Source: Clostridia bacterium | Lineage (GTDB): Bacteria > Bacillota > Clostridia > Christensenellales > UBA1242 | Assembly: GCA_017452165.1 (NCBI GenBank) | Contig: JAFTMY010000090.1 | Span: 1 to 51,542, forward strand | Direction of reading: 5' to 3' | Length of the DNA: 51,542 bases | Shown: one piece after another, positions 1 through 51,542 of the stretch | How the letters are laid out: each line of letters starts with the position of its first letter | Position numbering within the stretch: position 1 is the first letter of the stretch | The notes under the pieces: model-generated | What the model was told of the DNA's origin: nothing | What the model saw: the letters and a program-made list of their open reading frames with translations, nothing else | Databases searched by the model: none | Position numbers and translations under genes: made by a program

Positions 1-306
1 AAGCATTTCAAGAGGTGATACAATTTCTCCGTGAATATATAATCTTATGGATTTTTTTGCATATTTTTTAAACTCTAAATAAATCTCAAAATATTCATCA
101 ACAATAGTATATTTTTTAATTGTGAGAAGTGAATCTTCATATAAGTCTAAAATCCTATAACTTTTATATAAGTAACAAAGAGATAAAACAGGAAATCTTC
201 CATAGCAAACACTTAAATCAGATTTATTTTTTGCAAATACACCAAATCTAAAAACATTATCTGTTTTTATAGCATCATATAACTGCTTTAGATTTTCGTT
301 ATCCAT
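1..306 (-). CDS. hypothetical protein, N-terminal part only (gene runs off the window edge); fourth gene of the RF-like/helicase operon
   Basis: Absent from the ORF track because there is no stop in the window. ATG at 306-304 has AGGAGG a few nt upstream and lies 11 nt after the stop of 318..1031. Open for 102 codons (MDNENLKQLYDAIKTDNVFRFGVFAKNKSDLSVCYGRFPVLSLCYLYKSY...). No family recognised. Confidence 0.5.
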   Translation of the reverse strand, partial: MDNENLKQLYDAIKTDNVFRFGVFAKNKSDLSVCYGRFPVLSLCYLYKSYRILDLYEDSLLTIKKYTIVDEYFEIYLEFKKYAKKSIRLYIHGEIVSPLEML

Positions 307-317
307 AAAACTCCTCC

Positions 318-1031
318 TTATTTCTTAATTTTTATATTTCTTGTTTCTGCCCATCTATCAATAATATCAAAAACATACTCTTCATTTACATCATTATTTT
401 CTACAATCTTTTTAAGTAGATCATTTGATGTTTTATAAGACTGCATAAGTTCATCAATACTTTTCTTTTCTTCTTTAAGTTTTACAACAATATTTTCACT
501 GCCATCTTTTATTGATTGAATCATTTTTGAATTTGATACTAAATTTTCAGCAATATCTTTATTAACAAAATCGCCTACTGCTTGAAGATTTGTATTATAA
601 CTTTCTAAACTTCTCTCAAGTTCCTTTAAGTTATAAGATTTTTTCTTTTCTTCAATTATATTTTCTAGTTTTGAAATTTGTGCTTCTGCCTTTGCTTCAA
701 TTTCATTTACAGATTTTATTCTTGTTTCAATACCTTCAAATGTTGAAATAAGTTTATCAACTTCTTCTGTATACTTGGTTGAACTACGCAAAAATTGATC
801 TACTTTTCTTGTAAGTTCTTCTGATTTTTGAGCCTGTTGTGCTAAACTTTTATGAATCTCATCAAGTTTCGCCTTAGCATCATCTGAAAAAGAGTTTGAT
901 AATTTTTCAATATCACCTTTAAGTGCTGTGTATGTTCCTAAAAACTCATTTAAATCAGACTGAATCGGAACGAGCATATCTCTATATCCTACAAATGCGT
1001 TAATAAGTGAATTAATCTCTTTATTCTCCAT
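318..1031 (-). CDS. coiled-coil protein of unknown function (237 aa)
   Basis: K/E/L-rich heptad-like sequence throughout. AAGGAG lies 9 nt upstream of the ATG. The ATG shares one base with the helicase stop (TAATG at 1031), which indicates translational coupling. Confidence 0.6.
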   Translation of the reverse strand: MENKEINSLINAFVGYRDMLVPIQSDLNEFLGTYTALKGDIEKLSNSFSDDAKAKLDEIHKSLAQQAQKSEELTRKVDQFLRSSTKYTEEVDKLISTFEGIETRIKSVNEIEAKAEAQISKLENIIEEKKKSYNLKELERSLESYNTNLQAVGDFVNKDIAENLVSNSKMIQSIKDGSENIVVKLKEEKKSIDELMQSYKTSNDLLKKIVENNDVNEEYVFDIIDRWAETRNIKIKK

Positions 1032-3460
1032 TATTTTTTCTCCTTAAATTCTTTTAACTTTGCTTTAATATTTTTATGATTATTTTTTATATTTTCTAAG
1101 TCTTGTTTTACAACATCAATTATTAAATTTTGAGCATCAGGATTATCTTCAAAATCTAAGAAAAATTTAACTATATCAGCATCAAGATTTGATTGATTTT
1201 TATTTTCTAGATTTTCCATAAACTCAATAAGTTTTGTTTCACCAGACACTATAAACTGCTCTTTTGCTTCACTTAAAAGACCAATTTGCCAAAGTTTAAT
1301 ACCAGCCTGTTTATTTTTATTTTTAAAGATATAATCTTTATAGATGTTAATTTTTTCAATTTGTTGATAACTTTCATAGTCATTTTCAATCTTTTCTGCA
1401 TAAAACTTTGCGTTATCAAATTGTCCAAGTTTTATAAACTCGTTAATTCTCTCAAAAATTTCATCATCATCAATTTCAAGTTTACTTATAACATCTTCAA
1501 ACTTTTCAAATGAACTTACTCCATCAAGTATATCAAAATGTTCTTTGAAAAATTCAGCGAAATTTGAAACATTTTCTGTCTCAAAGACAAAAATGTTATG
1601 TTTTGCACGAGAAAGTCCAACATAGAAAAGGTTAAAATAATATCTATAAACAGAGTTTTCATCAGCCTGTTTTCTATTAATTGTAAGGTAGTTGAGTCTT
1701 TGCCATTTATCACTGTTAGATGATAAAATATTATATAAAACAACTGTTTCTCTCTCTAAACCTTTGATTTCTGAAATTGTTAAAATTTCCTGTTTTTTGA
1801 AAATTTTTCTAAGTTCATCTTTTGCCTTTTTATCATTAACTAAAATTGTAAAGTTTTCAAATTTTTCATTTTTAAGTTTATCTATAAACTTTTTATCTGT
1901 CGTATAAACTGTATTTGATATTGTGCTTTGGTCAATACTTTCACCTGACAAAACGAAACTATGTGTTCCAAATTGTTTAATATTAATGTTAGATAAACCA
2001 TCTAAAAGTTCAACAATTTTTTTGTTATTTCTATAATTACACTCAAGTTCTGCAACACTTGTTACATCTTCATTATACATTAATTTTTTTAGATATGAAA
2101 AACTAAAATACGAAGGATTTATCATTTGAAGAGCATCACCAACACAGAACATTTTGATTGAAATTTCTTTTAATAAATTTAAGTTAATTTCTGTATAATC
2201 TTGAACTTCATCTATAACAGAAAGTGAATATTTTTTAAATTTATCAAGATTTTTAAGTAAAATGGCTGAAATTTCGTTATTATCAAGTAAATTTTGCGCT
2301 TTTTTAAATTTTTTATATTCCATCGCAATACCATAAATAACTTCACTTTCTTCTTTTGTAAAACTATTAATTCTCTTTTGTTTATAATCTTCTAAACTTA
2401 AGTGTTCAACTCCATTATTATAACAACCAAATATCATACCATAAATTTCTTTATAGATAACAGAGTAAGAAATATTTTTAATTTTAGTCAAACGATTCTT
2501 AAGTTGGTGATTATTTAGTTTTGTTAAAAATACTTTTTCAAAAGTCTCTTCATCACTAAACTCAACATCATTCCCCATAATATCTCTATACAAATCTTCC
2601 AAGAGTTTATAGTCTATATGAGAGTCTAAAAATTTTACCACTTGACTAAGTTTTTTTATTATATTTTCTTCTTTGTCTGCAACAATATATATGCCAAGTC
2701 TATTTTCAATTGCTTTTTTATGATTTCTATCCAAAAACACAATTCTATTATTTTTATAATCATCAATTAAATTTTCAATAGTATTTTTAAAAATTTCTAT
2801 TTTCTTTTTAGTATCAATGAGCAGACCTCTTGAAAAAGTCGTATATAAAATTTTACCCGAGTAATTTCTACAAGCAGTGTAAATTATTTTACTTATACAC
2901 ACATTTGTTTTACCACTTCCAGCAACACCTTGAACAAGAACATTTTCATTTTCAATTTCAACAAGTTTTTCTTGTTTTTCACTAAGCATTGGAAAATTTA
3001 TATACTCTGATGATGATATTAAATATAATTTTTTAAATATACTTTCATCAATTTCTTGATTAAATTTTTCAATTTTTACATTAAATATTTTAGAATTTTT
3101 AATGAAAAAATTAATTCTTTGGTCATTTGTTTTTAAATTATCATTTCCACTCTTTATTTCAAAAAATATTATATCACACTCATTTAATCCAAAGGTTTTA
3201 TCTAATTGAAAACCAAGTTTAAACAAAAATGAAAATTGATTATCGACAGTCTTTACAAAAAAACAATCATTTGTTTTATCATTTTTACCAACTAAATCTT
3301 TAGCAATTTTAGATATACTTTCAGCAATTTTTAATACGAAATTATCTATACCTACTATTTTTTTTGTTTGGTAAAAGAAACTTTCAGTCTTATAAATTTT
3401 TATTTCACTTGAAAGAATTTGTTTACCAATATTTACTTCTAAATTAAATTTATTTTCCAT
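1031..3460 (-). CDS. SF1 UvrD/PcrA-like helicase with an unassigned N-terminal domain (~170 aa) and a helical C-terminal extension (~150 aa)
   Basis: Walker A VQGVAGSGKTN, motif Ia TTFSRG, motif II VIDEVQDY, motif III VGDALQMI, motif IV ECNYRNNKKIV, motif V KGLERETVVL, motif VI YVGLSRAKHNIFVF. The track start (3466) is a TTG. I prefer the ATG at 3460 (MENKFNLEV), which lies 8 nt upstream of the RF-like stop. Confidence 0.85.
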   Translation of the reverse strand: MENKFNLEVNIGKQILSSEIKIYKTESFFYQTKKIVGIDNFVLKIAESISKIAKDLVGKNDKTNDCFFVKTVDNQFSFLFKLGFQLDKTFGLNECDIIFFEIKSGNDNLKTNDQRINFFIKNSKIFNVKIEKFNQEIDESIFKKLYLISSSEYINFPMLSEKQEKLVEIENENVLVQGVAGSGKTNVCISKIIYTACRNYSGKILYTTFSRGLLIDTKKKIEIFKNTIENLIDDYKNNRIVFLDRNHKKAIENRLGIYIVADKEENIIKKLSQVVKFLDSHIDYKLLEDLYRDIMGNDVEFSDEETFEKVFLTKLNNHQLKNRLTKIKNISYSVIYKEIYGMIFGCYNNGVEHLSLEDYKQKRINSFTKEESEVIYGIAMEYKKFKKAQNLLDNNEISAILLKNLDKFKKYSLSVIDEVQDYTEINLNLLKEISIKMFCVGDALQMINPSYFSFSYLKKLMYNEDVTSVAELECNYRNNKKIVELLDGLSNINIKQFGTHSFVLSGESIDQSTISNTVYTTDKKFIDKLKNEKFENFTILVNDKKAKDELRKIFKKQEILTISEIKGLERETVVLYNILSSNSDKWQRLNYLTINRKQADENSVYRYYFNLFYVGLSRAKHNIFVFETENVSNFAEFFKEHFDILDGVSSFEKFEDVISKLEIDDDEIFERINEFIKLGQFDNAKFYAEKIENDYESYQQIEKINIYKDYIFKNKNKQAGIKLWQIGLLSEAKEQFIVSGETKLIEFMENLENKNQSNLDADIVKFFLDFEDNPDAQNLIIDVVKQDLENIKNNHKNIKAKLKEFKEKK

Positions 3461-4457
3461 TAACAATTATATCACTTGAAATTATCTTCAAATCTCCGTT
3501 TAAAATTTGTTTTAAATTATATTCTTTTTTTGTTTTTTGACACACAACAATATTTCTATCATAATTAAAAATAATTGTTGGCGTAGATGAAAAAAGTGCA
3601 TTTTTTATGTTTTTTCTTTGAATTTCTATATCATTTTTACTATCTTTTGATATTTTTTCTAAAATTTTCTTTTCTAAATTTTCAAATGCTCGCTTTTTAT
3701 TCATCACTTGCGAGCGTTCATCTTTACACACAACAACAATACCTGTTGGTTTATGAATAAGTCTTATTCCACTTTCAGTTTTGTTGATATGCTGTCCACC
3801 CGCCCCATCTGATTTTAGTGTTTCAATTTCTACATCATCAGTGCTTAATTTAAAATTATTATCTTTTATATTTAAAATGACAACTCCAAAAACCGTCTCA
3901 TTTCCTGCAGTAATCATTTTAACATTACCTGAAAAAATATTCAAATCATCATATATATTATCACCTATAATTTCAATCAAGGTATTGTTTTCATTTTGAT
4001 TTATTACAACAAACTCACAATTGTTCATTTTTGCATATAAACTAAATAAGTTAATAATGTTTGCAAATTTCTCACTATCCCCAGTTTTCAAAGTAATCTC
4101 TATTTTTATCTTTTGATTTAACTTTTCATCTGATTTTACAAGTTCATTTTTCATTTGATTAAAAAGTATATTGCTCTTTTCGGACAAACTTTTATTTTGT
4201 ATTATCAATTGGTTTTTTATTTCTGAACTTTCTTCAATTGTTAAAAGTTCTTCATTGTCTTCTATTTCTAATTTTAATTTTTTAAATTCTTTAAATAGTG
4301 TTACAATTTTTTCTAAAGACTTATATTTTTTTTGATAATATAAAAAAAGTTTATTATCCATCATTATTTCCACAGACTCAAGTAATTCGCCTATTTCATC
4401 ATACTCTTTTTCTTTCTCATTAAACTTTACCATAAATGTTTTGTCTATTTTTTCCAT
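3450..4457 (-). CDS. class-I peptide chain release factor (RF1-like) paralogue with a conserved GGQ domain and a degenerate decoding region
   Basis: SDGAGGQHINKTESGIRLIHKPTGIVVVCKDERSQVMNKKRA matches the RF GGQ domain (GGQ codons at 3792-3800). The N-terminal helical region has an RF1-like pattern. Where RF1 has RVPxTExxGRxHTS, this protein has MITAGNETVFGVV. No PxT or SPF motif is present and the segment is about 9 aa shorter. No obvious SD upstream. Confidence 0.8.
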   Translation of the reverse strand: MEKIDKTFMVKFNEKEKEYDEIGELLESVEIMMDNKLFLYYQKKYKSLEKIVTLFKEFKKLKLEIEDNEELLTIEESSEIKNQLIIQNKSLSEKSNILFNQMKNELVKSDEKLNQKIKIEITLKTGDSEKFANIINLFSLYAKMNNCEFVVINQNENNTLIEIIGDNIYDDLNIFSGNVKMITAGNETVFGVVILNIKDNNFKLSTDDVEIETLKSDGAGGQHINKTESGIRLIHKPTGIVVVCKDERSQVMNKKRAFENLEKKILEKISKDSKNDIEIQRKNIKNALFSSTPTIIFNYDRNIVVCQKTKKEYNLKQILNGDLKIISSDIIVNGK

Positions 4458-4677
4458 AATAACATAATAACAAATTTTGATTGATTATACAATTAATAAA
4501 AACATATTATCTCATAATTTATAATATTTAACATTTTTTTTAATAATATTTAATAACTTACATAATATTATTTCAATATTTTTTTAAAATATGGTATATT
4601 ATTATTGGAAATGTTATTTGTTAATCATTTTTTTATTAAAATTAATAGACATTTCAAACTAATATGGAGATGAAATT

Positions 4678-5640
4678 ATGAATTATACATTACTTGGTTG
4701 CGGTAGATGGGGCTCATTTATCGCTTGGTATTTAAACAAAAATAAAAATAATGTTACAGTATGGGGCCGCTCAGGAGACCCTATTGTGGAAAATTTACTT
4801 GCTACTCGCAAAAATGATTATGTTGAATTTCCTGAAGAAATTGAACTTACTACAGACTTAACTTATGCTCTTGGTAAAAGTGAATATATTATTATTTCAA
4901 TCAGTGCTCAAGCAGTTAGAAATTTAATGGAAAATGTTTCTAAGATTGAAGGTTATAAAGATAAAAAATTCATCTTATGTATGAAAGGAATTGAAGATAA
5001 GACCGGAGCAAGACTCTCAACTATTTTAATTGAATTTGGCGTTCCACAAGATAATATTGCTGTTTGGGTTGGACCTGGACACATTCAAGCATTTGTGGCA
5101 GGTGTTCCAAGTGTTATGGTTATTGATTCTTATAATCCAGACCTTTCCGAGCATTTAGCAAAAACTCTTCGTTCAGATCTTATTAGATTCTATCAAGGTC
5201 AAGATATTATTGGTTCAGAAATTGGTGCTGCTGCTAAAAACGTAATGGGCATTGCTGCTGGACTTTTAGATGGTTATAACTTTGCAACACTTAAAGGCGG
5301 ACTTATGGCAAGAGGTGCAAGAGAGATTTCGAGACTCATTAAAGCCTGTGGTGGAAATGAATTTTCTGCTTATGGACTTTGTCATCTTGGTGACTATGAG
5401 GCAACTCTATTTTCAAAATTTTCACACAATAGAATGTGGGGCGAAATGTTTGCAAAAGGCGAAAAATTTGAAAAACTTGCAGAAGGTGTAGCAACATCTT
5501 CAGCCCTTCTTCACATTGCAAAAAATGTTAATGTTGACTTACCTATCACACAAACAGTTTATGATATGATTCACGGAAACATATCAAAAGATGAAGCAAT
5601 TAAAAGATTATTTGCAAGAGATAATATTAGAGAATTTTAA
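4678..5640 (+). CDS. gpsA: NAD(P)H-dependent glycerol-3-phosphate dehydrogenase
   Basis: N-terminal Rossmann motif LGCGRWGSFIAWYL, plus GPGHIQAF, AAAKNVMGIAAG and GLCHLGDYEATLFS..SHNR. GGAGA RBS. Confidence 0.9.
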   Translation: MNYTLLGCGRWGSFIAWYLNKNKNNVTVWGRSGDPIVENLLATRKNDYVEFPEEIELTTDLTYALGKSEYIIISISAQAVRNLMENVSKIEGYKDKKFILCMKGIEDKTGARLSTILIEFGVPQDNIAVWVGPGHIQAFVAGVPSVMVIDSYNPDLSEHLAKTLRSDLIRFYQGQDIIGSEIGAAAKNVMGIAAGLLDGYNFATLKGGLMARGAREISRLIKACGGNEFSAYGLCHLGDYEATLFSKFSHNRMWGEMFAKGEKFEKLAEGVATSSALLHIAKNVNVDLPITQTVYDMIHGNISKDEAIKRLFARDNIREF

Positions 5641-5646
5641 TACAAA

Positions 5647-5688
5647 AAAAGATGTAATTTACAAAATTAAATTACATCTTTTTATTTT
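5647..5688 (+). terminator. rho-independent terminator after gpsA
   Basis: aaaagatgtaattt / aaattacatctttt inverted repeat followed by a T-run. Confidence 0.6.
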
Positions 5689-5855
5689 TATTTTACATAA
5701 ATTAAATATTTATTTTTATTATTTTATTTAATTTATTTTTCAATAAAAACAACATATTTTACCATTTTTTAGTAAAAATATGCTGTTTTTATATGTTTTT
5801 TATATAAATTTTATAAATTTTTGCGTTTTTTCAAAATTTAAGCAAGAGACAGTTT

Positions 5856-6584
5856 TTATTTGATTCTATAATTTATAAGTTTTTCTTTATCTTCTTTTGA
5901 CACTCTAAAACTATCTCTACATTTACAAATTGATTTATTTTGAGTGAATTTATCAAGCACTTTTTCATCTAATAATTTATAAGTTTTTTCTTTAAATTTT
6001 AAAAATCCATAACTAATTAGCCAAGCAATTCCCATTTGAACATAGTATGCTCTATTTGTCACACTTTTGCACATATTATAAATTTTATCTATATATTTTT
6101 CTTCTAAATAATAGGTCATTAATGTTACAATTCCAAATCTTGAGATAAACTCTTTTTCTGAAAAACATAGATTATAAAAGTAATCAAAATACTCGTCTTT
6201 TTTATCACTTTTTGCAAAAATTTTCATACTAGATACCACGCTATCAATGTGTGCCCAGCAATCAAATTTACACTTCAATTCATCTAATAATTTTATTTGA
6301 AGCCCTATATCTTTTATGTATGTTACTATTAAACCTTGAATTAAAATTTCCTCATAAGAGTCATCTTTTGCAAACTTTAAAAAATTATTTATATCAAACT
6401 TTGCTATATTTTTTGCAACCTTTCTAACATCAGCCATTGAAAGTGCAAGTATCTCTTTTTTTGAATTAATAATTCTTTTATGCCTCTCCCTATCTTCAAT
6501 CGACTCTTCTTTTGCAAGTGATTTTAAATAATCAACAAATTTAATATAATCGTTTTCACTTTTTATATTAAAATCAAAATTCAT
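5856..6584 (-). CDS. DNA alkylation repair protein (AlkD-like HEAT-repeat family)
   Basis: Pattern matches remembered AlkD-family blocks: DCWAHIDSVVSS (cf. WWDSVDS), EFISRFGIVTLM, YYVQMGIAWLISY. The start is 2 nt after the RSH stop, with GAGGTG as RBS, so the two are probably co-transcribed. Confidence 0.65.
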   Translation of the reverse strand: MNFDFNIKSENDYIKFVDYLKSLAKEESIEDRERHKRIINSKKEILALSMADVRKVAKNIAKFDINNFLKFAKDDSYEEILIQGLIVTYIKDIGLQIKLLDELKCKFDCWAHIDSVVSSMKIFAKSDKKDEYFDYFYNLCFSEKEFISRFGIVTLMTYYLEEKYIDKIYNMCKSVTNRAYYVQMGIAWLISYGFLKFKEKTYKLLDEKVLDKFTQNKSICKCRDSFRVSKEDKEKLINYRIK

Positions 6585-6586
6585 TA

Positions 6587-8683
6587 TTATTTCACCTCAT
6601 AAACAGACTTAAGTGAACTAAGTTTATTCTTAACTTGAATAAGTTGGTTTTTATCTCTAACCAAAACTCCAACTTTTAAAAGTAAATCACCTTCTTTATT
6701 TTGACTTGTGTTAAGTGATGCAAGTTTTACATTTAATCCACTTAGAACATTTGTTATTTCAAGATAAACATTGTTTGAGTTAAGAGCAACAAGGTCAATC
6801 ATTGCTGAGAAAGTAAAGTTCTCATTATCTTGATAATTCCAATTAACTTTTATAAATCTTGATTCAGGAAGTTTAGGCACATTTTCGCAAGTCTTTTTAT
6901 GAATAATAATACCCCTACCTCTTGAAACATAACCAACAATTTCATCTCCTGGAATTGGATTACAACACTTACAATACTGAGTAAGCGTTCCCTCAGCCCC
7001 AATAATATCCGTTTTTGCTTCAAATTTAACTGGATTTTTATTTATTTCTTCTAATACATTTCTGTTCTTTTGTTCTTCAAGATGCTTTAAGTTTAAAAGT
7101 CTATTGACAAACTTTTCAGCAGTCATCGAACCATAACCAATCGCAGCATAAAGTTCATCAAGTGCTAAAAATGCGTTTCTTTTTAAAATAATTTCAATCC
7201 ACTCATCTTTCATAATTGAAGAAAGCGCAACATCACAAGATTTTGCGTGTTGTTCAACCATACTTTTTCCAAGTTTAATATTTTCTTCCTTCATTTGCTT
7301 TTTATAGAAACTATTAATCTTGTCTTTTGTAGATTGCATTTTTACAATTTTAAGCCAGTCTCTTGATGGTCCTTTTGAAGTTGTCGATGTTAAAATTTCA
7401 ACCACATCACCATTAGAAAGTGGAGATACAAGTGGAACCATAAGACCATTTACCCTCGCACCTACGCAGTGATTACCAACATCTGTATGAATTGCGTAAG
7501 CAAAGTCAATAGGTGTTGCATTTTCTAAAAGTTTTATAACCTTACCTTTTGGAGTTTGAACAAAAATTTCACCAAGATAAACATCAGTTTTAAGTTCTTC
7601 TAAAAGTCTATCAGACGATACACTATCTTTATTTTCCAAAAGTTTTCTAATCCATAAAAGTTTGTTGTCAAGTTTTGCAAGAGACCTTTTATGCTCTTTA
7701 TATAAAAAGTGAGCAGCGACACCATACTCAGCAAATTCATGCATATCATGAGTTCTAATTTGAACTTCAAAAAATTCATTTTCATAATAAACTGTTGAGT
7801 GAAGTGACTTATAGCCATTTGGTTTTGGGTGTGCAATATAATCTTTAAATCTTCCATCAACTGGGAAAAAGTTTGCGTGAATAATACCAAGAACTAAGTA
7901 ACACTCTGAAACAGAGTTTACTAAAATTCTAATCGCTGTTATATCATAGATACTTTTAAGCGAAATATTTTTGCTTCTAATTTTATTATGGATACTAGAT
8001 AAGTGCTTTACTCTTCCGTAACACTTACAATCAATATTGTTTGATTCCATAAGTTTTTTAGTGTTTGAAACAACTGTTTCAAGCATTTCATTGCTAGAAC
8101 GAGATTCATTTTTTAATTCTTCTTCAAGTTTTTTGTAAGTTTCTGGTTCATGAAACTCAAAAGATAAATCTTGAAATTCAGATTTAATTTCACTAAGTCC
8201 AAGTCTTGCAGAGATTGGTGCAAAGATATCATCAATCGCCTTAAACTTTTTTATAGAAACTTCATCATTATAATTTTTGACATTTTTTCTAGCAAAGACA
8301 AGCATTTCTGCACTTTTTATAATGATTACTCTTATATCTTTAGTGATAGCAAGAAGCATCTCTTTAAGTCCATCGGCATCGGTATAATTAGTGGAAAGTT
8401 CCTCACATTTAATAAGCATATTAAGAAGCATTAAAAGTTCTTTATCATCACTACCAACTTCTTCAAATGTTAATTTATTCTCTTTTATAAATGGAAAAAG
8501 TAATCCTGCGCAAACACTTTTTTCATCTAATTTTAAGCCAATAATAATTTTTAAAATTTCTTCACAGTCTTTAATTAGTTCTTTTTCTTCTGAAAATCTT
8601 TCACCAATAAGACTATTTATTTTAACAATTCTATCAACTTCTTCTTTTTTATATTTTGATTCTAAAAATGATTTATCAATCAT
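6587..8683 (-). CDS. relA: long RelA/SpoT homologue, (p)ppGpp synthetase with a degenerate hydrolase domain
   Basis: Synthetase motifs are intact: RVKHLSSIHNKI, YDITAIRILV, RFKDYIAHPKPNGYKSLHSTV, EVQIRTHDMHEFAEYGVAAHFLYKE. TGS domain (PKGKVIKLLENATPIDFAYAIHTDVGNHCVGARVNG), CCNPIPGDEIVGYVSRGRGIIIH and a C-terminal ACT-like region are present. The HD residues are replaced (see finding). Confidence 0.9.
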   Translation of the reverse strand: MIDKSFLESKYKKEEVDRIVKINSLIGERFSEEKELIKDCEEILKIIIGLKLDEKSVCAGLLFPFIKENKLTFEEVGSDDKELLMLLNMLIKCEELSTNYTDADGLKEMLLAITKDIRVIIIKSAEMLVFARKNVKNYNDEVSIKKFKAIDDIFAPISARLGLSEIKSEFQDLSFEFHEPETYKKLEEELKNESRSSNEMLETVVSNTKKLMESNNIDCKCYGRVKHLSSIHNKIRSKNISLKSIYDITAIRILVNSVSECYLVLGIIHANFFPVDGRFKDYIAHPKPNGYKSLHSTVYYENEFFEVQIRTHDMHEFAEYGVAAHFLYKEHKRSLAKLDNKLLWIRKLLENKDSVSSDRLLEELKTDVYLGEIFVQTPKGKVIKLLENATPIDFAYAIHTDVGNHCVGARVNGLMVPLVSPLSNGDVVEILTSTTSKGPSRDWLKIVKMQSTKDKINSFYKKQMKEENIKLGKSMVEQHAKSCDVALSSIMKDEWIEIILKRNAFLALDELYAAIGYGSMTAEKFVNRLLNLKHLEEQKNRNVLEEINKNPVKFEAKTDIIGAEGTLTQYCKCCNPIPGDEIVGYVSRGRGIIIHKKTCENVPKLPESRFIKVNWNYQDNENFTFSAMIDLVALNSNNVYLEITNVLSGLNVKLASLNTSQNKEGDLLLKVGVLVRDKNQLIQVKNKLSSLKSVYEVK

Positions 8684-9001
8684 AATAACTCCTATTTTGT
8701 ATATACTACTAGCAACTTTATTATACTATAAACTAACAAAACTGAAAAGCAAAATTAACAATAATAATTATTTTTAAATTAATCCAATTATTAAATATAT
8801 TTTTAGTTATTTTATTTTTATTTGATATATGTAAAAAAATTTGATACAATATTAATAAATTAAATAAAATAATATTATTGATTATTTATTTTTTGCAAAA
8901 AAGTTGCATTATTCTTGTTTTATTGCCAAATTTTTAATAATATTCTAATATTTTTGCACTTTTTTAAAAATTTTAACTACAAGATTTAAAGGAGAAAAAT
9001 T

Positions 9002-9649
9002 ATGTATAACCCAAATTATGAAATTACAGATGATATTATAAATGTTACAATTAATATAAATTCACATAGTTCAATTCAAATAGATGATATGTTTTTTGAC
9101 CCATTTGAAATTAAAGATGTTACAAAAAAAGCAAAATATATTTTTGTATCTCACACCCACTATGACCACCTAAGCATTGAAGATATAAAAAAGGTTATGA
9201 CTGATGAAACTATTTTTATTGCAACAGAAGATGCTAAAGAAAAATTAGAAGATTTTGAAAATAAAATCATCTATGTTAAGCCAAATGAAAAACACTCTCT
9301 TGATGAATTTGAATTTGAAACTTTCCCATCATATAATCTTAATAAAAATTTCCATAAAAAAGAAAATAACTGGGTTGGTTATAAGGTAATTAAAAATGGT
9401 GTTAGTTACGCCGTTTTAGGTGACACCGATGCAACCCCTGAACTAGAAAAATTAGAGTGTGATATTTTATTTATTCCTGTTGGTGGAACTTATACAATGA
9501 CTGCAAAAGAAGCCGCAACACTTACTAATATTATAAAACCACAAATCGCTATTCCTACTCACTATGGCTCAATCGTTGGTGTTTCTAATGATGCTAAAAT
9601 TTTTGCTAATAACTTAGATGAAGACATTGTTTGCAAAACATTTATTTAA
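9002..9649 (+). CDS. MBL-fold metallo-hydrolase
   Basis: HxHxDH motif (FVSHTHYDHLS), later GDTD and PTHYG. AAGGAGA RBS. Confidence 0.8.
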   Translation: MYNPNYEITDDIINVTININSHSSIQIDDMFFDPFEIKDVTKKAKYIFVSHTHYDHLSIEDIKKVMTDETIFIATEDAKEKLEDFENKIIYVKPNEKHSLDEFEFETFPSYNLNKNFHKKENNWVGYKVIKNGVSYAVLGDTDATPELEKLECDILFIPVGGTYTMTAKEAATLTNIIKPQIAIPTHYGSIVGVSNDAKIFANNLDEDIVCKTFI

Positions 9650-9679
9650 TTTTAATCTATATAAAACTACAAAAAAAAA

Positions 9680-9705
9680 CAGATACTAATTTATCTGTTT
9701 TTTTT
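9680..9705. terminator. bidirectional terminator hairpin between convergent genes
   Basis: cagata-ctaatt-tatctg stem-loop with an A-run upstream and a T-run downstream. Confidence 0.5.
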
Positions 9706-10147
9706 ATTTTGCATCTTTAATTTTTATTTTTCTTTTTATAATAAAGAATATAATTTGATAAAAACCACATATAACAAGTATTGGTAAATTTACTAAATTT
9801 GCCCACCCATTATTTTTTATTAAATCTAAGCAATTTTTTATTTTTTCTGCAAAACCACCATTAATTACTATGAAATTACTAATAAAAATGTATAAATAAT
9901 AATAAACAATGTAAATTTCCAATACAAAGCATAAATATAAAAAGTATAAACTTATTGCATATTTTAAACTTACATTAGAATATTTACGCAAATAAAATAT
10001 ATAAATTATTTGATAAATAATTGCAATAATAAATATTAATAATACAAGGTCTGCCGACCATCTTGCAGAAATATACGGTCTAGCGATTAGAATAAAAAAA
10101 TATGTAATAAATGATAATAAAAATATTAAACTATATTTTTTATTCAT
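9704..10147 (-). CDS. small integral membrane protein (about 4 TM), unknown function
   Basis: Hydrophobic segments throughout. AAGGAAG RBS. Confidence 0.55.
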   Translation of the reverse strand: MNKKYSLIFLLSFITYFFILIARPYISARWSADLVLLIFIIAIIYQIIYIFYLRKYSNVSLKYAISLYFLYLCFVLEIYIVYYYLYIFISNFIVINGGFAEKIKNCLDLIKNNGWANLVNLPILVICGFYQIIFFIIKRKIKIKDAK

Positions 10148-10185
10148 AAGTTCTTCCTTAATTTTCTTTTATTGATATAAGTTTA

Positions 10186-11241
10186 TTAACTTTGAATAAC
10201 CATATATAAAAATACAATAATCGCTATAATAAATAAGAACTTAAATAATCCACCAAAGAACTTAGCAGGAGTTTTTGGCGATGCACCGATAACCTTTCCA
10301 GTAGTTCCACTTACATAAATTTTCTCTGTTTTTTTATTTTTTCTTGTATAAGTATAAACATATACAGGAATATATGTAAAGTTGAAAAATACATCGTTTG
10401 CTCTACTATCAACACTAAGATTAGAAATTTCCTTATATGAACTTAAAACTTTTTTCTTGATTTCTTCTTTCATTTCAAGTTCTGCCTTTTCAATAACTGT
10501 ATAATAGTAGTCATGAATACTTCTATCAATAGTATCTACTTGGTAACCATAAGTATATTCTGGTGTGTAAGGAATAATTGAATTATAATCTTCTTCTGAA
10601 AATAATTTTAAGAATTCTTCTGATTCGTGTGATGTTGCAGATTGGTCTAACGATTTAATTCTCTTATGCTTTTCACCATAAACTGGTTTATAAACACTAT
10701 AATATGTTCCGTCAGAATATTGCTTTAAAACAGTTGCACTCGCTGAGTATGTTGCATCAATATTAAATTGAAAATTCCATACAGGAACAAATACACCATT
10801 TAACAACTTCTTCTCTTTTGCTTCTTTTTTAGCCTGCGCAGACATACCCTTATTCTTTCTTAAATATTTAACAAATTCAGCTGTCGCTTTTTCTTTATCA
10901 ATTTTAAAAGGAATAATACCATCTGCACAATATCCTGGGTCTTCAACAATAGTGCTTGAAATTAAACCACAGTTAGGACATTTTTCAGACTTTTCTTCAC
11001 TAGACATATAATATTTAGTTTTACAAGCATTACACTCATAAGTTCTAAGTGATTGGTTTAACTGATTTGGGTGAAAACTAGCACTATATTGTCTAACTAA
11101 AACTGCCTTTTCATTTTTCTTAGGCAAGAAAACATTTGACTGGCAATATTTGCAAGTCAAACACATAAGTTGTGTATTATACACAAGTTCACTGCCACAA
11201 TTTTGGCATTTTGCATTTAAAATATTCGAATTCATTTCCAT
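10186..11241 (-). CDS. double zinc-ribbon protein with a C-terminal membrane anchor
   Basis: CQNCGS..x..CKYCQS and CNACKT..x..CPNCG pairs. C-terminal TM segment FFGGLFKFLFIIAIIVFLYMVI. Family not named with confidence. Confidence 0.7.
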   Translation of the reverse strand: MEMNSNILNAKCQNCGSELVYNTQLMCLTCKYCQSNVFLPKKNEKAVLVRQYSASFHPNQLNQSLRTYECNACKTKYYMSSEEKSEKCPNCGLISSTIVEDPGYCADGIIPFKIDKEKATAEFVKYLRKNKGMSAQAKKEAKEKKLLNGVFVPVWNFQFNIDATYSASATVLKQYSDGTYYSVYKPVYGEKHKRIKSLDQSATSHESEEFLKLFSEEDYNSIIPYTPEYTYGYQVDTIDRSIHDYYYTVIEKAELEMKEEIKKKVLSSYKEISNLSVDSRANDVFFNFTYIPVYVYTYTRKNKKTEKIYVSGTTGKVIGASPKTPAKFFGGLFKFLFIIAIIVFLYMVIQS

Positions 11242-11433
11242 AATACCTTTATTTTATATCATTTTTATTTTTTATGCAATAAAATATTATAATTTTATTA
11301 TAATTTTATGGTTAAGATTTACAATTACCTATCAATTTTATTGTTTTTATTCATTCAAAATCTAAGTTTTTACTTGATAATAAAACTGTTTTTATTATAT
11401 AATAATAAAAAAGCGTATTATGAGGTAATTATT

Positions 11434-14217
11434 ATGAATAATGAACAACAGTCTAATGTTTCTCCACAAGAAAAATGGAACCAAGTAGCAAGAGATGGAA
11501 ATTTTACTTATTATACTATGCAACGAATACCACAAGAGTTTCAAACACAAGAATTATGGCAAGCATTTGCAAGAGAAAATAACTATGATGTATACTCTTG
11601 TAAATCTGTTCCTGAAAAGTTTCAAACTCAAGAAATGTGGAATAATGCATTCCATAATATCTCAATATCTAGATGCCACCCTTGTAGTTTAAAAAGAATC
11701 CCTGCAAGATTTCAAACTCAAGAAATGTGGAATAGACTTGTAAAAAGTAATAAACTAGAATCTTATGAACTTAGCCAAGTTCCACAAGAATTCCAAACAC
11801 AAGAAATGTGGGATAGTTTTGTTAGAAATACATCTTATAAAGAAATTCGAGAAATTCCTCGCCAGTTTCAAACACAGGAGATGTGGGATAGTTTTGCTAG
11901 GCAAACTACAAATATAAATGATTTAAGCAATATTCCTTTAAGACATCAAACACAAGAAATGTGGAACAGTTTTGCTAGACAAACTACAAGAACTTATGAT
12001 TTAGACAGAATTCCAATACAATTTCAAACACAAGAAATGTGGGATAGAGCATTTAAGTCTCTTAATTTAACTAGTCTTTTTAGTTTGAATTCTATACCTG
12101 AAAGATTCCAAACAAAAGAAATGTGGCAGGATTTTGCTAAGAGTGTAAACTATGCTAATTATCAATTAGAAAATATACCTAAACAATTCCAAACAAGAGA
12201 AATGTGGCAAGAATTTGCAATGAATAATAATTTTAATATTTATTCGCTATCAAGAATTCCTGTTGAATTTCAAAGTCAAGAGATGTGGCAAACAGCAATT
12301 AATAATGTGCCAGATAAAGAATTTAATATATTTAAAGTAAATGATATCCCTAGACAATATCAAACTCAACAAATTTGGGATAGGCTTGCAAAGACATCAA
12401 AATATAAAAGCCACGTTTTATCTAAAATTCCAACTGAGTTTCAAACACAGGAAATGTGGGATAACTTTGCTAAATCAAATAATTACGCATCTTATGATAT
12501 GTCTAATATTCCAGCAGCATTTCAAAACCAAGAAATGTGGAATGCTTTCGCTTTAAATAATAAATTTGAATCTTATTTTTTAAAAAAGATTCCTGAGAAA
12601 TTCCAAACAAAGGGAATGTGGGATAAATCTGTTCAAAGTGAAAATTTTGCCAATACTTATGATGTTCCAGAAAAATATCAAACTCAAGAAATGTGGATCG
12701 AATATGTAAAATTTTATAAATTTAATGTAAAACCATCTGCTATTCCTGATAAGTTTAGAAAGCAAGTTGTTGAACTTATGGACCAAGAACAGAAAAAAGT
12801 AAAAAACCAAAAAGTTGATGAAATTCATCTTGAAACTGTTGAAAATTTAAAGCGTTTTATCTCAAACAATGCTATGAAATCTCCAGAAACTCAAAAAAAG
12901 TTCGAAGCATTTTTAAAAATGTCAAAAGAAGAACAAATCGTTAATATGGATAAATTTTATTGTCTTGCTAGAAGAGATTTCTTAATGATAAATGGAGAAT
13001 TAAATAGAGAAAATTATACAGATAATATAATTGAAATTATAAAATCATCATCTGATATTTTAATCGATACTCATATTTCAATCGAAAAGCAAGTAGAACA
13101 AAAAAATCCTAATGCTATTAAGTATTTTATCCAAAGAAAAAATGTATTAAAAGGACAACTTGAAAAAATAGCACAAAACAAAAGTTTATCACCAACTCAA
13201 TCTAAAAATATTAAACTTTTACTTGCTAGATTAAACTTAGCCTCAAAAACTATAACATCTTCAAATATGAAATTAGAAGATGTTAACAATAAATATCCTT
13301 TTAAATTAGAAGAAGCGCCACCTAAGGAACAAACAGTTATTGAAAACAACATTACAAAATCTGAACAAAAACCTAATGAACAATCACAAATAGAAACTGA
13401 AACTGTAAAAAATAGTGAACAGCCTACCGTTGTAAAAACTGAACCTGTAAAGCATGGCGAAAAAACTCAAGTTGTTACTCAACCTGTTAAAAAGAATGAA
13501 CAACCTACAAAAGTTAATCTTGAGTCTAAACCTAAAACTAACACTAATGCCGTTAAACCTAAGGCTCAACCTACCGTTGTAAAAACTGAACCTGTAAAAC
13601 ATGGCGAAAAAACTCAAGTTGTTACTCAACCTGTTAAAAAGAACGAGCAACCTACAAAAGTTAATCTTGAAGCGAAGGCTAACGAAAATCCACAACTTAA
13701 AGCAATTGTTGGAACTGAAAATTCTGCCGAATTTAATCAGTTACTCCAAAACTTCACATCAATTCATGCAAGTTATTATGATGGCGTAAAAGGAACAAAA
13801 GGTCATGCTCACACACAAGAAGAAATACAAACAAAAATGGCAATTAATAAGAAAATGAAAAAGATTTTAGAAAGCAAATCTCAAAATCTTGCAAATCTTG
13901 AAAATGATGAACAATCAAAGCAAAATCTTTTTTCACAAATTTCTAATCCAGTAAATGAAATTGACATTGAAGAAGTTGCTTCAAATGAAGGTGCTTTTTT
14001 AAGACTTTTAAGCATAATGTCTAATGGTGTTTATGAGAAAAATGGTGTTAGAACTAGACTTACAATGAAACAAAGAACAGCACTTGCAAATGTTATGGTA
14101 AAAGTTTCAGAAAAACGACTTGCAAAAGAAAATACTGCCAAGAAAACTGCTAATTCAAATAAAGATAAATCAAAAATCAATCAAAATGATTTAGAAAATG
14201 CTGGTCGCCAATTATAA
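11434..14217 (+). CDS. large repeat protein (927 aa): about 15 tandem 25-33 aa IPxxFQTQEMW repeats, a helical middle region and a K/Q/P/T-rich repeat tail
   Basis: The track ORF starts at 11308, but GAGGT lies 7 nt before the ATG at 11434 (MNNEQQSNV). The upstream 42 codons are low-complexity. No signal peptide seen. Confidence 0.8.
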   Translation: MNNEQQSNVSPQEKWNQVARDGNFTYYTMQRIPQEFQTQELWQAFARENNYDVYSCKSVPEKFQTQEMWNNAFHNISISRCHPCSLKRIPARFQTQEMWNRLVKSNKLESYELSQVPQEFQTQEMWDSFVRNTSYKEIREIPRQFQTQEMWDSFARQTTNINDLSNIPLRHQTQEMWNSFARQTTRTYDLDRIPIQFQTQEMWDRAFKSLNLTSLFSLNSIPERFQTKEMWQDFAKSVNYANYQLENIPKQFQTREMWQEFAMNNNFNIYSLSRIPVEFQSQEMWQTAINNVPDKEFNIFKVNDIPRQYQTQQIWDRLAKTSKYKSHVLSKIPTEFQTQEMWDNFAKSNNYASYDMSNIPAAFQNQEMWNAFALNNKFESYFLKKIPEKFQTKGMWDKSVQSENFANTYDVPEKYQTQEMWIEYVKFYKFNVKPSAIPDKFRKQVVELMDQEQKKVKNQKVDEIHLETVENLKRFISNNAMKSPETQKKFEAFLKMSKEEQIVNMDKFYCLARRDFLMINGELNRENYTDNIIEIIKSSSDILIDTHISIEKQVEQKNPNAIKYFIQRKNVLKGQLEKIAQNKSLSPTQSKNIKLLLARLNLASKTITSSNMKLEDVNNKYPFKLEEAPPKEQTVIENNITKSEQKPNEQSQIETETVKNSEQPTVVKTEPVKHGEKTQVVTQPVKKNEQPTKVNLESKPKTNTNAVKPKAQPTVVKTEPVKHGEKTQVVTQPVKKNEQPTKVNLEAKANENPQLKAIVGTENSAEFNQLLQNFTSIHASYYDGVKGTKGHAHTQEEIQTKMAINKKMKKILESKSQNLANLENDEQSKQNLFSQISNPVNEIDIEEVASNEGAFLRLLSIMSNGVYEKNGVRTRLTMKQRTALANVMVKVSEKRLAKENTAKKTANSNKDKSKINQNDLENAGRQL
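11470..12770 (+). repeat. in-frame tandem array encoding the (I/V)Pxx(F/Y)QTQEMWxxFAxxxxYxxYxLxx repeat
   Basis: FQTQEMW-type cores recur about 15 times, for example at ~11620, 11710, 11791 and 11866. Spacing varies from 75 to 99 nt. The last cores are at ~12670 and ~12745. Confidence 0.75.
13420..13671 (+). repeat. two near-identical ~105-bp segments, 147 bp apart, encoding QPTVVKTEPVKHGEKTQVVTQPVKKNEQPTKVNLE
   Basis: Copy 1 is 13420-13524 and copy 2 is 13567-13671, with only a few substitutions. Confidence 0.85.
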
Positions 14218-14245
14218 TTTGTAAAAATAATTAAATTTATTACAA

Positions 14246-14281
14246 CAAAAAAAATGGAAGAACAATTCTTCCATTTTTTTA
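14246..14281. terminator. bidirectional terminator
   Basis: atggaagaa-caa-ttcttccat hairpin (14254-14274) with an A-run before and a T-run after, between convergent genes. Confidence 0.7.
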
Positions 14282-14325
14282 TTTATTTTATCTATTAGAT
14301 ATATTTTTTATGTTTAATTCTTTAA

Positions 14326-15702
14326 TTAAGCACCTTGAGCAAGTCCAACATTTTCAATTTCTCTCTTGTTTTGATTTGCTCTTGCTTTTTGTTGAACTGC
14401 ACCTTGTCTATTTCTTGCGTTTTCTTCTTCAAGTTTTTTATCCATCGCTGTAAGTTCTTTTAAAATTGTTGCTGAGTCATATTTTTGAACTACTACTGTT
14501 GTAAGTTTTGATTCAAGTTTTGCAGTATCGAAGTTAAATTCTCCCACCATTTTTCTATCATTAATACATTCATTTCCATAAACTTGGAACACATCTTCAA
14601 GTAGTTTACTTGAAAGTGTTTGGATTAAATTAATGATATTTTCTTCTCTTTGAGATGCTGGTTTATAAGGTGGTTTATTTGCATCATTAAAGTTTTTATT
14701 CCAATTCATAACTGGTTTAAAGCACTCATCTTTTTTAATTTTTAAAGTGCTTAAAACTTGTTGAGCAATATGGTTTCTTGCCATACTCTCTATTCTTCTA
14801 CCTTCTGCAAAATATTCAGCAGATGCAATTCTTTGACCTTTTTTAATTCCAAGACCTCTAATTTCAACAGGAGGTTTTGGTTTACCATTTTCATCAAGTT
14901 CTCTTTCAGTTGTAAAGCATCTGCACTCATCAAACCACTCTGGGTGTTCTTGGGTAAGTGCGAGATATGTTTCCATAGGACCATTACCACAATTTACAAT
15001 TACATCATCAGGGAGCATTCTTGGTGCTTCGCCTTTTTCAATAAAACCTTGACATCTTGAGATATTTCTTTGTCTACTTGTGTTATTTGAAACATGAACA
15101 AGATCCATTGTAACACTATAACCACTATTTCTAGCATCAGTTATAAGTGTTTCCATCCAACCGATTTCATCACCAACTTTTTCTTGAATAAAGTTTACCT
15201 TTTTTTCTTGTAACTTTTTAACTAAATCTCTAAAAATATTACCACCTGCTGGGTGAATATCTGGGTGATTGATATCAATATTATAAAATTTAGCAACATC
15301 TTCTTTTACTGCGTCCATATTAGCATGATACGCTCTAAGTTGCTTTTTTAACGCATTAATAGTTGTTGTTTTACCAGCACCTGCAAGACCCATTACAAAC
15401 GCCATTTTTGAACTGCTAGCAAGTTCACCTGTCTTCATTTTGTTTGTAATATCAGCCATTGTATTAGTAATATACTGATCTTTAAATGCTTTGAATTTTG
15501 GACTATTTGTATCAACAACAGAACTTGTCGAAACTCTACTTAATCTATTAGCCTCAGCCTTAGTCATATTATACTTTTCAGCAATTTGTTCTTCTGAAAG
15601 TTGAGGTCCTTTTCCCATAATGATATAACAATCTGGTGGTGGGACTCTGCTCATAACTTCGCTAAGTTGCTCTTTTGATAATCTTGCTGAATAATCTGCC
15701 AT
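14326..15702 (-). CDS. zeta-toxin-like P-loop kinase-fold protein with N- and C-terminal extensions (458 aa)
   Basis: Walker A MGLAGAGKTT. The following NMDAVKED...HPDIHP and GYSVTMDLVHVSNNTSRQRNISR resemble zeta/PezT blocks as I remember them. I prefer the ATG at 15702 (MADYSARL), which has GGGGGA about 8 nt upstream and lies 1 nt after the upstream TAG stop. GC is visibly higher than in neighbouring genes. Confidence 0.6.
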   Translation of the reverse strand: MADYSARLSKEQLSEVMSRVPPPDCYIIMGKGPQLSEEQIAEKYNMTKAEANRLSRVSTSSVVDTNSPKFKAFKDQYITNTMADITNKMKTGELASSSKMAFVMGLAGAGKTTTINALKKQLRAYHANMDAVKEDVAKFYNIDINHPDIHPAGGNIFRDLVKKLQEKKVNFIQEKVGDEIGWMETLITDARNSGYSVTMDLVHVSNNTSRQRNISRCQGFIEKGEAPRMLPDDVIVNCGNGPMETYLALTQEHPEWFDECRCFTTERELDENGKPKPPVEIRGLGIKKGQRIASAEYFAEGRRIESMARNHIAQQVLSTLKIKKDECFKPVMNWNKNFNDANKPPYKPASQREENIINLIQTLSSKLLEDVFQVYGNECINDRKMVGEFNFDTAKLESKLTTVVVQKYDSATILKELTAMDKKLEEENARNRQGAVQQKARANQNKREIENVGLAQGA

Positions 15703-15703
15703 A

Positions 15704-16204
15704 CTATCTATCCCCCATTTCAAAACCCGAATGCATCATTTGTTTTTCATATTCACTAAATTGATTTTTATTAAATCCAAAATGAGCAACCGCTTGTTCG
15801 CCTGTTACTTGTTTATTTTTCACAAGGTCATTTGCTTTTCTAAGGTCCTCGACTTTTAAACCCTTAACATATTTTCTAAGGTCTTCTTTTGACATTACAT
15901 ATTGAAAAAATGCAAGTGGGTCGTCAAAATTTTTCCAAGCAGAAATGAAATCACTTTTAATTTCAATAACTGCAATATCATCAATATAATTTTGAACTTG
16001 CTCTTTTACCATTTCAGTAAAATCTTTACTATCGAGTTTTTCATCAATAGCACCACTTTCAAAAGTCTTATAAAGACCTGCATTTGATGATGACACCATT
16101 TCTAAAAAATAGTCTGGAAAAATTCTAAAGAAATCCACATAATTTGATAAAACTTCGTTTGCATTTTCATAAGCCACACCATATTTTTTGCTTGATTTAT
16201 CCAT
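15704..16204 (-). CDS. hypothetical protein (166 aa), upstream partner of the zeta-like gene
   Basis: GGAGGT lies 8 nt before the ATG at 16204 (MDKSSKKYG). Ends in TAG, 1 nt before the next start. No family recognised. Confidence 0.6.
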   Translation of the reverse strand: MDKSSKKYGVAYENANEVLSNYVDFFRIFPDYFLEMVSSSNAGLYKTFESGAIDEKLDSKDFTEMVKEQVQNYIDDIAVIEIKSDFISAWKNFDDPLAFFQYVMSKEDLRKYVKGLKVEDLRKANDLVKNKQVTGEQAVAHFGFNKNQFSEYEKQMMHSGFEMGDR

Positions 16205-16303
16205 AAATGCACCTACCTCCACAATAATTTTAATTTTTATTTACTCTATTTTATAATATTTTAAATCATAATGCAATATTATATTTGAATTTTACAAAAA
16301 TAG

Positions 16304-16338
16304 TAAAAAAAATCACACTTTTTCAGTGTGATTTTTTA
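16304..16338 (-). terminator. terminator after the ABC exporter operon
   Basis: atcacact-ttttc-agtgtgat hairpin flanked by A/T runs. Confidence 0.65.
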
Positions 16339-16354
16339 ATTACAATACCTATTT

Positions 16355-18190
16355 TTATTCAATAACATCTGCACCATCAAGAGAAAATTGACTATTATAA
16401 AGGTCTGCATAAAAACCATTTTTCTCAATAAGGTCTTCGTGGTTTCCTGACTCAATTACATCACCATCTTTTAAAACTAAAATAAGGTCAGCATTTTTAA
16501 TAGTAGAGAGTCTATGAGCAATAACAAAACTTGTTCTACCAATAGTGAGTTTATCCATTGCTTCTTGAATTAATACTTCAGTTCTTGTATCAACATTACT
16601 TGTTGCTTCGTCTAAAATAAGCATTGGGGTATTTTGAAGCATTGCACGAGCGATAGTTAAAAGTTGTTTTTGACCAACTGAAACATTTGTTTCATCAGAT
16701 AAGACTGTATCGTATCCATGTGGAAGAGTTTTAATGAAGTGATCAAGACCACAAGCCTTGCAAGCCCTATCTAAATCCTCATCAGTTACACCTTGCATAT
16801 TATAAACTAAATTTTCTCTAATTGTTCCTTCAAATAGCCAAGTATCTTGAAGAACCATTGAGAAAATTTCTCTAAGTTGACTTCTTGTCATATCATGAAT
16901 TGACACACCATCAATTAAAATTTTACCACTATTAATTTCATAGAATCTCATAAGAAGATTAACTATTGTGGTTTTTCCTGCACCTGTTGGACCAACTATT
17001 GCGATTTTTTGACCAGCCTTAATTTCAGCCGAGAAATTATGAATAATCTCTCTATCTTCGTCATAACCAAACTTAACATTTTGAATAGATACGTTGCCTT
17101 CGATTTTTGGAAGTGTGATATTTTTATGACTTTCATCAGAAATTTCTTCTTCATCAATAAAGCCAAATACTCTATCGCTAGCCGCTGCTGTTGTTTGAAT
17201 TGTTGCCATTGCTTGAGAAATTTGCTCAAGTGGTCTTGTAAATAATCTAATATAAATCATAAATGCAGTAATAACACCAATATCAACCTTGCCTTTTATA
17301 AGTAAAACTGCACCAATGATACAAACCACTACATAACCAAAGTTTCCGATAAACGCCATAAATGGGTGCATTACACCAGAAATAAATTGTGCCTTCCAAC
17401 CACTTTCATAGAGTTTATCATTTACTTTTTCAAACTTTTCTTTAAATTCTTCTTTAGCATTATAAGTCTTAATAACTGCTTGTCCTGAATAAGATTCTTC
17501 AATAACACCATTTAATTGAGCAAGTTTATTTTGTTGTGAAACAAAATATTTTTGAGATTTTTTCATAATGAGTGACATTGCAAAAAATCCAATAGCAGTT
17601 GTGCAAACTGCAGCAATAGCCATTATCCAGTTAGTAATAAGCATCATTAAAAGCGAACCTAAAAACATTACAACTGAACCAATAAGAGTTCCAACACTAT
17701 TAAAGAGTGTATCACCAATAATATCAACATCATTAGTAATTGTGCTAAGAACATCACCATAAGGTGTTCTATCTAATTTTTTAAGTGGAAGTTTATTTAT
17801 TTTTGCATTAATATCAGAGCGAAGTTTTTGATTCATTTTAAACACTACTCTTGCAATAATAATGTTTGCAATATAACTAAACAACGAACCTAAAACATAA
17901 AGCACTATAAGTAAAATTACAATTTCCCAAACTTGAGACATTTCATAAGCAATACCTGGGAAAATCATAACACCATTTTCAAAAACAGGAATTGCAGAGA
18001 TTATTATTCTTGTAATATCTGCAAGTTTATCTGGTCCCATAATTCTAAAAATAGTATTTGCAATTAATAAAACTATTGAAATCATTAAAATTGGTATATA
18101 AGGTTTTAAGAACTTTAAAAGTCTACCAAGTGATTTTTTAACATCAACTTTTTTGCCTTTTCCGTTCATATTTTTATCCATCTTAGGCAT
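16355..18190 (-). CDS. ABC exporter, fused permease/ATPase (heterodimer subunit 2)
   Basis: Six-TM N-terminal half. GPTGAGKTT, VSVGQKQLLTIARA, LILDEATSNVD, AHRLST. I prefer the ATG at 18190 (MPKMDKN), which has AAGGAGG upstream and overlaps the upstream stop (ATGCCTAA). Confidence 0.9.
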   Translation of the reverse strand: MPKMDKNMNGKGKKVDVKKSLGRLLKFLKPYIPILMISIVLLIANTIFRIMGPDKLADITRIIISAIPVFENGVMIFPGIAYEMSQVWEIVILLIVLYVLGSLFSYIANIIIARVVFKMNQKLRSDINAKINKLPLKKLDRTPYGDVLSTITNDVDIIGDTLFNSVGTLIGSVVMFLGSLLMMLITNWIMAIAAVCTTAIGFFAMSLIMKKSQKYFVSQQNKLAQLNGVIEESYSGQAVIKTYNAKEEFKEKFEKVNDKLYESGWKAQFISGVMHPFMAFIGNFGYVVVCIIGAVLLIKGKVDIGVITAFMIYIRLFTRPLEQISQAMATIQTTAAASDRVFGFIDEEEISDESHKNITLPKIEGNVSIQNVKFGYDEDREIIHNFSAEIKAGQKIAIVGPTGAGKTTIVNLLMRFYEINSGKILIDGVSIHDMTRSQLREIFSMVLQDTWLFEGTIRENLVYNMQGVTDEDLDRACKACGLDHFIKTLPHGYDTVLSDETNVSVGQKQLLTIARAMLQNTPMLILDEATSNVDTRTEVLIQEAMDKLTIGRTSFVIAHRLSTIKNADLILVLKDGDVIESGNHEDLIEKNGFYADLYNSQFSLDGADVIE

Positions 18191-19949
18191 TTTCAAGTTC
18201 CTCCTTTGAAAGTTGTGAAAGAGCAATTTCTCTATAAATTTCGCAGGTTTCCATTAACTCATTATGCTTACCCTCACCAACAACTGTTCCTTTATCAAGA
18301 ACAAGGATTTTGTCAGCATCTTTAATAGTTCCAATTCTTTGAGCAACAATAAGACATGTTGTGTCACCACTTTTTTGTTTGAGTGCCTCTCGAAGATTTT
18401 TATCGGTCTTATAATCAAGCGCAGAGAAACTATCATCAAAGATTAAAATTTCTGGATTACGAGCAAGCGCTCTTGCAATAGAAATTCTTTGTTTTTGACC
18501 ACCTGAAACATTTTTTCCACCTTGGTCAATTCTTGAGTCAATTCCTTCAGATAAATTATAAACAAACGATGATTGTGAAATATCAAGTGCTTTTTCAATG
18601 CTTTCATCATTTGGTTTTGCGTTTTCTTTATAACCTAAAGTAACATTACTTTTTACTGTTCCTGAAAATAAAACTGCCTTTTGAGAGATGTAACCAATTT
18701 TATTGTTAAGTTGCTCTAAAGTATAATCTTTTACATTTACGCCATCTACAATAACTTGTCCTTCAGTTGCATCATAAATTCTTGGAACAAGGTTAATAAG
18801 TGTGCTTTTACCACTTCCTGTTGAACCAATAAACGCAACAGTTTGACCCTTTTTAACCTTAAAGTTAATATCATGAAGCACATATTCTTCAGCATCAGGA
18901 TACTTAAAGCCAACATTAACAAATTGAATTTCGCCTTCTTTATCTTTAAGTGGCTTATCTGTTCCCTTTCCATCTTCAACAGAATTTTTGGTATCTAAAA
19001 CTTCGTTGATACGTTTTGCAGAAACTTGCGCTCTTGGAAGCATCATAAATATCATAATGAGAACTATAAAACTCATAATAACTTGAATAGCATAGTTTCC
19101 AAATGTCATCATCTTGCCTAAGATTGCACCCTTCTCACTAAGACCTGCATTTTTAATTAAATAAGCACCAATAGTATAAATTGAAAGAGGTAATCCGTTC
19201 ATAACAATTGTCATTGTTGGATCCATAAGAGACATAATACCACTAATACTTAAATGGTTATGAGTAATATCACTGTTTACCTTTTCAAATTTTTCAGTTT
19301 GATATTCTTCTGCATTAAATGCACGAACAACTCTTGTTCCAGTAAGACCCTCACGAGAAACTTTGTTTAAGTTATCAGTTAATGTTTGAATCTTTTTAAA
19401 TTTTGGAAGTGCAAAAATAACTATTAAAACTATTGTTATTGCAATAATACCAACAGCAGAAGCAGTTGCAATTGACCAAGAAATATTTGCTGAAATAATT
19501 TTTGTAATCGCCATAACAGCCATTACTGGTGCTTTAACTAAAACTGTCATACCCATTGCTATTAAATTTTGAACTTGAACAATATCATTTGTTGACCTTG
19601 TAATTAAACTTGGTGTTGAAAAATGTTTTATTTCAGCACTTGAAAAATTAATAACTTTTTCATAAACTTTAAGTCTTAATTTTTTTCCAAGACCAACTGC
19701 GACTTTTGACGAAAAGAATTTAGAAACGATAATACATACAACGGAAGCGACAGCAAATCCGAGCATATAAAGACCATTTATTAAAATTTCTTTAATTTGA
19801 ACATTTTTTGAACCAGTTATATTGTTTATAATTTTTTCCATATACTCTGGAATTTCAAGTTCGCAGTATACATTGCAAACAATAAACACACAACTAATTA
19901 AAACAAAAATCCAATCTTTTTTGCTTAAATATTTTAATTGTTTTAGCAT
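18183..19949 (-). CDS. ABC exporter, fused permease/ATPase (heterodimer subunit 1)
   Basis: GSTGSGKSTL, VSGGQKQRISIARA, LIFDDSFSALD, AQRIGT. AAGGAG RBS. Confidence 0.9.
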   Translation of the reverse strand: MLKQLKYLSKKDWIFVLISCVFIVCNVYCELEIPEYMEKIINNITGSKNVQIKEILINGLYMLGFAVASVVCIIVSKFFSSKVAVGLGKKLRLKVYEKVINFSSAEIKHFSTPSLITRSTNDIVQVQNLIAMGMTVLVKAPVMAVMAITKIISANISWSIATASAVGIIAITIVLIVIFALPKFKKIQTLTDNLNKVSREGLTGTRVVRAFNAEEYQTEKFEKVNSDITHNHLSISGIMSLMDPTMTIVMNGLPLSIYTIGAYLIKNAGLSEKGAILGKMMTFGNYAIQVIMSFIVLIMIFMMLPRAQVSAKRINEVLDTKNSVEDGKGTDKPLKDKEGEIQFVNVGFKYPDAEEYVLHDINFKVKKGQTVAFIGSTGSGKSTLINLVPRIYDATEGQVIVDGVNVKDYTLEQLNNKIGYISQKAVLFSGTVKSNVTLGYKENAKPNDESIEKALDISQSSFVYNLSEGIDSRIDQGGKNVSGGQKQRISIARALARNPEILIFDDSFSALDYKTDKNLREALKQKSGDTTCLIVAQRIGTIKDADKILVLDKGTVVGEGKHNELMETCEIYREIALSQLSKEELENA

Positions 19950-20113
19950 ATTTTCTCCTTATTTGTATTTATTAATATTTTTATTTTTATAACCTAAACA
20001 TTATAATACTTTAATTAATTTTATGCAATAAGTTTTAAAAATAAATTATAATTATTTTCTTTTTGATTTTTTATATTTTATGATATAATACTAATTGTTA
20101 CAAAAGAAAAATA

Positions 20114-21169
20114 ATGTTAGGAATAAAAATGGAATTAAGAACAAAAGATAAAATGACTAAACAAGTAATTTCAAAAAGAGAAGTTGATTTTACAAAGGAA
20201 ACTACAAGTAAAATAAAACTTACTAATGAATTAGAATCTAAGTCTATCAAAACAAATGAAGAAATCACAAAAACTGAAAATACAACAACTGAAATTTTAC
20301 AAAATAACAACACTAATAAAACCAAAGAAATTGTTTCAAAATCTAAAACTAATAAAAATAAAAGTTTAGAAGATGAAGAAATATACAATAAAAGTGACAA
20401 GGAAATTAATATTCATAAAAATCATAGGCAAAGACTAAAAACTCAATTTTTAGATAATGGTTTAACTGCTCTCACTGATATTCAGAAATTAGAACTTTTA
20501 CTATTTTTCTCAATACCACAAAAAGATACAAATCCAATCGCTCACAAACTACTTAGTAGATTTGGTTCTATTAAAGAAATCTTATCTGCTGAGCCATCGA
20601 GACTTATGGAAGTAAATGGTATAAAAGAAAACTCTGTTACTCTAATAAAACTTGTAAATAGTATGCTTTCTTATATCTCAATGCCTAATATGCAAGACAG
20701 CATATCATCTGTTATTGATGCAAAGGAGTTTTGCTCAAAACTTTACAGTGGCGTTGATGTTGAACAATTTTATGTAATTTGTTTAACTAAATCAAATAAG
20801 ATTAAAAACATAAAGTTGATTAAATCAGGTTCATCGGACGAAGTAAATGTTCAAATTAGAACTATTACTGAATTTGCGTTAGAGTCAAAGTGTAATAGAA
20901 TTATAATTAGCCACAACCACCCTAACGGCTACGCTGATATGTCTGACGAAGACTGCTCTTTTACCTACTCTTTAATTTGTAGTTGCTTACTTAATTCAAT
21001 TGATATTATTGACCATATTATCGTGGGAACAGATAGAAGTGTATCACTTGCATCTATGAGAGTTCTCCAAAAATTAAAAGAGCGTGCAGTAAACACTATA
21101 CAACTTCCTAAAGATAAGGTAATGCAACTTTCTAATCAATCGAAAGAATATATTATTGATGAAGAATAA
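20114..21169 (+). CDS. radC: RadC-family JAB/MPN domain protein with a ~100-aa low-complexity N-terminal extension
   Basis: HRQRLKTQFLDNGLTALTDIQKLELLLFF, helix-hairpin-helix region LLSRFGSIKEILSA, JAMM motif ISHNHPNG. The start is uncertain; the ATG at 20129 has an AGGAA RBS. Confidence 0.8.
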   Translation: MLGIKMELRTKDKMTKQVISKREVDFTKETTSKIKLTNELESKSIKTNEEITKTENTTTEILQNNNTNKTKEIVSKSKTNKNKSLEDEEIYNKSDKEINIHKNHRQRLKTQFLDNGLTALTDIQKLELLLFFSIPQKDTNPIAHKLLSRFGSIKEILSAEPSRLMEVNGIKENSVTLIKLVNSMLSYISMPNMQDSISSVIDAKEFCSKLYSGVDVEQFYVICLTKSNKIKNIKLIKSGSSDEVNVQIRTITEFALESKCNRIIISHNHPNGYADMSDEDCSFTYSLICSCLLNSIDIIDHIIVGTDRSVSLASMRVLQKLKERAVNTIQLPKDKVMQLSNQSKEYIIDEE

Positions 21170-21173
21170 TTTT

Positions 21174-21208
21174 AAAAATGCAAATTTATTTTTGCATTTT
21201 TTTTATAT
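21174..21208 (+). terminator. terminator after radC
   Basis: aaaaatgcaaa / tttgcattttt hairpin plus a T-run. Confidence 0.6.
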
Positions 21209-21244
21209 ATCAGTAATAAAATTTATTATAAAAAGGAGACCATT

Positions 21245-23857
21245 TTGGATTTTTATAATAAAGATTTAGATGAAATATATAAAGAATTAGACTCATGCGA
21301 AAGTGGATTAAAAGAAAACCAAATTACTGCAAAAATAGAAAAATATGGCAAAAATATTATAGAAAAACAGCGAAAAATTAGTTTTATTCATAAATTTTTA
21401 AACCAGTTCAAAAATTTAATGATTATAATTTTAATAATATCTGCAATAATTTCTATCACAATGGCAGTGTCTCAAAAAGATAATGAAAATCTTTTTGAAG
21501 GAATATTAATTTTTATAATTGTAATCATTAATGCAATTGTTGGAGTTATTCAAGAGCAAAAAGCAGAGAACGCACTCTCTGCACTTGAAAAATCAACTGA
21601 ACCATTTGCTAAAATTTATAGAAACGGAAAATTAAAAAAAATTAAAGTTAGTGAAATAGTGGTTGGAGACATTATTGAACTTAAAAGTGGAGATATTGTT
21701 CCCGCTGATATTAGAATAATCTCGTGCAATAATTTTAAGTGTAATGAAAGTTCACTTACTGGAGAAAGTCATTCTGTTTCCAAAACAAACAATACCTTAA
21801 AGTATTCTAATATTCAAATTGCCGACCAAGAAAATATTTGTTTTTCAGGAACTAATGTAATATCTGGAACTGCAAAAGGAATCGTTTTTGCAACAGGTAA
21901 TAACACTGAAATAGGTAAAATTGCAAGCATTTTAACAAAGTCAAAAAAAGAAAAAACACCACTTGAAAAAAACATAGATAAAATAGGAAAAGTATTAACT
22001 TTTATTATACTTGCAATTGTTGTAATCGTCTTTATTATCCAAATTACTTTTAATAAAAATCAAACTATTACTAACGCTCTTCTTACTGCCGTATCTCTTG
22101 CTGTTGCTGCAATACCTGAAAGCCTACCCGCTGTAATAACAATTATAATGGCAATGGGTGTTCAAAAACTTGCACGCAAAAATGCCATAGTAAAAAAACT
22201 TTCTTCAGTTGAAACACTTGGCTCATGTAATGTAATTTGTTCAGATAAAACAGGAACACTGACTCAAAATAAAATGCAAGTAAAACACATCTATAATTGC
22301 GATAAACTCTTTGATGAATTAAATTTTAATATAAGTGAAAATGAAACACTAATAAACATCTCTTCACTTTGTAATAACGCAAAAATTAATGAAAATAAAA
22401 TAATAGCAGATGCAACAGAAACTGCAATTATTAACTTTTTAAATGATAAAAATATAGATTTTTGCAAAAAAAAAGAAAAAAATCGCAGAATTTATGAAAG
22501 TGAATTTAATTCATTAAAAAAGACAATGAGCGTAATTTGTGAAAATAAAAATGAAAAAACAGTCTACTGTAAAGGTGCAATAGATTATATAATAAATGAC
22601 TGCTCATACATTTTAATTAACGGAAATGTTATTACTCTTACAAGTAAATTAAAGAAAAAAATATTACTTGAAAATGAAAAAGTTTGCGAGTATGGTGAAA
22701 GAGTTATTGCATTTGCCTACAAAAAAATCAATGATACAAATTTAAAAAATCTAAATAAAGATTTAATATTTGCAGGTTTTTTTGGAATAATTGACCCACC
22801 AAGAATTGAAGCAAAAGACTCAGTTAAAGAGTGTCAAAGAGCAGGTTTAAAAGTTATTATGATTACAGGAGACCACCCATCAACGGCCTACTCCATTGCT
22901 AAAAAATTAGATATTGCAAAATCAAAAAAAGAAGTTTTATCTGGTCAAGAACTTAGTAAACTATCAAAAAAAGAACTTTCTAAAATAATTAAAAATTACT
23001 GCGTTTTTGCAAGAGTTACCCCTGAGCATAAACTTATGATAGTAAGTGCTCTTAAAGAAAATGGATACATTGTTGCAATGACTGGCGATGGTGTCAATGA
23101 TGCACCAAGCATAAAGCAATCAAACATCGGACTTAGCATGGGAAGTGGCACTGATGTAACCAAAGAAGTTGCCGATATCATCATTTCTGACGATAATTTT
23201 TCAACTATAGTTGTTGCAGTAAAAGAAGGTCGAACAATTTATAACAACATTTCTAAAACCATTTTATTTTTACTTTCAACCAACATTGTTGAAGTTTTGG
23301 GAATATTTATAACTTCTCTTATTATTCCTGAAGTTGTCTTTTTATCTCCCACTCAGATACTCTTTATTAATCTTGTAACAGATAGTTTGCCAGCCTTTGC
23401 TCTAGGAATAGAGCCACCTGAAAAAAACATTATGGATAGAGAGCCAAGAGACCCAAGCAAAACAATTCTTTCAGGAAAAACTGGAAGTTCAATTATCTAC
23501 CAAGGATTTATTCAATCGCTGATAGTTTTAATTATGTTCATCACTGCAAATTATAAATTCGGAAGTAATGTTGCAAGCACAATGTCTTTTATGACAATTT
23601 GTCTAATGCAAATAATACATGCCATTAACTGCAAAACAGAGCGAAGTATTTTTAAAACAAATATTTTTAAAAATAAGTTTTTTAATTTTAGTTTTATTTT
23701 TTTACTATCTTTAATTCTTGGAATATATTTCACTCCATTTTTTGCTAGATTGTTTGATTTAACAATATTAAACACTTTGCAGTGGCTAATCGTTTCAATT
23801 ACAAGTATATCAATTATCCCTCTTGTGGAACTCGGAAAAATTTTTATAAAAGATTAA
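21245..23857 (+). CDS. P-type (P2, Ca2+-type) cation-transporting ATPase
   Basis: CSDKTGTLTQNKM phosphorylation site, TGES, MITGDHPSTA, TGDGVNDAPS, PESLPAV in TM4. TTG start at 21245 with AAGGAGA 5-7 nt upstream. Confidence 0.9.
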   Translation: MDFYNKDLDEIYKELDSCESGLKENQITAKIEKYGKNIIEKQRKISFIHKFLNQFKNLMIIILIISAIISITMAVSQKDNENLFEGILIFIIVIINAIVGVIQEQKAENALSALEKSTEPFAKIYRNGKLKKIKVSEIVVGDIIELKSGDIVPADIRIISCNNFKCNESSLTGESHSVSKTNNTLKYSNIQIADQENICFSGTNVISGTAKGIVFATGNNTEIGKIASILTKSKKEKTPLEKNIDKIGKVLTFIILAIVVIVFIIQITFNKNQTITNALLTAVSLAVAAIPESLPAVITIIMAMGVQKLARKNAIVKKLSSVETLGSCNVICSDKTGTLTQNKMQVKHIYNCDKLFDELNFNISENETLINISSLCNNAKINENKIIADATETAIINFLNDKNIDFCKKKEKNRRIYESEFNSLKKTMSVICENKNEKTVYCKGAIDYIINDCSYILINGNVITLTSKLKKKILLENEKVCEYGERVIAFAYKKINDTNLKNLNKDLIFAGFFGIIDPPRIEAKDSVKECQRAGLKVIMITGDHPSTAYSIAKKLDIAKSKKEVLSGQELSKLSKKELSKIIKNYCVFARVTPEHKLMIVSALKENGYIVAMTGDGVNDAPSIKQSNIGLSMGSGTDVTKEVADIIISDDNFSTIVVAVKEGRTIYNNISKTILFLLSTNIVEVLGIFITSLIIPEVVFLSPTQILFINLVTDSLPAFALGIEPPEKNIMDREPRDPSKTILSGKTGSSIIYQGFIQSLIVLIMFITANYKFGSNVASTMSFMTICLMQIIHAINCKTERSIFKTNIFKNKFFNFSFIFLLSLILGIYFTPFFARLFDLTILNTLQWLIVSITSISIIPLVELGKIFIKD

Positions 23858-23943
23858 ATGAAATAAAAAATCTATAAATATTAATTTTGTTTATATTAAC
23901 AAAAATTCACTTATAGATCATAATTTTAATATATTACTAAGAT

Positions 23944-23979
23944 AAAAAAAAGATAGACTTTATTCGTCTATCTTTTTTA
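23944..23979. terminator. bidirectional terminator
   Basis: agatagac-tttattc-gtctatct hairpin with flanking A and T runs, between convergent genes. Confidence 0.65.
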
Positions 23980-23983
23980 TTAA

Positions 23984-24880
23984 TTATTTACTAAACATTA
24001 ATCCATATTCATCTGCTTTTTCATCTACGCAAACAAAACTAAAAGTTCCAAGTGTATCAATTCCACCAATTGCAATATCGCCTATTGCCTTTGTAAATTT
24101 TTCAAGAGTCATTTCATCTTCTGCTGGGAAAATAAAACTAATAAGTAAGTTAATTAAAACTTCACTCTTTTCAACTGTTTTATTGTTGATAGATATTTTA
24201 CCCATAACTCTAAAATCACTTCTTACTCTTAAATCAATATCATAATCAATTGTAAAGTATAAATTATTTGGAATAATAACATTTAAAATTGCTTCCGTTG
24301 TTTCCATTTGCTCAGCGATTTGAGCACATAATGATTCTGTATTAATCTTTACAATAAATTTTACATTTGCTTTATCATAAGACAATGTTTCGCTATTAAA
24401 ACTTTCTTTATCCGGTGTAATAACAAAATCAATTACTTCAATATTAACTGCATCAATGTAGTTTAAATTTTGAAGGTTTTGTGATAAAATTTCACTTTGA
24501 ACAAGTGCATTACTTACTGCTGCAACTTCTCTATCTGATAGAACCATTGTTGAATTTACATTTTTACCAAAGGTTGAAATGTTTTCTTGCATAATTGTTC
24601 CGTCATCTTCAATCTTATAACCCACATCTTGAAGTTTCTCAACTGCTGATTCAAGGTCTGTTTCTTCAAAACCATTTTTAACAATTTTTGATTCTTTTGG
24701 AACGCCATAAAGCGATGCAAAAACATTTGTTAAATCTTTTACACTAGATATTCCATAATGCGAAAAGTTTCTAGGAATAATAATTTTATCAAGCGAAAAA
24801 TACCCGCAAGCAAAAACTGCGAATACACAAGAAATCACAACAAATATTTTTACAAATAAATTAAACTTACTTTTCTTCAC
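23984..24880 (-). CDS. membrane-anchored (N-terminal TM) protein, unknown function
   Basis: GTG start with AGGAA upstream. One N-terminal hydrophobic segment (FVKIFVVISCVFAVFACGYF), then a soluble domain. Confidence 0.6.
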   Translation of the reverse strand: MKKSKFNLFVKIFVVISCVFAVFACGYFSLDKIIIPRNFSHYGISSVKDLTNVFASLYGVPKESKIVKNGFEETDLESAVEKLQDVGYKIEDDGTIMQENISTFGKNVNSTMVLSDREVAAVSNALVQSEILSQNLQNLNYIDAVNIEVIDFVITPDKESFNSETLSYDKANVKFIVKINTESLCAQIAEQMETTEAILNVIIPNNLYFTIDYDIDLRVRSDFRVMGKISINNKTVEKSEVLINLLISFIFPAEDEMTLEKFTKAIGDIAIGGIDTLGTFSFVCVDEKADEYGLMFSK

Positions 24881-24919
24881 TTTTAAAATTTCCTAATTAC
24901 TTAAACTAGCAAAGGTAAA

Positions 24920-25024
24920 CTAAATGCTACCTGTTATTGACGCTTTAAAAACAAAGAATAAAACAACGACACTTACAATTACAATGCCAATTAGTTTAAA
25001 AATACTAAATCTTCTTTCTGCCAT
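24920..25024 (-). CDS. possible 34-aa single-TM micro-protein
   Basis: Absent from the ORF track. ATG at 25024 has GAGGA 7 nt upstream. Sequence MAERRFSIFKLIGIVIVSVVVLFFVFKASITGSI, TAG stop. Lies between tilS and the 298-aa gene on the same strand. Support is weak. Confidence 0.3.
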   Translation of the reverse strand: MAERRFSIFKLIGIVIVSVVVLFFVFKASITGSI

Positions 25025-25108
25025 ATTTATTCCTCTACTTAATTATTTCAAGCCCTAATATTTCATTTATATTATTATATTATGCAAAGCACCATCTTGT
25101 CAAGAACA

Positions 25109-26446
25109 TTAATTTTTAATAACTGAAATTTTGACAATTTTATCAGTTTCAGAACACATTTTTACATGCTCACTAATATCATAACCAGCAACTAGATAAA
25201 TTTTATCTCCATTTGCAAGGACTGGAATAGAATCTCTTAAATCTTGGTCTATCTTTTTGTCTGATAAATAATCATTAAGTTTCTTTGTTCCAGAGCCAAG
25301 TTTTTTAAACATATCGCCTTGTTTTCTAAATCTCCAAATCGCCTTATTTGAAATTTTGTAGTAGTCGATATACTGATTACCATCTCCATAATGAACATCA
25401 TTTTCACTGACAATTTCAGCAACAATGTCACCATATCCTTCAATATGAGTTGTTCCTATTATAAAAGCGTGTTCACTTTCAAGAACTTTTTTAGCAGTCT
25501 TTTTATAAAACTTAACACCTTCGTATACTTTTTTAGCAACAATTCCATGTGGCATATCAAGTTTTGAATTCACAGGAAGTTTGTTAAGGTCATGAATTAA
25601 TGCATAATGCTTAGACTCAATATCCCAGTAGATTTTTAATTTTTCAAAAGCAATTTTTAAATACTCTCTAATTACAAACTTTTTATTATTAAAAGCGTCA
25701 CCTTTTACAAGGATTGAATCTTTTTGTTCAATGATTAAATTTCTATTAACCAAACTCTCTACATATTTTTGAACTTCATTACATTTTTCGCCAAAAAGAC
25801 AAATCATATTAACTGCATCACCGTAAATTTCTTCAACCATAGGAATAACAACATTTCTAATATAGTTTCTTGTATAGTGGTTATCATTGTTTGAAGAATC
25901 TTCAATAAAGTCAATATTATGCTCTTTACAAATTTCAAGTATAGCCTTTTTTGAATATTTTAAAAGTGGTCTGCAAGTTGTATCGCTTGGCCTAATACCA
26001 GAAGCCCCACCGACACCTGCACCACGGAAAATGTGCATTAAAATAGTTTCTGCTTGGTCATTTGCATGGTGAGCCAAAAATAATTTATTTAATTTAGCCT
26101 TTTTCATCTCACCATAAATAGCCTCATATCTTGCAATTCTTGCAGCCTCTTCAATAGTCTTTTTTGTTTCTTTTTTAAGTTTTTTTACATTAACATCAAA
26201 AACTTTAAAGTCTATATTATGAGCCACGCAAAAATCTTCAACAAACTTGCAGTCGCTATCACTCTCTTCACCTCTTAAATGATGATTAATATGAATAACT
26301 TTCATATAAAAATTTACACTCTTTTGTTTTTCTAAAAGTGCGTGAACTAAAAGCATTGAATCTGCTCCACCAGAAACACCAACGGCAATTCTATCATTTT
26401 CATTAATTAATTCGTCTGAAATTAAATTTTCTAACATAACCATCAC
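25109..26446 (-). CDS. tilS: tRNA(Ile)-lysidine synthetase
   Basis: PP-loop VGVSGGADSMLL, HINHHLRGEESD, LAHHANDQAETILM, C-terminal TilS domain. The exact start is ambiguous (GTG/ATG/ATG cluster after AGGTAGG). Confidence 0.9.
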   Translation of the reverse strand: MMVMLENLISDELINENDRIAVGVSGGADSMLLVHALLEKQKSVNFYMKVIHINHHLRGEESDSDCKFVEDFCVAHNIDFKVFDVNVKKLKKETKKTIEEAARIARYEAIYGEMKKAKLNKLFLAHHANDQAETILMHIFRGAGVGGASGIRPSDTTCRPLLKYSKKAILEICKEHNIDFIEDSSNNDNHYTRNYIRNVVIPMVEEIYGDAVNMICLFGEKCNEVQKYVESLVNRNLIIEQKDSILVKGDAFNNKKFVIREYLKIAFEKLKIYWDIESKHYALIHDLNKLPVNSKLDMPHGIVAKKVYEGVKFYKKTAKKVLESEHAFIIGTTHIEGYGDIVAEIVSENDVHYGDGNQYIDYYKISNKAIWRFRKQGDMFKKLGSGTKKLNDYLSDKKIDQDLRDSIPVLANGDKIYLVAGYDISEHVKMCSETDKIVKISVIKN

Positions 26447-26488
26447 CTACCTGTTTTTTTCAAGTATTTTAATTTTAAACTATTTTAA

Positions 26489-28801
26489 TTAATTTTTCAA
26501 TAAATTTATGCCTATTATTGTCATATCGTCCTTATGTTTTTGATTTTGAAACTCAACATCAGCAATAACTTCGTCTAAATATTTTTTTACATCAAAAATT
26601 TTAGAATCATTAATAAAGTTTTTATAATCATCAATTGAGCGAAAAGCATCTACAACACCATCACTTGCTAAAAATATCATATCACCTGCTGTTATTTGTT
26701 TTTTTATAATTGTTGGTTTTATATTTTGAACCATACCAATTGGCAAACTATCACACACAACAACTTCGCTAGTATTTTTATGTTTTATTACAGAGACACT
26801 TGCACCGAGTTTTATAAAAGTGCAAACTGCATTTTCTAAATCTATTACGCATGCATCAAGGGTTGTAAAATTATCAAGACCAGCAGGAAGAAGTAGTCTA
26901 TTAACAGACTGAATAATAAGGTCTTCTTCAAAGCCCACTTCAAAAAGAGATTTTATGAGCGAAAGCACCATTGAAGATATTTTATTTGCTTTTTCGCCAT
27001 GTCCCATACCATCAGCAATAGCAACAAAAAATCTATTTTCATCAAGTTTTTGAATAACAACATTGTCTCCGTTTTGACTTTCTTTTGATTTTGTAGAAAC
27101 TGAAAACATTGTTTTTATTTTACTAATTGGCAAAAATGTTGCATAACTCAGTCCCGAATATTCAATGTGTTTTACATCTTTTATCTTAACCCTATTTTTA
27201 ATAACCTTATAAATAGTATCTTGCATTTCTTTTTTTAAAATCTGCTCATTGGTTGAAATTATATTAACTGATTTAATACCAGACTTATTTTCAAAAATAG
27301 CAACTTCTTTTACATCTACCATACTAGATAATAAACTATCTTTTAAAATTTTTGACAACCTTTCATTAATGTTTGAAAAATTATCTATCATCTTCGAAAA
27401 ATTAAAAAATATACTTGAAAAGTTTTGAAGTTCATTTGCAATAACAAGTTTACTTTCATCTTCACTCTTCATTGTATTTTCATAAGATAAATATATTTTA
27501 GCAATTTTATTAATTTCATTTAATATAAAATTACTTTTTACGCAGTAAGACTGAATACCATTAGTTAAGTCAACAGGTGTTATTCCATTATAGTCAATTG
27601 ATTTTTTTATAAGTTCTTCAAATAATAATTTTTTATCAATATTACCCATAAAACAGGTTTTATAATATTCACAGTTATTGCAACAATTATTAATAACATC
27701 AATCGAAAGTTCACTACAAGCCTTGACCCTATCAATTTTACCAACAAGCAAAAACTTAAAACTATTTTGCATTGAAGTAAGAGTATTTGACATTAGCAAT
27801 AGTTTATTTTTTACAATTTGGATTTTATTATCATTTGTGAATTTATAGATATAATTAATCTCATCTTGCAAAAATAAATTTGATGCTTTTAAAAGTAAAT
27901 TATTAGGGAACAAAATAAAAATTAGAATTGCAAATAAAATTGAAATTATATTTAAAATAATAGAAATATTAAATACAAAGGTAAATGCAATCATTATCGC
28001 TGTGCTAATAAGTGAAAAAATAACCTTGTTAATATCTCTAAATTCTGAAAGAATAATTGAAATTAAAATTGTGTAAAGTAACATATTTATATTATTTGAC
28101 GCAATGACAAGCCCCAGCGAAAATAGTGTTGATAATATTAAAAATTTATCTGGTTTAAAAATTTTACATACAAATAAAATAAATAAATTAATAATTAAAT
28201 AGCATAAAAATATTGCAACAAATTTGTAACTAAAAAGACCAACTGATAAAAGAAGTTCAGCAAAAAAAATCAAAAAATAATCATATCGAGAAAATTTGCA
28301 AAATATTATTTTCTTTTCACACGAATTAAATAATTTATAAAAAAACAGCAAAATAACACACTCTATCACTAAATTTATAGCGAAAAACACAAGTGATTGC
28401 ACATTTGTTAAATCAAAATAAAGTTTAAGTGCATTAGATAAAAACAAAAAAATATATAGAAGAAAAATGGTTTTTTTTGTTTTTAAAAATTCACGTGTGA
28501 AATGATAAAGAAGCAAAATAATTATTTCATACATTGTCGAAACTAAAATATTTATATCAAAAAACATAAATATTTTAGATAAAAAATAAAAACAAACAAT
28601 TGATAAAATCTTCCCGTTAAAATAAATTCTTGTAAAAGCATAAGGCAAACCAATGGCACAAATAACTCTGCAAAAAACTATACGTGAGAAAAAAATCTGC
28701 ATAAGGCCATAGCAGAGTTCTTTTAAACAAACAATTAGTTTTGCCTTTAAATTTTTCATATTAATATGATAATAAAAACAGTTCAAGTTATCATCATACA
28801 A
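26489..28801 (-). CDS. spoIIE: SpoIIE-like membrane PP2C phosphatase
   Basis: About 10 TM segments in the N-terminal half. C-terminal PP2C/SpoIIE domain (FFVAIADGMGHGEKANKIS, MIFLASDGVVDAF, DDMTIIGINL). Lies directly upstream of tilS, as in Bacillus and Clostridium. Start codon uncertain. Confidence 0.75.
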   Translation of the reverse strand: MYDDNLNCFYYHINMKNLKAKLIVCLKELCYGLMQIFFSRIVFCRVICAIGLPYAFTRIYFNGKILSIVCFYFLSKIFMFFDINILVSTMYEIIILLLYHFTREFLKTKKTIFLLYIFLFLSNALKLYFDLTNVQSLVFFAINLVIECVILLFFYKLFNSCEKKIIFCKFSRYDYFLIFFAELLLSVGLFSYKFVAIFLCYLIINLFILFVCKIFKPDKFLILSTLFSLGLVIASNNINMLLYTILISIILSEFRDINKVIFSLISTAIMIAFTFVFNISIILNIISILFAILIFILFPNNLLLKASNLFLQDEINYIYKFTNDNKIQIVKNKLLLMSNTLTSMQNSFKFLLVGKIDRVKACSELSIDVINNCCNNCEYYKTCFMGNIDKKLLFEELIKKSIDYNGITPVDLTNGIQSYCVKSNFILNEINKIAKIYLSYENTMKSEDESKLVIANELQNFSSIFFNFSKMIDNFSNINERLSKILKDSLLSSMVDVKEVAIFENKSGIKSVNIISTNEQILKKEMQDTIYKVIKNRVKIKDVKHIEYSGLSYATFLPISKIKTMFSVSTKSKESQNGDNVVIQKLDENRFFVAIADGMGHGEKANKISSMVLSLIKSLFEVGFEEDLIIQSVNRLLLPAGLDNFTTLDACVIDLENAVCTFIKLGASVSVIKHKNTSEVVVCDSLPIGMVQNIKPTIIKKQITAGDMIFLASDGVVDAFRSIDDYKNFINDSKIFDVKKYLDEVIADVEFQNQKHKDDMTIIGINLLKN

Positions 28802-28889
28802 ATTTGTTGAAATAATATGAATTTTGAATTGTTTAAGTATTTTTTATTATAAAAAATAATGTGGAATAAAATTTTCCACATTATTTTAA

Positions 28890-29690
28890 TTATATATCTT
28901 TTAATAATTCTTTTTTCTTATTTTCATAATCTTCTTGTGAAATTAAATTATTATCAAGTAAGTCTTTTATTTTTTTTAATTTTAATTCTATATCCTCGCT
29001 CAACTCTTTTTTATTTAGTTCTAATTTATTCTCATTTACATTTTGTTCATCAATTATAGATTTTATTTTTTTCTTATCAATAATCTTCATTATAGTATTA
29101 GATAACATTACATATAATAGTGCAATTATTAAAATTGTCAATATAAATTTAGAACCCATAAAATCTGGAACGGTTTTAAAACTCAATCCATCATTGCTAA
29201 CTTTTATGGTTATTAATAATAATGTAAAATATAAATCTACTATAAAATTGCTAAGATATGTTATAACTTGAAATGCTATCATTGATTTTTTATAGCGAAT
29301 TATTACACCTGAAATAGTAGAGGCAACTAAAACTTGAATTGTTAAAATAATACTAAATCTAAGTAAATTTAGTTCTAATTTTTTTAAATCTTCATCTTTT
29401 CCAGTTTTTATCATTACCATAATAACAAATACAATCCAAAGTAAAGCACATATTACAATAAAACTTAAAAATATTATAGATAAAATTTTATTTCGTTTTT
29501 CTTCTAAAAGTTTAACCCAAGGCAATGAAAAAATACAAGAAATACATAGAACAGCAATAATTGCAAGAATACCACCAAATATATAATTTAAATTAATAAG
29601 TGAAGTTATTGAAGAAACTAAAAGTGCAACTACAATAAAAACACCTGTAATAGATATTGTGGATAAAATTTTATATAATTTATTATTCAT
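28890..29690 (-). CDS. multi-TM membrane protein with a C-terminal SHOCT domain
   Basis: C-terminus LKLKKIKDLLDNNLISQEDYENKKKELL fits the SHOCT pattern. I prefer the ATG at 29690, 9 nt after AAGGAG, over the TTG at 29696. Confidence 0.7.
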   Translation of the reverse strand: MNNKLYKILSTISITGVFIVVALLVSSITSLINLNYIFGGILAIIAVLCISCIFSLPWVKLLEEKRNKILSIIFLSFIVICALLWIVFVIMVMIKTGKDEDLKKLELNLLRFSIILTIQVLVASTISGVIIRYKKSMIAFQVITYLSNFIVDLYFTLLLITIKVSNDGLSFKTVPDFMGSKFILTILIIALLYVMLSNTIMKIIDKKKIKSIIDEQNVNENKLELNKKELSEDIELKLKKIKDLLDNNLISQEDYENKKKELLKDI

Positions 29691-29757
29691 AATCAATTTC
29701 TCCTTTACCCCCTAATAATCCCCCTTATACAATTAAATATTAACATATAAATAAATT

Positions 29758-30735
29758 TTAAGTCAATAAATTAAAAATAATATATTTTGCAATTAAGACA
29801 GCGTTATAAGAAGCACCTCTTAAAAGATTATCTGCAATCACAAAAAATGTAGTTTCGCATTCACTGAATTTTCTAAGTCTACAAATATAAGTTTTATTTT
29901 TTCCATAAACATCAGTCGGAAGAACTATATCTCTTTGTAGACTTAAATATTCCTTGTCAAAAAAACCATTAATTTGACTAAAATCTACATTTTTAGAAAA
30001 CTTTGCATAAACGCTTTCACTATGACAATGTGATATTGGAACTCTAACGGTGCTTGCACAAACAGATATTTTTTCATCTAAAATTTTGCATAGTTCAAAC
30101 ATTATTTTATTTTCTTCTTTGCAAAAATCATTGTCTTCAATATCTCCAATTTTTAATAATACATTATTTTTTATAGGCTCTTTAATTTTTAAGTTTGTTT
30201 CATTTTCTAAATCAAAAAGAGCCAATCTTCCTGCTCCACTGACCGATTGATAAGTGCTTACTACAATTTTTTCAAGATTTGTATTTTGTGATTTTGCAAA
30301 CTCTAAAAGACACTTAGTTGCAAGTGTAAGTTGAATAGTTGAACAGTTAGGATTAGATATAATTTTTGTATTTTTATTTACTTTTTCAATATTAATTTCT
30401 GGAACAATGAGTGGCACATTTTTTTCCTTTCTAAAAGCGTTACTATTATCTATAACAAACGCACCATTTTCGGAAAATCTTTCTGCCCAATTTTTGCTAA
30501 CATCATCACCTGCTGAAAAAAATACAATGTCATATTTTTCTTTTAAAGAATTTTCATCAAGCAAGACCAAATCATAAACTTCTCCAAAATAATTAATTTT
30601 TTTACCTGCGCTATTTTTTGATACATAAAGTGTAACTTCAGAAAAATCTAAAATACATTCATCTTTTAAGACTTTTACAATATTTTCTCCAACAAGACCA
30701 CTTCCCCCAACTATCGCTATTTTTATTTTTTTCAT
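29758..30735 (-). CDS. asd: aspartate-semialdehyde dehydrogenase
   Basis: IAIVGGSGLVGE, active-site NPNCSTIQL, SVSGAG, HCHSESV. GGAGGG RBS. Confidence 0.9.
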   Translation of the reverse strand: MKKIKIAIVGGSGLVGENIVKVLKDECILDFSEVTLYVSKNSAGKKINYFGEVYDLVLLDENSLKEKYDIVFFSAGDDVSKNWAERFSENGAFVIDNSNAFRKEKNVPLIVPEINIEKVNKNTKIISNPNCSTIQLTLATKCLLEFAKSQNTNLEKIVVSTYQSVSGAGRLALFDLENETNLKIKEPIKNNVLLKIGDIEDNDFCKEENKIMFELCKILDEKISVCASTVRVPISHCHSESVYAKFSKNVDFSQINGFFDKEYLSLQRDIVLPTDVYGKNKTYICRLRKFSECETTFFVIADNLLRGASYNAVLIAKYIIFNLLT

Positions 30736-30823
30736 AAACCCTCCTCTCTATTTTATTCAAAACAACCACTGAAATTAACTAACAAAAATGTAGCAAAATA
30801 TTATGTTTTTCATAATTTATATT

Positions 30824-31798
30824 ATGAGAGTTTTAAAATTTGGTGGTAAAAGTTTAGAAACAATAGAAAAATGCACAAACATTTGTAAATTCATTAAAAG
30901 CATTTATAAAAATGAAAAACAACTAATTATTGTTGTCAGTGCAATGGGAAATACAACTGATAAACTTTTGAATTTAGCAATGGATTTTGGCTATGATAAA
31001 ATAAAAAATAAACTAACTTTAAGTGCAAGAAGAGAACTTTCAAACTTACTTTCTATTGGCGAAATGCAGTCAGCATCGCTAATCTCAACAATGCTTCTCT
31101 CAATGGGAGTTCCTGCAAAAAGTATTAATGCTAGGGATATTGAAATTAGAACATTTGGAGATTACCTAAACGGAAAAATATCATATATTAACAAAACGAA
31201 AATTAATGAATTTTTATCAAATGAAATAGTTGCTGTTGTAACAGGATTTCAGGGAATAAATAATAATAATGAAATCACAACACTTGGTCGTGGTGGTTCA
31301 GATACAACTGCTGTTGCACTCGCTAGTATTTATGACACTAAGGCTGAAATATACTCAGACTATAACGGGGTTTTTTCAGGTGACCCCAAAAATGATAAAT
31401 ACAAAAAATTTAATAATATTAACTATGACTCAATTAATTCAATGGCAAATTCAGGAGCAAAAGTATTAGAATCAAGAGCAATAGAAATTGCAAAAAAATT
31501 TGACACTGAAATAATTTCAAAAAGTTCATCTTCTCCAAATAAAAATGGAACTATTATTTCTAACATTGAAGATGATATTATTTCAATTAATCTAACAGAT
31601 AATTTAAGCAAAATCACCGTTATATTTTCAAATAATGAAAAATTTGAAACTGTTTTTAAAACTGTAATAAAATGTCTAAAAAATTATAAAATCTACAATA
31701 TAAATTATAATTGCAGTAAAATAGAAATTTTAATTAATTCAAACGACAAACAAATAATATTAAGAACTTTATCAAAAAAATTAAAATTATTAAAATAA
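30824..31798 (+). CDS. aspartate kinase (short form, apparently a single ACT-like C-terminal domain)
   Basis: VLKFGGKSL, VVSAMGNTTDKLL, TTLGRGGSDTTAVALA, YSDYNGVFSGDP, GAKVLESRAIEIA. I prefer the ATG at 30824 (MRVLKFGG). Only about 85 aa follow the kinase domain. Confidence 0.85.
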   Translation: MRVLKFGGKSLETIEKCTNICKFIKSIYKNEKQLIIVVSAMGNTTDKLLNLAMDFGYDKIKNKLTLSARRELSNLLSIGEMQSASLISTMLLSMGVPAKSINARDIEIRTFGDYLNGKISYINKTKINEFLSNEIVAVVTGFQGINNNNEITTLGRGGSDTTAVALASIYDTKAEIYSDYNGVFSGDPKNDKYKKFNNINYDSINSMANSGAKVLESRAIEIAKKFDTEIISKSSSSPNKNGTIISNIEDDIISINLTDNLSKITVIFSNNEKFETVFKTVIKCLKNYKIYNINYNCSKIEILINSNDKQIILRTLSKKLKLLK

Positions 31799-31909
31799 TA
31801 TCTGTTATTTATTTTACAGCAATTATTAAAAAAATTTAAAAATAAAAACATATTAGAAATTATCAATCTAATATGTTTTTTATTTTAATCAAATTTACAA
31901 ATTTTAAAA

Positions 31910-32803
31910 TTAGCATTCAATTTGACTAATTATATCTTTTAATTTAGATGCACTATTTTTAAGTGCAACTTCTTCACTTTCACTTAATTTAATTTCAACT
32001 TTTTCTTTCCCATTTGCACCAACTCTGCAAGGAAGTCCTAAACATACATCTTCAATTCCAAACTCACCACTGAGCATAACTGATACTGGTAAAACTTCGT
32101 TAGTATCTAAAACAATACAATCAACAAGTTTGCTAACTGCTGCTGCTATTCCATAGAATGTTGCACCCTTTCCTGAAATAATGCTTGCACCTGAATTTTT
32201 TACAAATTCTTCGACTTCTTGTTTTTCATTTTCGCTAAGTTTTACATTACTTAATGACCAAGGAAATACACAAGAATCTCCATGTTCTCCAAGCATTATT
32301 GAATTAACATCTTTAATTGGTGTTCCTGTAATTTCAGAAAGTCTAACTTTTAATCTCATTGTATCAAGAAGCGTTCCTGTTCCAATAATACGATTTTCAG
32401 GAACAGTTGTAAACTTATGGAAACAATATGTCAAAATATCAACAGGATTTGAAACTAAAACAAAAATTGCATTAGGACTTAGTTTTTCCACTTGCTTAGT
32501 AATACTTTTTAAAATATTTACATTTGTTTGAGTAAGTTCGAGTCTAGATTGACCAACTTTTCTACTAATACCTGAAGTAATAATAACAATGTCAGAGTCT
32601 TTTGAATCTTCATAAGAACCTGACTTTATAGAAGTTTCAGATAAGAAAATTGATGATTGTTTTATATCTAAAGTTTCAGCATCTGCTCTAGCCTTGTCAA
32701 TATCAATTAAAACAATTTCATTTACATTACCTTTAGCCATAAGAGTGTAAGCAATTGTTGAACCAACTCTTCCCGCACCAATAATCGTTACTTTTTTATT
32801 CAT
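31910..32803 (-). CDS. L-lactate/malate dehydrogenase family enzyme (LDH-type scaffold with Arg at the Q102 specificity position)
   Basis: KVTIIGAGRVGST, ITSGISRKVGQSRLEL, GTGTLLDTMRL, LGEHGDS. AGGGGA RBS. Confidence 0.85.
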   Translation of the reverse strand: MNKKVTIIGAGRVGSTIAYTLMAKGNVNEIVLIDIDKARADAETLDIKQSSIFLSETSIKSGSYEDSKDSDIVIITSGISRKVGQSRLELTQTNVNILKSITKQVEKLSPNAIFVLVSNPVDILTYCFHKFTTVPENRIIGTGTLLDTMRLKVRLSEITGTPIKDVNSIMLGEHGDSCVFPWSLSNVKLSENEKQEVEEFVKNSGASIISGKGATFYGIAAAVSKLVDCIVLDTNEVLPVSVMLSGEFGIEDVCLGLPCRVGANGKEKVEIKLSESEEVALKNSASKLKDIISQIEC

Positions 32804-32841
32804 AATTTATCCCCTATTGTTTATTTTTTATTATGCTTAAA

Positions 32842-33876
32842 TTAAATTTCTCTGTATTCTTGAGAGTAGTCTACTCCAAAATAATCTGGGAGTTCTACAA
32901 CTGTTTCGTTTGTGTCTTTTTCAAATGCAATAGTTTTTGTATAAGTGCTTGCAGTTAAAACTTTTTCCATAGATACTAAATTATTATCTTCATAAATAAG
33001 GTTATAAACTAAACTTTCTGTTTCAGATATTGTTAATATAATTTCATATTTTACAACTTCTTTATTTGAATCACTTGTGCTTGTTTCTTTTATAATTTCA
33101 ACATCATTATTATTTATATATGTTATATAAGATTGTTGAAATTTTGTAATAAATGAGCCATCAAAATAATAATTAAATTCTGATGGAGAAATTGCTTCGA
33201 GAAGTTTATTATAAACTGCAAATGTTTGATACTGAGATTTTATACTTGGGTCCATTGTATGGAAATCACCTAAATAAAACATAAGTTTATTTTCTTCATC
33301 AACAACAACTCCAGTGTAATATCCATTACTTAAATTTATCTCTTGCATCAAATAAGAAAGAGGCTTATTTTCACTGCTAAGTAATGAGTAAACTTTTACA
33401 ACTTGATTTTCACCTTGAGTGGAATATACGATATTTACATATTGCTCATAATTTTCAATTCTAGCATCCTTATTTTCAACTTTAATTTTTGAAACATACT
33501 TTTCAGGTAATTTTGAATTTAAGTTTTTAGAATCTTCAATAAATTCATCTACTGTTAATGTGGTTGGCTTTTGAGTTTCATTGCCGTCATCTTCTCCGCC
33601 TTGGTTTTCTCCGCCTTGGTTCTCCCCGCCTTGGTTCTCTCCACCTTGGTTCTCCCCGCCTTGATTTTCTCCACCTTGGTTCTCCCCGCCTTGGTTTTCT
33701 CCACCTTGGTTTTCATTTCCACCACTTTCATTACCAGTATTTCCACCCTGATTTTGTGATGGTGGATTTACTGGTGGATTATTATTTGAATTTTTATTTT
33801 TTCCACAAGCAGTAAAGCAAAACATTATAGGAATTATTAATAAAAAAACTAAAAATTTTTTAAATTTATTAAACAT
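32842..33876 (-). CDS. lipoprotein with a (GGENQ)n low-complexity linker
   Basis: Signal peptide plus lipobox-like FTAC-G. GGNENQ(GGENQ)x8GGED repeat. I prefer the ATG at 33876, 5 nt after GGAGT. Confidence 0.75.
   Translation of the reverse strand: MFNKFKKFLVFLLIIPIMFCFTACGKNKNSNNNPPVNPPSQNQGGNTGNESGGNENQGGENQGGENQGGENQGGENQGGENQGGENQGGENQGGEDDGNETQKPTTLTVDEFIEDSKNLNSKLPEKYVSKIKVENKDARIENYEQYVNIVYSTQGENQVVKVYSLLSSENKPLSYLMQEINLSNGYYTGVVVDEENKLMFYLGDFHTMDPSIKSQYQTFAVYNKLLEAISPSEFNYYFDGSFITKFQQSYITYINNNDVEIIKETSTSDSNKEVVKYEIILTISETESLVYNLIYEDNNLVSMEKVLTASTYTKTIAFEKDTNETVVELPDYFGVDYSQEYREI
33592..33726 (-). repeat. 15-bp tandem repeat (8-9 copies) encoding GGENQ
   Basis: Units (t/c)tc(t/c)cc(g/a)ccttg(g/a)tt read consecutively from 33592. 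The last unit is degenerate. Confidence 0.9.
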
Positions 33877-34062
33877 AATCACTCCAAAATCTTTATCTTA
33901 TTTTGTGCATAATACATAGTATTTCACACTAACTTAATATAAATATTATAGTTTGTTTTGTAAAAAATTGTCAACAAAATAAATCAATATAATAATTTAT
34001 AAAAGTAACAATTATTTTTATAATAAAATATTATTGGAAAATTCAAAAATATTTTTAAATAC

Positions 34063-34092
34063 TTGACATAACTAATTAGTTTGAACTAAACT
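34063..34092 (+). promoter_or_regulatory. putative sigma-A promoter of eno
   Basis: TTGACA (34063-68), 18-nt spacer, TAAACT (34087-92), about 30 nt before the start codon. Confidence 0.4.
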
Positions 34093-34100
34093 AATAATAG

Positions 34101-35426
<1,326 letters not shown>

Positions 35427-35451
35427 TTTAAACTTTTTAATTTAAACAAAC

Positions 35452-35488
35452 AAAAAATATCGTAGAATTTTCTACGATATTTTTTTGT
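35452..35488. terminator. bidirectional terminator
   Basis: atatcgtaga-attt-tctacgatat hairpin with flanking A and T runs. Confidence 0.7.
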
Positions 35489-35522
35489 TTTATAAAATAA
35501 TTTATAAATTTTTAACTACATA

Positions 35523-37913
35523 TTAAAGTGGACTCCAAGCATTTCCATCAACAGTATTACCAGTAAACACAATTGTTGCATTTGCATCTGAATCACTTAC
35601 TTTAAAAAGTTCTCCATTTTCATCACCTGTTGAATTTAAAATTGTATTATTTTCATAAGTGATTGAATCTGTAGCATCTAAACCAGAAAGTCTAAAGATT
35701 CTATCTGAGTTACAATTTTTGATTGTGTTACCTAAAACAAGAACTTCTCCACCACTTGTGTTAAGAACATTATGTCCTAAGTTATCAAATGTGCTATTTT
35801 TAATAGTAAGTTCTACATCTCCATACACATATAAACCTTGGAATACATTAGTAACTGTGCAACCTTCTACAACGATATTTTTAAGTGTATTGTCGCCATT
35901 TCCAATTTGCATAAGTTTGTTATATGTAGTATTTGCAGTGTTATCTGTTCCTGTCATTGTGCAGTTAAGAACATATAATCCATCTAAGTTAAGAAGTGGA
36001 TTACTTGTAGCATTTGAATCTGCTGCAATGTAAATACCCGCTGTAAAATTGAATCCTTTGATTGTTAAGTTTGTAACATCAAAATAACTATAATATGCAT
36101 TTTGACCAGCAGATACTACTTTGTCTGTTACATAGTTATAAGCATCATTATAAACGTGACCTACATTAAGTTTAATACCATCAACATTTACTGTTCCATT
36201 GCCCTTTGTTATAAGAGTAACATCTTTTAATGTTCTTTTATAATTTGGGTGTGCATTTGAATTTAATACTTCTGTTGTATTAGCATTTTGACGGAAGTAT
36301 AATCTATCATAATTTCCTGCAGCAAAGTAAATTACATCACCATCTGTTGCATTGTCAAGAGCGGCTTGTGCAGTTTCAGTAGAATTAACTACTGTATGAA
36401 CTACAGGATTTAAAGATGGATCCCAAGCATTTCCATCAACAGTGTTACCACTAAATACGATTGTTGCTTGTTCTGTTGAACTATTTTTATAAAGTTCACC
36501 TTCATCATCACCAGTTGAATTTAAAACTGTGTTATTTTCAAATGTGATTGTATCTGTTGTTTCTAAACCAGAAAGTCTGAAGATTCTATCTGAGTTACAA
36601 TTTTTAATTGTGTTACCTGAAACAAGAATGTTTCCACCATCTGCGTTAAGCACATTATGTCCTAAATTGTCAAATGTGCTATTTTTAACAGTAAGTTCTA
36701 CATCTCCATACACATATAATCCTTGAAAAGCATTTGTAACTGTGCAGTTATCAACAACTACATTTTTAAGCATATTGTCGCCATTTCCAATTCTAACAAG
36801 TCTATTGCCCTCTACATTTGCTGTATTATCAGTGCCAACCATTGTGCAGTTTTCAATTGTTAAACCATCTAAATTTAACATTGGGTTATTTGAACCATTA
36901 TTATCTGCTCCAATATTAATACCCTTTGAGAAATTAAGACCTTTAATAGTTAAATTTGTAATATCAAAATAACTATAATATGCATTTTGACCAGCAGATA
37001 CTACTTTGTCTGTTACATAGTTATAAGCATTATTATGAATATGACCAACACTAAGAACAATGCCATCAATTAAAACACCTTCTCCTTCAGCCATAATAGT
37101 AACATTTTTCAATGTTCTCTTATAGTCTGGGTGACCTGTTTCATCAAGAATTTCTGTTGTACTAGCATTTTGACGAAGATATAATGTTCCATAACTGCCT
37201 GGTGTAAACACTAATGTATCACCATTTTTTGCATTATCAAGAGCAGTTTGCGCATCTTTTGTTGTAGTAATTGGAAGATCTGCTTCATCACTAAGTTGTG
37301 TAGCTACAAGTTTAATTCCAAGGTCAATTGAAAGACCATCTGCTACATTATAATCATTATCATTTGCACTTTGATTCCAAACAATATTGGTAGTAAATTC
37401 ATAAGTTTCACCTGCATTAAGTGTTCCTGAATATACAAAATTCTTAAGAGTTGTTGTTCCTTCAAAAGAATCAACTTCGCCATTTGAATCTTGTACAGAA
37501 ATCACTAATACATCAGCAAGTGTTTTTCCTGCATGTGTTTCAGTTGCATTCGTAAAGAGAATATTCATTTTATATTTAAGTGGTAAATTTCCCTTATTTT
37601 CAATCTTAAAACCTTCAGTTGACTTAACATTTGGTTGCCAGTTTGTTGCCTGATGTGAATCTGTTCCATGAACCCAAACAAGTTCATCATAGAGTGCTGT
37701 ATCACTTTCAACAATTTCGTATGCAGTAGCATCTGTTGAGTAATCAGTTGTATGATGAAGTTCAACATCTAAGTTACCTGAAACAATTTGGTTGACATTA
37801 TTAGTTACACTGTCAGTAAACCAAGCAAATGTTGTTCCAACAAGCATTGAAAGACACATAACAAGTGACAAACAACTTGCAATTAATGCTTTCTTTAAAC
37901 TTTTTGTTTTCAT
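35523..37913 (-). CDS. secreted protein with a SipW/TasA-type signal peptide, a TasA-like N-terminal domain and two copies of a beta-helix-like module
   Basis: N-terminus KKALIASCLSLVMCLSMLVGTTFAWFTDS (SipW-dependent signal motif). Residues ~219-499 and ~513-796 are paralogous, with repetitive N/G/T-rich strands such as NCTVTN, NSTFDN and GNTIKNC. AGGAGG RBS. Confidence 0.8.
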   Translation of the reverse strand: MKTKSLKKALIASCLSLVMCLSMLVGTTFAWFTDSVTNNVNQIVSGNLDVELHHTTDYSTDATAYEIVESDTALYDELVWVHGTDSHQATNWQPNVKSTEGFKIENKGNLPLKYKMNILFTNATETHAGKTLADVLVISVQDSNGEVDSFEGTTTLKNFVYSGTLNAGETYEFTTNIVWNQSANDNDYNVADGLSIDLGIKLVATQLSDEADLPITTTKDAQTALDNAKNGDTLVFTPGSYGTLYLRQNASTTEILDETGHPDYKRTLKNVTIMAEGEGVLIDGIVLSVGHIHNNAYNYVTDKVVSAGQNAYYSYFDITNLTIKGLNFSKGINIGADNNGSNNPMLNLDGLTIENCTMVGTDNTANVEGNRLVRIGNGDNMLKNVVVDNCTVTNAFQGLYVYGDVELTVKNSTFDNLGHNVLNADGGNILVSGNTIKNCNSDRIFRLSGLETTDTITFENNTVLNSTGDDEGELYKNSSTEQATIVFSGNTVDGNAWDPSLNPVVHTVVNSTETAQAALDNATDGDVIYFAAGNYDRLYFRQNANTTEVLNSNAHPNYKRTLKDVTLITKGNGTVNVDGIKLNVGHVYNDAYNYVTDKVVSAGQNAYYSYFDVTNLTIKGFNFTAGIYIAADSNATSNPLLNLDGLYVLNCTMTGTDNTANTTYNKLMQIGNGDNTLKNIVVEGCTVTNVFQGLYVYGDVELTIKNSTFDNLGHNVLNTSGGEVLVLGNTIKNCNSDRIFRLSGLDATDSITYENNTILNSTGDENGELFKVSDSDANATIVFTGNTVDGNAWSPL
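35526..37259 (-). repeat. intragenic tandem duplication, period about 885 bp
   Basis: 36078-36145 and 36963-37030 are identical over 68 bp. The protein modules align end to end. Confidence 0.85.
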
Positions 37914-38073
37914 CTATTTTCCTCCTTGTATTATTTTATTTGTAATTATGAATTATATACAAATATATAAATATTTATTTATATATAATTTCACAATATC
38001 ATTATATTCTTATGTTTTATACCTGTCAAACAATATAAATTAACATAAAAATTATTGAAATATATTATTAAAG

Positions 38074-38102
38074 TTGCTTAAATTTTTTTTATGATTTAAT
38101 AT
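38074..38102 (+). promoter_or_regulatory. putative promoter of the CPBP gene
   Basis: TTGCTT, 17-nt spacer, TAATAT. Confidence 0.45.
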
Positions 38103-38121
38103 TATACTAAGGAGAAAAGTT

Positions 38122-38808
38122 ATGAAAAATATTCTATCAAAAGAGTATAAAAATTCCCTAATAATCTCACTAACTATTATCGCCTGCGTAGTTATGGGGA
38201 TTGTTGATGCAGTAATTCAACCAGGATATATAATAAAGTCATTAATTAAAGTTGTTATGTTTTTACTTTTACCATTTATATATACAATTTTTGATAAGGA
38301 AAATAGTTTTAAATCTCTTTTTAAACCAAATAAAAAAGGTTTTCTATTCGCTCTTTTTATAGGATTTGGTGTTTTTTCAATTATACTTATTGCTTACTTT
38401 TTATTTAAAAATGTTTTTGATTTCTCAGGACTAACTAAAAATTTAACTTCACAAACTGGTGTGAATAAAGATAATTTTATTTTTGTTGCAATTTATATAT
38501 CTTTTATAAACTCCTTGCTTGAAGAATTCTTTTTTAGAGGCTTTGCATTTTTAACACTTAAAAAATTATCAAATAGAAAATTTGCATACTTTTTTAGTAG
38601 TTTAATGTTTTCCCTATATCATATTGCTATGATGATTGGTTGGTTTGCTGTTCCAGTTATTATACTTGCTGTTATTGGACTTTTTGTTGGTGGCATAATA
38701 TTTAACTACTTTAATGAAAAATTTAATAACATTTATCTTTCATGGCTTGTTCATATGTTTGCAAATTTTGCAATAAATACTATCGGCATAATTTTATTTA
38801 ATATGTAA
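38122..38808 (+). CDS. CPBP (CAAX/Abi) family intramembrane glutamic endopeptidase
   Basis: EEFFFRGF, FSLYHIAMM and HMFANF motifs in a multi-TM protein. Confidence 0.85.
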   Translation: MKNILSKEYKNSLIISLTIIACVVMGIVDAVIQPGYIIKSLIKVVMFLLLPFIYTIFDKENSFKSLFKPNKKGFLFALFIGFGVFSIILIAYFLFKNVFDFSGLTKNLTSQTGVNKDNFIFVAIYISFINSLLEEFFFRGFAFLTLKKLSNRKFAYFFSSLMFSLYHIAMMIGWFAVPVIILAVIGLFVGGIIFNYFNEKFNNIYLSWLVHMFANFAINTIGIILFNM

Positions 38809-38822
38809 TAAAAATTTATTTT

Positions 38823-38857
38823 AGGAAGGAACTATCCTTCCTTTTTTCTTTTTTTAA
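38823..38857 (+). terminator. terminator after the CPBP gene
   Basis: aggaagga-acta-tccttcct hairpin plus T-runs. Confidence 0.7.
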
Positions 38858-38975
38858 AATTTATAAATTTTATTTTTAGTATCCGTTTTTTCGGACAATA
38901 TATATGATAATATTAAATTACAAACAAAGAAGACAACACTTCTTTTAAATTTAATTTAACTTAGGAGATACTATT

Positions 38976-39467
38976 ATGAATAGATTTAATACAAATTATT
39001 TTTTAAACTTTTTAAATGAACACATCAAAAATATTAAGGTTGATGCAGAAAGAATTGCCAGTGCAAAAATTGTAAATTTTAATACAATAAAAACTATTTT
39101 TCGTATGTCTGAAATTGAAACTTTATCCTTTTTAAAAAAATTAAGTGACTCAAAAGTTATAGATTGGAATATCATTTCAAATAACATTATTATTGATATT
39201 AAAGACAGAGAATCTTTTGTAAACTATGTTTGCGCAAAGAAAAAATACGAAACACAAATTATGTATCTTAAACTTTGTGGAAAAATTAATGCACAAAAAC
39301 TTGCTGAAGTTTTTCAAATTTCTAATCTTGACGCACAAATCTTATATAGCAAAATTTTATCAAATTCAGGCTATGTTCAAATAAATTCAAATGATTATTT
39401 CTCTACTCAAAACATTGAATACATTATCCCAAAGGTATCTAATTTTGCAAAAAGTCTTAGTGCATAA
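38976..39467 (+). CDS. hypothetical protein (163 aa), possibly winged-helix-like
   Basis: TAGGAGA RBS. No motif recognised. Lies directly upstream of the WYL regulator. Confidence 0.55.
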   Translation: MNRFNTNYFLNFLNEHIKNIKVDAERIASAKIVNFNTIKTIFRMSEIETLSFLKKLSDSKVIDWNIISNNIIIDIKDRESFVNYVCAKKKYETQIMYLKLCGKINAQKLAEVFQISNLDAQILYSKILSNSGYVQINSNDYFSTQNIEYIIPKVSNFAKSLSA

Positions 39468-39484
39468 TTACTTCGCATTTTCCC

Positions 39485-39512
39485 AAGGGCAGATTTTCCC
39501 CTTTCTGCCCTT
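39485..39512 (+). terminator. GC-rich hairpin (possible terminator or attenuator) between the 163-aa gene and the WYL gene
   Basis: aagggcaga-(10 nt)-tctgccctt. The T-run begins about 10 nt downstream, so terminator function is uncertain. Confidence 0.35.
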
Positions 39513-39604
39513 TACCCCATATTTTTTTCTTAAAACAAATAAAATGTATTTTAGTTTTATTTGTTTTTTTATTTTATTTTGATATACTTGTGCTAGGAGT
39601 TATT

Positions 39605-40594
39605 ATGGCAAGTTCAAGTAATAAAAAGTTATTATTGTTTTATGTTTTAGAGATATTAAAAAAATACACTGATGAAAATCATATGCTTACAAGAGATGAA
39701 ATTGGTAAACTTGTTGAGAGTGAATTTGGAATGTATTGCGAAAGAAAAACATCAGTTGCTAATATTGAAGCGTTAGAAGAACTCGGGTATGAAATTGGGA
39801 AAGAAAAAGGAAAAGGTTATCACTTAATCACCCGTGACTTTACAAAAGGAGAAATTCTATTTTTACTAGATGCTATTTTTTCAAGCAAAGTTATTCCTTA
39901 TAAGCAAGCAGAAGAATTATCCAAAAAACTCTTGTCATTTTTTAGCAAATATGAAAATAAAGATTTTAACTTTATCTATAAATCAAGTCAAATTTCAAGA
40001 ACAAATTTAAACCAAATATTTTACACAATTGAGAGAATAAGCGAAGCAATTAAAGATAAAAAGAAAATTTCATTTACATATCAAAGAAATAGTTTTAATA
40101 AAAATGTAAGCGAAAAAACTCATATCGTTAGCCCTTACGCAATGGTAAATAGTCAAGGTAAATATTACCTTGTTTGCAATAAAGATGGACTAAATGACCT
40201 GACTAATTTTAAAATTGAAAAAATAATAAAAATTGCTATTTTAAATGAAAAATCTTGTCCAGTAGAAAATTTTGAAGGATATGAAAAAGGATTCGATGTT
40301 TCAAAATATACAAACGAAAATATCTATATGTTTGGAGGAAAAACTGTCAGTGCAACACTCAAAATTGAAGATGAATATATCGTTGATTATGTATATGACT
40401 GGTTCGATAAAAACAGCACGCTAATAAGGAAAAAAGATGGTGTTATCTATGCTGACGTTGTAGTTAATGAATCTGCACTTGTTTATTGGGCTCTTCAATA
40501 TGGTGCTGGTGTTGAAGTTTTACAGCCACTTTCAACAAGAGAAAAAATCGCAAAAATCGTCTCTTCAATGAATAATAAATATAATAATAAATAA
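39605..40594 (+). CDS. HTH-WYL-WCX transcriptional regulator
   Basis: N-terminal wHTH (LLFYVLEILKKYTDENHMLTRDEI). Central WYL-type SH3-like block (ISFTYQRNS...HIVSPYAMVNSQGKYYLVC). C-terminal WCX-like ALVYWALQYGAGVEVLQP. ATG at 39605, 5 nt after TAGGAG. Confidence 0.8.
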   Translation: MASSSNKKLLLFYVLEILKKYTDENHMLTRDEIGKLVESEFGMYCERKTSVANIEALEELGYEIGKEKGKGYHLITRDFTKGEILFLLDAIFSSKVIPYKQAEELSKKLLSFFSKYENKDFNFIYKSSQISRTNLNQIFYTIERISEAIKDKKKISFTYQRNSFNKNVSEKTHIVSPYAMVNSQGKYYLVCNKDGLNDLTNFKIEKIIKIAILNEKSCPVENFEGYEKGFDVSKYTNENIYMFGGKTVSATLKIEDEYIVDYVYDWFDKNSTLIRKKDGVIYADVVVNESALVYWALQYGAGVEVLQPLSTREKIAKIVSSMNNKYNNK

Positions 40595-40669
40595 AAAAAC
40601 TGCAAAATGATGTTATTTTTCTTAAAATTTATATAATTTTTCACTAATTTATCAAAAATTTTGTAAAAC

Positions 40670-40708
40670 AAAAAATGAGTAATTAAAATATAATTACTCA
40701 TTTTTTTA
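40670..40708. terminator. bidirectional terminator
   Basis: atgagtaatt-aaaatat-aattactcat hairpin with A/T flanks, between convergent genes. Confidence 0.7.
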
Positions 40709-40734
40709 TTTATTTTATATAAATATTATTTTAA

Positions 40735-42390
40735 CTACATTGTTTTTTCGTTTTCATTTTCGTTAGATGATTCTTTTTCTTCTGATTTATTTTTTATATT
40801 TTTATTAAAAAGTGCTCTAAATGTTTTTACACCTTCAAACCTTTTAGGAAATCTAAGGAAACTTTTTCTAATTAATTTTCCTAAATTATTTTCTTTATCA
40901 TTTAGTTTTTCAGCCTCTTCTTTTTCTTGCTTAAGTTTCTCTTTTTCTATATGCTCTTCAATTTCTTTTTCTAGTTTTGCAAACTCAAGTTTTGTTTTTA
41001 ATTTTATTTGTTCAATTTCATCAAATGCTGATTTATCACCCCTATATGCTCTTAAATTAAGTTCTGACCTTTTATTTATATAATCTCTAACCATTAATGT
41101 TAATTTTTTGAAATTGCTTTCACCAAAATATTTATATGCTTTTTCATTTTTGTCTACACTTAACTTAAATTCTATAAGTTTATCTTGATACTTTTCTAAG
41201 AAATCTTCAAAAACTTCAAACCCAAACTGATATAATATTTTAGCACCCTTAGTTCTATTTTTAAAAGCAACTGTTTTACCCGTCTTTTTAAATTCATCGG
41301 CAACTTTTAAACAAATATATTCATTTACCATTTCATTAAAAAGTTCACTATTTCTATATTTTTTTGATTTAGGGTCAAACTCAGAATTTTTCTTGGCGGC
41401 TGCAGTAAAGCCATGATAATGAATTTCATATCCATTTTTATAAAAATAACCAGATTGACTTGAATCAACCACGAAGGAATCTATTATATGACCCATTTCA
41501 TGAACTAAATCTTCAACTGTAAGTTCAAGTGCATTTTTGCATAGACATAGCGTGTTAAATTTTGAATCTTCTGATAAACAGTTTACAACAAATGCAGAGT
41601 TACCTGTAAGATTTTTTATAAACTCCGAGCATAATTTAAAATACTCATCATCACTTCCATATATTTGTAAATTGCTTAAATGATAATTCATTTCTGCTAC
41701 ACAAAAATTTGCCTTATTAATTTCTTCTTTTTTTGTTCCACTCCAATAATTAAGTTGTCTTATTGTTTGTCTATCAAAAATATCATCTAATAATTTTCTA
41801 TTTCTATAATAGCCATTTATATCTTTTTCCTCATAACCCATTGCATTAAATAATTTAATGTATTGTTCTTTTCTACTATCAGATAATAAATTTTTTGTTT
41901 TTAAGAATTCTGTTTCACCAAAATATAGTAATCCTAAAAGTGTTGGAACATATTTTTTAACTTCTTCATTTTTTAATTTTGGTTTTTTATTAAAACCACG
42001 AACAAGATTTATTCGATCAGAAATATAATTTTCAATTGCTCTCTCATATCTTTCATCAATTTCTGTAAGTTTCTTTTTAGTATCTTCAAAAACACCAATT
42101 ATTAAATCATATTTTTCTTTTATTTCGTTCTTTTTTAGTTTCTTAAGACTAGGTGACATATTTTTTGAGTTATCAATCTTTTTTAGTTCTTCTTGCTTTA
42201 ATTCTTGATATTTCTTAATAATAACATCAAAATCACACCCTAAAAAGAAGTATTTTGCGTTTTTTAATCTTCTTTCAATTACAGTTCTATGTTTTTCACC
42301 ATATATTTTTACAAAGGAATCAACAAAATATTGAATCTTTCCTTCAATAGGATTAAAAATATCGACTCCTTTATAGATACATTTGTCCAT
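40735..42390 (-). CDS. cytoplasmic HExxH (putative zinc metallopeptidase) protein with coiled-coil regions (551 aa)
   Basis: VEDLVHEMGHIIDS, with a possible third ligand in ELFNEMVNEY about 50 aa later. No signal peptide. K/E-rich C-terminus. GGAGGG lies 8 nt upstream. The start overlaps the upstream ORF by 20 nt. TAG stop. Confidence 0.65.
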   Translation of the reverse strand: MDKCIYKGVDIFNPIEGKIQYFVDSFVKIYGEKHRTVIERRLKNAKYFFLGCDFDVIIKKYQELKQEELKKIDNSKNMSPSLKKLKKNEIKEKYDLIIGVFEDTKKKLTEIDERYERAIENYISDRINLVRGFNKKPKLKNEEVKKYVPTLLGLLYFGETEFLKTKNLLSDSRKEQYIKLFNAMGYEEKDINGYYRNRKLLDDIFDRQTIRQLNYWSGTKKEEINKANFCVAEMNYHLSNLQIYGSDDEYFKLCSEFIKNLTGNSAFVVNCLSEDSKFNTLCLCKNALELTVEDLVHEMGHIIDSFVVDSSQSGYFYKNGYEIHYHGFTAAAKKNSEFDPKSKKYRNSELFNEMVNEYICLKVADEFKKTGKTVAFKNRTKGAKILYQFGFEVFEDFLEKYQDKLIEFKLSVDKNEKAYKYFGESNFKKLTLMVRDYINKRSELNLRAYRGDKSAFDEIEQIKLKTKLEFAKLEKEIEEHIEKEKLKQEKEEAEKLNDKENNLGKLIRKSFLRFPKRFEGVKTFRALFNKNIKNKSEEKESSNENENEKTM

Positions 42391-42691
42391 ACTCTAATCC
42401 CTCCAATAAATTAATAAATTCATTATAATTATCTGGATAAATACCTTGAATAAAATACTCAAAAAACTCTCCATCTTTTTCAATTTCCACCCTTACAGTT
42501 TCAAGGTCTACATAATAATTTTTAATAGTATTTTGTTCCCAATAAATAACAATATCAAGGAGTCTTTCTTCAAATTGTTTAAGTAAAATATTAGTTACAG
42601 GTTTTTTATTACATAAAAAAACATTATTATCAGAATTAGTTTCTACAACTATTCTTTTATACATTGACATAAGTTCAATATTTACTTTCAT
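42371..42691 (-). CDS. small protein (106 aa) translationally coupled to the HExxH protein
   Basis: AGGAGG RBS. The 3' end overlaps the next gene. No family recognised. Confidence 0.6.
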   Translation of the reverse strand: MKVNIELMSMYKRIVVETNSDNNVFLCNKKPVTNILLKQFEERLLDIVIYWEQNTIKNYYVDLETVRVEIEKDGEFFEYFIQGIYPDNYNEFINLLEGLEYGQMYL

Positions 42692-42878
42692 TTTATCCTC
42701 CTTTCATTTTACTTATTATTTACATAAATTTATATGATAATTTTACCATATTACTACCTTATTTTCAATACATATTTTAATAAAATTACTTTTACTTTTA
42801 TTAATTTCTATAAAACTATTGAATATTTTTTAATATTTTAATATAATGTATTTATTAATTAATTTAACGAGGTAACCT

Positions 42879-43376
42879 ATGAAATTAAAATATGGTAATA
42901 CATTTGAAATTAACCCAAGTGAAGTTGTTTTTTTATTCTCACCAACAATTGACAAAGGCGCAATTATTGGAGTAAAACCTAATGAAAATCTCCCAGGTCA
43001 ATATGAATTTGACGTTAAAGAATATGATATTCCCACCGTTCAAAAACTCTTTAATGAATTAAAAGAAAAAAATATTGATTTAAGTTTTGTAGAAATTGTT
43101 AATATTGATGACCTTCCAAATAAAGAAGGTGTTATTGAGACTCCTAATGTAACAACTGCAGTCTCTGTTCAAGTTGAGGGAAAAGAACTTTCTATTCGTC
43201 TTTTAAATACAATGATTCGTGAAAGAGATATTGATAATTATAATAATGATAATAAACGAGAAACATTAAAATTATATAATATATATCCTAATAGTAAAAA
43301 AGAAATTGCTAACAAAAAACAAAAAGTTGAAAAAGATTTTCTTCCTGAAAAAGAAGAAGCCGAAATTCAAATGTAA
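42879..43376 (+). CDS. hypothetical protein (165 aa)
   Basis: GAGGT RBS. Divergent from the 106-aa/HExxH pair. No family recognised. Confidence 0.55.
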   Translation: MKLKYGNTFEINPSEVVFLFSPTIDKGAIIGVKPNENLPGQYEFDVKEYDIPTVQKLFNELKEKNIDLSFVEIVNIDDLPNKEGVIETPNVTTAVSVQVEGKELSIRLLNTMIRERDIDNYNNDNKRETLKLYNIYPNSKKEIANKKQKVEKDFLPEKEEAEIQM

Positions 43377-43726
43377 AATTATTAAAAAAACAACTTATTA
43401 TGATTTTATAAAACATAATTAGTTGTTTTTTTATTTTGTTTATTTATATTGTTTTTTTATATTAAAAAAATATATAAAATTTGTTTATTTTGATTTTTTT
43501 ATAAAAAATCCCACTTTTTTGCTATAATTTTAGTATTTTTTTTAATAATTTGCGTTTTTTATTTAACTTTTAATAAGATACAATCATACATTTTCTTTTG
43601 TCAATATTTTTTGATTTATAACATATATTATCTTTTTATAGTAATTATATTATTTCCAAAAATTTACTTTTATAAAATCTAAAACCATTTGCCATAAAAA
43701 ATAAAATATGCTAAAGTAATAATACT

Positions 43727-44656
43727 ATGATTAGATTTGAAAAAATGACTAAAAAGGACTTCATCGTTTTTTGCGTTGCGTCCGTGTTTGGTGGCATTAT
43801 GGTTGCCATTGGTGGCGTTGGACTTTTAATTTCAATGTCTAAATTTGAGGGAGCGATGGGTTCGCTAGTTGGTTCAATCATTTTCTCTCTTGCAATGTTT
43901 GTTGTTACTGCTTTTGGCTTATACCTTACAACGGGTCTCTCTACCCGTATTTTAACTATGGGTATAAAAAATATGTGGTCTCTTCCTGTAAGTTTAGTTT
44001 TTAATGTAATAGGTATTGGCATTGTAGCACTTTTAGTTAGATTCTCACATGTTGATGTTATTAACACTGCAACAAATGTTATGAATAATAAACTTTGCTC
44101 TCAAGGCTGGGTTTTACATTCAATTTGCTCAGGTATACTTTGTGGAATACTCATTGGTTTATCTGTTCTTTTAGGTAAACATTCATCAAAGAAAAATCTT
44201 TCTGCATCTGTTGGTGTTACATTTCCTATAATTGTATTCGTATTTTGTGGTTTTGATAATTCCCTTGCTAATGTATATTATATGTTTATGTGTAATAATA
44301 TGACTTGGTCTATGGTTGGATACTGTTTCTTATCACTTTTTGGAAACTTACTTGGTGGAGTTTTAATTTCTATTATGCCACTAATAAAAAGAAAAGAAGA
44401 ACCTAAAAAATATAAATGCCCTTGCTGTGGATTTTACACATTTGAACATAAAAATCATGAATACGAAATATGTCCTGTTTGTTATTGGGAAGATGACCCA
44501 GTTCAACTAAAAGACCCAACCTTTAAAGGTGGTGCAAACCATGTTTCACTTGAAAAAGCAAGAGAAAATTATAAAAAGTTTGAAGCCTGTGAACACAGTA
44601 TGAAAAAATTTGTTAGAAAACCAAGAAAAAATGAACAGCATGGTTATGATAGATAA
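43727..44656 (+). CDS. formate/nitrite transporter (FNT)-like channel fused to a C-terminal cysteine-rich CPCC domain
   Basis: FNT-like blocks LYLTTG, FNVIGIG, SGILCGILIGLSV, CGFDNSLANVYYM. C-terminus YKCPCCGFYTFEHKNHEYEICPVCYWEDDPVQLKDPTFKGGANHVSLEKARENY matches the CPCC pattern. No clear SD. Confidence 0.75.
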   Translation: MIRFEKMTKKDFIVFCVASVFGGIMVAIGGVGLLISMSKFEGAMGSLVGSIIFSLAMFVVTAFGLYLTTGLSTRILTMGIKNMWSLPVSLVFNVIGIGIVALLVRFSHVDVINTATNVMNNKLCSQGWVLHSICSGILCGILIGLSVLLGKHSSKKNLSASVGVTFPIIVFVFCGFDNSLANVYYMFMCNNMTWSMVGYCFLSLFGNLLGGVLISIMPLIKRKEEPKKYKCPCCGFYTFEHKNHEYEICPVCYWEDDPVQLKDPTFKGGANHVSLEKARENYKKFEACEHSMKKFVRKPRKNEQHGYDR

Positions 44657-44767
44657 TTAACAAATTAATAAAATAAAAAATAGATATATATCATCAATAT
44701 TTTTGAAGGATAATATATCTATTTTTTATTAGATTTTTTTAAAAATTTTATTATTTTTTTTAATCAG

Positions 44768-44796
44768 TTTACAATTTTCAAATTTTGTAATATACT
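44768..44796 (+). promoter_or_regulatory. putative promoter of the second SipW-type gene
   Basis: TTTACA, 17-nt spacer, TATACT. Confidence 0.45.
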
Positions 44797-44843
44797 ATAA
44801 ATACAAATTAAATAATTTGTAATATAAAATAAGGAGGAAAACT

Positions 44844-46145
44844 ATGAAAAAGAAAATACTTTTATCAGCTTTTTTAAGTATTGCTTTATGTCTTAGTATA
44901 ATTACTGGTGCAACTTTTGCATTATTTACAAGTCAAAGCAAAGTAAATGTTGCTGTTACTTCTGGTAAAGTTAGCGTGTTATCTTCTATTACAGATTTAG
45001 AGATTTATTCAATGAATGAAAAGCAAAATGATATCTATTTTGAAAATGGTGGCACTGCTACAATTGATGAAAACACATTAACATTAGACAGAATCACCCC
45101 TGGTGATAAAGTTACATTCAATATTAACATTGATAATGCTAGTAATGTTACTGTTCTTTATCAAACATTAATTCAAGTTTTATCAGACAATGGTTTATTT
45201 GAAGCATTAGATGTAAGATTTAATAATGAAGAATATAATGGTGTAACCTCTATCACAGATTGGGCAACATTAGACCCAAGCGAAGAAGGCACTATTGATA
45301 TTGTTGTTCCTGTATCTCTCGAATTACCTGTTGAAGCAAATAATGATTATCAAGATAAAACTTCTATGATTGCATTTACTGTTAATGCTATTCAAGGTAA
45401 TGCTGATGTTGAAAATATCTCTGCAAGCGATAATGTTTATGAAGTATTTACTGCTTATGATTTAACTCAATATGCTAAAATCGTTGAAGCAAATGGAAAC
45501 GCAACAATTAAATTAATGAATGATATTGATTTAAAAGATGTTAAATGGGACCCAATTGATACAAAAGGCAATGTTGTTTTAGATGGAAACGGATACACAA
45601 TCTCTAATATGACAGTTAACAAAGAAGGTGGCTATGCTGGTTTCTTCGGCTACGCTTATTCTGGTAAATTAACAGTTAAAAATGTAACATTTGAAAACTC
45701 TTATGTTTCATCAACCGGTAGTTTTGTAGGAACTGTTTTAGGTGGTGCATACTATGCAAGCGTTACAATGGAAAATGTAGTTGTTGAAGGTTCTACTGTT
45801 TTAAGCACAGCTAATTATGGTATTCGTGTTGGTGGTTTAATTGGTTCTAAGCACTTATTTGATGGTGGTGAAAGACCAAGTTCAGAAGGTTTATCATTAA
45901 CAAACTGCTCTGTTAACAACTCAACAGTTACAGGTTATCATAATGTTGGTGGCTTTATGGGTTCAATCTTATATGGCTCTGCTAGAACTAACGATAATAT
46001 TGTAGGCTGCTCAGTTACTAATGTTACTGCATACTACAAAGCTACTAATGAAAATGCTGCAAGTGCTATGGCAAATGATGCTTACAACACTTTAACAGAT
46101 GATGACTTTGTTGCTACAAACTTTACAAAAACTCATTTAGTTTAA
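44844..46145 (+). CDS. secreted protein with a SipW/TasA-type signal peptide and a GLUG-like repeat C-terminal domain
   Basis: LSIALCLSIITGATFALFTSQS. TasA-like N-terminal half. C-terminal VGGLIGS / VGGFMGS repeats. AAGGAGG RBS. Confidence 0.8.
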   Translation: MKKKILLSAFLSIALCLSIITGATFALFTSQSKVNVAVTSGKVSVLSSITDLEIYSMNEKQNDIYFENGGTATIDENTLTLDRITPGDKVTFNINIDNASNVTVLYQTLIQVLSDNGLFEALDVRFNNEEYNGVTSITDWATLDPSEEGTIDIVVPVSLELPVEANNDYQDKTSMIAFTVNAIQGNADVENISASDNVYEVFTAYDLTQYAKIVEANGNATIKLMNDIDLKDVKWDPIDTKGNVVLDGNGYTISNMTVNKEGGYAGFFGYAYSGKLTVKNVTFENSYVSSTGSFVGTVLGGAYYASVTMENVVVEGSTVLSTANYGIRVGGLIGSKHLFDGGERPSSEGLSLTNCSVNNSTVTGYHNVGGFMGSILYGSARTNDNIVGCSVTNVTAYYKATNENAASAMANDAYNTLTDDDFVATNFTKTHLV

Positions 46146-46182
46146 TTTTTAAAGATTAACTCTTTATAAAATTAATAATTTA

Positions 46183-46228
46183 AATCCACTAGAAATAGGT
46201 TAAACCCTAGTAACTAGTGGATTTTTTG
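46183..46228 (+). terminator. terminator after 44844..46145
   Basis: aatccactag ... ctagtggatt stem plus a T-run. Confidence 0.55.
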
Positions 46229-46232
46229 CTTT

Positions 46233-46270
46233 AAAAAAACACATTAGGAATTTTATCCTAATGTGTTTTT
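46233..46270 (-). terminator. terminator after 46289..46741
   Basis: cacattagga-atttta-tcctaatgtg hairpin with A/T flanks. Confidence 0.6.
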
Positions 46271-46288
46271 ATTTTTCAAAGTTTTAAA

Positions 46289-46741
46289 TTAACCATTAGT
46301 TGGTTCACTAGCTTCTGGTGCTTTTTTACCTTTGCTGTCTTGTCCGTAAGGTTTTGTTGCTCTTTCATCACCGGTTTTAAGGCTAATATAGTAATCACCA
46401 AGTTTTTTCATTCCATAATCAGGATTTCCCTCTACATATTCAACAATGGTTACATGACCTTCTTTGAAATCTGCATCATTTAAAAAACATTGATTTGTTT
46501 CACAAGCATAGTCAGTATTACCACGCTCATCTCTATAAAGGTCAAAAATTCTATAAAGTCCATCACTTCCAACATAAACAACTAACTTTTCTGGTTTATT
46601 ACCATTTTTGGGAATATGAAGGTCTGCATATCCTGTATCTACATAAGCACCACTAGAAAGTGTATATTCATCACCATCTTGCTCAACTTTAAAATCAATA
46701 CCTGTATAATCTTTTAATTTTTCAAAATCTTTTGTTGCCAT
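46289..46741 (-). CDS. hypothetical protein (150 aa)
   Basis: AAGGAG RBS. Acidic, with no TM segment or signal peptide. No family recognised. Confidence 0.6.
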   Translation of the reverse strand: MATKDFEKLKDYTGIDFKVEQDGDEYTLSSGAYVDTGYADLHIPKNGNKPEKLVVYVGSDGLYRIFDLYRDERGNTDYACETNQCFLNDADFKEGHVTIVEYVEGNPDYGMKKLGDYYISLKTGDERATKPYGQDSKGKKAPEASEPTNG

Positions 46742-46826
46742 AAAACTATCTCCTTATATCAATAATATAAAAATTACAATGTAAAGTCAATATATAATTA
46801 AAATTTAATTTTTATAAAGTTTATTA

Positions 46827-47582
46827 TTAATCTTTTGTTTCAAGCATTGCGCTACATAGTGGACACTTTCCATTAAAATCATCAGTATCGCACTCATACC
46901 CACACATCGGACAAACATATTTTTTATGTGCTGACTCTTGAATATCTGCTTTTATAGTTTCAACTTTTTTTTCTTCTTTTTTACTCTCCACTTCTTGTTT
47001 TTCAAAAGCAGATTTATCATGCTTGCAAAGTGGACAAATAAAGTCATCTGGCATATTATCACCATCATAAACATATCCACAAACTGAGCAAACATAACAA
47101 ACTTTTTTAGGTTTAACACTTGGTTTAACATTTTTTAGATAATAAGAATATGTCATTGTTTCAACATCATTTAAAACAACATCTTCATCAACACCAGCAA
47201 TAAACATTATATGTGAACCAAGATCAATTTCTTGAATAACACTTGCTGACATATAAGAGTTTACACTTTCTATAATGTATGGAATATTATTTTTTGCAAC
47301 ATCAAAACCACTAAAGTTTTCAAATTTATTTTCTACTTTTCCACTAACAAATCCAAATCTTTTTATTAAATCAAAATTTGTATTGTTGTTTAGTATTGAC
47401 ACATTAAATTTCTTTGATGATTGAATTTCAGAGCAAGTAAAATTTTGTTTATTAATTGTAACTGCTATTTTCGTAGGATTAGAAGTTACCTGAATAACTG
47501 TATTTGAAATACAGCCATTATATTTTGAATTATTTGTTGTAATAACATAAAGTCCATAAGGAATATTAAATATTGCTGGCAT
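46827..47582 (-). CDS. flavin-reductase-domain protein fused to two rubredoxin-type zinc/iron ribbons (high-molecular-weight rubredoxin type)
   Basis: N-terminal flavin reductase-like block (YGLYVITTNNSKYNGCISNTVIQVTSNP). CSVCGYVYDGDNMPDDFICPLCKHDKSAFE. A second ribbon, CPMCGYECD...CPLCSA. GGAGG RBS. Confidence 0.85.
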   Translation of the reverse strand: MPAIFNIPYGLYVITTNNSKYNGCISNTVIQVTSNPTKIAVTINKQNFTCSEIQSSKKFNVSILNNNTNFDLIKRFGFVSGKVENKFENFSGFDVAKNNIPYIIESVNSYMSASVIQEIDLGSHIMFIAGVDEDVVLNDVETMTYSYYLKNVKPSVKPKKVCYVCSVCGYVYDGDNMPDDFICPLCKHDKSAFEKQEVESKKEEKKVETIKADIQESAHKKYVCPMCGYECDTDDFNGKCPLCSAMLETKD

Positions 47583-47590
47583 AATTTACC

Positions 47591-47900
47591 TCCGATATAA
47601 TAATCTATTTAATGATAAATTTTCGATAAATCAAAAATTTATTAAATTCTAACGAATTAGATACTGCCGTATCTCATTACAGATTGAAATAACCATCAGT
47701 TATTAGAAAATAGTTCTTCGAACTATTTTCCTCTAACTTCCGATATAATAATCTATTTAATGATAAATTTTCGATAAATCAAAAATTTATTAAATTCTAA
47801 CGAATTAGATACTGCCGTATCTCATTACAGATTGAAATAACCATCAGTTATTGGAAAATAGTTCTTCGAACTGTTTTCCAATAACTTCCGATATTATAAT
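47591..47900 (-). repeat. 148-bp tandem repeat, 2 full copies plus a 14-bp partial third copy, in the leader of the flavin-reductase/rubredoxin gene
   Basis: Copy 1 is 47591-47738 and copy 2 is 47739-47886, with 4 differences. The partial copy is 47887-47900. Each copy holds four consecutive hairpins and a GATAAAT-N4-GATAAAT direct repeat. Copy 1 ends in the gene's SD. Confidence 0.9.
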
Positions 47901-47927
47901 TTTATCAAAACTAAAAACATAAGTCAA
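47899..47927 (-). promoter_or_regulatory. putative strong sigma-A promoter driving the repeat-containing leader
   Basis: On the minus strand: TTGACT (47927-22), exactly 17 nt of spacer, TAAAAT (47904-47899). The predicted transcription start is near 47892, at the partial third repeat copy. Confidence 0.5.
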
Positions 47928-48016
47928 TTTTATATATAATTCACAACTTAAAATATAGAAAATTCTAATTTTAGCAAAATTTTTTAAAATTTCGGCATTT
48001 TTTACTACTTTTTACA

Positions 48017-49780
48017 CTATAAACATTCTACTTTTGCACTTTTTTCTTCCATCTCATATAATTCTTTATACTCATTACAGTTTTGCATCAACTCTTTATG
48101 TGTTCCAAAGTTTATAACTTTTCCGTCATCAATCATATAAATTTTATCTGCTCCAATTATAGTAGATAGTCTATGTGCAACAATAATAATTGTCTTGTCA
48201 TTTTTTAAACTTTCTAAAAGTTTTACTATTTCATTTTGACTATTATTATCAAGCGCACTTGTTGCTTCATCAAAAACAATAACCTTTCCACTACTAAGGA
48301 GAAGCCTTGCAATAGCAATTCTTTGTTTTTGACCGCCTGAAACCTTAACACCATTTTCTCCAATTTCAGTATCAAGTCCATTTTCCATTTTCAAAATATC
48401 ATCATAAATTTGTGCTTTTTTCAAAACCTCAATCATCTCTTCTTCGCTTGCATCAGGTTTTGCAAAAAATAGGTTTTGTCTAATACTTGCATTAAATATA
48501 TATGGTGATTGAGAAATCTCTCCAACATTTCCTCTTATGCTTGACTCTGTCAAAGTGTTTATATCTTTTCCATCAAGAAATATTTGACCATCACCCGTTT
48601 CATATAACTTTGAAATTAAATTCAAAATTGTAGTTTTTCCACTACCACTTTTTCCAACAATAGCAGTCATTTTATTAGGTTCAAACTTTAAACTAAGATT
48701 TTTTAAAACAGGAATATTATTTGAATATGAGTAGTTTACATTTTTAAATTCAATATTTCCAGAAAACTCGCTAAGTGTATCCGTTCCATATTGTTCCTTT
48801 TCAAAATCATCTACAATTTCAAATATTCTAACTGCAGCAATTTCGCCTTCAGCATTATATTCATTAAAAGAAGATAAATAATTAACCAGCCACTCAACTT
48901 TTCCATAATAGTTAAAGATTACTAAAAAACCTGCAAGTAAAATAAATTCTTTTTTGATAAAATAAATACCAATTAGCATAAATGATAATTCAAAAATTGC
49001 AGTGATTAACCTTTGAACTCTTCTAAGAAGATTTCTTTTATCCGTAATACTAATATCAAGATTTGCTGCCTCTTCAAACTTTCCATTTGCATAGTTTGTA
49101 ACGCTCTCTTTCATATTAAGTAATTTTACATCTCTAATTCCTGTTATTTGCTGATAATATATAGACTTTGCTTCTTCATTTGCTTTTTTCGTTAATTTTT
49201 TTCCTCTTATCCAAACTCTGCTTCTAATTGTGCAAATAATATATAGAACCACAACATATCCTATTAAAATTAAAAATAGATAAATATTAAGATAAGCAAT
49301 ATAAATTAAAAATACAGCATTAGTAAGTATATCAAAAATTAAATTCATCATATCAAGATATGAGTCGCTAACACTTTTTACATCACTAGATAATCTCTCT
49401 GAAAGCATACCAAGTTTTACTGAATCAAGTTTGTTCATTTTTGTTCGGTTAATTGAGTCTATAATAGTTTTTGTAAGTTCAACTTTTGTTCTTGTGTTAA
49501 TTCTAGTATAAAATACTTCAACAAAGTAGTTAACAATTATTTTACCTAACACAAGTCCCGTCATAATAAGTGCATACTTTTTTGCATTATCAAAATCTTC
49601 AGACGCAAGACTAGCGAGTGCATTTGCTGAGAATATTGGACTAAATATACCAAGCACACCACCCATCACCATAGCAATAAGAAGTGCAACTAAAAGACCT
49701 TTACTCTTTTTATAGTAAGGAAGAACCTTCCTTATTTTATGAGTTGTAACCTTTTTCTTTTTTAAATCTAATTTTTCCAT
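48017..49780 (-). CDS. ABC exporter, fused permease/ATPase (probable homodimer)
   Basis: GKSGSGKTT, VSGGQKQRIAIARL, IVFDEATSALD, AHRLST. Six-TM N-terminal half. TAG stop. Confidence 0.9.
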   Translation of the reverse strand: MEKLDLKKKKVTTHKIRKVLPYYKKSKGLLVALLIAMVMGGVLGIFSPIFSANALASLASEDFDNAKKYALIMTGLVLGKIIVNYFVEVFYTRINTRTKVELTKTIIDSINRTKMNKLDSVKLGMLSERLSSDVKSVSDSYLDMMNLIFDILTNAVFLIYIAYLNIYLFLILIGYVVVLYIICTIRSRVWIRGKKLTKKANEEAKSIYYQQITGIRDVKLLNMKESVTNYANGKFEEAANLDISITDKRNLLRRVQRLITAIFELSFMLIGIYFIKKEFILLAGFLVIFNYYGKVEWLVNYLSSFNEYNAEGEIAAVRIFEIVDDFEKEQYGTDTLSEFSGNIEFKNVNYSYSNNIPVLKNLSLKFEPNKMTAIVGKSGSGKTTILNLISKLYETGDGQIFLDGKDINTLTESSIRGNVGEISQSPYIFNASIRQNLFFAKPDASEEEMIEVLKKAQIYDDILKMENGLDTEIGENGVKVSGGQKQRIAIARLLLSSGKVIVFDEATSALDNNSQNEIVKLLESLKNDKTIIIVAHRLSTIIGADKIYMIDDGKVINFGTHKELMQNCNEYKELYEMEEKSAKVECL

Positions 49781-49882
49781 AGTAATTACCTCTCATATAT
49801 TTTAACATTTTTATTTAATTAGTTCAATACTACAACAATAACCTCTTGATTTATTTTTAAAAAAAATATATAATGTCTATGT

Positions 49883-50857
49883 ATGGCTTTATTTAAAAAA
49901 CGCGTAATTGAAAAAGAATCTAATATTGCTAGTGCACCTGAACATATAAAAGCACCTAGCACTTTTTCTGCTAAAAAATATTATTTGCTTCTTTGGAACA
50001 TACTATCAATGACATTTTTCTGCATCTATGTTTTCTACTTAATATTTAGAGTTCCAGAAATAAGTTTTTTATATAATATCATTGTTTATGTTTTATATGG
50101 TTATGGTATTGCACTTATTCTTATACTCCTTCTAAGCATTGGCAAAAAATCCAAATTAAAAACTAGACTTAAAAACTATAAAAGTGCAATTAAGTTTTTA
50201 CAATACACTATTCAAATTGTCAGTTTCACCCTTTTAATAGTTACTGCAATAAGTTCACTTTTCACTACAGGAAAACTTGATGTTCTTGCACTTAAAAATG
50301 CCCTTTCTTCTCTTGTTTTAACCTGTATAATGGTTATGTTTGAAGTCTTTAAAATTATGGTTAGAAAAAATGTTCCAGTTGTTAAAGAAAACTTTTTAAG
50401 ACTTAAAGAAGAAGATACAATTTACAAAAAAATTGATAAAGGCTTTAAGAAAATAAGAGGAAAGAAAACTAACGAACCTGAAAAAATAGAACATGAAGAA
50501 AATGAAACTGAAACTGATGAAAATAATGAACAAAAAGACAGTAATAATAATTTACTTAAAGCAGAACTTTTTGAAAAACAAACATCATCTCAAAATAATA
50601 TAGAAGAACAAAACAAACAACAAGAAATAAAATTTGTTTCTGCTGAACAAATTGAAGAAGACCTTAAACTTGAAAAAAATCAAAAATATGATAGAGATGC
50701 TGGAGTAATAATATCTTATGACGATGATGAAGACTTTGATGATGAAGAAAATTATGACGAAGTATTTTATGACAACAAGTTGTTATCTCGAGACAGCACA
50801 AAAGGTCCATCAAGAAATAGACTCGTTGGGTTATTTAATAAATTTAAGAAAAAATAA
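49883..50857 (+). CDS. membrane protein (about 4 TM) with an acidic, low-complexity C-terminal tail
   Basis: Hydrophobic segments in residues ~30-160, then an E/D/N/K-rich tail. No SD seen. Confidence 0.6.
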   Translation: MALFKKRVIEKESNIASAPEHIKAPSTFSAKKYYLLLWNILSMTFFCIYVFYLIFRVPEISFLYNIIVYVLYGYGIALILILLLSIGKKSKLKTRLKNYKSAIKFLQYTIQIVSFTLLIVTAISSLFTTGKLDVLALKNALSSLVLTCIMVMFEVFKIMVRKNVPVVKENFLRLKEEDTIYKKIDKGFKKIRGKKTNEPEKIEHEENETETDENNEQKDSNNNLLKAELFEKQTSSQNNIEEQNKQQEIKFVSAEQIEEDLKLEKNQKYDRDAGVIISYDDDEDFDDEENYDEVFYDNKLLSRDSTKGPSRNRLVGLFNKFKKK

Positions 50858-50862
50858 TTTAT

Positions 50863-50900
50863 AAAAAAATCATATTGTTTTTATTCAATATGATTTTTTT
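50863..50900 (+). terminator. terminator after 49883..50857
   Basis: atcatattg-(8 nt)-caatatgat hairpin plus a T-run. Confidence 0.6.
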
Positions 50901-51123
50901 ATTTTCATATTTTTCATAATAAATTTTTATTTATAATTATAATAAAATTATTAATATTAAATGCAAATAAAATAATAAAAACTGCAAATTTAATGGTTTT
51001 TATATAAAAATTAGGTTGTTTTTTGTTAATTTTATCATAAATATTAAAAAAATATTATTTTAATTAAAAAATAAAAAACATATCAAACCTATATATTTTT
51101 TTAGATTTGATATGCTTTATTGA

Positions 51124-51438
51124 TTATACTTCTTCTAAATAATTAACCTTTTTATTGTGATTATGTGCATATTCAATTTCTGATTTTGTGCTTGAACCAA
51201 TGTATCCACCTTTATTAATTACAAAGATTTCATCAGCCATATCTATCTTTCTTTTATGCATATCATCAAGCATTTCCTTTATTCCTTCGCTCCAAACTTC
51301 ATTATCCCCAGAGTGAACAAAAGCAAAAACATAAATTAAAATATTACCTTATAATGAAAGTCTTTTTTGCACTTACATAAATTCATATTTAAATTTTGTA
51401 CTAACACAAAGTGTTATAACCTTATATTTACCTACCAT
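51124..51438 (-). pseudogene. small conserved alpha/beta protein gene (CGSxKF ... GYIGSSTxSEIEYA type) interrupted by two in-frame TAA codons
   Basis: GGAGA RBS and ATG at 51438. A single frame reads MVGKYKVITLCVSTKFKYEFM*VQKRLSL*GNILIYVFAFVHSGDNEVWSEGIKEMLDDMHKRKIDMADEIFVINKGGYIGSSTKSEIEYAHNHNKKVNYLEEV*. The internal stops are at 51375-51373 and 51351-51349. Confidence 0.6.
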
Positions 51439-51542
51439 TTTTTCTCCTAAATATTTTTTATTTTTTTTTACTACTGCTTATATTTTATATAATGCAAATT
51501 CAAAAGTAAAGAAAAGAATATAATAAAAACAAATTAAATATA

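What the first reader, a model, noticed from the sequence alone, without database searches (positions are those of the whole stretch)
1..4457. Translationally coupled operon: degenerate RF1-like GGQ protein, SF1 helicase, coiled-coil protein and an unknown fourth protein
Seen in the sequence: four minus-strand genes are packed with coupling signatures.
- The helicase ATG (3460) lies 8 nt upstream of the RF-like stop.
- The helicase stop and the coiled-coil start share TAATG at 1031.
- The fourth gene follows after 11 nt and has AGGAGG as RBS.
- The helicase has every SF1 motif (GSGKT, DEVQD, VGDxxQ, NYR, YVGLSRA). It also has ~170 N-terminal and ~150 C-terminal residues that I cannot place.
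- Sampled lines in this block look more AT-rich than the housekeeping genes nearby.
Established knowledge: RF-family proteins that have lost stop-codon reading (ArfB, and PrfH paired with RtcB2) act on stalled or damaged ribosomes. UvrD-like helicases also recur in antiphage systems, for example GajB of Gabija.
Inference: I know of no described module that pairs a class-I RF paralogue with an SF1 helicase. This is therefore a candidate ribosome-targeting conflict or quality-control system.
Basis: partly seen in the sequence, partly recalled or inferred. Interest (0 to 1): 0.75.

Follow-up and report, generated by a model that had tools for sequence, protein, structure and literature searches.

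The report
Stop-blind release factor paired with helicase
An uncultured group of gut Clostridia carries a conserved operon in which a release-factor copy that can still cut peptides off tRNA, but can no longer read stop codons, is tightly coupled to a helicase-like ATPase, a coiled-coil protein and membrane surface proteins; no such combination turned up in my literature searches, and it points to an unstudied way of handling ribosomes.

Summary
Four minus-strand genes are translationally coupled at the stated coordinates. They are the first four genes of a five-gene operon that the contig end cuts off.

The RF-like protein is a full-length class-I release-factor paralogue.
- Its GGQ catalytic core is about as conserved as in canonical RF1.
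- The PxT loop is deleted, and the alpha5-tip and switch-loop motifs are lost.

The RF-like/helicase adjacency holds in more than 20 genomes of uncultured Clostridia (GC 27-55%) with different flanking genes, so the link is functional and not accidental.

The locus is not a defence island.
- Its flanks are housekeeping genes, its GC3 matches its neighbours, and no phage relatives were found.
- Within the window's lineage its chromosomal position is fixed.

A more distant helicase clade has helicase, coiled-coil and surface protein but no RF-like gene. The RF-like gene therefore joined an existing membrane-anchored ATPase module.

Best reading: a codon-independent peptidyl-tRNA hydrolase that serves as the ribosome-rescue arm of this module. 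The mechanism is inferred, not shown.

TAG is used as a stop codon, so a canonical RF1 must exist elsewhere, but I could not show this directly.

I classify it as a new variant of the specialised release-factor kind (PrfH/ArfB-like), with partners not found in the literature I could search.

The parts
3450..4457 (-). RF-like gene (RFL, 335 aa): a full-length class-I release-factor paralogue with four RF domains. GGQ is kept and stop-codon reading is lost.
   Evidence: Pfam PCRF and RF-1 hits. prfA TIGR00019 scores 145 bits against a cutoff of 423 over the full length. AF2 model has pLDDT 87, and the best PDB matches are ribosome-bound RF1, mtRF1 and RF2. Alignment to canonical RF1.
3792..3800 (-). 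GGQ catalytic tripeptide (G220-G221-Q222) within the invariant block GAGGQHINKTES.
   Evidence: Read directly from the sequence. Invariant in 44 family members. GGQ core is 69% pairwise identical within the family and 65% to canonical RF1.
3906..3911 (-). Site of the 8-residue deletion (between T183 and A184) that removes the PxT stop-codon-recognition loop.
   Evidence: Alignment A1: canonical 'RVQRVPxTExxGRxHTS' against 'KMIT--------AGNETV'. The same loss is seen in distant family members.
3450..3460 (-). 11-nt overlap of the RF-like stop (TAA 3452-3450) with the helicase start (ATG 3460-3458).
   Evidence: The equivalent junctions in relatives range from -14 to +11 nt.
1031..3460 (-). SF1A (UvrD-like) helicase/ATPase (HEL, 809 aa) with family-specific N- and C-terminal domains.
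   Evidence: Pfam UvrD-helicase 5.5e-12. AF2 model has pLDDT 79, and the best PDB matches are UvrD, PcrA and Rep at 11-13% identity. All ATPase motifs are invariant in 21 diverse members.
2990..3460 (-). Helicase N-terminal alpha/beta domain (residues 1-157), unassigned. The RelE/ParE-like topology is my own unverified lead.
   Evidence: Secondary-structure order from the model. No Pfam, NCBIfam or PDB profile hit. hhalign against E. coli RelE is in register but has E about 0.02 and probability about 2%.
2906..2920 (-). Walker A motif GSGKT (residues 181-185).
   Evidence: G181, G183, K184 and T185 are invariant; S182 is nearly invariant (>=90%).
2198..2212 (-). Helicase motif II, DEVQD (residues 417-421).
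   Evidence: Invariant.
1034..1573 (-). Helicase C-terminal all-helical domain (residues 630-809), unassigned.
   Evidence: The model is all helices from residue 632 to 808. No family hit. Conserved across the family.
1029..1033 (-). TAATG junction: helicase stop overlapping the coiled-coil start.
318..1031 (-). Coiled-coil protein (CC, 237 aa) with conserved N- and C-terminal ends.
   Evidence: Only weak coiled-coil-type hits. 57-90% identical in relatives. Follows the helicase in every locus where that stretch is on the contig, including the loci that lack RFL.
312..317 (-). AGGAGG ribosome-binding site for the fourth gene.
1..306 (-). First 102 codons of the fourth gene (G4). This is the cytoplasmic N-terminal domain of a 607-771-aa single-pass membrane protein with a GLUG-repeat ectodomain. 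It is cut off by the contig end.
   Evidence: 88% identical to the N-terminus of the full-length L005 orthologue. One TM helix at about residues 155-185 with basic residues before it. The GLUG motif is above Pfam's cutoff in 2 of 4 orthologues.
4458..4677 (.). 220-bp AT-rich intergenic region shared with divergently transcribed gpsA. It is the presumed promoter region of the operon.
   Evidence: Position only. The promoter-like sites in this region are not above chance.

Best explanation
The window holds the first four genes of a five-gene operon found in a group of uncultured gut Clostridia.

The five genes are:
- RFL, the RF-like protein.
- HEL, a UvrD-like SF1 ATPase of about 810 aa.
- CC, a coiled-coil protein of about 237 aa.
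- G4, a single-pass membrane protein with a cytoplasmic N-terminal domain and a large GLUG-repeat ectodomain.
- G5, a small 2-TM protein.

What RFL is:
- A class-I release-factor paralogue that keeps the GGQ peptidyl-tRNA-hydrolase domain under canonical-level constraint.
- It has lost every element that reads a stop codon.
- I therefore read it as a codon-independent peptidyl-tRNA hydrolase that depends on its partners for targeting.

What the partners are:
- HEL, CC and G4 form an older, membrane-anchored, ATP-driven module.
- The RFL gene was added upstream of that module in one branch.

Most likely role: RFL releases nascent chains from ribosomes that this membrane-bound ATPase complex meets or dislodges. 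Such ribosomes could be stalled on mRNAs at the membrane, or left on transcripts that the helicase clears. On this reading RFL is a dedicated ribosome-rescue arm of a lineage-specific housekeeping machine, not the cell's RF1 and not a mobile antiphage island.

Shown:
- The gene anatomy and the pattern of motif loss and retention.
- The conserved adjacency and translational coupling.
- Fixed chromosomal position within the window's lineage and housekeeping flanks in every clade examined.
- The existence of RFL-less versions of the module.

Inferred:
- Catalytic activity on ribosomes.
- A physical complex between the proteins.
- The nature of the substrate.
For: RFL anatomy
- Full-length RF fold.
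- GAGGQHINKTES..DERSQ is invariant in 44 members.
- The PxT loop is deleted, the GxGGxEA alpha5 tip is lost with a 3-aa deletion, and the switch-loop motif is replaced.
- Pairwise identity within the family is 69% for the GGQ core but 29% for the decoding domain. Canonical RF1 decoding domains are 78% identical.
- Distant members keep GGQ while losing PxT, and two of them (L028, L030) also lose domain 4.

Linkage
- RFL sits directly upstream of HEL in the window's lineage: 11 GTDB species genomes plus 7 further loci.
- The same holds in five further clades with GC 31-55% and unrelated flanks.
- Junctions are overlapping or no more than about 20 nt apart throughout.

HEL is probably an active ATPase
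- Walker A, motif II, motif III Q, motif IV R and motif VI R are invariant in 21 sequences down to 26% identity.

Constraint
- HEL is 59-84% and CC 57-90% identical across the lineage. GpsA is 66-97% and RelA 41-92% over the same genomes.

Membrane anchoring
- G4 has one TM helix with basic residues before it, and G5 has two TM helices.
- GLUG motif in G4.

Housekeeping setting
- Flanks include relA, gpsA, tilS, spoIIE, asd, eno, ksgA, metG and rpsF-ssb-rpsR.
- GC3 is native.
- No relatives in viral contigs.

An older core without RFL
- Loci L025, L070 and L071 carry HEL-CC-G4 and no RF-like ORF.

A decoding RF1 is still needed
- Stop codons in long ORFs of the window and 12 related loci are TAA 147, TAG 33 and TGA 10.
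Against: - No biochemical evidence exists for any of the proteins.
- The closest helicase folds are DNA helicases (UvrD, PcrA, Rep), so the module may act on DNA and not on mRNA or ribosomes.
- The core module works without RFL in one clade, so the ribosome link may be peripheral.
- Nothing ties HEL, CC or G4 to the ribosome independently. My RelE-like reading of the HEL N-terminal domain failed every profile test.
- The non-GGQ domains of RFL evolve fast, which also fits relaxed selection on a partly redundant protein.
- I could not show that a canonical prfA coexists in the same genomes; none lies in the window or in any fetched locus.
Confidence: 0.45

Rival explanations
1. Antiphage or abortive-infection system. 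The surface protein G4 senses phage contact or DNA entry. The membrane-tethered UvrD-like helicase acts on the incoming nucleic acid. RFL aborts translation by releasing peptides prematurely.
For: - Weak PADLOC GajB-type hits for HEL, best 2.7e-13.
- The G4 ectodomain evolves fast (32-42% identity), as expected for a phage-exposed protein.
- A membrane sensor plus a helicase resembles Zorya- or Gabija-type logic (my knowledge).
- A zeta-toxin-domain gene lies 10 kb away.
Against: - Within the window's lineage the locus sits at one fixed chromosomal site in every genome examined, and in other clades the flanks are also housekeeping genes.
- No GajA/OLD nuclease or other known defence partner is present, and RFL has no PADLOC hit.
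- GC3 is native.
- No relatives in 2.9 million viral contigs.
- HEL is as conserved as core enzymes, unlike typical defence genes.
Confidence: 0.15
2. DNA-directed membrane machine in which RFL has no ribosomal role. HEL-CC-G4 would act in repair, chromosome handling or DNA uptake at the membrane. RFL would be a co-opted structural or regulatory subunit, for example a tRNA-shaped adaptor.
For: - The best structural matches of HEL are the DNA helicases UvrD, PcrA and Rep, and it hits a phage DNA-helicase PHROG.
- A DNA-alkylation-repair gene lies just upstream in two clades.
- The module exists without RFL.
- The non-GGQ domains of RFL are poorly conserved.
Against: - The GGQ core is held at 69% pairwise identity, with GAGGQHINKTES invariant in the window's lineage, and GGQ survives in every clade. 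That constraint is hard to explain unless the loop still works in the peptidyl-transferase centre.
- The whole RF fold is retained at high model confidence.
Confidence: 0.17
3. Envelope-protein biogenesis or signalling module. HEL and CC serve the large surface protein G4, in its export, anchoring or signalling. RFL tunes or terminates translation of the operon's own membrane proteins in cis.
For: - The invariant core is HEL-CC plus one or two large surface proteins carrying GLUG, Flg_new or M26_N-like repeats.
- The cytoplasmic N-terminal domain is the best-conserved part of G4, at 45-58% against 32-42% for the whole protein.
- All junctions are tightly coupled.
Against: - I know of no precedent for an SF1 helicase in protein export or surface-protein signalling.
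- Nothing in the sequences suggests a stalling or leader peptide.
- This reading overlaps partly with the best explanation, since both place the action at the membrane.
Confidence: 0.13
4. RFL is simply the organism's RF1 (prfA), very divergent, and lies next to an unrelated helicase by chance.
For: - The best NCBIfam hit is prfA over the full length.
- No canonical prfA was seen in the window or in any fetched locus.
Against: - prfA scores 145 bits against a cutoff of 423.
- The PxT loop is deleted and the alpha5-tip and switch-loop motifs are lost.
- The decoding domain is 29% identical within the family, against 78% among canonical RF1s.
- Domain 4 is missing in the L028 and L030 members.
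- TAG is used as a stop codon in 17% of long ORFs.
- The adjacency to HEL is conserved in six clades with different flanks.
- The family is cleanly separated from 356-aa canonical RF1s of Clostridia.
Confidence: 0.03

Closest known systems
PrfH (RF-H) with RtcB2
   Same: Both are class-I RF paralogues that keep GGQ, have lost normal stop-codon reading, and are encoded in a conserved operon with a nucleic-acid enzyme that defines their job (PMC1586002, PMC9304027, PMC6514570).
   Different: - PrfH lacks domain 1 and is about 200 aa. RFL keeps all four domains.
- The partner is an SF1 helicase with coiled-coil and membrane proteins, not an RNA ligase.
- PrfH-RtcB spreads by horizontal transfer. 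This operon keeps a fixed chromosomal site within the window's lineage and has housekeeping flanks in the other clades.
- TIGR03072 scores 78.7 bits against a cutoff of 166.65.
ArfB / ICT1 / mtRF-R (C12orf65)
   Same: A GGQ domain is used for codon-independent peptidyl-tRNA hydrolysis on stalled ribosomes or large subunits.
   Different: - Those proteins are a stand-alone GGQ domain plus a basic C-terminal tail that probes the empty mRNA channel.
- RFL has full domains 1, 2 and 4 and no such tail.
- The ArfB model scores 40 bits against a cutoff of 100, and only over the GGQ loop.
- ArfB works alone, whereas RFL is always coupled to HEL.
Canonical RF1 (prfA), and RF2 recruited by ArfA or BrfA
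   Same: RFL has the same four-domain fold and a near-identical GGQ core. ArfA and BrfA show that a partner protein can replace the stop codon as the trigger for a class-I RF.
   Different: The PxT loop, alpha5 tip and switch loop are lost, so the stop-codon-reading elements of the decoding domain no longer exist. The candidate partner is an 810-aa ATPase and not a small peptide.
Eukaryotic eRF1-Upf1 (SURF complex) and Vms1-Cdc48
   Same: This is a functional analogy only. A release-factor-type protein works with an SF1 helicase (Upf1) or another ATPase (Cdc48) in surveillance of aberrant translation. Vms1 is a stop-codon-blind RF homologue.
   Different: The protein families are unrelated (aeRF1 fold against bacterial RF fold). 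HEL is UvrD-like SF1A, not Upf1-like SF1B. Nothing here has been tested.
GajB of Gabija; HelD
   Same: All share a UvrD-like SF1 core. There are weak PADLOC GajB hits and Foldseek hits to HelD-RNA polymerase complexes.
   Different: - No GajA is present.
- The GajB hits are partial (47 bits).
- HelD matches have TM-scores of 0.25-0.36 at 11-13% identity, no better than UvrD.
- The N- and C-terminal domains are specific to this family.

Membership tests
Peptide chain release factor 1 (prfA, TIGR00019) | Score at or above the curated equivalog cutoff | tested here: not met
   145 bits against a cutoff of 423.25. NF001859 gives 144 against 400.
Peptide chain release factor 1 (prfA, TIGR00019) | PxT tripeptide 'anticodon' loop and the adjacent GRxHTS | tested here: not met
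   An 8-residue deletion lies exactly at the loop, and the flanking residues are unrelated. The same is true in distant clades.
Peptide chain release factor 1 (prfA, TIGR00019) | GGQ motif and the surrounding domain 3 | tested here: met
   GAGGQHINKTES is invariant. The core is 65% identical to canonical RF1.
Peptide chain release factor 1 (prfA, TIGR00019) | Four-domain architecture (domain 1, domains 2/4, domain 3) | tested here: met
   Profile match covers residues 4-331 of 335. Model has pLDDT 87 and matches ribosome-bound RF1 and RF2 with TM-scores of 0.56-0.64.
Peptide chain release factor 1 (prfA, TIGR00019) | Being the genome's decoder of UAA and UAG (single essential copy) | not testable with these tools
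   There was no whole-genome access. The indirect evidence is that TAG stops are in use and that the decoding domain is unconstrained.
PrfH (TIGR03072) | About 200 aa without domain 1, and a score above the cutoff | tested here: not met
   78.7 bits against 166.65, matching only residues 201-299. RFL has domain 1.
PrfH (TIGR03072) | Operon partner RtcB RNA ligase | tested here: not met
   No RtcB appears in any of the more than 20 loci whose called genes or ORFs were read.
ArfB (NF006718) | Stand-alone GGQ domain plus a basic C-terminal tail | tested here: not met
   40 bits against a cutoff of 100, over residues 200-235 only. The architecture is different.
SF1A UvrD/Rep/PcrA-like helicases (PF00580) | Pfam score above gathering, with helicase motifs I, Ia, II, III, IV, V and VI | tested here: met
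   46.4 bits against 23. Motif residues are invariant. Top Foldseek hits are UvrD, PcrA and Rep.
SF1A UvrD/Rep/PcrA-like helicases (PF00580) | DNA-dependent ATPase and unwinding activity | not testable with these tools
   This needs biochemistry.
Gabija GajB | Full-length GajB profile match and an adjacent GajA (OLD-family nuclease) | tested here: not met
   Only partial hits, best 47 bits over residues 363-561. No GajA appears in any locus.
HelD (RNA-polymerase-recycling helicase-like protein) | N-terminal secondary-channel arm and a clamp-opening insertion | tested here: inconclusive
   Foldseek E-values are about 1e-8, but TM-scores are 0.25-0.36 at 11-13% identity, no better than UvrD. The domain-level comparison was not possible.
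RelE/ParE superfamily (for the helicase N-terminal domain) | Profile or fold match to RelE/ParE toxins | tested here: inconclusive
   No Pfam, NCBIfam or PDB-profile hit. hhalign against E. coli RelE aligns in the expected register, but with E of 0.016-0.027 and probability of about 2%.

The most novel reading that the evidence does not exclude
The operon encodes a previously unknown bacterial surveillance machine. In it, a membrane-anchored SF1 helicase complex engages ribosome-mRNA assemblies, or coupled transcription-translation-insertion assemblies, and uses an A-site effector.
- In the older clade the effector would be the helicase's own N-terminal domain, which may have a RelE-like fold.
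- In the window's clade it would be a separate stop-codon-blind release factor that took over this role.

That would make it a bacterial functional analogue of eRF1-Upf1 or Vms1-Cdc48, and a further independent class of specialised bacterial release factor after ArfB and PrfH.
Probability: 0.2. Interest if true: 0.85.

Novelty: new variant of a known kind. Interest (0 to 1): 0.62.

Why it matters
The 2019 survey of bacterial release factors that I read (PMC6514570) treats RF1, RF2, ArfB and PrfH as the widespread versions. Each specialised paralogue (ArfB, PrfH) revealed a distinct ribosome-rescue or repair pathway.

This family is a further clade.
- It is full-length and stop-blind, and its catalytic core is intact.
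- Its obligate genomic partners are an SF1 helicase, a coiled-coil protein and membrane surface proteins. None of these has been linked to bacterial translation termination or rescue in the literature I could search.

If the link is functional, several things follow.
- It would show how a helicase and a release factor cooperate in bacteria.
- It would give a natural experiment, with RFL-containing and RFL-less versions of the same module.
- It would add a lineage-specific housekeeping system to abundant but uncultured gut Clostridia of ruminants, humans and other animals.

It also serves as a caution. A UvrD-like gene next to an odd gene is not automatically a defence system.

Tried and rejected
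1. Defence-island reading.
- PADLOC gave only partial GajB and coiled-coil noise, and nothing for RFL.
- Flanks are housekeeping genes.
- No viral relatives.
- Rejected as the primary explanation.

2. Alternative genetic code.
- The window has 34 TAA, 3 TAG and 0 TGA stops, which raised the idea that TGA is reassigned or unassigned.
- Relatives do use TGA as a stop, including an ATGA overlap in L007.
- Rejected.

3. Direct proof that a canonical prfA coexists.
- None lies in the window or in any fetched locus.
- Matching 'longest contig' lengths between canonical RF1 hits and operon proteins gave nothing.
- Unresolved.

4. PDB sequence search with the helicase found no hit at E = 0.01.

5. RelE/ParE assignment of the helicase N-terminal domain.
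- Negative or insignificant in Pfam, NCBIfam, PDB-profile and hhalign tests.
- The viral scan meant to build a RelE profile returned almost only identical Qin-prophage copies.
- Kept only as a lead.

6. Ankyrin-like reading of the G4 cytoplasmic domain found no support.

7. Promoter and terminator scans were not above chance in this AT-rich DNA.

8. Net charge per domain of RFL against canonical RF1 was not discriminating.

9. Rfam and tRNA scans of the window found nothing.

10. Literature searches for an RF-like/helicase module found none.

Full report
**Observation**

The window is the terminal 51.5 kb of a 54,150-bp ruminant-gut metagenome scaffold. NCBI attributes it to a 'Clostridia bacterium' MAG. 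On the minus strand lie four genes:
- an RF-like gene (RFL, 4457..3450, 335 aa);
- a helicase gene (HEL, 3460..1031, 809 aa from the ATG);
- a coiled-coil gene (CC, 1031..318, 237 aa);
- a fourth gene that starts at 306 and is cut off by the contig end.

RFL and HEL overlap by 11 nt. HEL and CC share TAATG. An 11-nt gap containing AGGAGG precedes gene 4. All the SF1 motifs are present. Pfam confirms PCRF and RF-1 domains in RFL and a UvrD-helicase domain in HEL.

The block is about one standard deviation lower in GC than the other genes of the window. Its third-position GC is ordinary for this genome, so it is compositionally native.

**The RF-like protein**

RFL matches the prfA model over its whole length, but at 145 bits against a cutoff of 423. 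A search of 5.8 billion proteins finds a discrete family of about 90 clusters. Its members are 309-341 aa long and 34-65% identical to the query. The family is cleanly separated from canonical 356-aa RF1s, which are about 31% identical.

Alignment with canonical RF1 shows the following:
- an 8-residue deletion that removes the PxT loop and the neighbouring GRxHTS;
- loss of the GxGGxEA alpha5 tip, with a 3-residue deletion;
- replacement of the switch-loop motif GDRSEKIRTYNxPQxRVTDHR;
- an invariant GGQ block, GAGGQHINKTES...H.PT...DERSQ..N.

Within the family the GGQ core is 69% pairwise identical, and it is 65% identical to canonical RF1. The decoding domain is only 29% identical within the family, against 78% among canonical RF1s.

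The AF2 model (pLDDT 87) is a complete four-domain class-I RF. It is closest to ribosome-bound mtRF1, RF1 and RF2.

RFL is therefore a maintained, folded protein whose only strongly constrained part is the peptidyl-tRNA-hydrolase loop.

**The helicase and the other genes**

HEL has a UvrD-like SF1A core. Foldseek's best matches are UvrD, PcrA and Rep at 11-13% identity, and HelD, Ighmbp2 and Upf1 are no better. There is no PDB hit at the sequence level. The ATP-binding and arginine-finger residues are invariant in 21 members down to 26% identity.

HEL carries a family-specific alpha/beta N-terminal domain of about 157 aa and an all-helical C-terminal domain of about 180 aa.

CC has no family assignment beyond coiled-coil noise.

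Full-length orthologues of gene 4 (G4, 607-771 aa) have three parts:
- a conserved cytoplasmic N-terminal domain of about 150 aa;
- one TM helix preceded by basic residues;
- a large, fast-evolving ectodomain with GLUG motifs.

A fifth gene (G5, 72-98 aa, two TM helices) overlaps the end of G4. In many genomes a HAD-family hydrolase gene overlaps or abuts G5.

**Conservation and context**

In the window's own lineage the cluster RFL-HEL-CC-G4-G5 is present in every genome examined. That covers 11 GTDB species representatives and several further MAGs and contigs. It always lies at the same site: relA - DNA-alkylation-repair - gpsA (divergent) | operon | HAD .. dNK .. recD2.

Identities to the window's proteins across this lineage are:

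| Protein | Identity to window |
|---|---|
| HEL | 59-84% |
| CC | 57-90% |
| GpsA | 66-97% |
| RelA | 41-92% |
| RFL | 37-63% |
| G4 | 32-42% |

An exhaustive representative search found full-length HEL relatives at 38-45% and at 31-35% identity.

In the 38-45% group, RFL again lies directly upstream of HEL, although the flanks are unrelated:

| Locus | GC | Flanking genes |
|---|---|---|
| L024 | 41% | chorismate synthase |
| L028 | 47% | not annotated here |
| L029 | 31% | aminotransferase, LysR |
| L030/L031 | 39% | metG-tatD-ksgA |
| L032 | 55% | short contig, flanks not seen |

Those RFLs keep GGQ and lack PxT. Two of them (L028, L030) also lack domain 4, and L030 carries a Gly/Ser/Thr-rich insert. 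The adjacency therefore survives genome rearrangement, which is the standard signature of functional coupling.

**An older core without RFL**

In the 31-35% HEL clade, three independent loci (L025, L070, L071) carry HEL-CC-G4-like genes. None has an RF-like ORF anywhere in the fetched DNA, even when two RFL profiles are run without filters.

L070 keeps the alkylation-repair gene just upstream of HEL. That looks like a remnant of the arrangement in the window's lineage.

The parsimonious history is that HEL-CC-surface protein is the ancestral module, and that RFL was inserted upstream of HEL in one branch.

**Not a defence island, and not the cell's RF1**

Evidence against a defence island:
- Flanks are housekeeping genes everywhere. 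In the window they include tilS, spoIIE, asd, aspartokinase, ldh, eno, ABC exporters and a P-type ATPase.
- No integrase or known defence partner is present.
- PADLOC gives only partial GajB hits, and nothing for RFL.
- No relative exists in the viral contig collection.

On the genetic code, stop-codon use in long ORFs of the window and 12 related loci is TAA 147, TAG 33 and TGA 10. The code is therefore standard, and UAG needs a decoding RF1. RFL, with its PxT loop deleted and its decoding domain unconstrained, is not a credible candidate. A canonical prfA must lie elsewhere.

**Mechanism**

The commitment I make is this: RFL is a stop-codon-independent peptidyl-tRNA hydrolase whose targeting is supplied by the HEL-CC-G4-G5 complex.

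*Shown:*
- the pattern of retained and lost motifs;
- the coupling and co-inheritance of the genes;
- the membrane topology predictions;
- intact ATPase motifs in HEL.

*Inferred:*
- the proteins form a complex at the membrane;
- HEL uses ATP to act on a nucleic acid, either mRNA or DNA under a transcription-translation assembly;
- RFL frees the nascent chains of the ribosomes involved.

*Rivals:*
- a chromosomally fixed antiphage system;
- a DNA-directed machine in which RFL is a non-catalytic adaptor;
- a surface-protein biogenesis or signalling module;
- RFL as the cell's only RF1, which is very unlikely.

*A lead I could not confirm.* The HEL N-terminal domain has the strand/helix order of RelE/ParE toxins. 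In the RFL-less clade it carries a motif, F.FRS.IKGHRILF...DIVL..Y..HD, that resembles RelE's KIKLRSSGYRLVY. hhalign places the two in register, but with E of about 0.02 and probability of about 2%. Pfam, NCBIfam and PDB profile searches are negative. If the resemblance is real, both versions of the module would carry an A-site-directed element.

**Comparison with known systems**

The closest known kind is the specialised release-factor paralogue defined by its operon partner (PrfH-RtcB) or acting alone (ArfB). RFL fails the membership tests for prfA, PrfH and ArfB.

The 2019 survey of bacterial release-factor diversity that I read treats RF1, RF2, ArfB and PrfH as the widespread versions and mentions no helicase association. 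Four further full-text searches found no description of such a module. NCBI names the protein only 'PCRF domain-containing protein'.

The eRF1-Upf1 and Vms1-Cdc48 systems of eukaryotes are functional analogies, not relatives.

**Verdict**

The pairing is real and conserved, and I found no prior description of it. The defence framing is not supported.
- The function is still inferred.
- I rate it as a new variant of a known kind, with moderately high interest.

Noticed in passing
window 1-51542 (all 37 long ORFs): No gene in the window ends in TGA (34 TAA, 3 TAG). Relatives do use TGA as a stop (10 of 190 long ORFs), so this reflects extreme AT bias and not recoding.
   Followed up: yes
window 14326-16222 (-): A 465-aa protein with a zeta-toxin (UNAG-kinase-type) domain overlaps by 20 nt with an upstream 172-aa ORF that has no family hit. 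This may be an epsilon/zeta-like toxin-antitoxin pair, or a fused kinase, on the chromosome.
   Followed up: no
window 11308-14217 (+) and 35523-37913 (-): Two large ORFs (969 aa and 796 aa) have no Pfam hit at 1e-4. The first lies in a stretch of strongly positive AT skew (12-14 kb).
   Followed up: no
window 26489-28801 (-): A SpoIIE phosphatase gene is present, so this low-GC, uncultured lineage probably retains at least part of the sporulation programme.
   Followed up: no
L030 7096-7929 (and L031): The RF-like protein of this clade carries a Gly/Ser/Thr-rich low-complexity insert (GSGGTSGTGGKSGTGGKS) where the PxT loop would be. It ends soon after the long helix that follows the GGQ domain and has no domain 4. 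Its catalytic motif reads SGSGGQ and not SGAGGQ.
   Followed up: partly
L007 14163-16205: The public gene call for G4 reads through an in-frame TGA. In fact G4 stops there, and the G5 start overlaps it as ATGA. This is a gene-calling artefact, not recoding.
   Followed up: yes
L008 6773-8862 vs L009 6772-8862: relA/spoT is split into 649-aa and 56-aa ORFs in the NCBI MAG, but is intact (696 aa) in the re-assembly of the same population. This is a probable assembly frameshift.
   Followed up: no
L007, L008, L021-L023 (downstream of G5): A HAD_2-type hydrolase gene overlaps or abuts the end of G5 (-20 to +20 nt) in most genomes of the lineage. A second HAD gene (PF12710) follows it. The first HAD gene is missing in L005. 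The operon may therefore extend to six or seven genes.
   Followed up: partly
L071 11118-17029: In the RF-less clade the helicase and coiled-coil genes are followed by two large surface proteins (753 aa with Flg_new repeats; 1168 aa with faint M26_N and GLUG hits). The window's lineage has a single G4 plus G5.
   Followed up: partly
L025 4102-4767: The 221-aa protein upstream of the RF-less helicase has an N-terminal TM segment followed by 'ATGAWFSYS'. From memory, this resembles SipW-dependent (TasA/camelysin-type) signal peptides.
   Followed up: no
window 3450-4457 vs PHROGs: PHROGs holds a full-length phage release-factor family (phrog_19918, profile of 355 positions) that RFL matches at 117 bits. 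Phage-encoded class-I RFs therefore exist and could be compared with this family.
   Followed up: no

Follow-up and report, generated by a model that had tools for sequence, protein, structure and literature searches.

The intergenic spacer upstream of a flavin-reductase/rubredoxin gene in an uncultured Clostridia bacterium holds a tandemly repeated, highly structured DNA unit, and we asked whether this unit belongs to the gene as a regulatory leader or came to the locus from elsewhere. The original prediction, made from the letters of the window alone (the window being the whole 51,542-nt stretch of DNA analysed), favoured a cis-regulatory RNA or a regulator-binding array for a redox gene, with a small repeat that had inserted and duplicated as the fallback. 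The analyses reported here indicate that the unit is probably a non-autonomous mobile or recombining structured repeat that was inserted at this locus, rather than a gene-specific leader.

The array at the flavin-reductase locus

The spacer between the ABC-transporter gene and the flavin-reductase/rubredoxin gene, both on the minus strand, is 434 bp long. Analysis with Tandem Repeats Finder revealed 2.1 head-to-tail copies of a unit of period 148 at 47591-47900, with 96% matches and 0 indels, in agreement with the tandem duplication originally described. The two full copies, a and b, differ at four positions, all of which are in or beside the long 3' hairpin (Table 1). The array lies directly between the promoter of the flavin-reductase/rubredoxin gene and its ribosome-binding site. 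The promoter named in the original prediction was indeed the best sigma-70-like match of the region and is likely the native promoter of this gene. At its gene-proximal end the array continues into ATATCGGAGGTAAATT-ATG, which bears out the earlier statement that the proximal copy ends in the GGAGG of the gene. The short piece ACCTCCGATAT at this end may be the remnant of a third unit, or may resemble the unit tail by chance; no other unit locus showed a tail-like piece supplying a GGAGG.

No terminator-like site was predicted in the spacer region of the window. The predicted leader of ~324 nt folds with z = -8.8 relative to shuffles. When the units were removed in silico, the remaining sequence, TTGACT-17-TAAAAT-TATAAT/ATCGGAGGTAAATT-ATG, had the form of an ordinary compact promoter and ribosome-binding site.

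Table 1. Features of the array and its flanks in the window
Feature	Position	Strand	Evidence and remarks
Fusion of a flavin reductase-like domain with rubredoxin-like zinc ribbons, 251 aa	46827..47582	-	PF01613, 3.7e-23; PF21349, 2.1e-16
ACCTCCGATAT, likeness to unit tail ACTTCCGATAT	47588..47598	+	Complement supplies the GGAGG ribosome-binding site of the gene
Unit a, gene-proximal	47599..47746	+	97% identical to unit b; 153.1 bits to model R1
Four-way junction, unit a	47601..47686	+	Single-sequence minimum-free-energy fold; pair counts
Helix P1, unit a	47601-06 with 47681-86; 47609-14 with 47675-80	+	TAATCT..TGTAATG with CATTACA..AGATTG
Conserved unpaired linker, unit a, GAAATAACCATC	47687..47697	+	Invariant columns; family consensus GAATWAACATC
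Long 3' hairpin E, unit a	47698..47738	+	Covarying base AGTTA/TAACT, middle GGAAA/TTTCC, top AGTTC/GAACT
Conserved unit tail TCCGATAT	47739..47746	+	Together with the AAC before it and the hexamer after it, family consensus AACTTCCGATAA-TATAAW
Unit b, promoter-proximal	47747..47894	+	Built like unit a, 148 further on; 161.7 bits to model R1
Terminal TATAAT hexamer closing the array	47895..47900	+	Hexamer opens every unit and is common to tandem units
Sigma-70-like promoter TTGACT-17-TAAAAT with TG before the -10	47899..47927	-	10/12 match; unique flanking DNA just outside the array
ABC transporter, membrane and ATPase domains, 587 aa	48017..49780	-	Upstream gene

The reality of the duplication was assessed using other assemblies. 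A scaffold of the same strain, L100, has a 100-N gap within the array, and two further assemblies break inside the unit, as might be expected if the locus held a single unit and the duplication were an assembly artefact. This explanation is scarcely credible: the units differ at four positions, the independent assemblies contain both the unit adjoining the gene and the two unit variants, scaffold L100 carries both variants, each attached to its own unique flank, and tandem arrays of the repeat family are common in many other genomes. Because both variants are present in an independent scaffold, at least two units are real at the window locus. The other assemblies, with their gap and breaks, support this minimum but not an exact copy number.

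A covarying four-way-junction fold

The unit is phased as TATAAT...CCGATAT followed by TATAAT, such that a solo copy has a hexamer at each end, whereas neighbouring units of a tandem have one in common. In order, it comprises a long-range helix that closes three hairpins and so forms a four-way junction, a linker, a long imperfect hairpin, and the tail ACTTCCGATAA followed by TATAAW. The long-range helix, P1, was missing from the original prediction; in unit a, it encloses hairpins A (47615-42), B (47645-58), and C (47659-74). The minimum-free-energy fold of a single unit reproduced the family structure.

The fold was evaluated by comparing the pairing of its helices with that obtained when the partners were slid. 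For 12 close copies, the structure was 95% paired, versus 34-44% with partners slid. Model R1 was built from these 12 copies and used to gather a set of 76 distinct copies that spans more than 20 genomes, in which 92.2% of cells were paired, versus 33-42% with partners slid. Changes on both sides occurred in 48 of the 51 pairs, and the covariation score was 0.516, as compared with 0.152 in shuffles, with none of 500 shuffles reaching the observed value. Fitting the 76-copy alignment to the model favours structure, yet for many pairs, three or four types are abundantly represented. By helix, the paired share was 93.7% for P1, 90% for hairpin A, 93.6% for hairpin B, and 90-97% for hairpin C, with double changes in nearly all pairs. 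With 51 pairs, 48 of them covarying, and 26 genera, this fold ranks among the best supported yet seen in bacterial interspersed repeats.

The details of the fold altered several features that had been read from the window. Of the four hairpins originally proposed per copy, those at 47645-58, 47659-74, and 47706-30 are conserved, while the family does not keep the one at 47688-704, which is 38-89% paired and shows no compensation. The base of hairpin E with which it competes, AGTTR/YAACT, is 95-99% paired and covaries. The direct repeat GATAAAT-N4-GATAAAT, for which a regulator-binding role had been suggested, is part of the 12-bp AT hairpin A (47615-47642); the loop of this hairpin differs in other copies, and the direct repeat is therefore incidental. 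The extension of the long hairpin in the second copy was recovered, four substitutions producing a nearly perfect ~20-bp stem at 47846-47886 in unit b. Across the family, hairpin E has a conserved A.C mismatch and a conserved T.G wobble, both of which are repaired to full pairs in the window copies.

We used G.U and A.C departures from canonical pairing to assign the fold to a strand. With two conserved wobbles and a single conserved A.C set aside, the counts were 74 and 75, respectively. This symmetry makes the counts uninformative for strand assignment, and the fold accordingly has no visible tie to one RNA strand; the equal counts fit selection on a fold open to either DNA strand rather than on one RNA strand.

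Hairpin A begins ~16 nt from the 5' end of the unit, and hairpin E stops 8-14 nt short of the 3' end. The unit lacks terminal inverted repeats, its ends, TATAAWCTATGTGATG... and ...AACTTCCGATAATATAAW, being direct rather than inverted. Against Rfam 15, the window region gave no match at E <= 10, and 14 unit-holding loci from other genomes gave none at the gathering score. A tRNA-derived origin was rejected, as ARAGORN found no tRNA or tmRNA. Finally, -35 hexamers occurred upstream of the 5' TATAAW in 20% of cases versus 18% at control sites (p = 0.70); in the absence of such an excess, the units are not obviously independent genes.

Dispersal and orientation of the copies

Using BLAST, nhmmer, and two covariance models, we found 22-27 copies of the unit at about 18 loci on 16 contigs of the 2.02-Mb, 27.8% GC source assembly. 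Thus, the search of the genome and its relatives that had been proposed to separate a dispersed element from a locus-specific leader returned a dispersed element. All copies in this genome are intergenic. They occur as arrays of 1-3 units, with three on contig C126 and two each on C78, C102, C94, and C176. Five loci are at contig ends, which indicates that the repeat breaks the assembly. The units have unrelated housekeeping genes as neighbours, in this genome and in many others. Their orientation to these neighbours is free: of the units between co-directional genes, 24 have the same and 15 the opposite orientation, while 14 units are between divergent and 8 between convergent genes, always in intergenic DNA. 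The window array is read antisense, which is the rarer orientation of the element.

Insertion at the flavin-reductase locus

Orthologues of the 251-aa gene were found in 12 of 20 congeners, with 37-58% amino-acid identity. In nine examined orthologues, the upstream gap is 9-262 bp with no unit visible, as compared with 434 bp in the window. A homologue of the ABC transporter directly precedes the flavin-reductase gene in four congeners, and in these four, where the neighbour is kept, the gap is 11-175 bp versus 434 bp. Unit a has at most 91% identity to any copy elsewhere in the genome, such that units a and b, which are 97% identical, are mutual closest relatives. These relationships argue for one insertion followed by local duplication or conversion of the inserted unit. 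The fallback of the original prediction, an inserted and duplicated small repeat, is what the dispersed copies and the compact orthologous gaps support. The original prediction had also regarded homologous loci that lacked both the unit and covariation as evidence against its own interpretation. Homologous loci do lack the unit, but the dispersed copies covary very strongly.

Distribution among relatives

A sequence search revealed no unit in 40 relatives. The covariance model was more productive, detecting the element in one of 20 genomes of the same genus, as four diverged solo copies at other loci (144 candidates per genome). In the same bacterial family, model R1 detected it in 31 of 150 genomes, and model R2 in 38 of 150 genomes, representing 26 of 58 genera. 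Two of 145 genomes from other families of the order contained it, and none was found in a class-wide sample of about 145 genomes, where, as in the family and order searches, 'not found' means not among the 20 candidates scored per genome rather than absent. Several genomes of the bacterial family have at least 20 candidate copies each. Counted individually, a 1.1-Mb genome contained 31 copies and a 1.3-Mb genome 18. Presence is patchy within genera.

In exact-pattern scans, the core of the source-genome type of the element occurred in 0 genome contigs and 0 metagenome contigs, and in one contig of a viral collection, which is a provirus-labelled piece of a related species. The family-consensus core occurred in 42 metagenome contigs and 0 viral contigs. 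The units constitute a previously undescribed family of ~150-bp structured intergenic repeats in small-genome, low-GC, uncultured Clostridia.

Turnover and possible mobility

Strain comparisons revealed changes of unit length. Between metagenome strains whose flanks are 95% identical, the difference is a single complete canonical unit at a TATAAT boundary, located beside older degenerate units. In a second strain pair, with 97% identical flanks, there are two units versus one; in the two-unit strain, the units have the same 3' half, whereas their 5' halves differ with full compensation, the extra unit being unlike its neighbour. All the strain-level indels that we found are inside arrays, and recombination between units therefore explains them equally well as insertion. 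Solo copies have TATAAW at both ends; given that the indels were confined to arrays, these comparisons yielded no clean empty site showing a target duplication. Comparison of the loci in genome G178 with congeneric G080 yielded no usable empty sites either, as the two were too diverged and synteny was lost.

In a tree of 75 copies, 11 dispersed copies of G178 and 17 of G083 formed tight genome-specific clades with near-zero terminal branches. Those of G080 and G125 belonged to several subfamilies interleaved with copies from other genera. Judged by their sequences, the near-identical dispersed copies point to recent amplification bursts. Between two congeneric species, the units have 75-89% nucleotide identity versus 64-72% for the flanking genes, which suggests either purifying selection on the units or their recent transfer.

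One unit was found in a mobile context. In G058, G140, and G165, a unit lies between a terminator and the ribosome-binding site of a ~195-aa serine recombinase of the invertase type, which is ~90% identical in three genera. More distant homologues of this invertase, in G078 and G121, lack the unit. We read the unit in the invertase module as hitch-hiking, such that units travel with mobile modules.

Search for a partner enzyme

The genomes were searched for enzymes that might mobilize the unit. Y1 genes (PF01797) occurred in 22 of 151 genomes, none of which is copy-rich (G078, G080, G083, G103, G125, G140, G148, G153, G165, G170, and G178), and an IS200/IS605 or RAYT partner was rejected on this basis. 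The sole Y1 gene of the source genome is 2.3 kb from the array on contig C176 and has an in-frame TGA. The IS200 of this genome has GC-rich end hairpins unrelated to the unit. TnpB was not found in the source genome, the only one searched for it. IS110 (PF01548; 4 of 151 genomes) and Rep_1 rolling-circle enzymes (PF01446; 6 of 151 genomes) were likewise rejected, neither occurring in a copy-rich genome. Resolvase genes do not track the element, and the invertase homologues of G078 and G121 lack the unit, so a serine recombinase partner was also discarded. The unit junction matches the Firmicutes dif consensus at 20 of 28 positions; since ~50 sites in the genome reach at least 20/28 at 28% GC, an Xer/dif relationship was not retained.

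The element is not a classical MITE, since terminal inverted repeats are lacking and the ends are direct. Moreover, no parent insertion sequence with the same ends was found in the genome, partial copies of the unit being truncations. One feature of REP/REPIN and IS200/IS605-derived elements (PATEs) is shared: sub-terminal hairpins without terminal inverted repeats. Taken together, the tests place the element in none of the following groups: classical MITEs, REP/RAYT systems, IS200/IS605 derivatives, Xer elements, or riboswitches.

Origin of the array and alternative explanations

In the explanation that we favour, one unit would have inserted into the narrow gap that separates the -10 box of the flavin-reductase/rubredoxin gene from its ribosome-binding site and then have been duplicated locally. 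The gene would now have a very stable leader of ~310 nt, in which the element is read against its more frequent orientation. A putative trans-acting enzyme would recognise the folded single strand, and not the sequence alone. We infer that integration occurs at TATAAW-like sites, preferably at the boundary of an existing unit, which would give rise to head-to-tail arrays, and that recombination between units accounts for gains and losses of unit length. Effects on the gene, whether through leader structure or through the Shine-Dalgarno-like motifs GGAAG/AGAGGAAA, would be a by-product of insertion rather than a dedicated redox switch. Since the ~300-nt 'leader' is an inserted repeat, the regulation of the gene should not be read from it.

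That the array is instead a locus-specific tandem cis-regulatory leader of the flavin-reductase/rubredoxin gene, riboswitch-like or an operator array for a PerR/Rex-type regulator, is highly implausible. The exact fit of the array from promoter to ribosome-binding site, the z-score of the leader fold (-8.8), and the redox function of the gene are what such a leader would predict. Nevertheless, the unit occurs in both orientations beside unrelated housekeeping genes at ~18 loci, is missing from the corresponding loci of congeners, nine of 12 orthologues having been examined, and is in the rarer, antisense orientation in the window. The GATAAAT sequence is a variable hairpin loop region and not a conserved operator, and Rfam provided no match. 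The regulatory interpretation of the original prediction is therefore largely contradicted. A DNA structural element that serves the host is very unlikely. Such an element, similar to BIME/REP sequences, would comprise extrudable hairpins bound by nucleoid, gyrase, or replication proteins. Its arrays would be kept by selection and spread by recombination instead of transposition. The symmetry of G.U and A.C departures, the free orientation and strictly intergenic position of the arrays, the failure to find a transposase partner, and conservation above that of neighbour genes are all compatible with this proposal. However, the element was not found in about three-quarters of the genomes sampled from the bacterial family or in 19 of 20 congeners, the near-identical dispersed copies point to bursts, and there is no candidate binding protein.

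A multi-copy structured RNA is a rather doubtful but more serious alternative. In this case, the units would be small RNA genes or modules within transcripts, and the DNA copies would have spread through the usefulness or self-propagation of the RNA. It is similarly doubtful that they act through RNA stability, processing, termination, or translation, possibly with self-processing of array transcripts into unit-length RNAs. Several observations are consistent with an RNA: the covariation of 48 of 51 pairs; the conservation of the unpaired linker, the tail, and the A.C/U.G imperfection of hairpin E; the higher conservation of units than of neighbour genes between species; and the -10-like TATAAW with which every unit starts. 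Further, the 40 nt on the unit-sense side include an intrinsic terminator in 15 of 54 cases, as compared with 4 of 54 for the other side, and the nearest analogue, bcr1, is transcribed and its fold kept by compensatory changes (PMC3184786). Against this, G.U and A.C departures show no excess on either strand, -35 hexamers are not enriched upstream of TATAAW, most copies lack the terminator, orientation to neighbours is mixed, sister genomes are patchily occupied, and Rfam yielded no match. Finally, it is unlikely, although less so than a host-serving DNA element, that the unit represents a novel kind of active structured nucleic acid, either an RNA cut by itself or by a nuclease, or a single-stranded DNA substrate of a recombinase. 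As RNA, array transcripts could be cut to unit length at the ...CUUCCGAUAA/UAUAAW junction, by self-cleavage or by a dedicated nuclease. As single-stranded DNA, the unit could be the substrate of a new recombinase family, spreading in ~1-Mb genomes that lack every transposase class tested. If either were true, the linker, the tail, and the A.C/U.G imperfection of hairpin E would be the active or recognition core.

The inserted repeat that we favour has several practical consequences. The family occurs in reduced genomes of gut Clostridia that lack the transposases tested, and its description makes it possible to look for whatever enzyme or function recognises a four-way-junction substrate. The covariance model can be used to annotate metagenome-assembled genomes in which the repeats break assemblies, at contig ends and N gaps, and the variable-number tandem arrays can serve as strain markers.

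Comparison with known systems

Among known repeats, bcr1 and BOX are closest in kind to the element. The bcr1 repeat of the Bacillus cereus group is ~155 bp long, intergenic, and transcribed, and its fold is kept by compensatory changes (Okstad 2004 and Klevan 2007, as summarised in PMC3184786). It has a non-conserved distribution between strains, short direct repeats at its ends, and no transposase of its own, and has been reported only from the B. cereus group, where it shows a duplication of 5 bp (PMC3184786). By description, the two are alike in having an interspersed unit of ~155 bp, a multi-hairpin ('cruciform-like') fold, and flanking direct repeats. Their taxonomic ranges do not overlap, bcr1 belonging to the B. 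cereus group and the TATAAW-bounded element to one order of Clostridia. In addition, the element differs from bcr1 in its four-way junction with a separate long hairpin and in its exact head-to-tail arrays.

Pneumococcal BOX resembles the element in being a small intergenic repeat with modular tandem sub-units and stable predicted folds, and in inserting into leaders and 3' regions, where it alters the transcripts of neighbours (PMC3049150; PMC3184786). REP/BIME and REPIN-RAYT sequences share with the element extragenic hairpin arrays, conserved stem imperfections, and conservation of fold over sequence (PMC3733652). REPs are 20-40 bp and GC-rich, with a GTAG/CGTC tag and a Y1 (RAYT) gene (PMC3733652). 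In contrast, the element is ~150 bp and AT-rich, has five helices, and occurs without Y1 in the copy-rich genomes. BOX also differs in its organisation, A-(B)n-C, in which only the 45-bp boxB is repeated, whereas the element repeats the whole 148-bp unit. Among the repeats grouped with BOX, RUP is bounded by terminal inverted repeats, which the element lacks, and shows a TA duplication, and SPRITE is terminator-like, while the element has no predicted terminator.

Mycobacterial interspersed repetitive units (MIRUs) are 46-101 bp long, occur within operons, and contain short overlapping reading frames. Like the element, they occupy dispersed intergenic loci with variable numbers of exact head-to-tail units, and their copy number varies between strains. 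No covarying multi-helix fold is known for them. What is notable in the element is the combination of a 51-pair four-way-junction fold conserved across 26 genera with reduced genomes, exact head-to-tail arrays, and no recognisable partner enzyme.

Assembly of the genome and the repeat array

The assembly that holds the window (G000) comprises 177 contigs and 2.02 Mb with an estimated contamination of 6.2%, as against sizes of 0.7-1.6 Mb for genomes of the same genus (n = 20). This MAG may be mixed, or its accessory DNA may be unusually abundant. The repeat family itself systematically breaks assembly in these MAGs. A 54-kb scaffold from the same strain is 100% identical to the window on each side of a 100-N gap (Table), and contigs from two further assemblies (L101 and L102) both terminate within a repeat unit.

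Coordinates of the features described
Feature	Locus	Position	Remark
100-N gap inside repeat array	L100 (ENA ERZ28654584 scaffold_1370)	2190-2289	window ~47794-47797
IS200-type Y1 transposase gene	L050 (G000:C176)	2596-2952	outside window
Invertase-type serine recombinase with unit	L219 (G140:C42)	1-820	
Invertase-type serine recombinase with unit	L220 (G165:C6)	2160-2990	
Invertase-type serine recombinase with unit	L120 (G058:C16)		
Solo-ends remnant	L034 (G000:C102)	about 11705-11750	array immediately downstream
Half-unit	L081 (G000:C101)	3539-3640	
Unit-dense region	L145 (G083:C11)	1-17000	
SAM riboswitch	L145 (G083:C11)	6543-6631	minus strand

Partial and variant units

Partial units were observed in the genome holding the window. 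The solo-ends remnant has the 5' end, TATAATCTAT, fused to TTCCCTCTAACTTCCGATATTATAAT of the 3' end, as though deletion had removed everything between the two ends of a unit. The half-unit consists of helix P1 and hairpins A, B, and C but lacks the long hairpin, and its closing helix is GC-extended (GGGCTGTGAT...ATCACAGCCC). This lone four-way-junction half suggests that a unit is made up of two modules, one per half, that can be separated. A distinct variant, in which CAGCCTCACCCTTGCAAGCAAGTTCGGCT stands in place of the long hairpin, occurs as a single copy in each of three genomes (L115 in G043, L117 in G168, and L121 in G119); these represent three genera, and the genes flanking the variant are not alike among them.

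The unit-dense region of G083 contains nine units, distributed over five intergenic spaces within a 15-kb stretch. The surrounding genes are ordinary housekeeping genes (DegV-like, MscL-like, and radical-SAM-like), and one array closely precedes the SAM riboswitch.

Transposase and recombinase genes

The Y1 transposase gene is the only one of its type in the genome holding the window, and an in-frame TGA falls exactly at a conserved Trp position (NREF*CKGYYVDSVG). Y1 genes in G141 and G110 likewise contain in-frame TGA codons. Such genes are either decaying copies or were acquired from an organism or phage in which TGA encodes Trp.

The serine recombinase, of ~195 residues, is ~90% identical among three genera (G140, G165, and G058). 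Upstream of it lies the palindromic AAGGTACACCTTT, a candidate crossover site, together with a terminator and a single repeat unit. In G140, the recombinase contig is 4 kb long, is bounded at its two ends by inverted repeat units, and further encodes a NUDIX-like protein and a surface-protein-like product of 522 residues. This contig may represent an invertible or mobile cassette.
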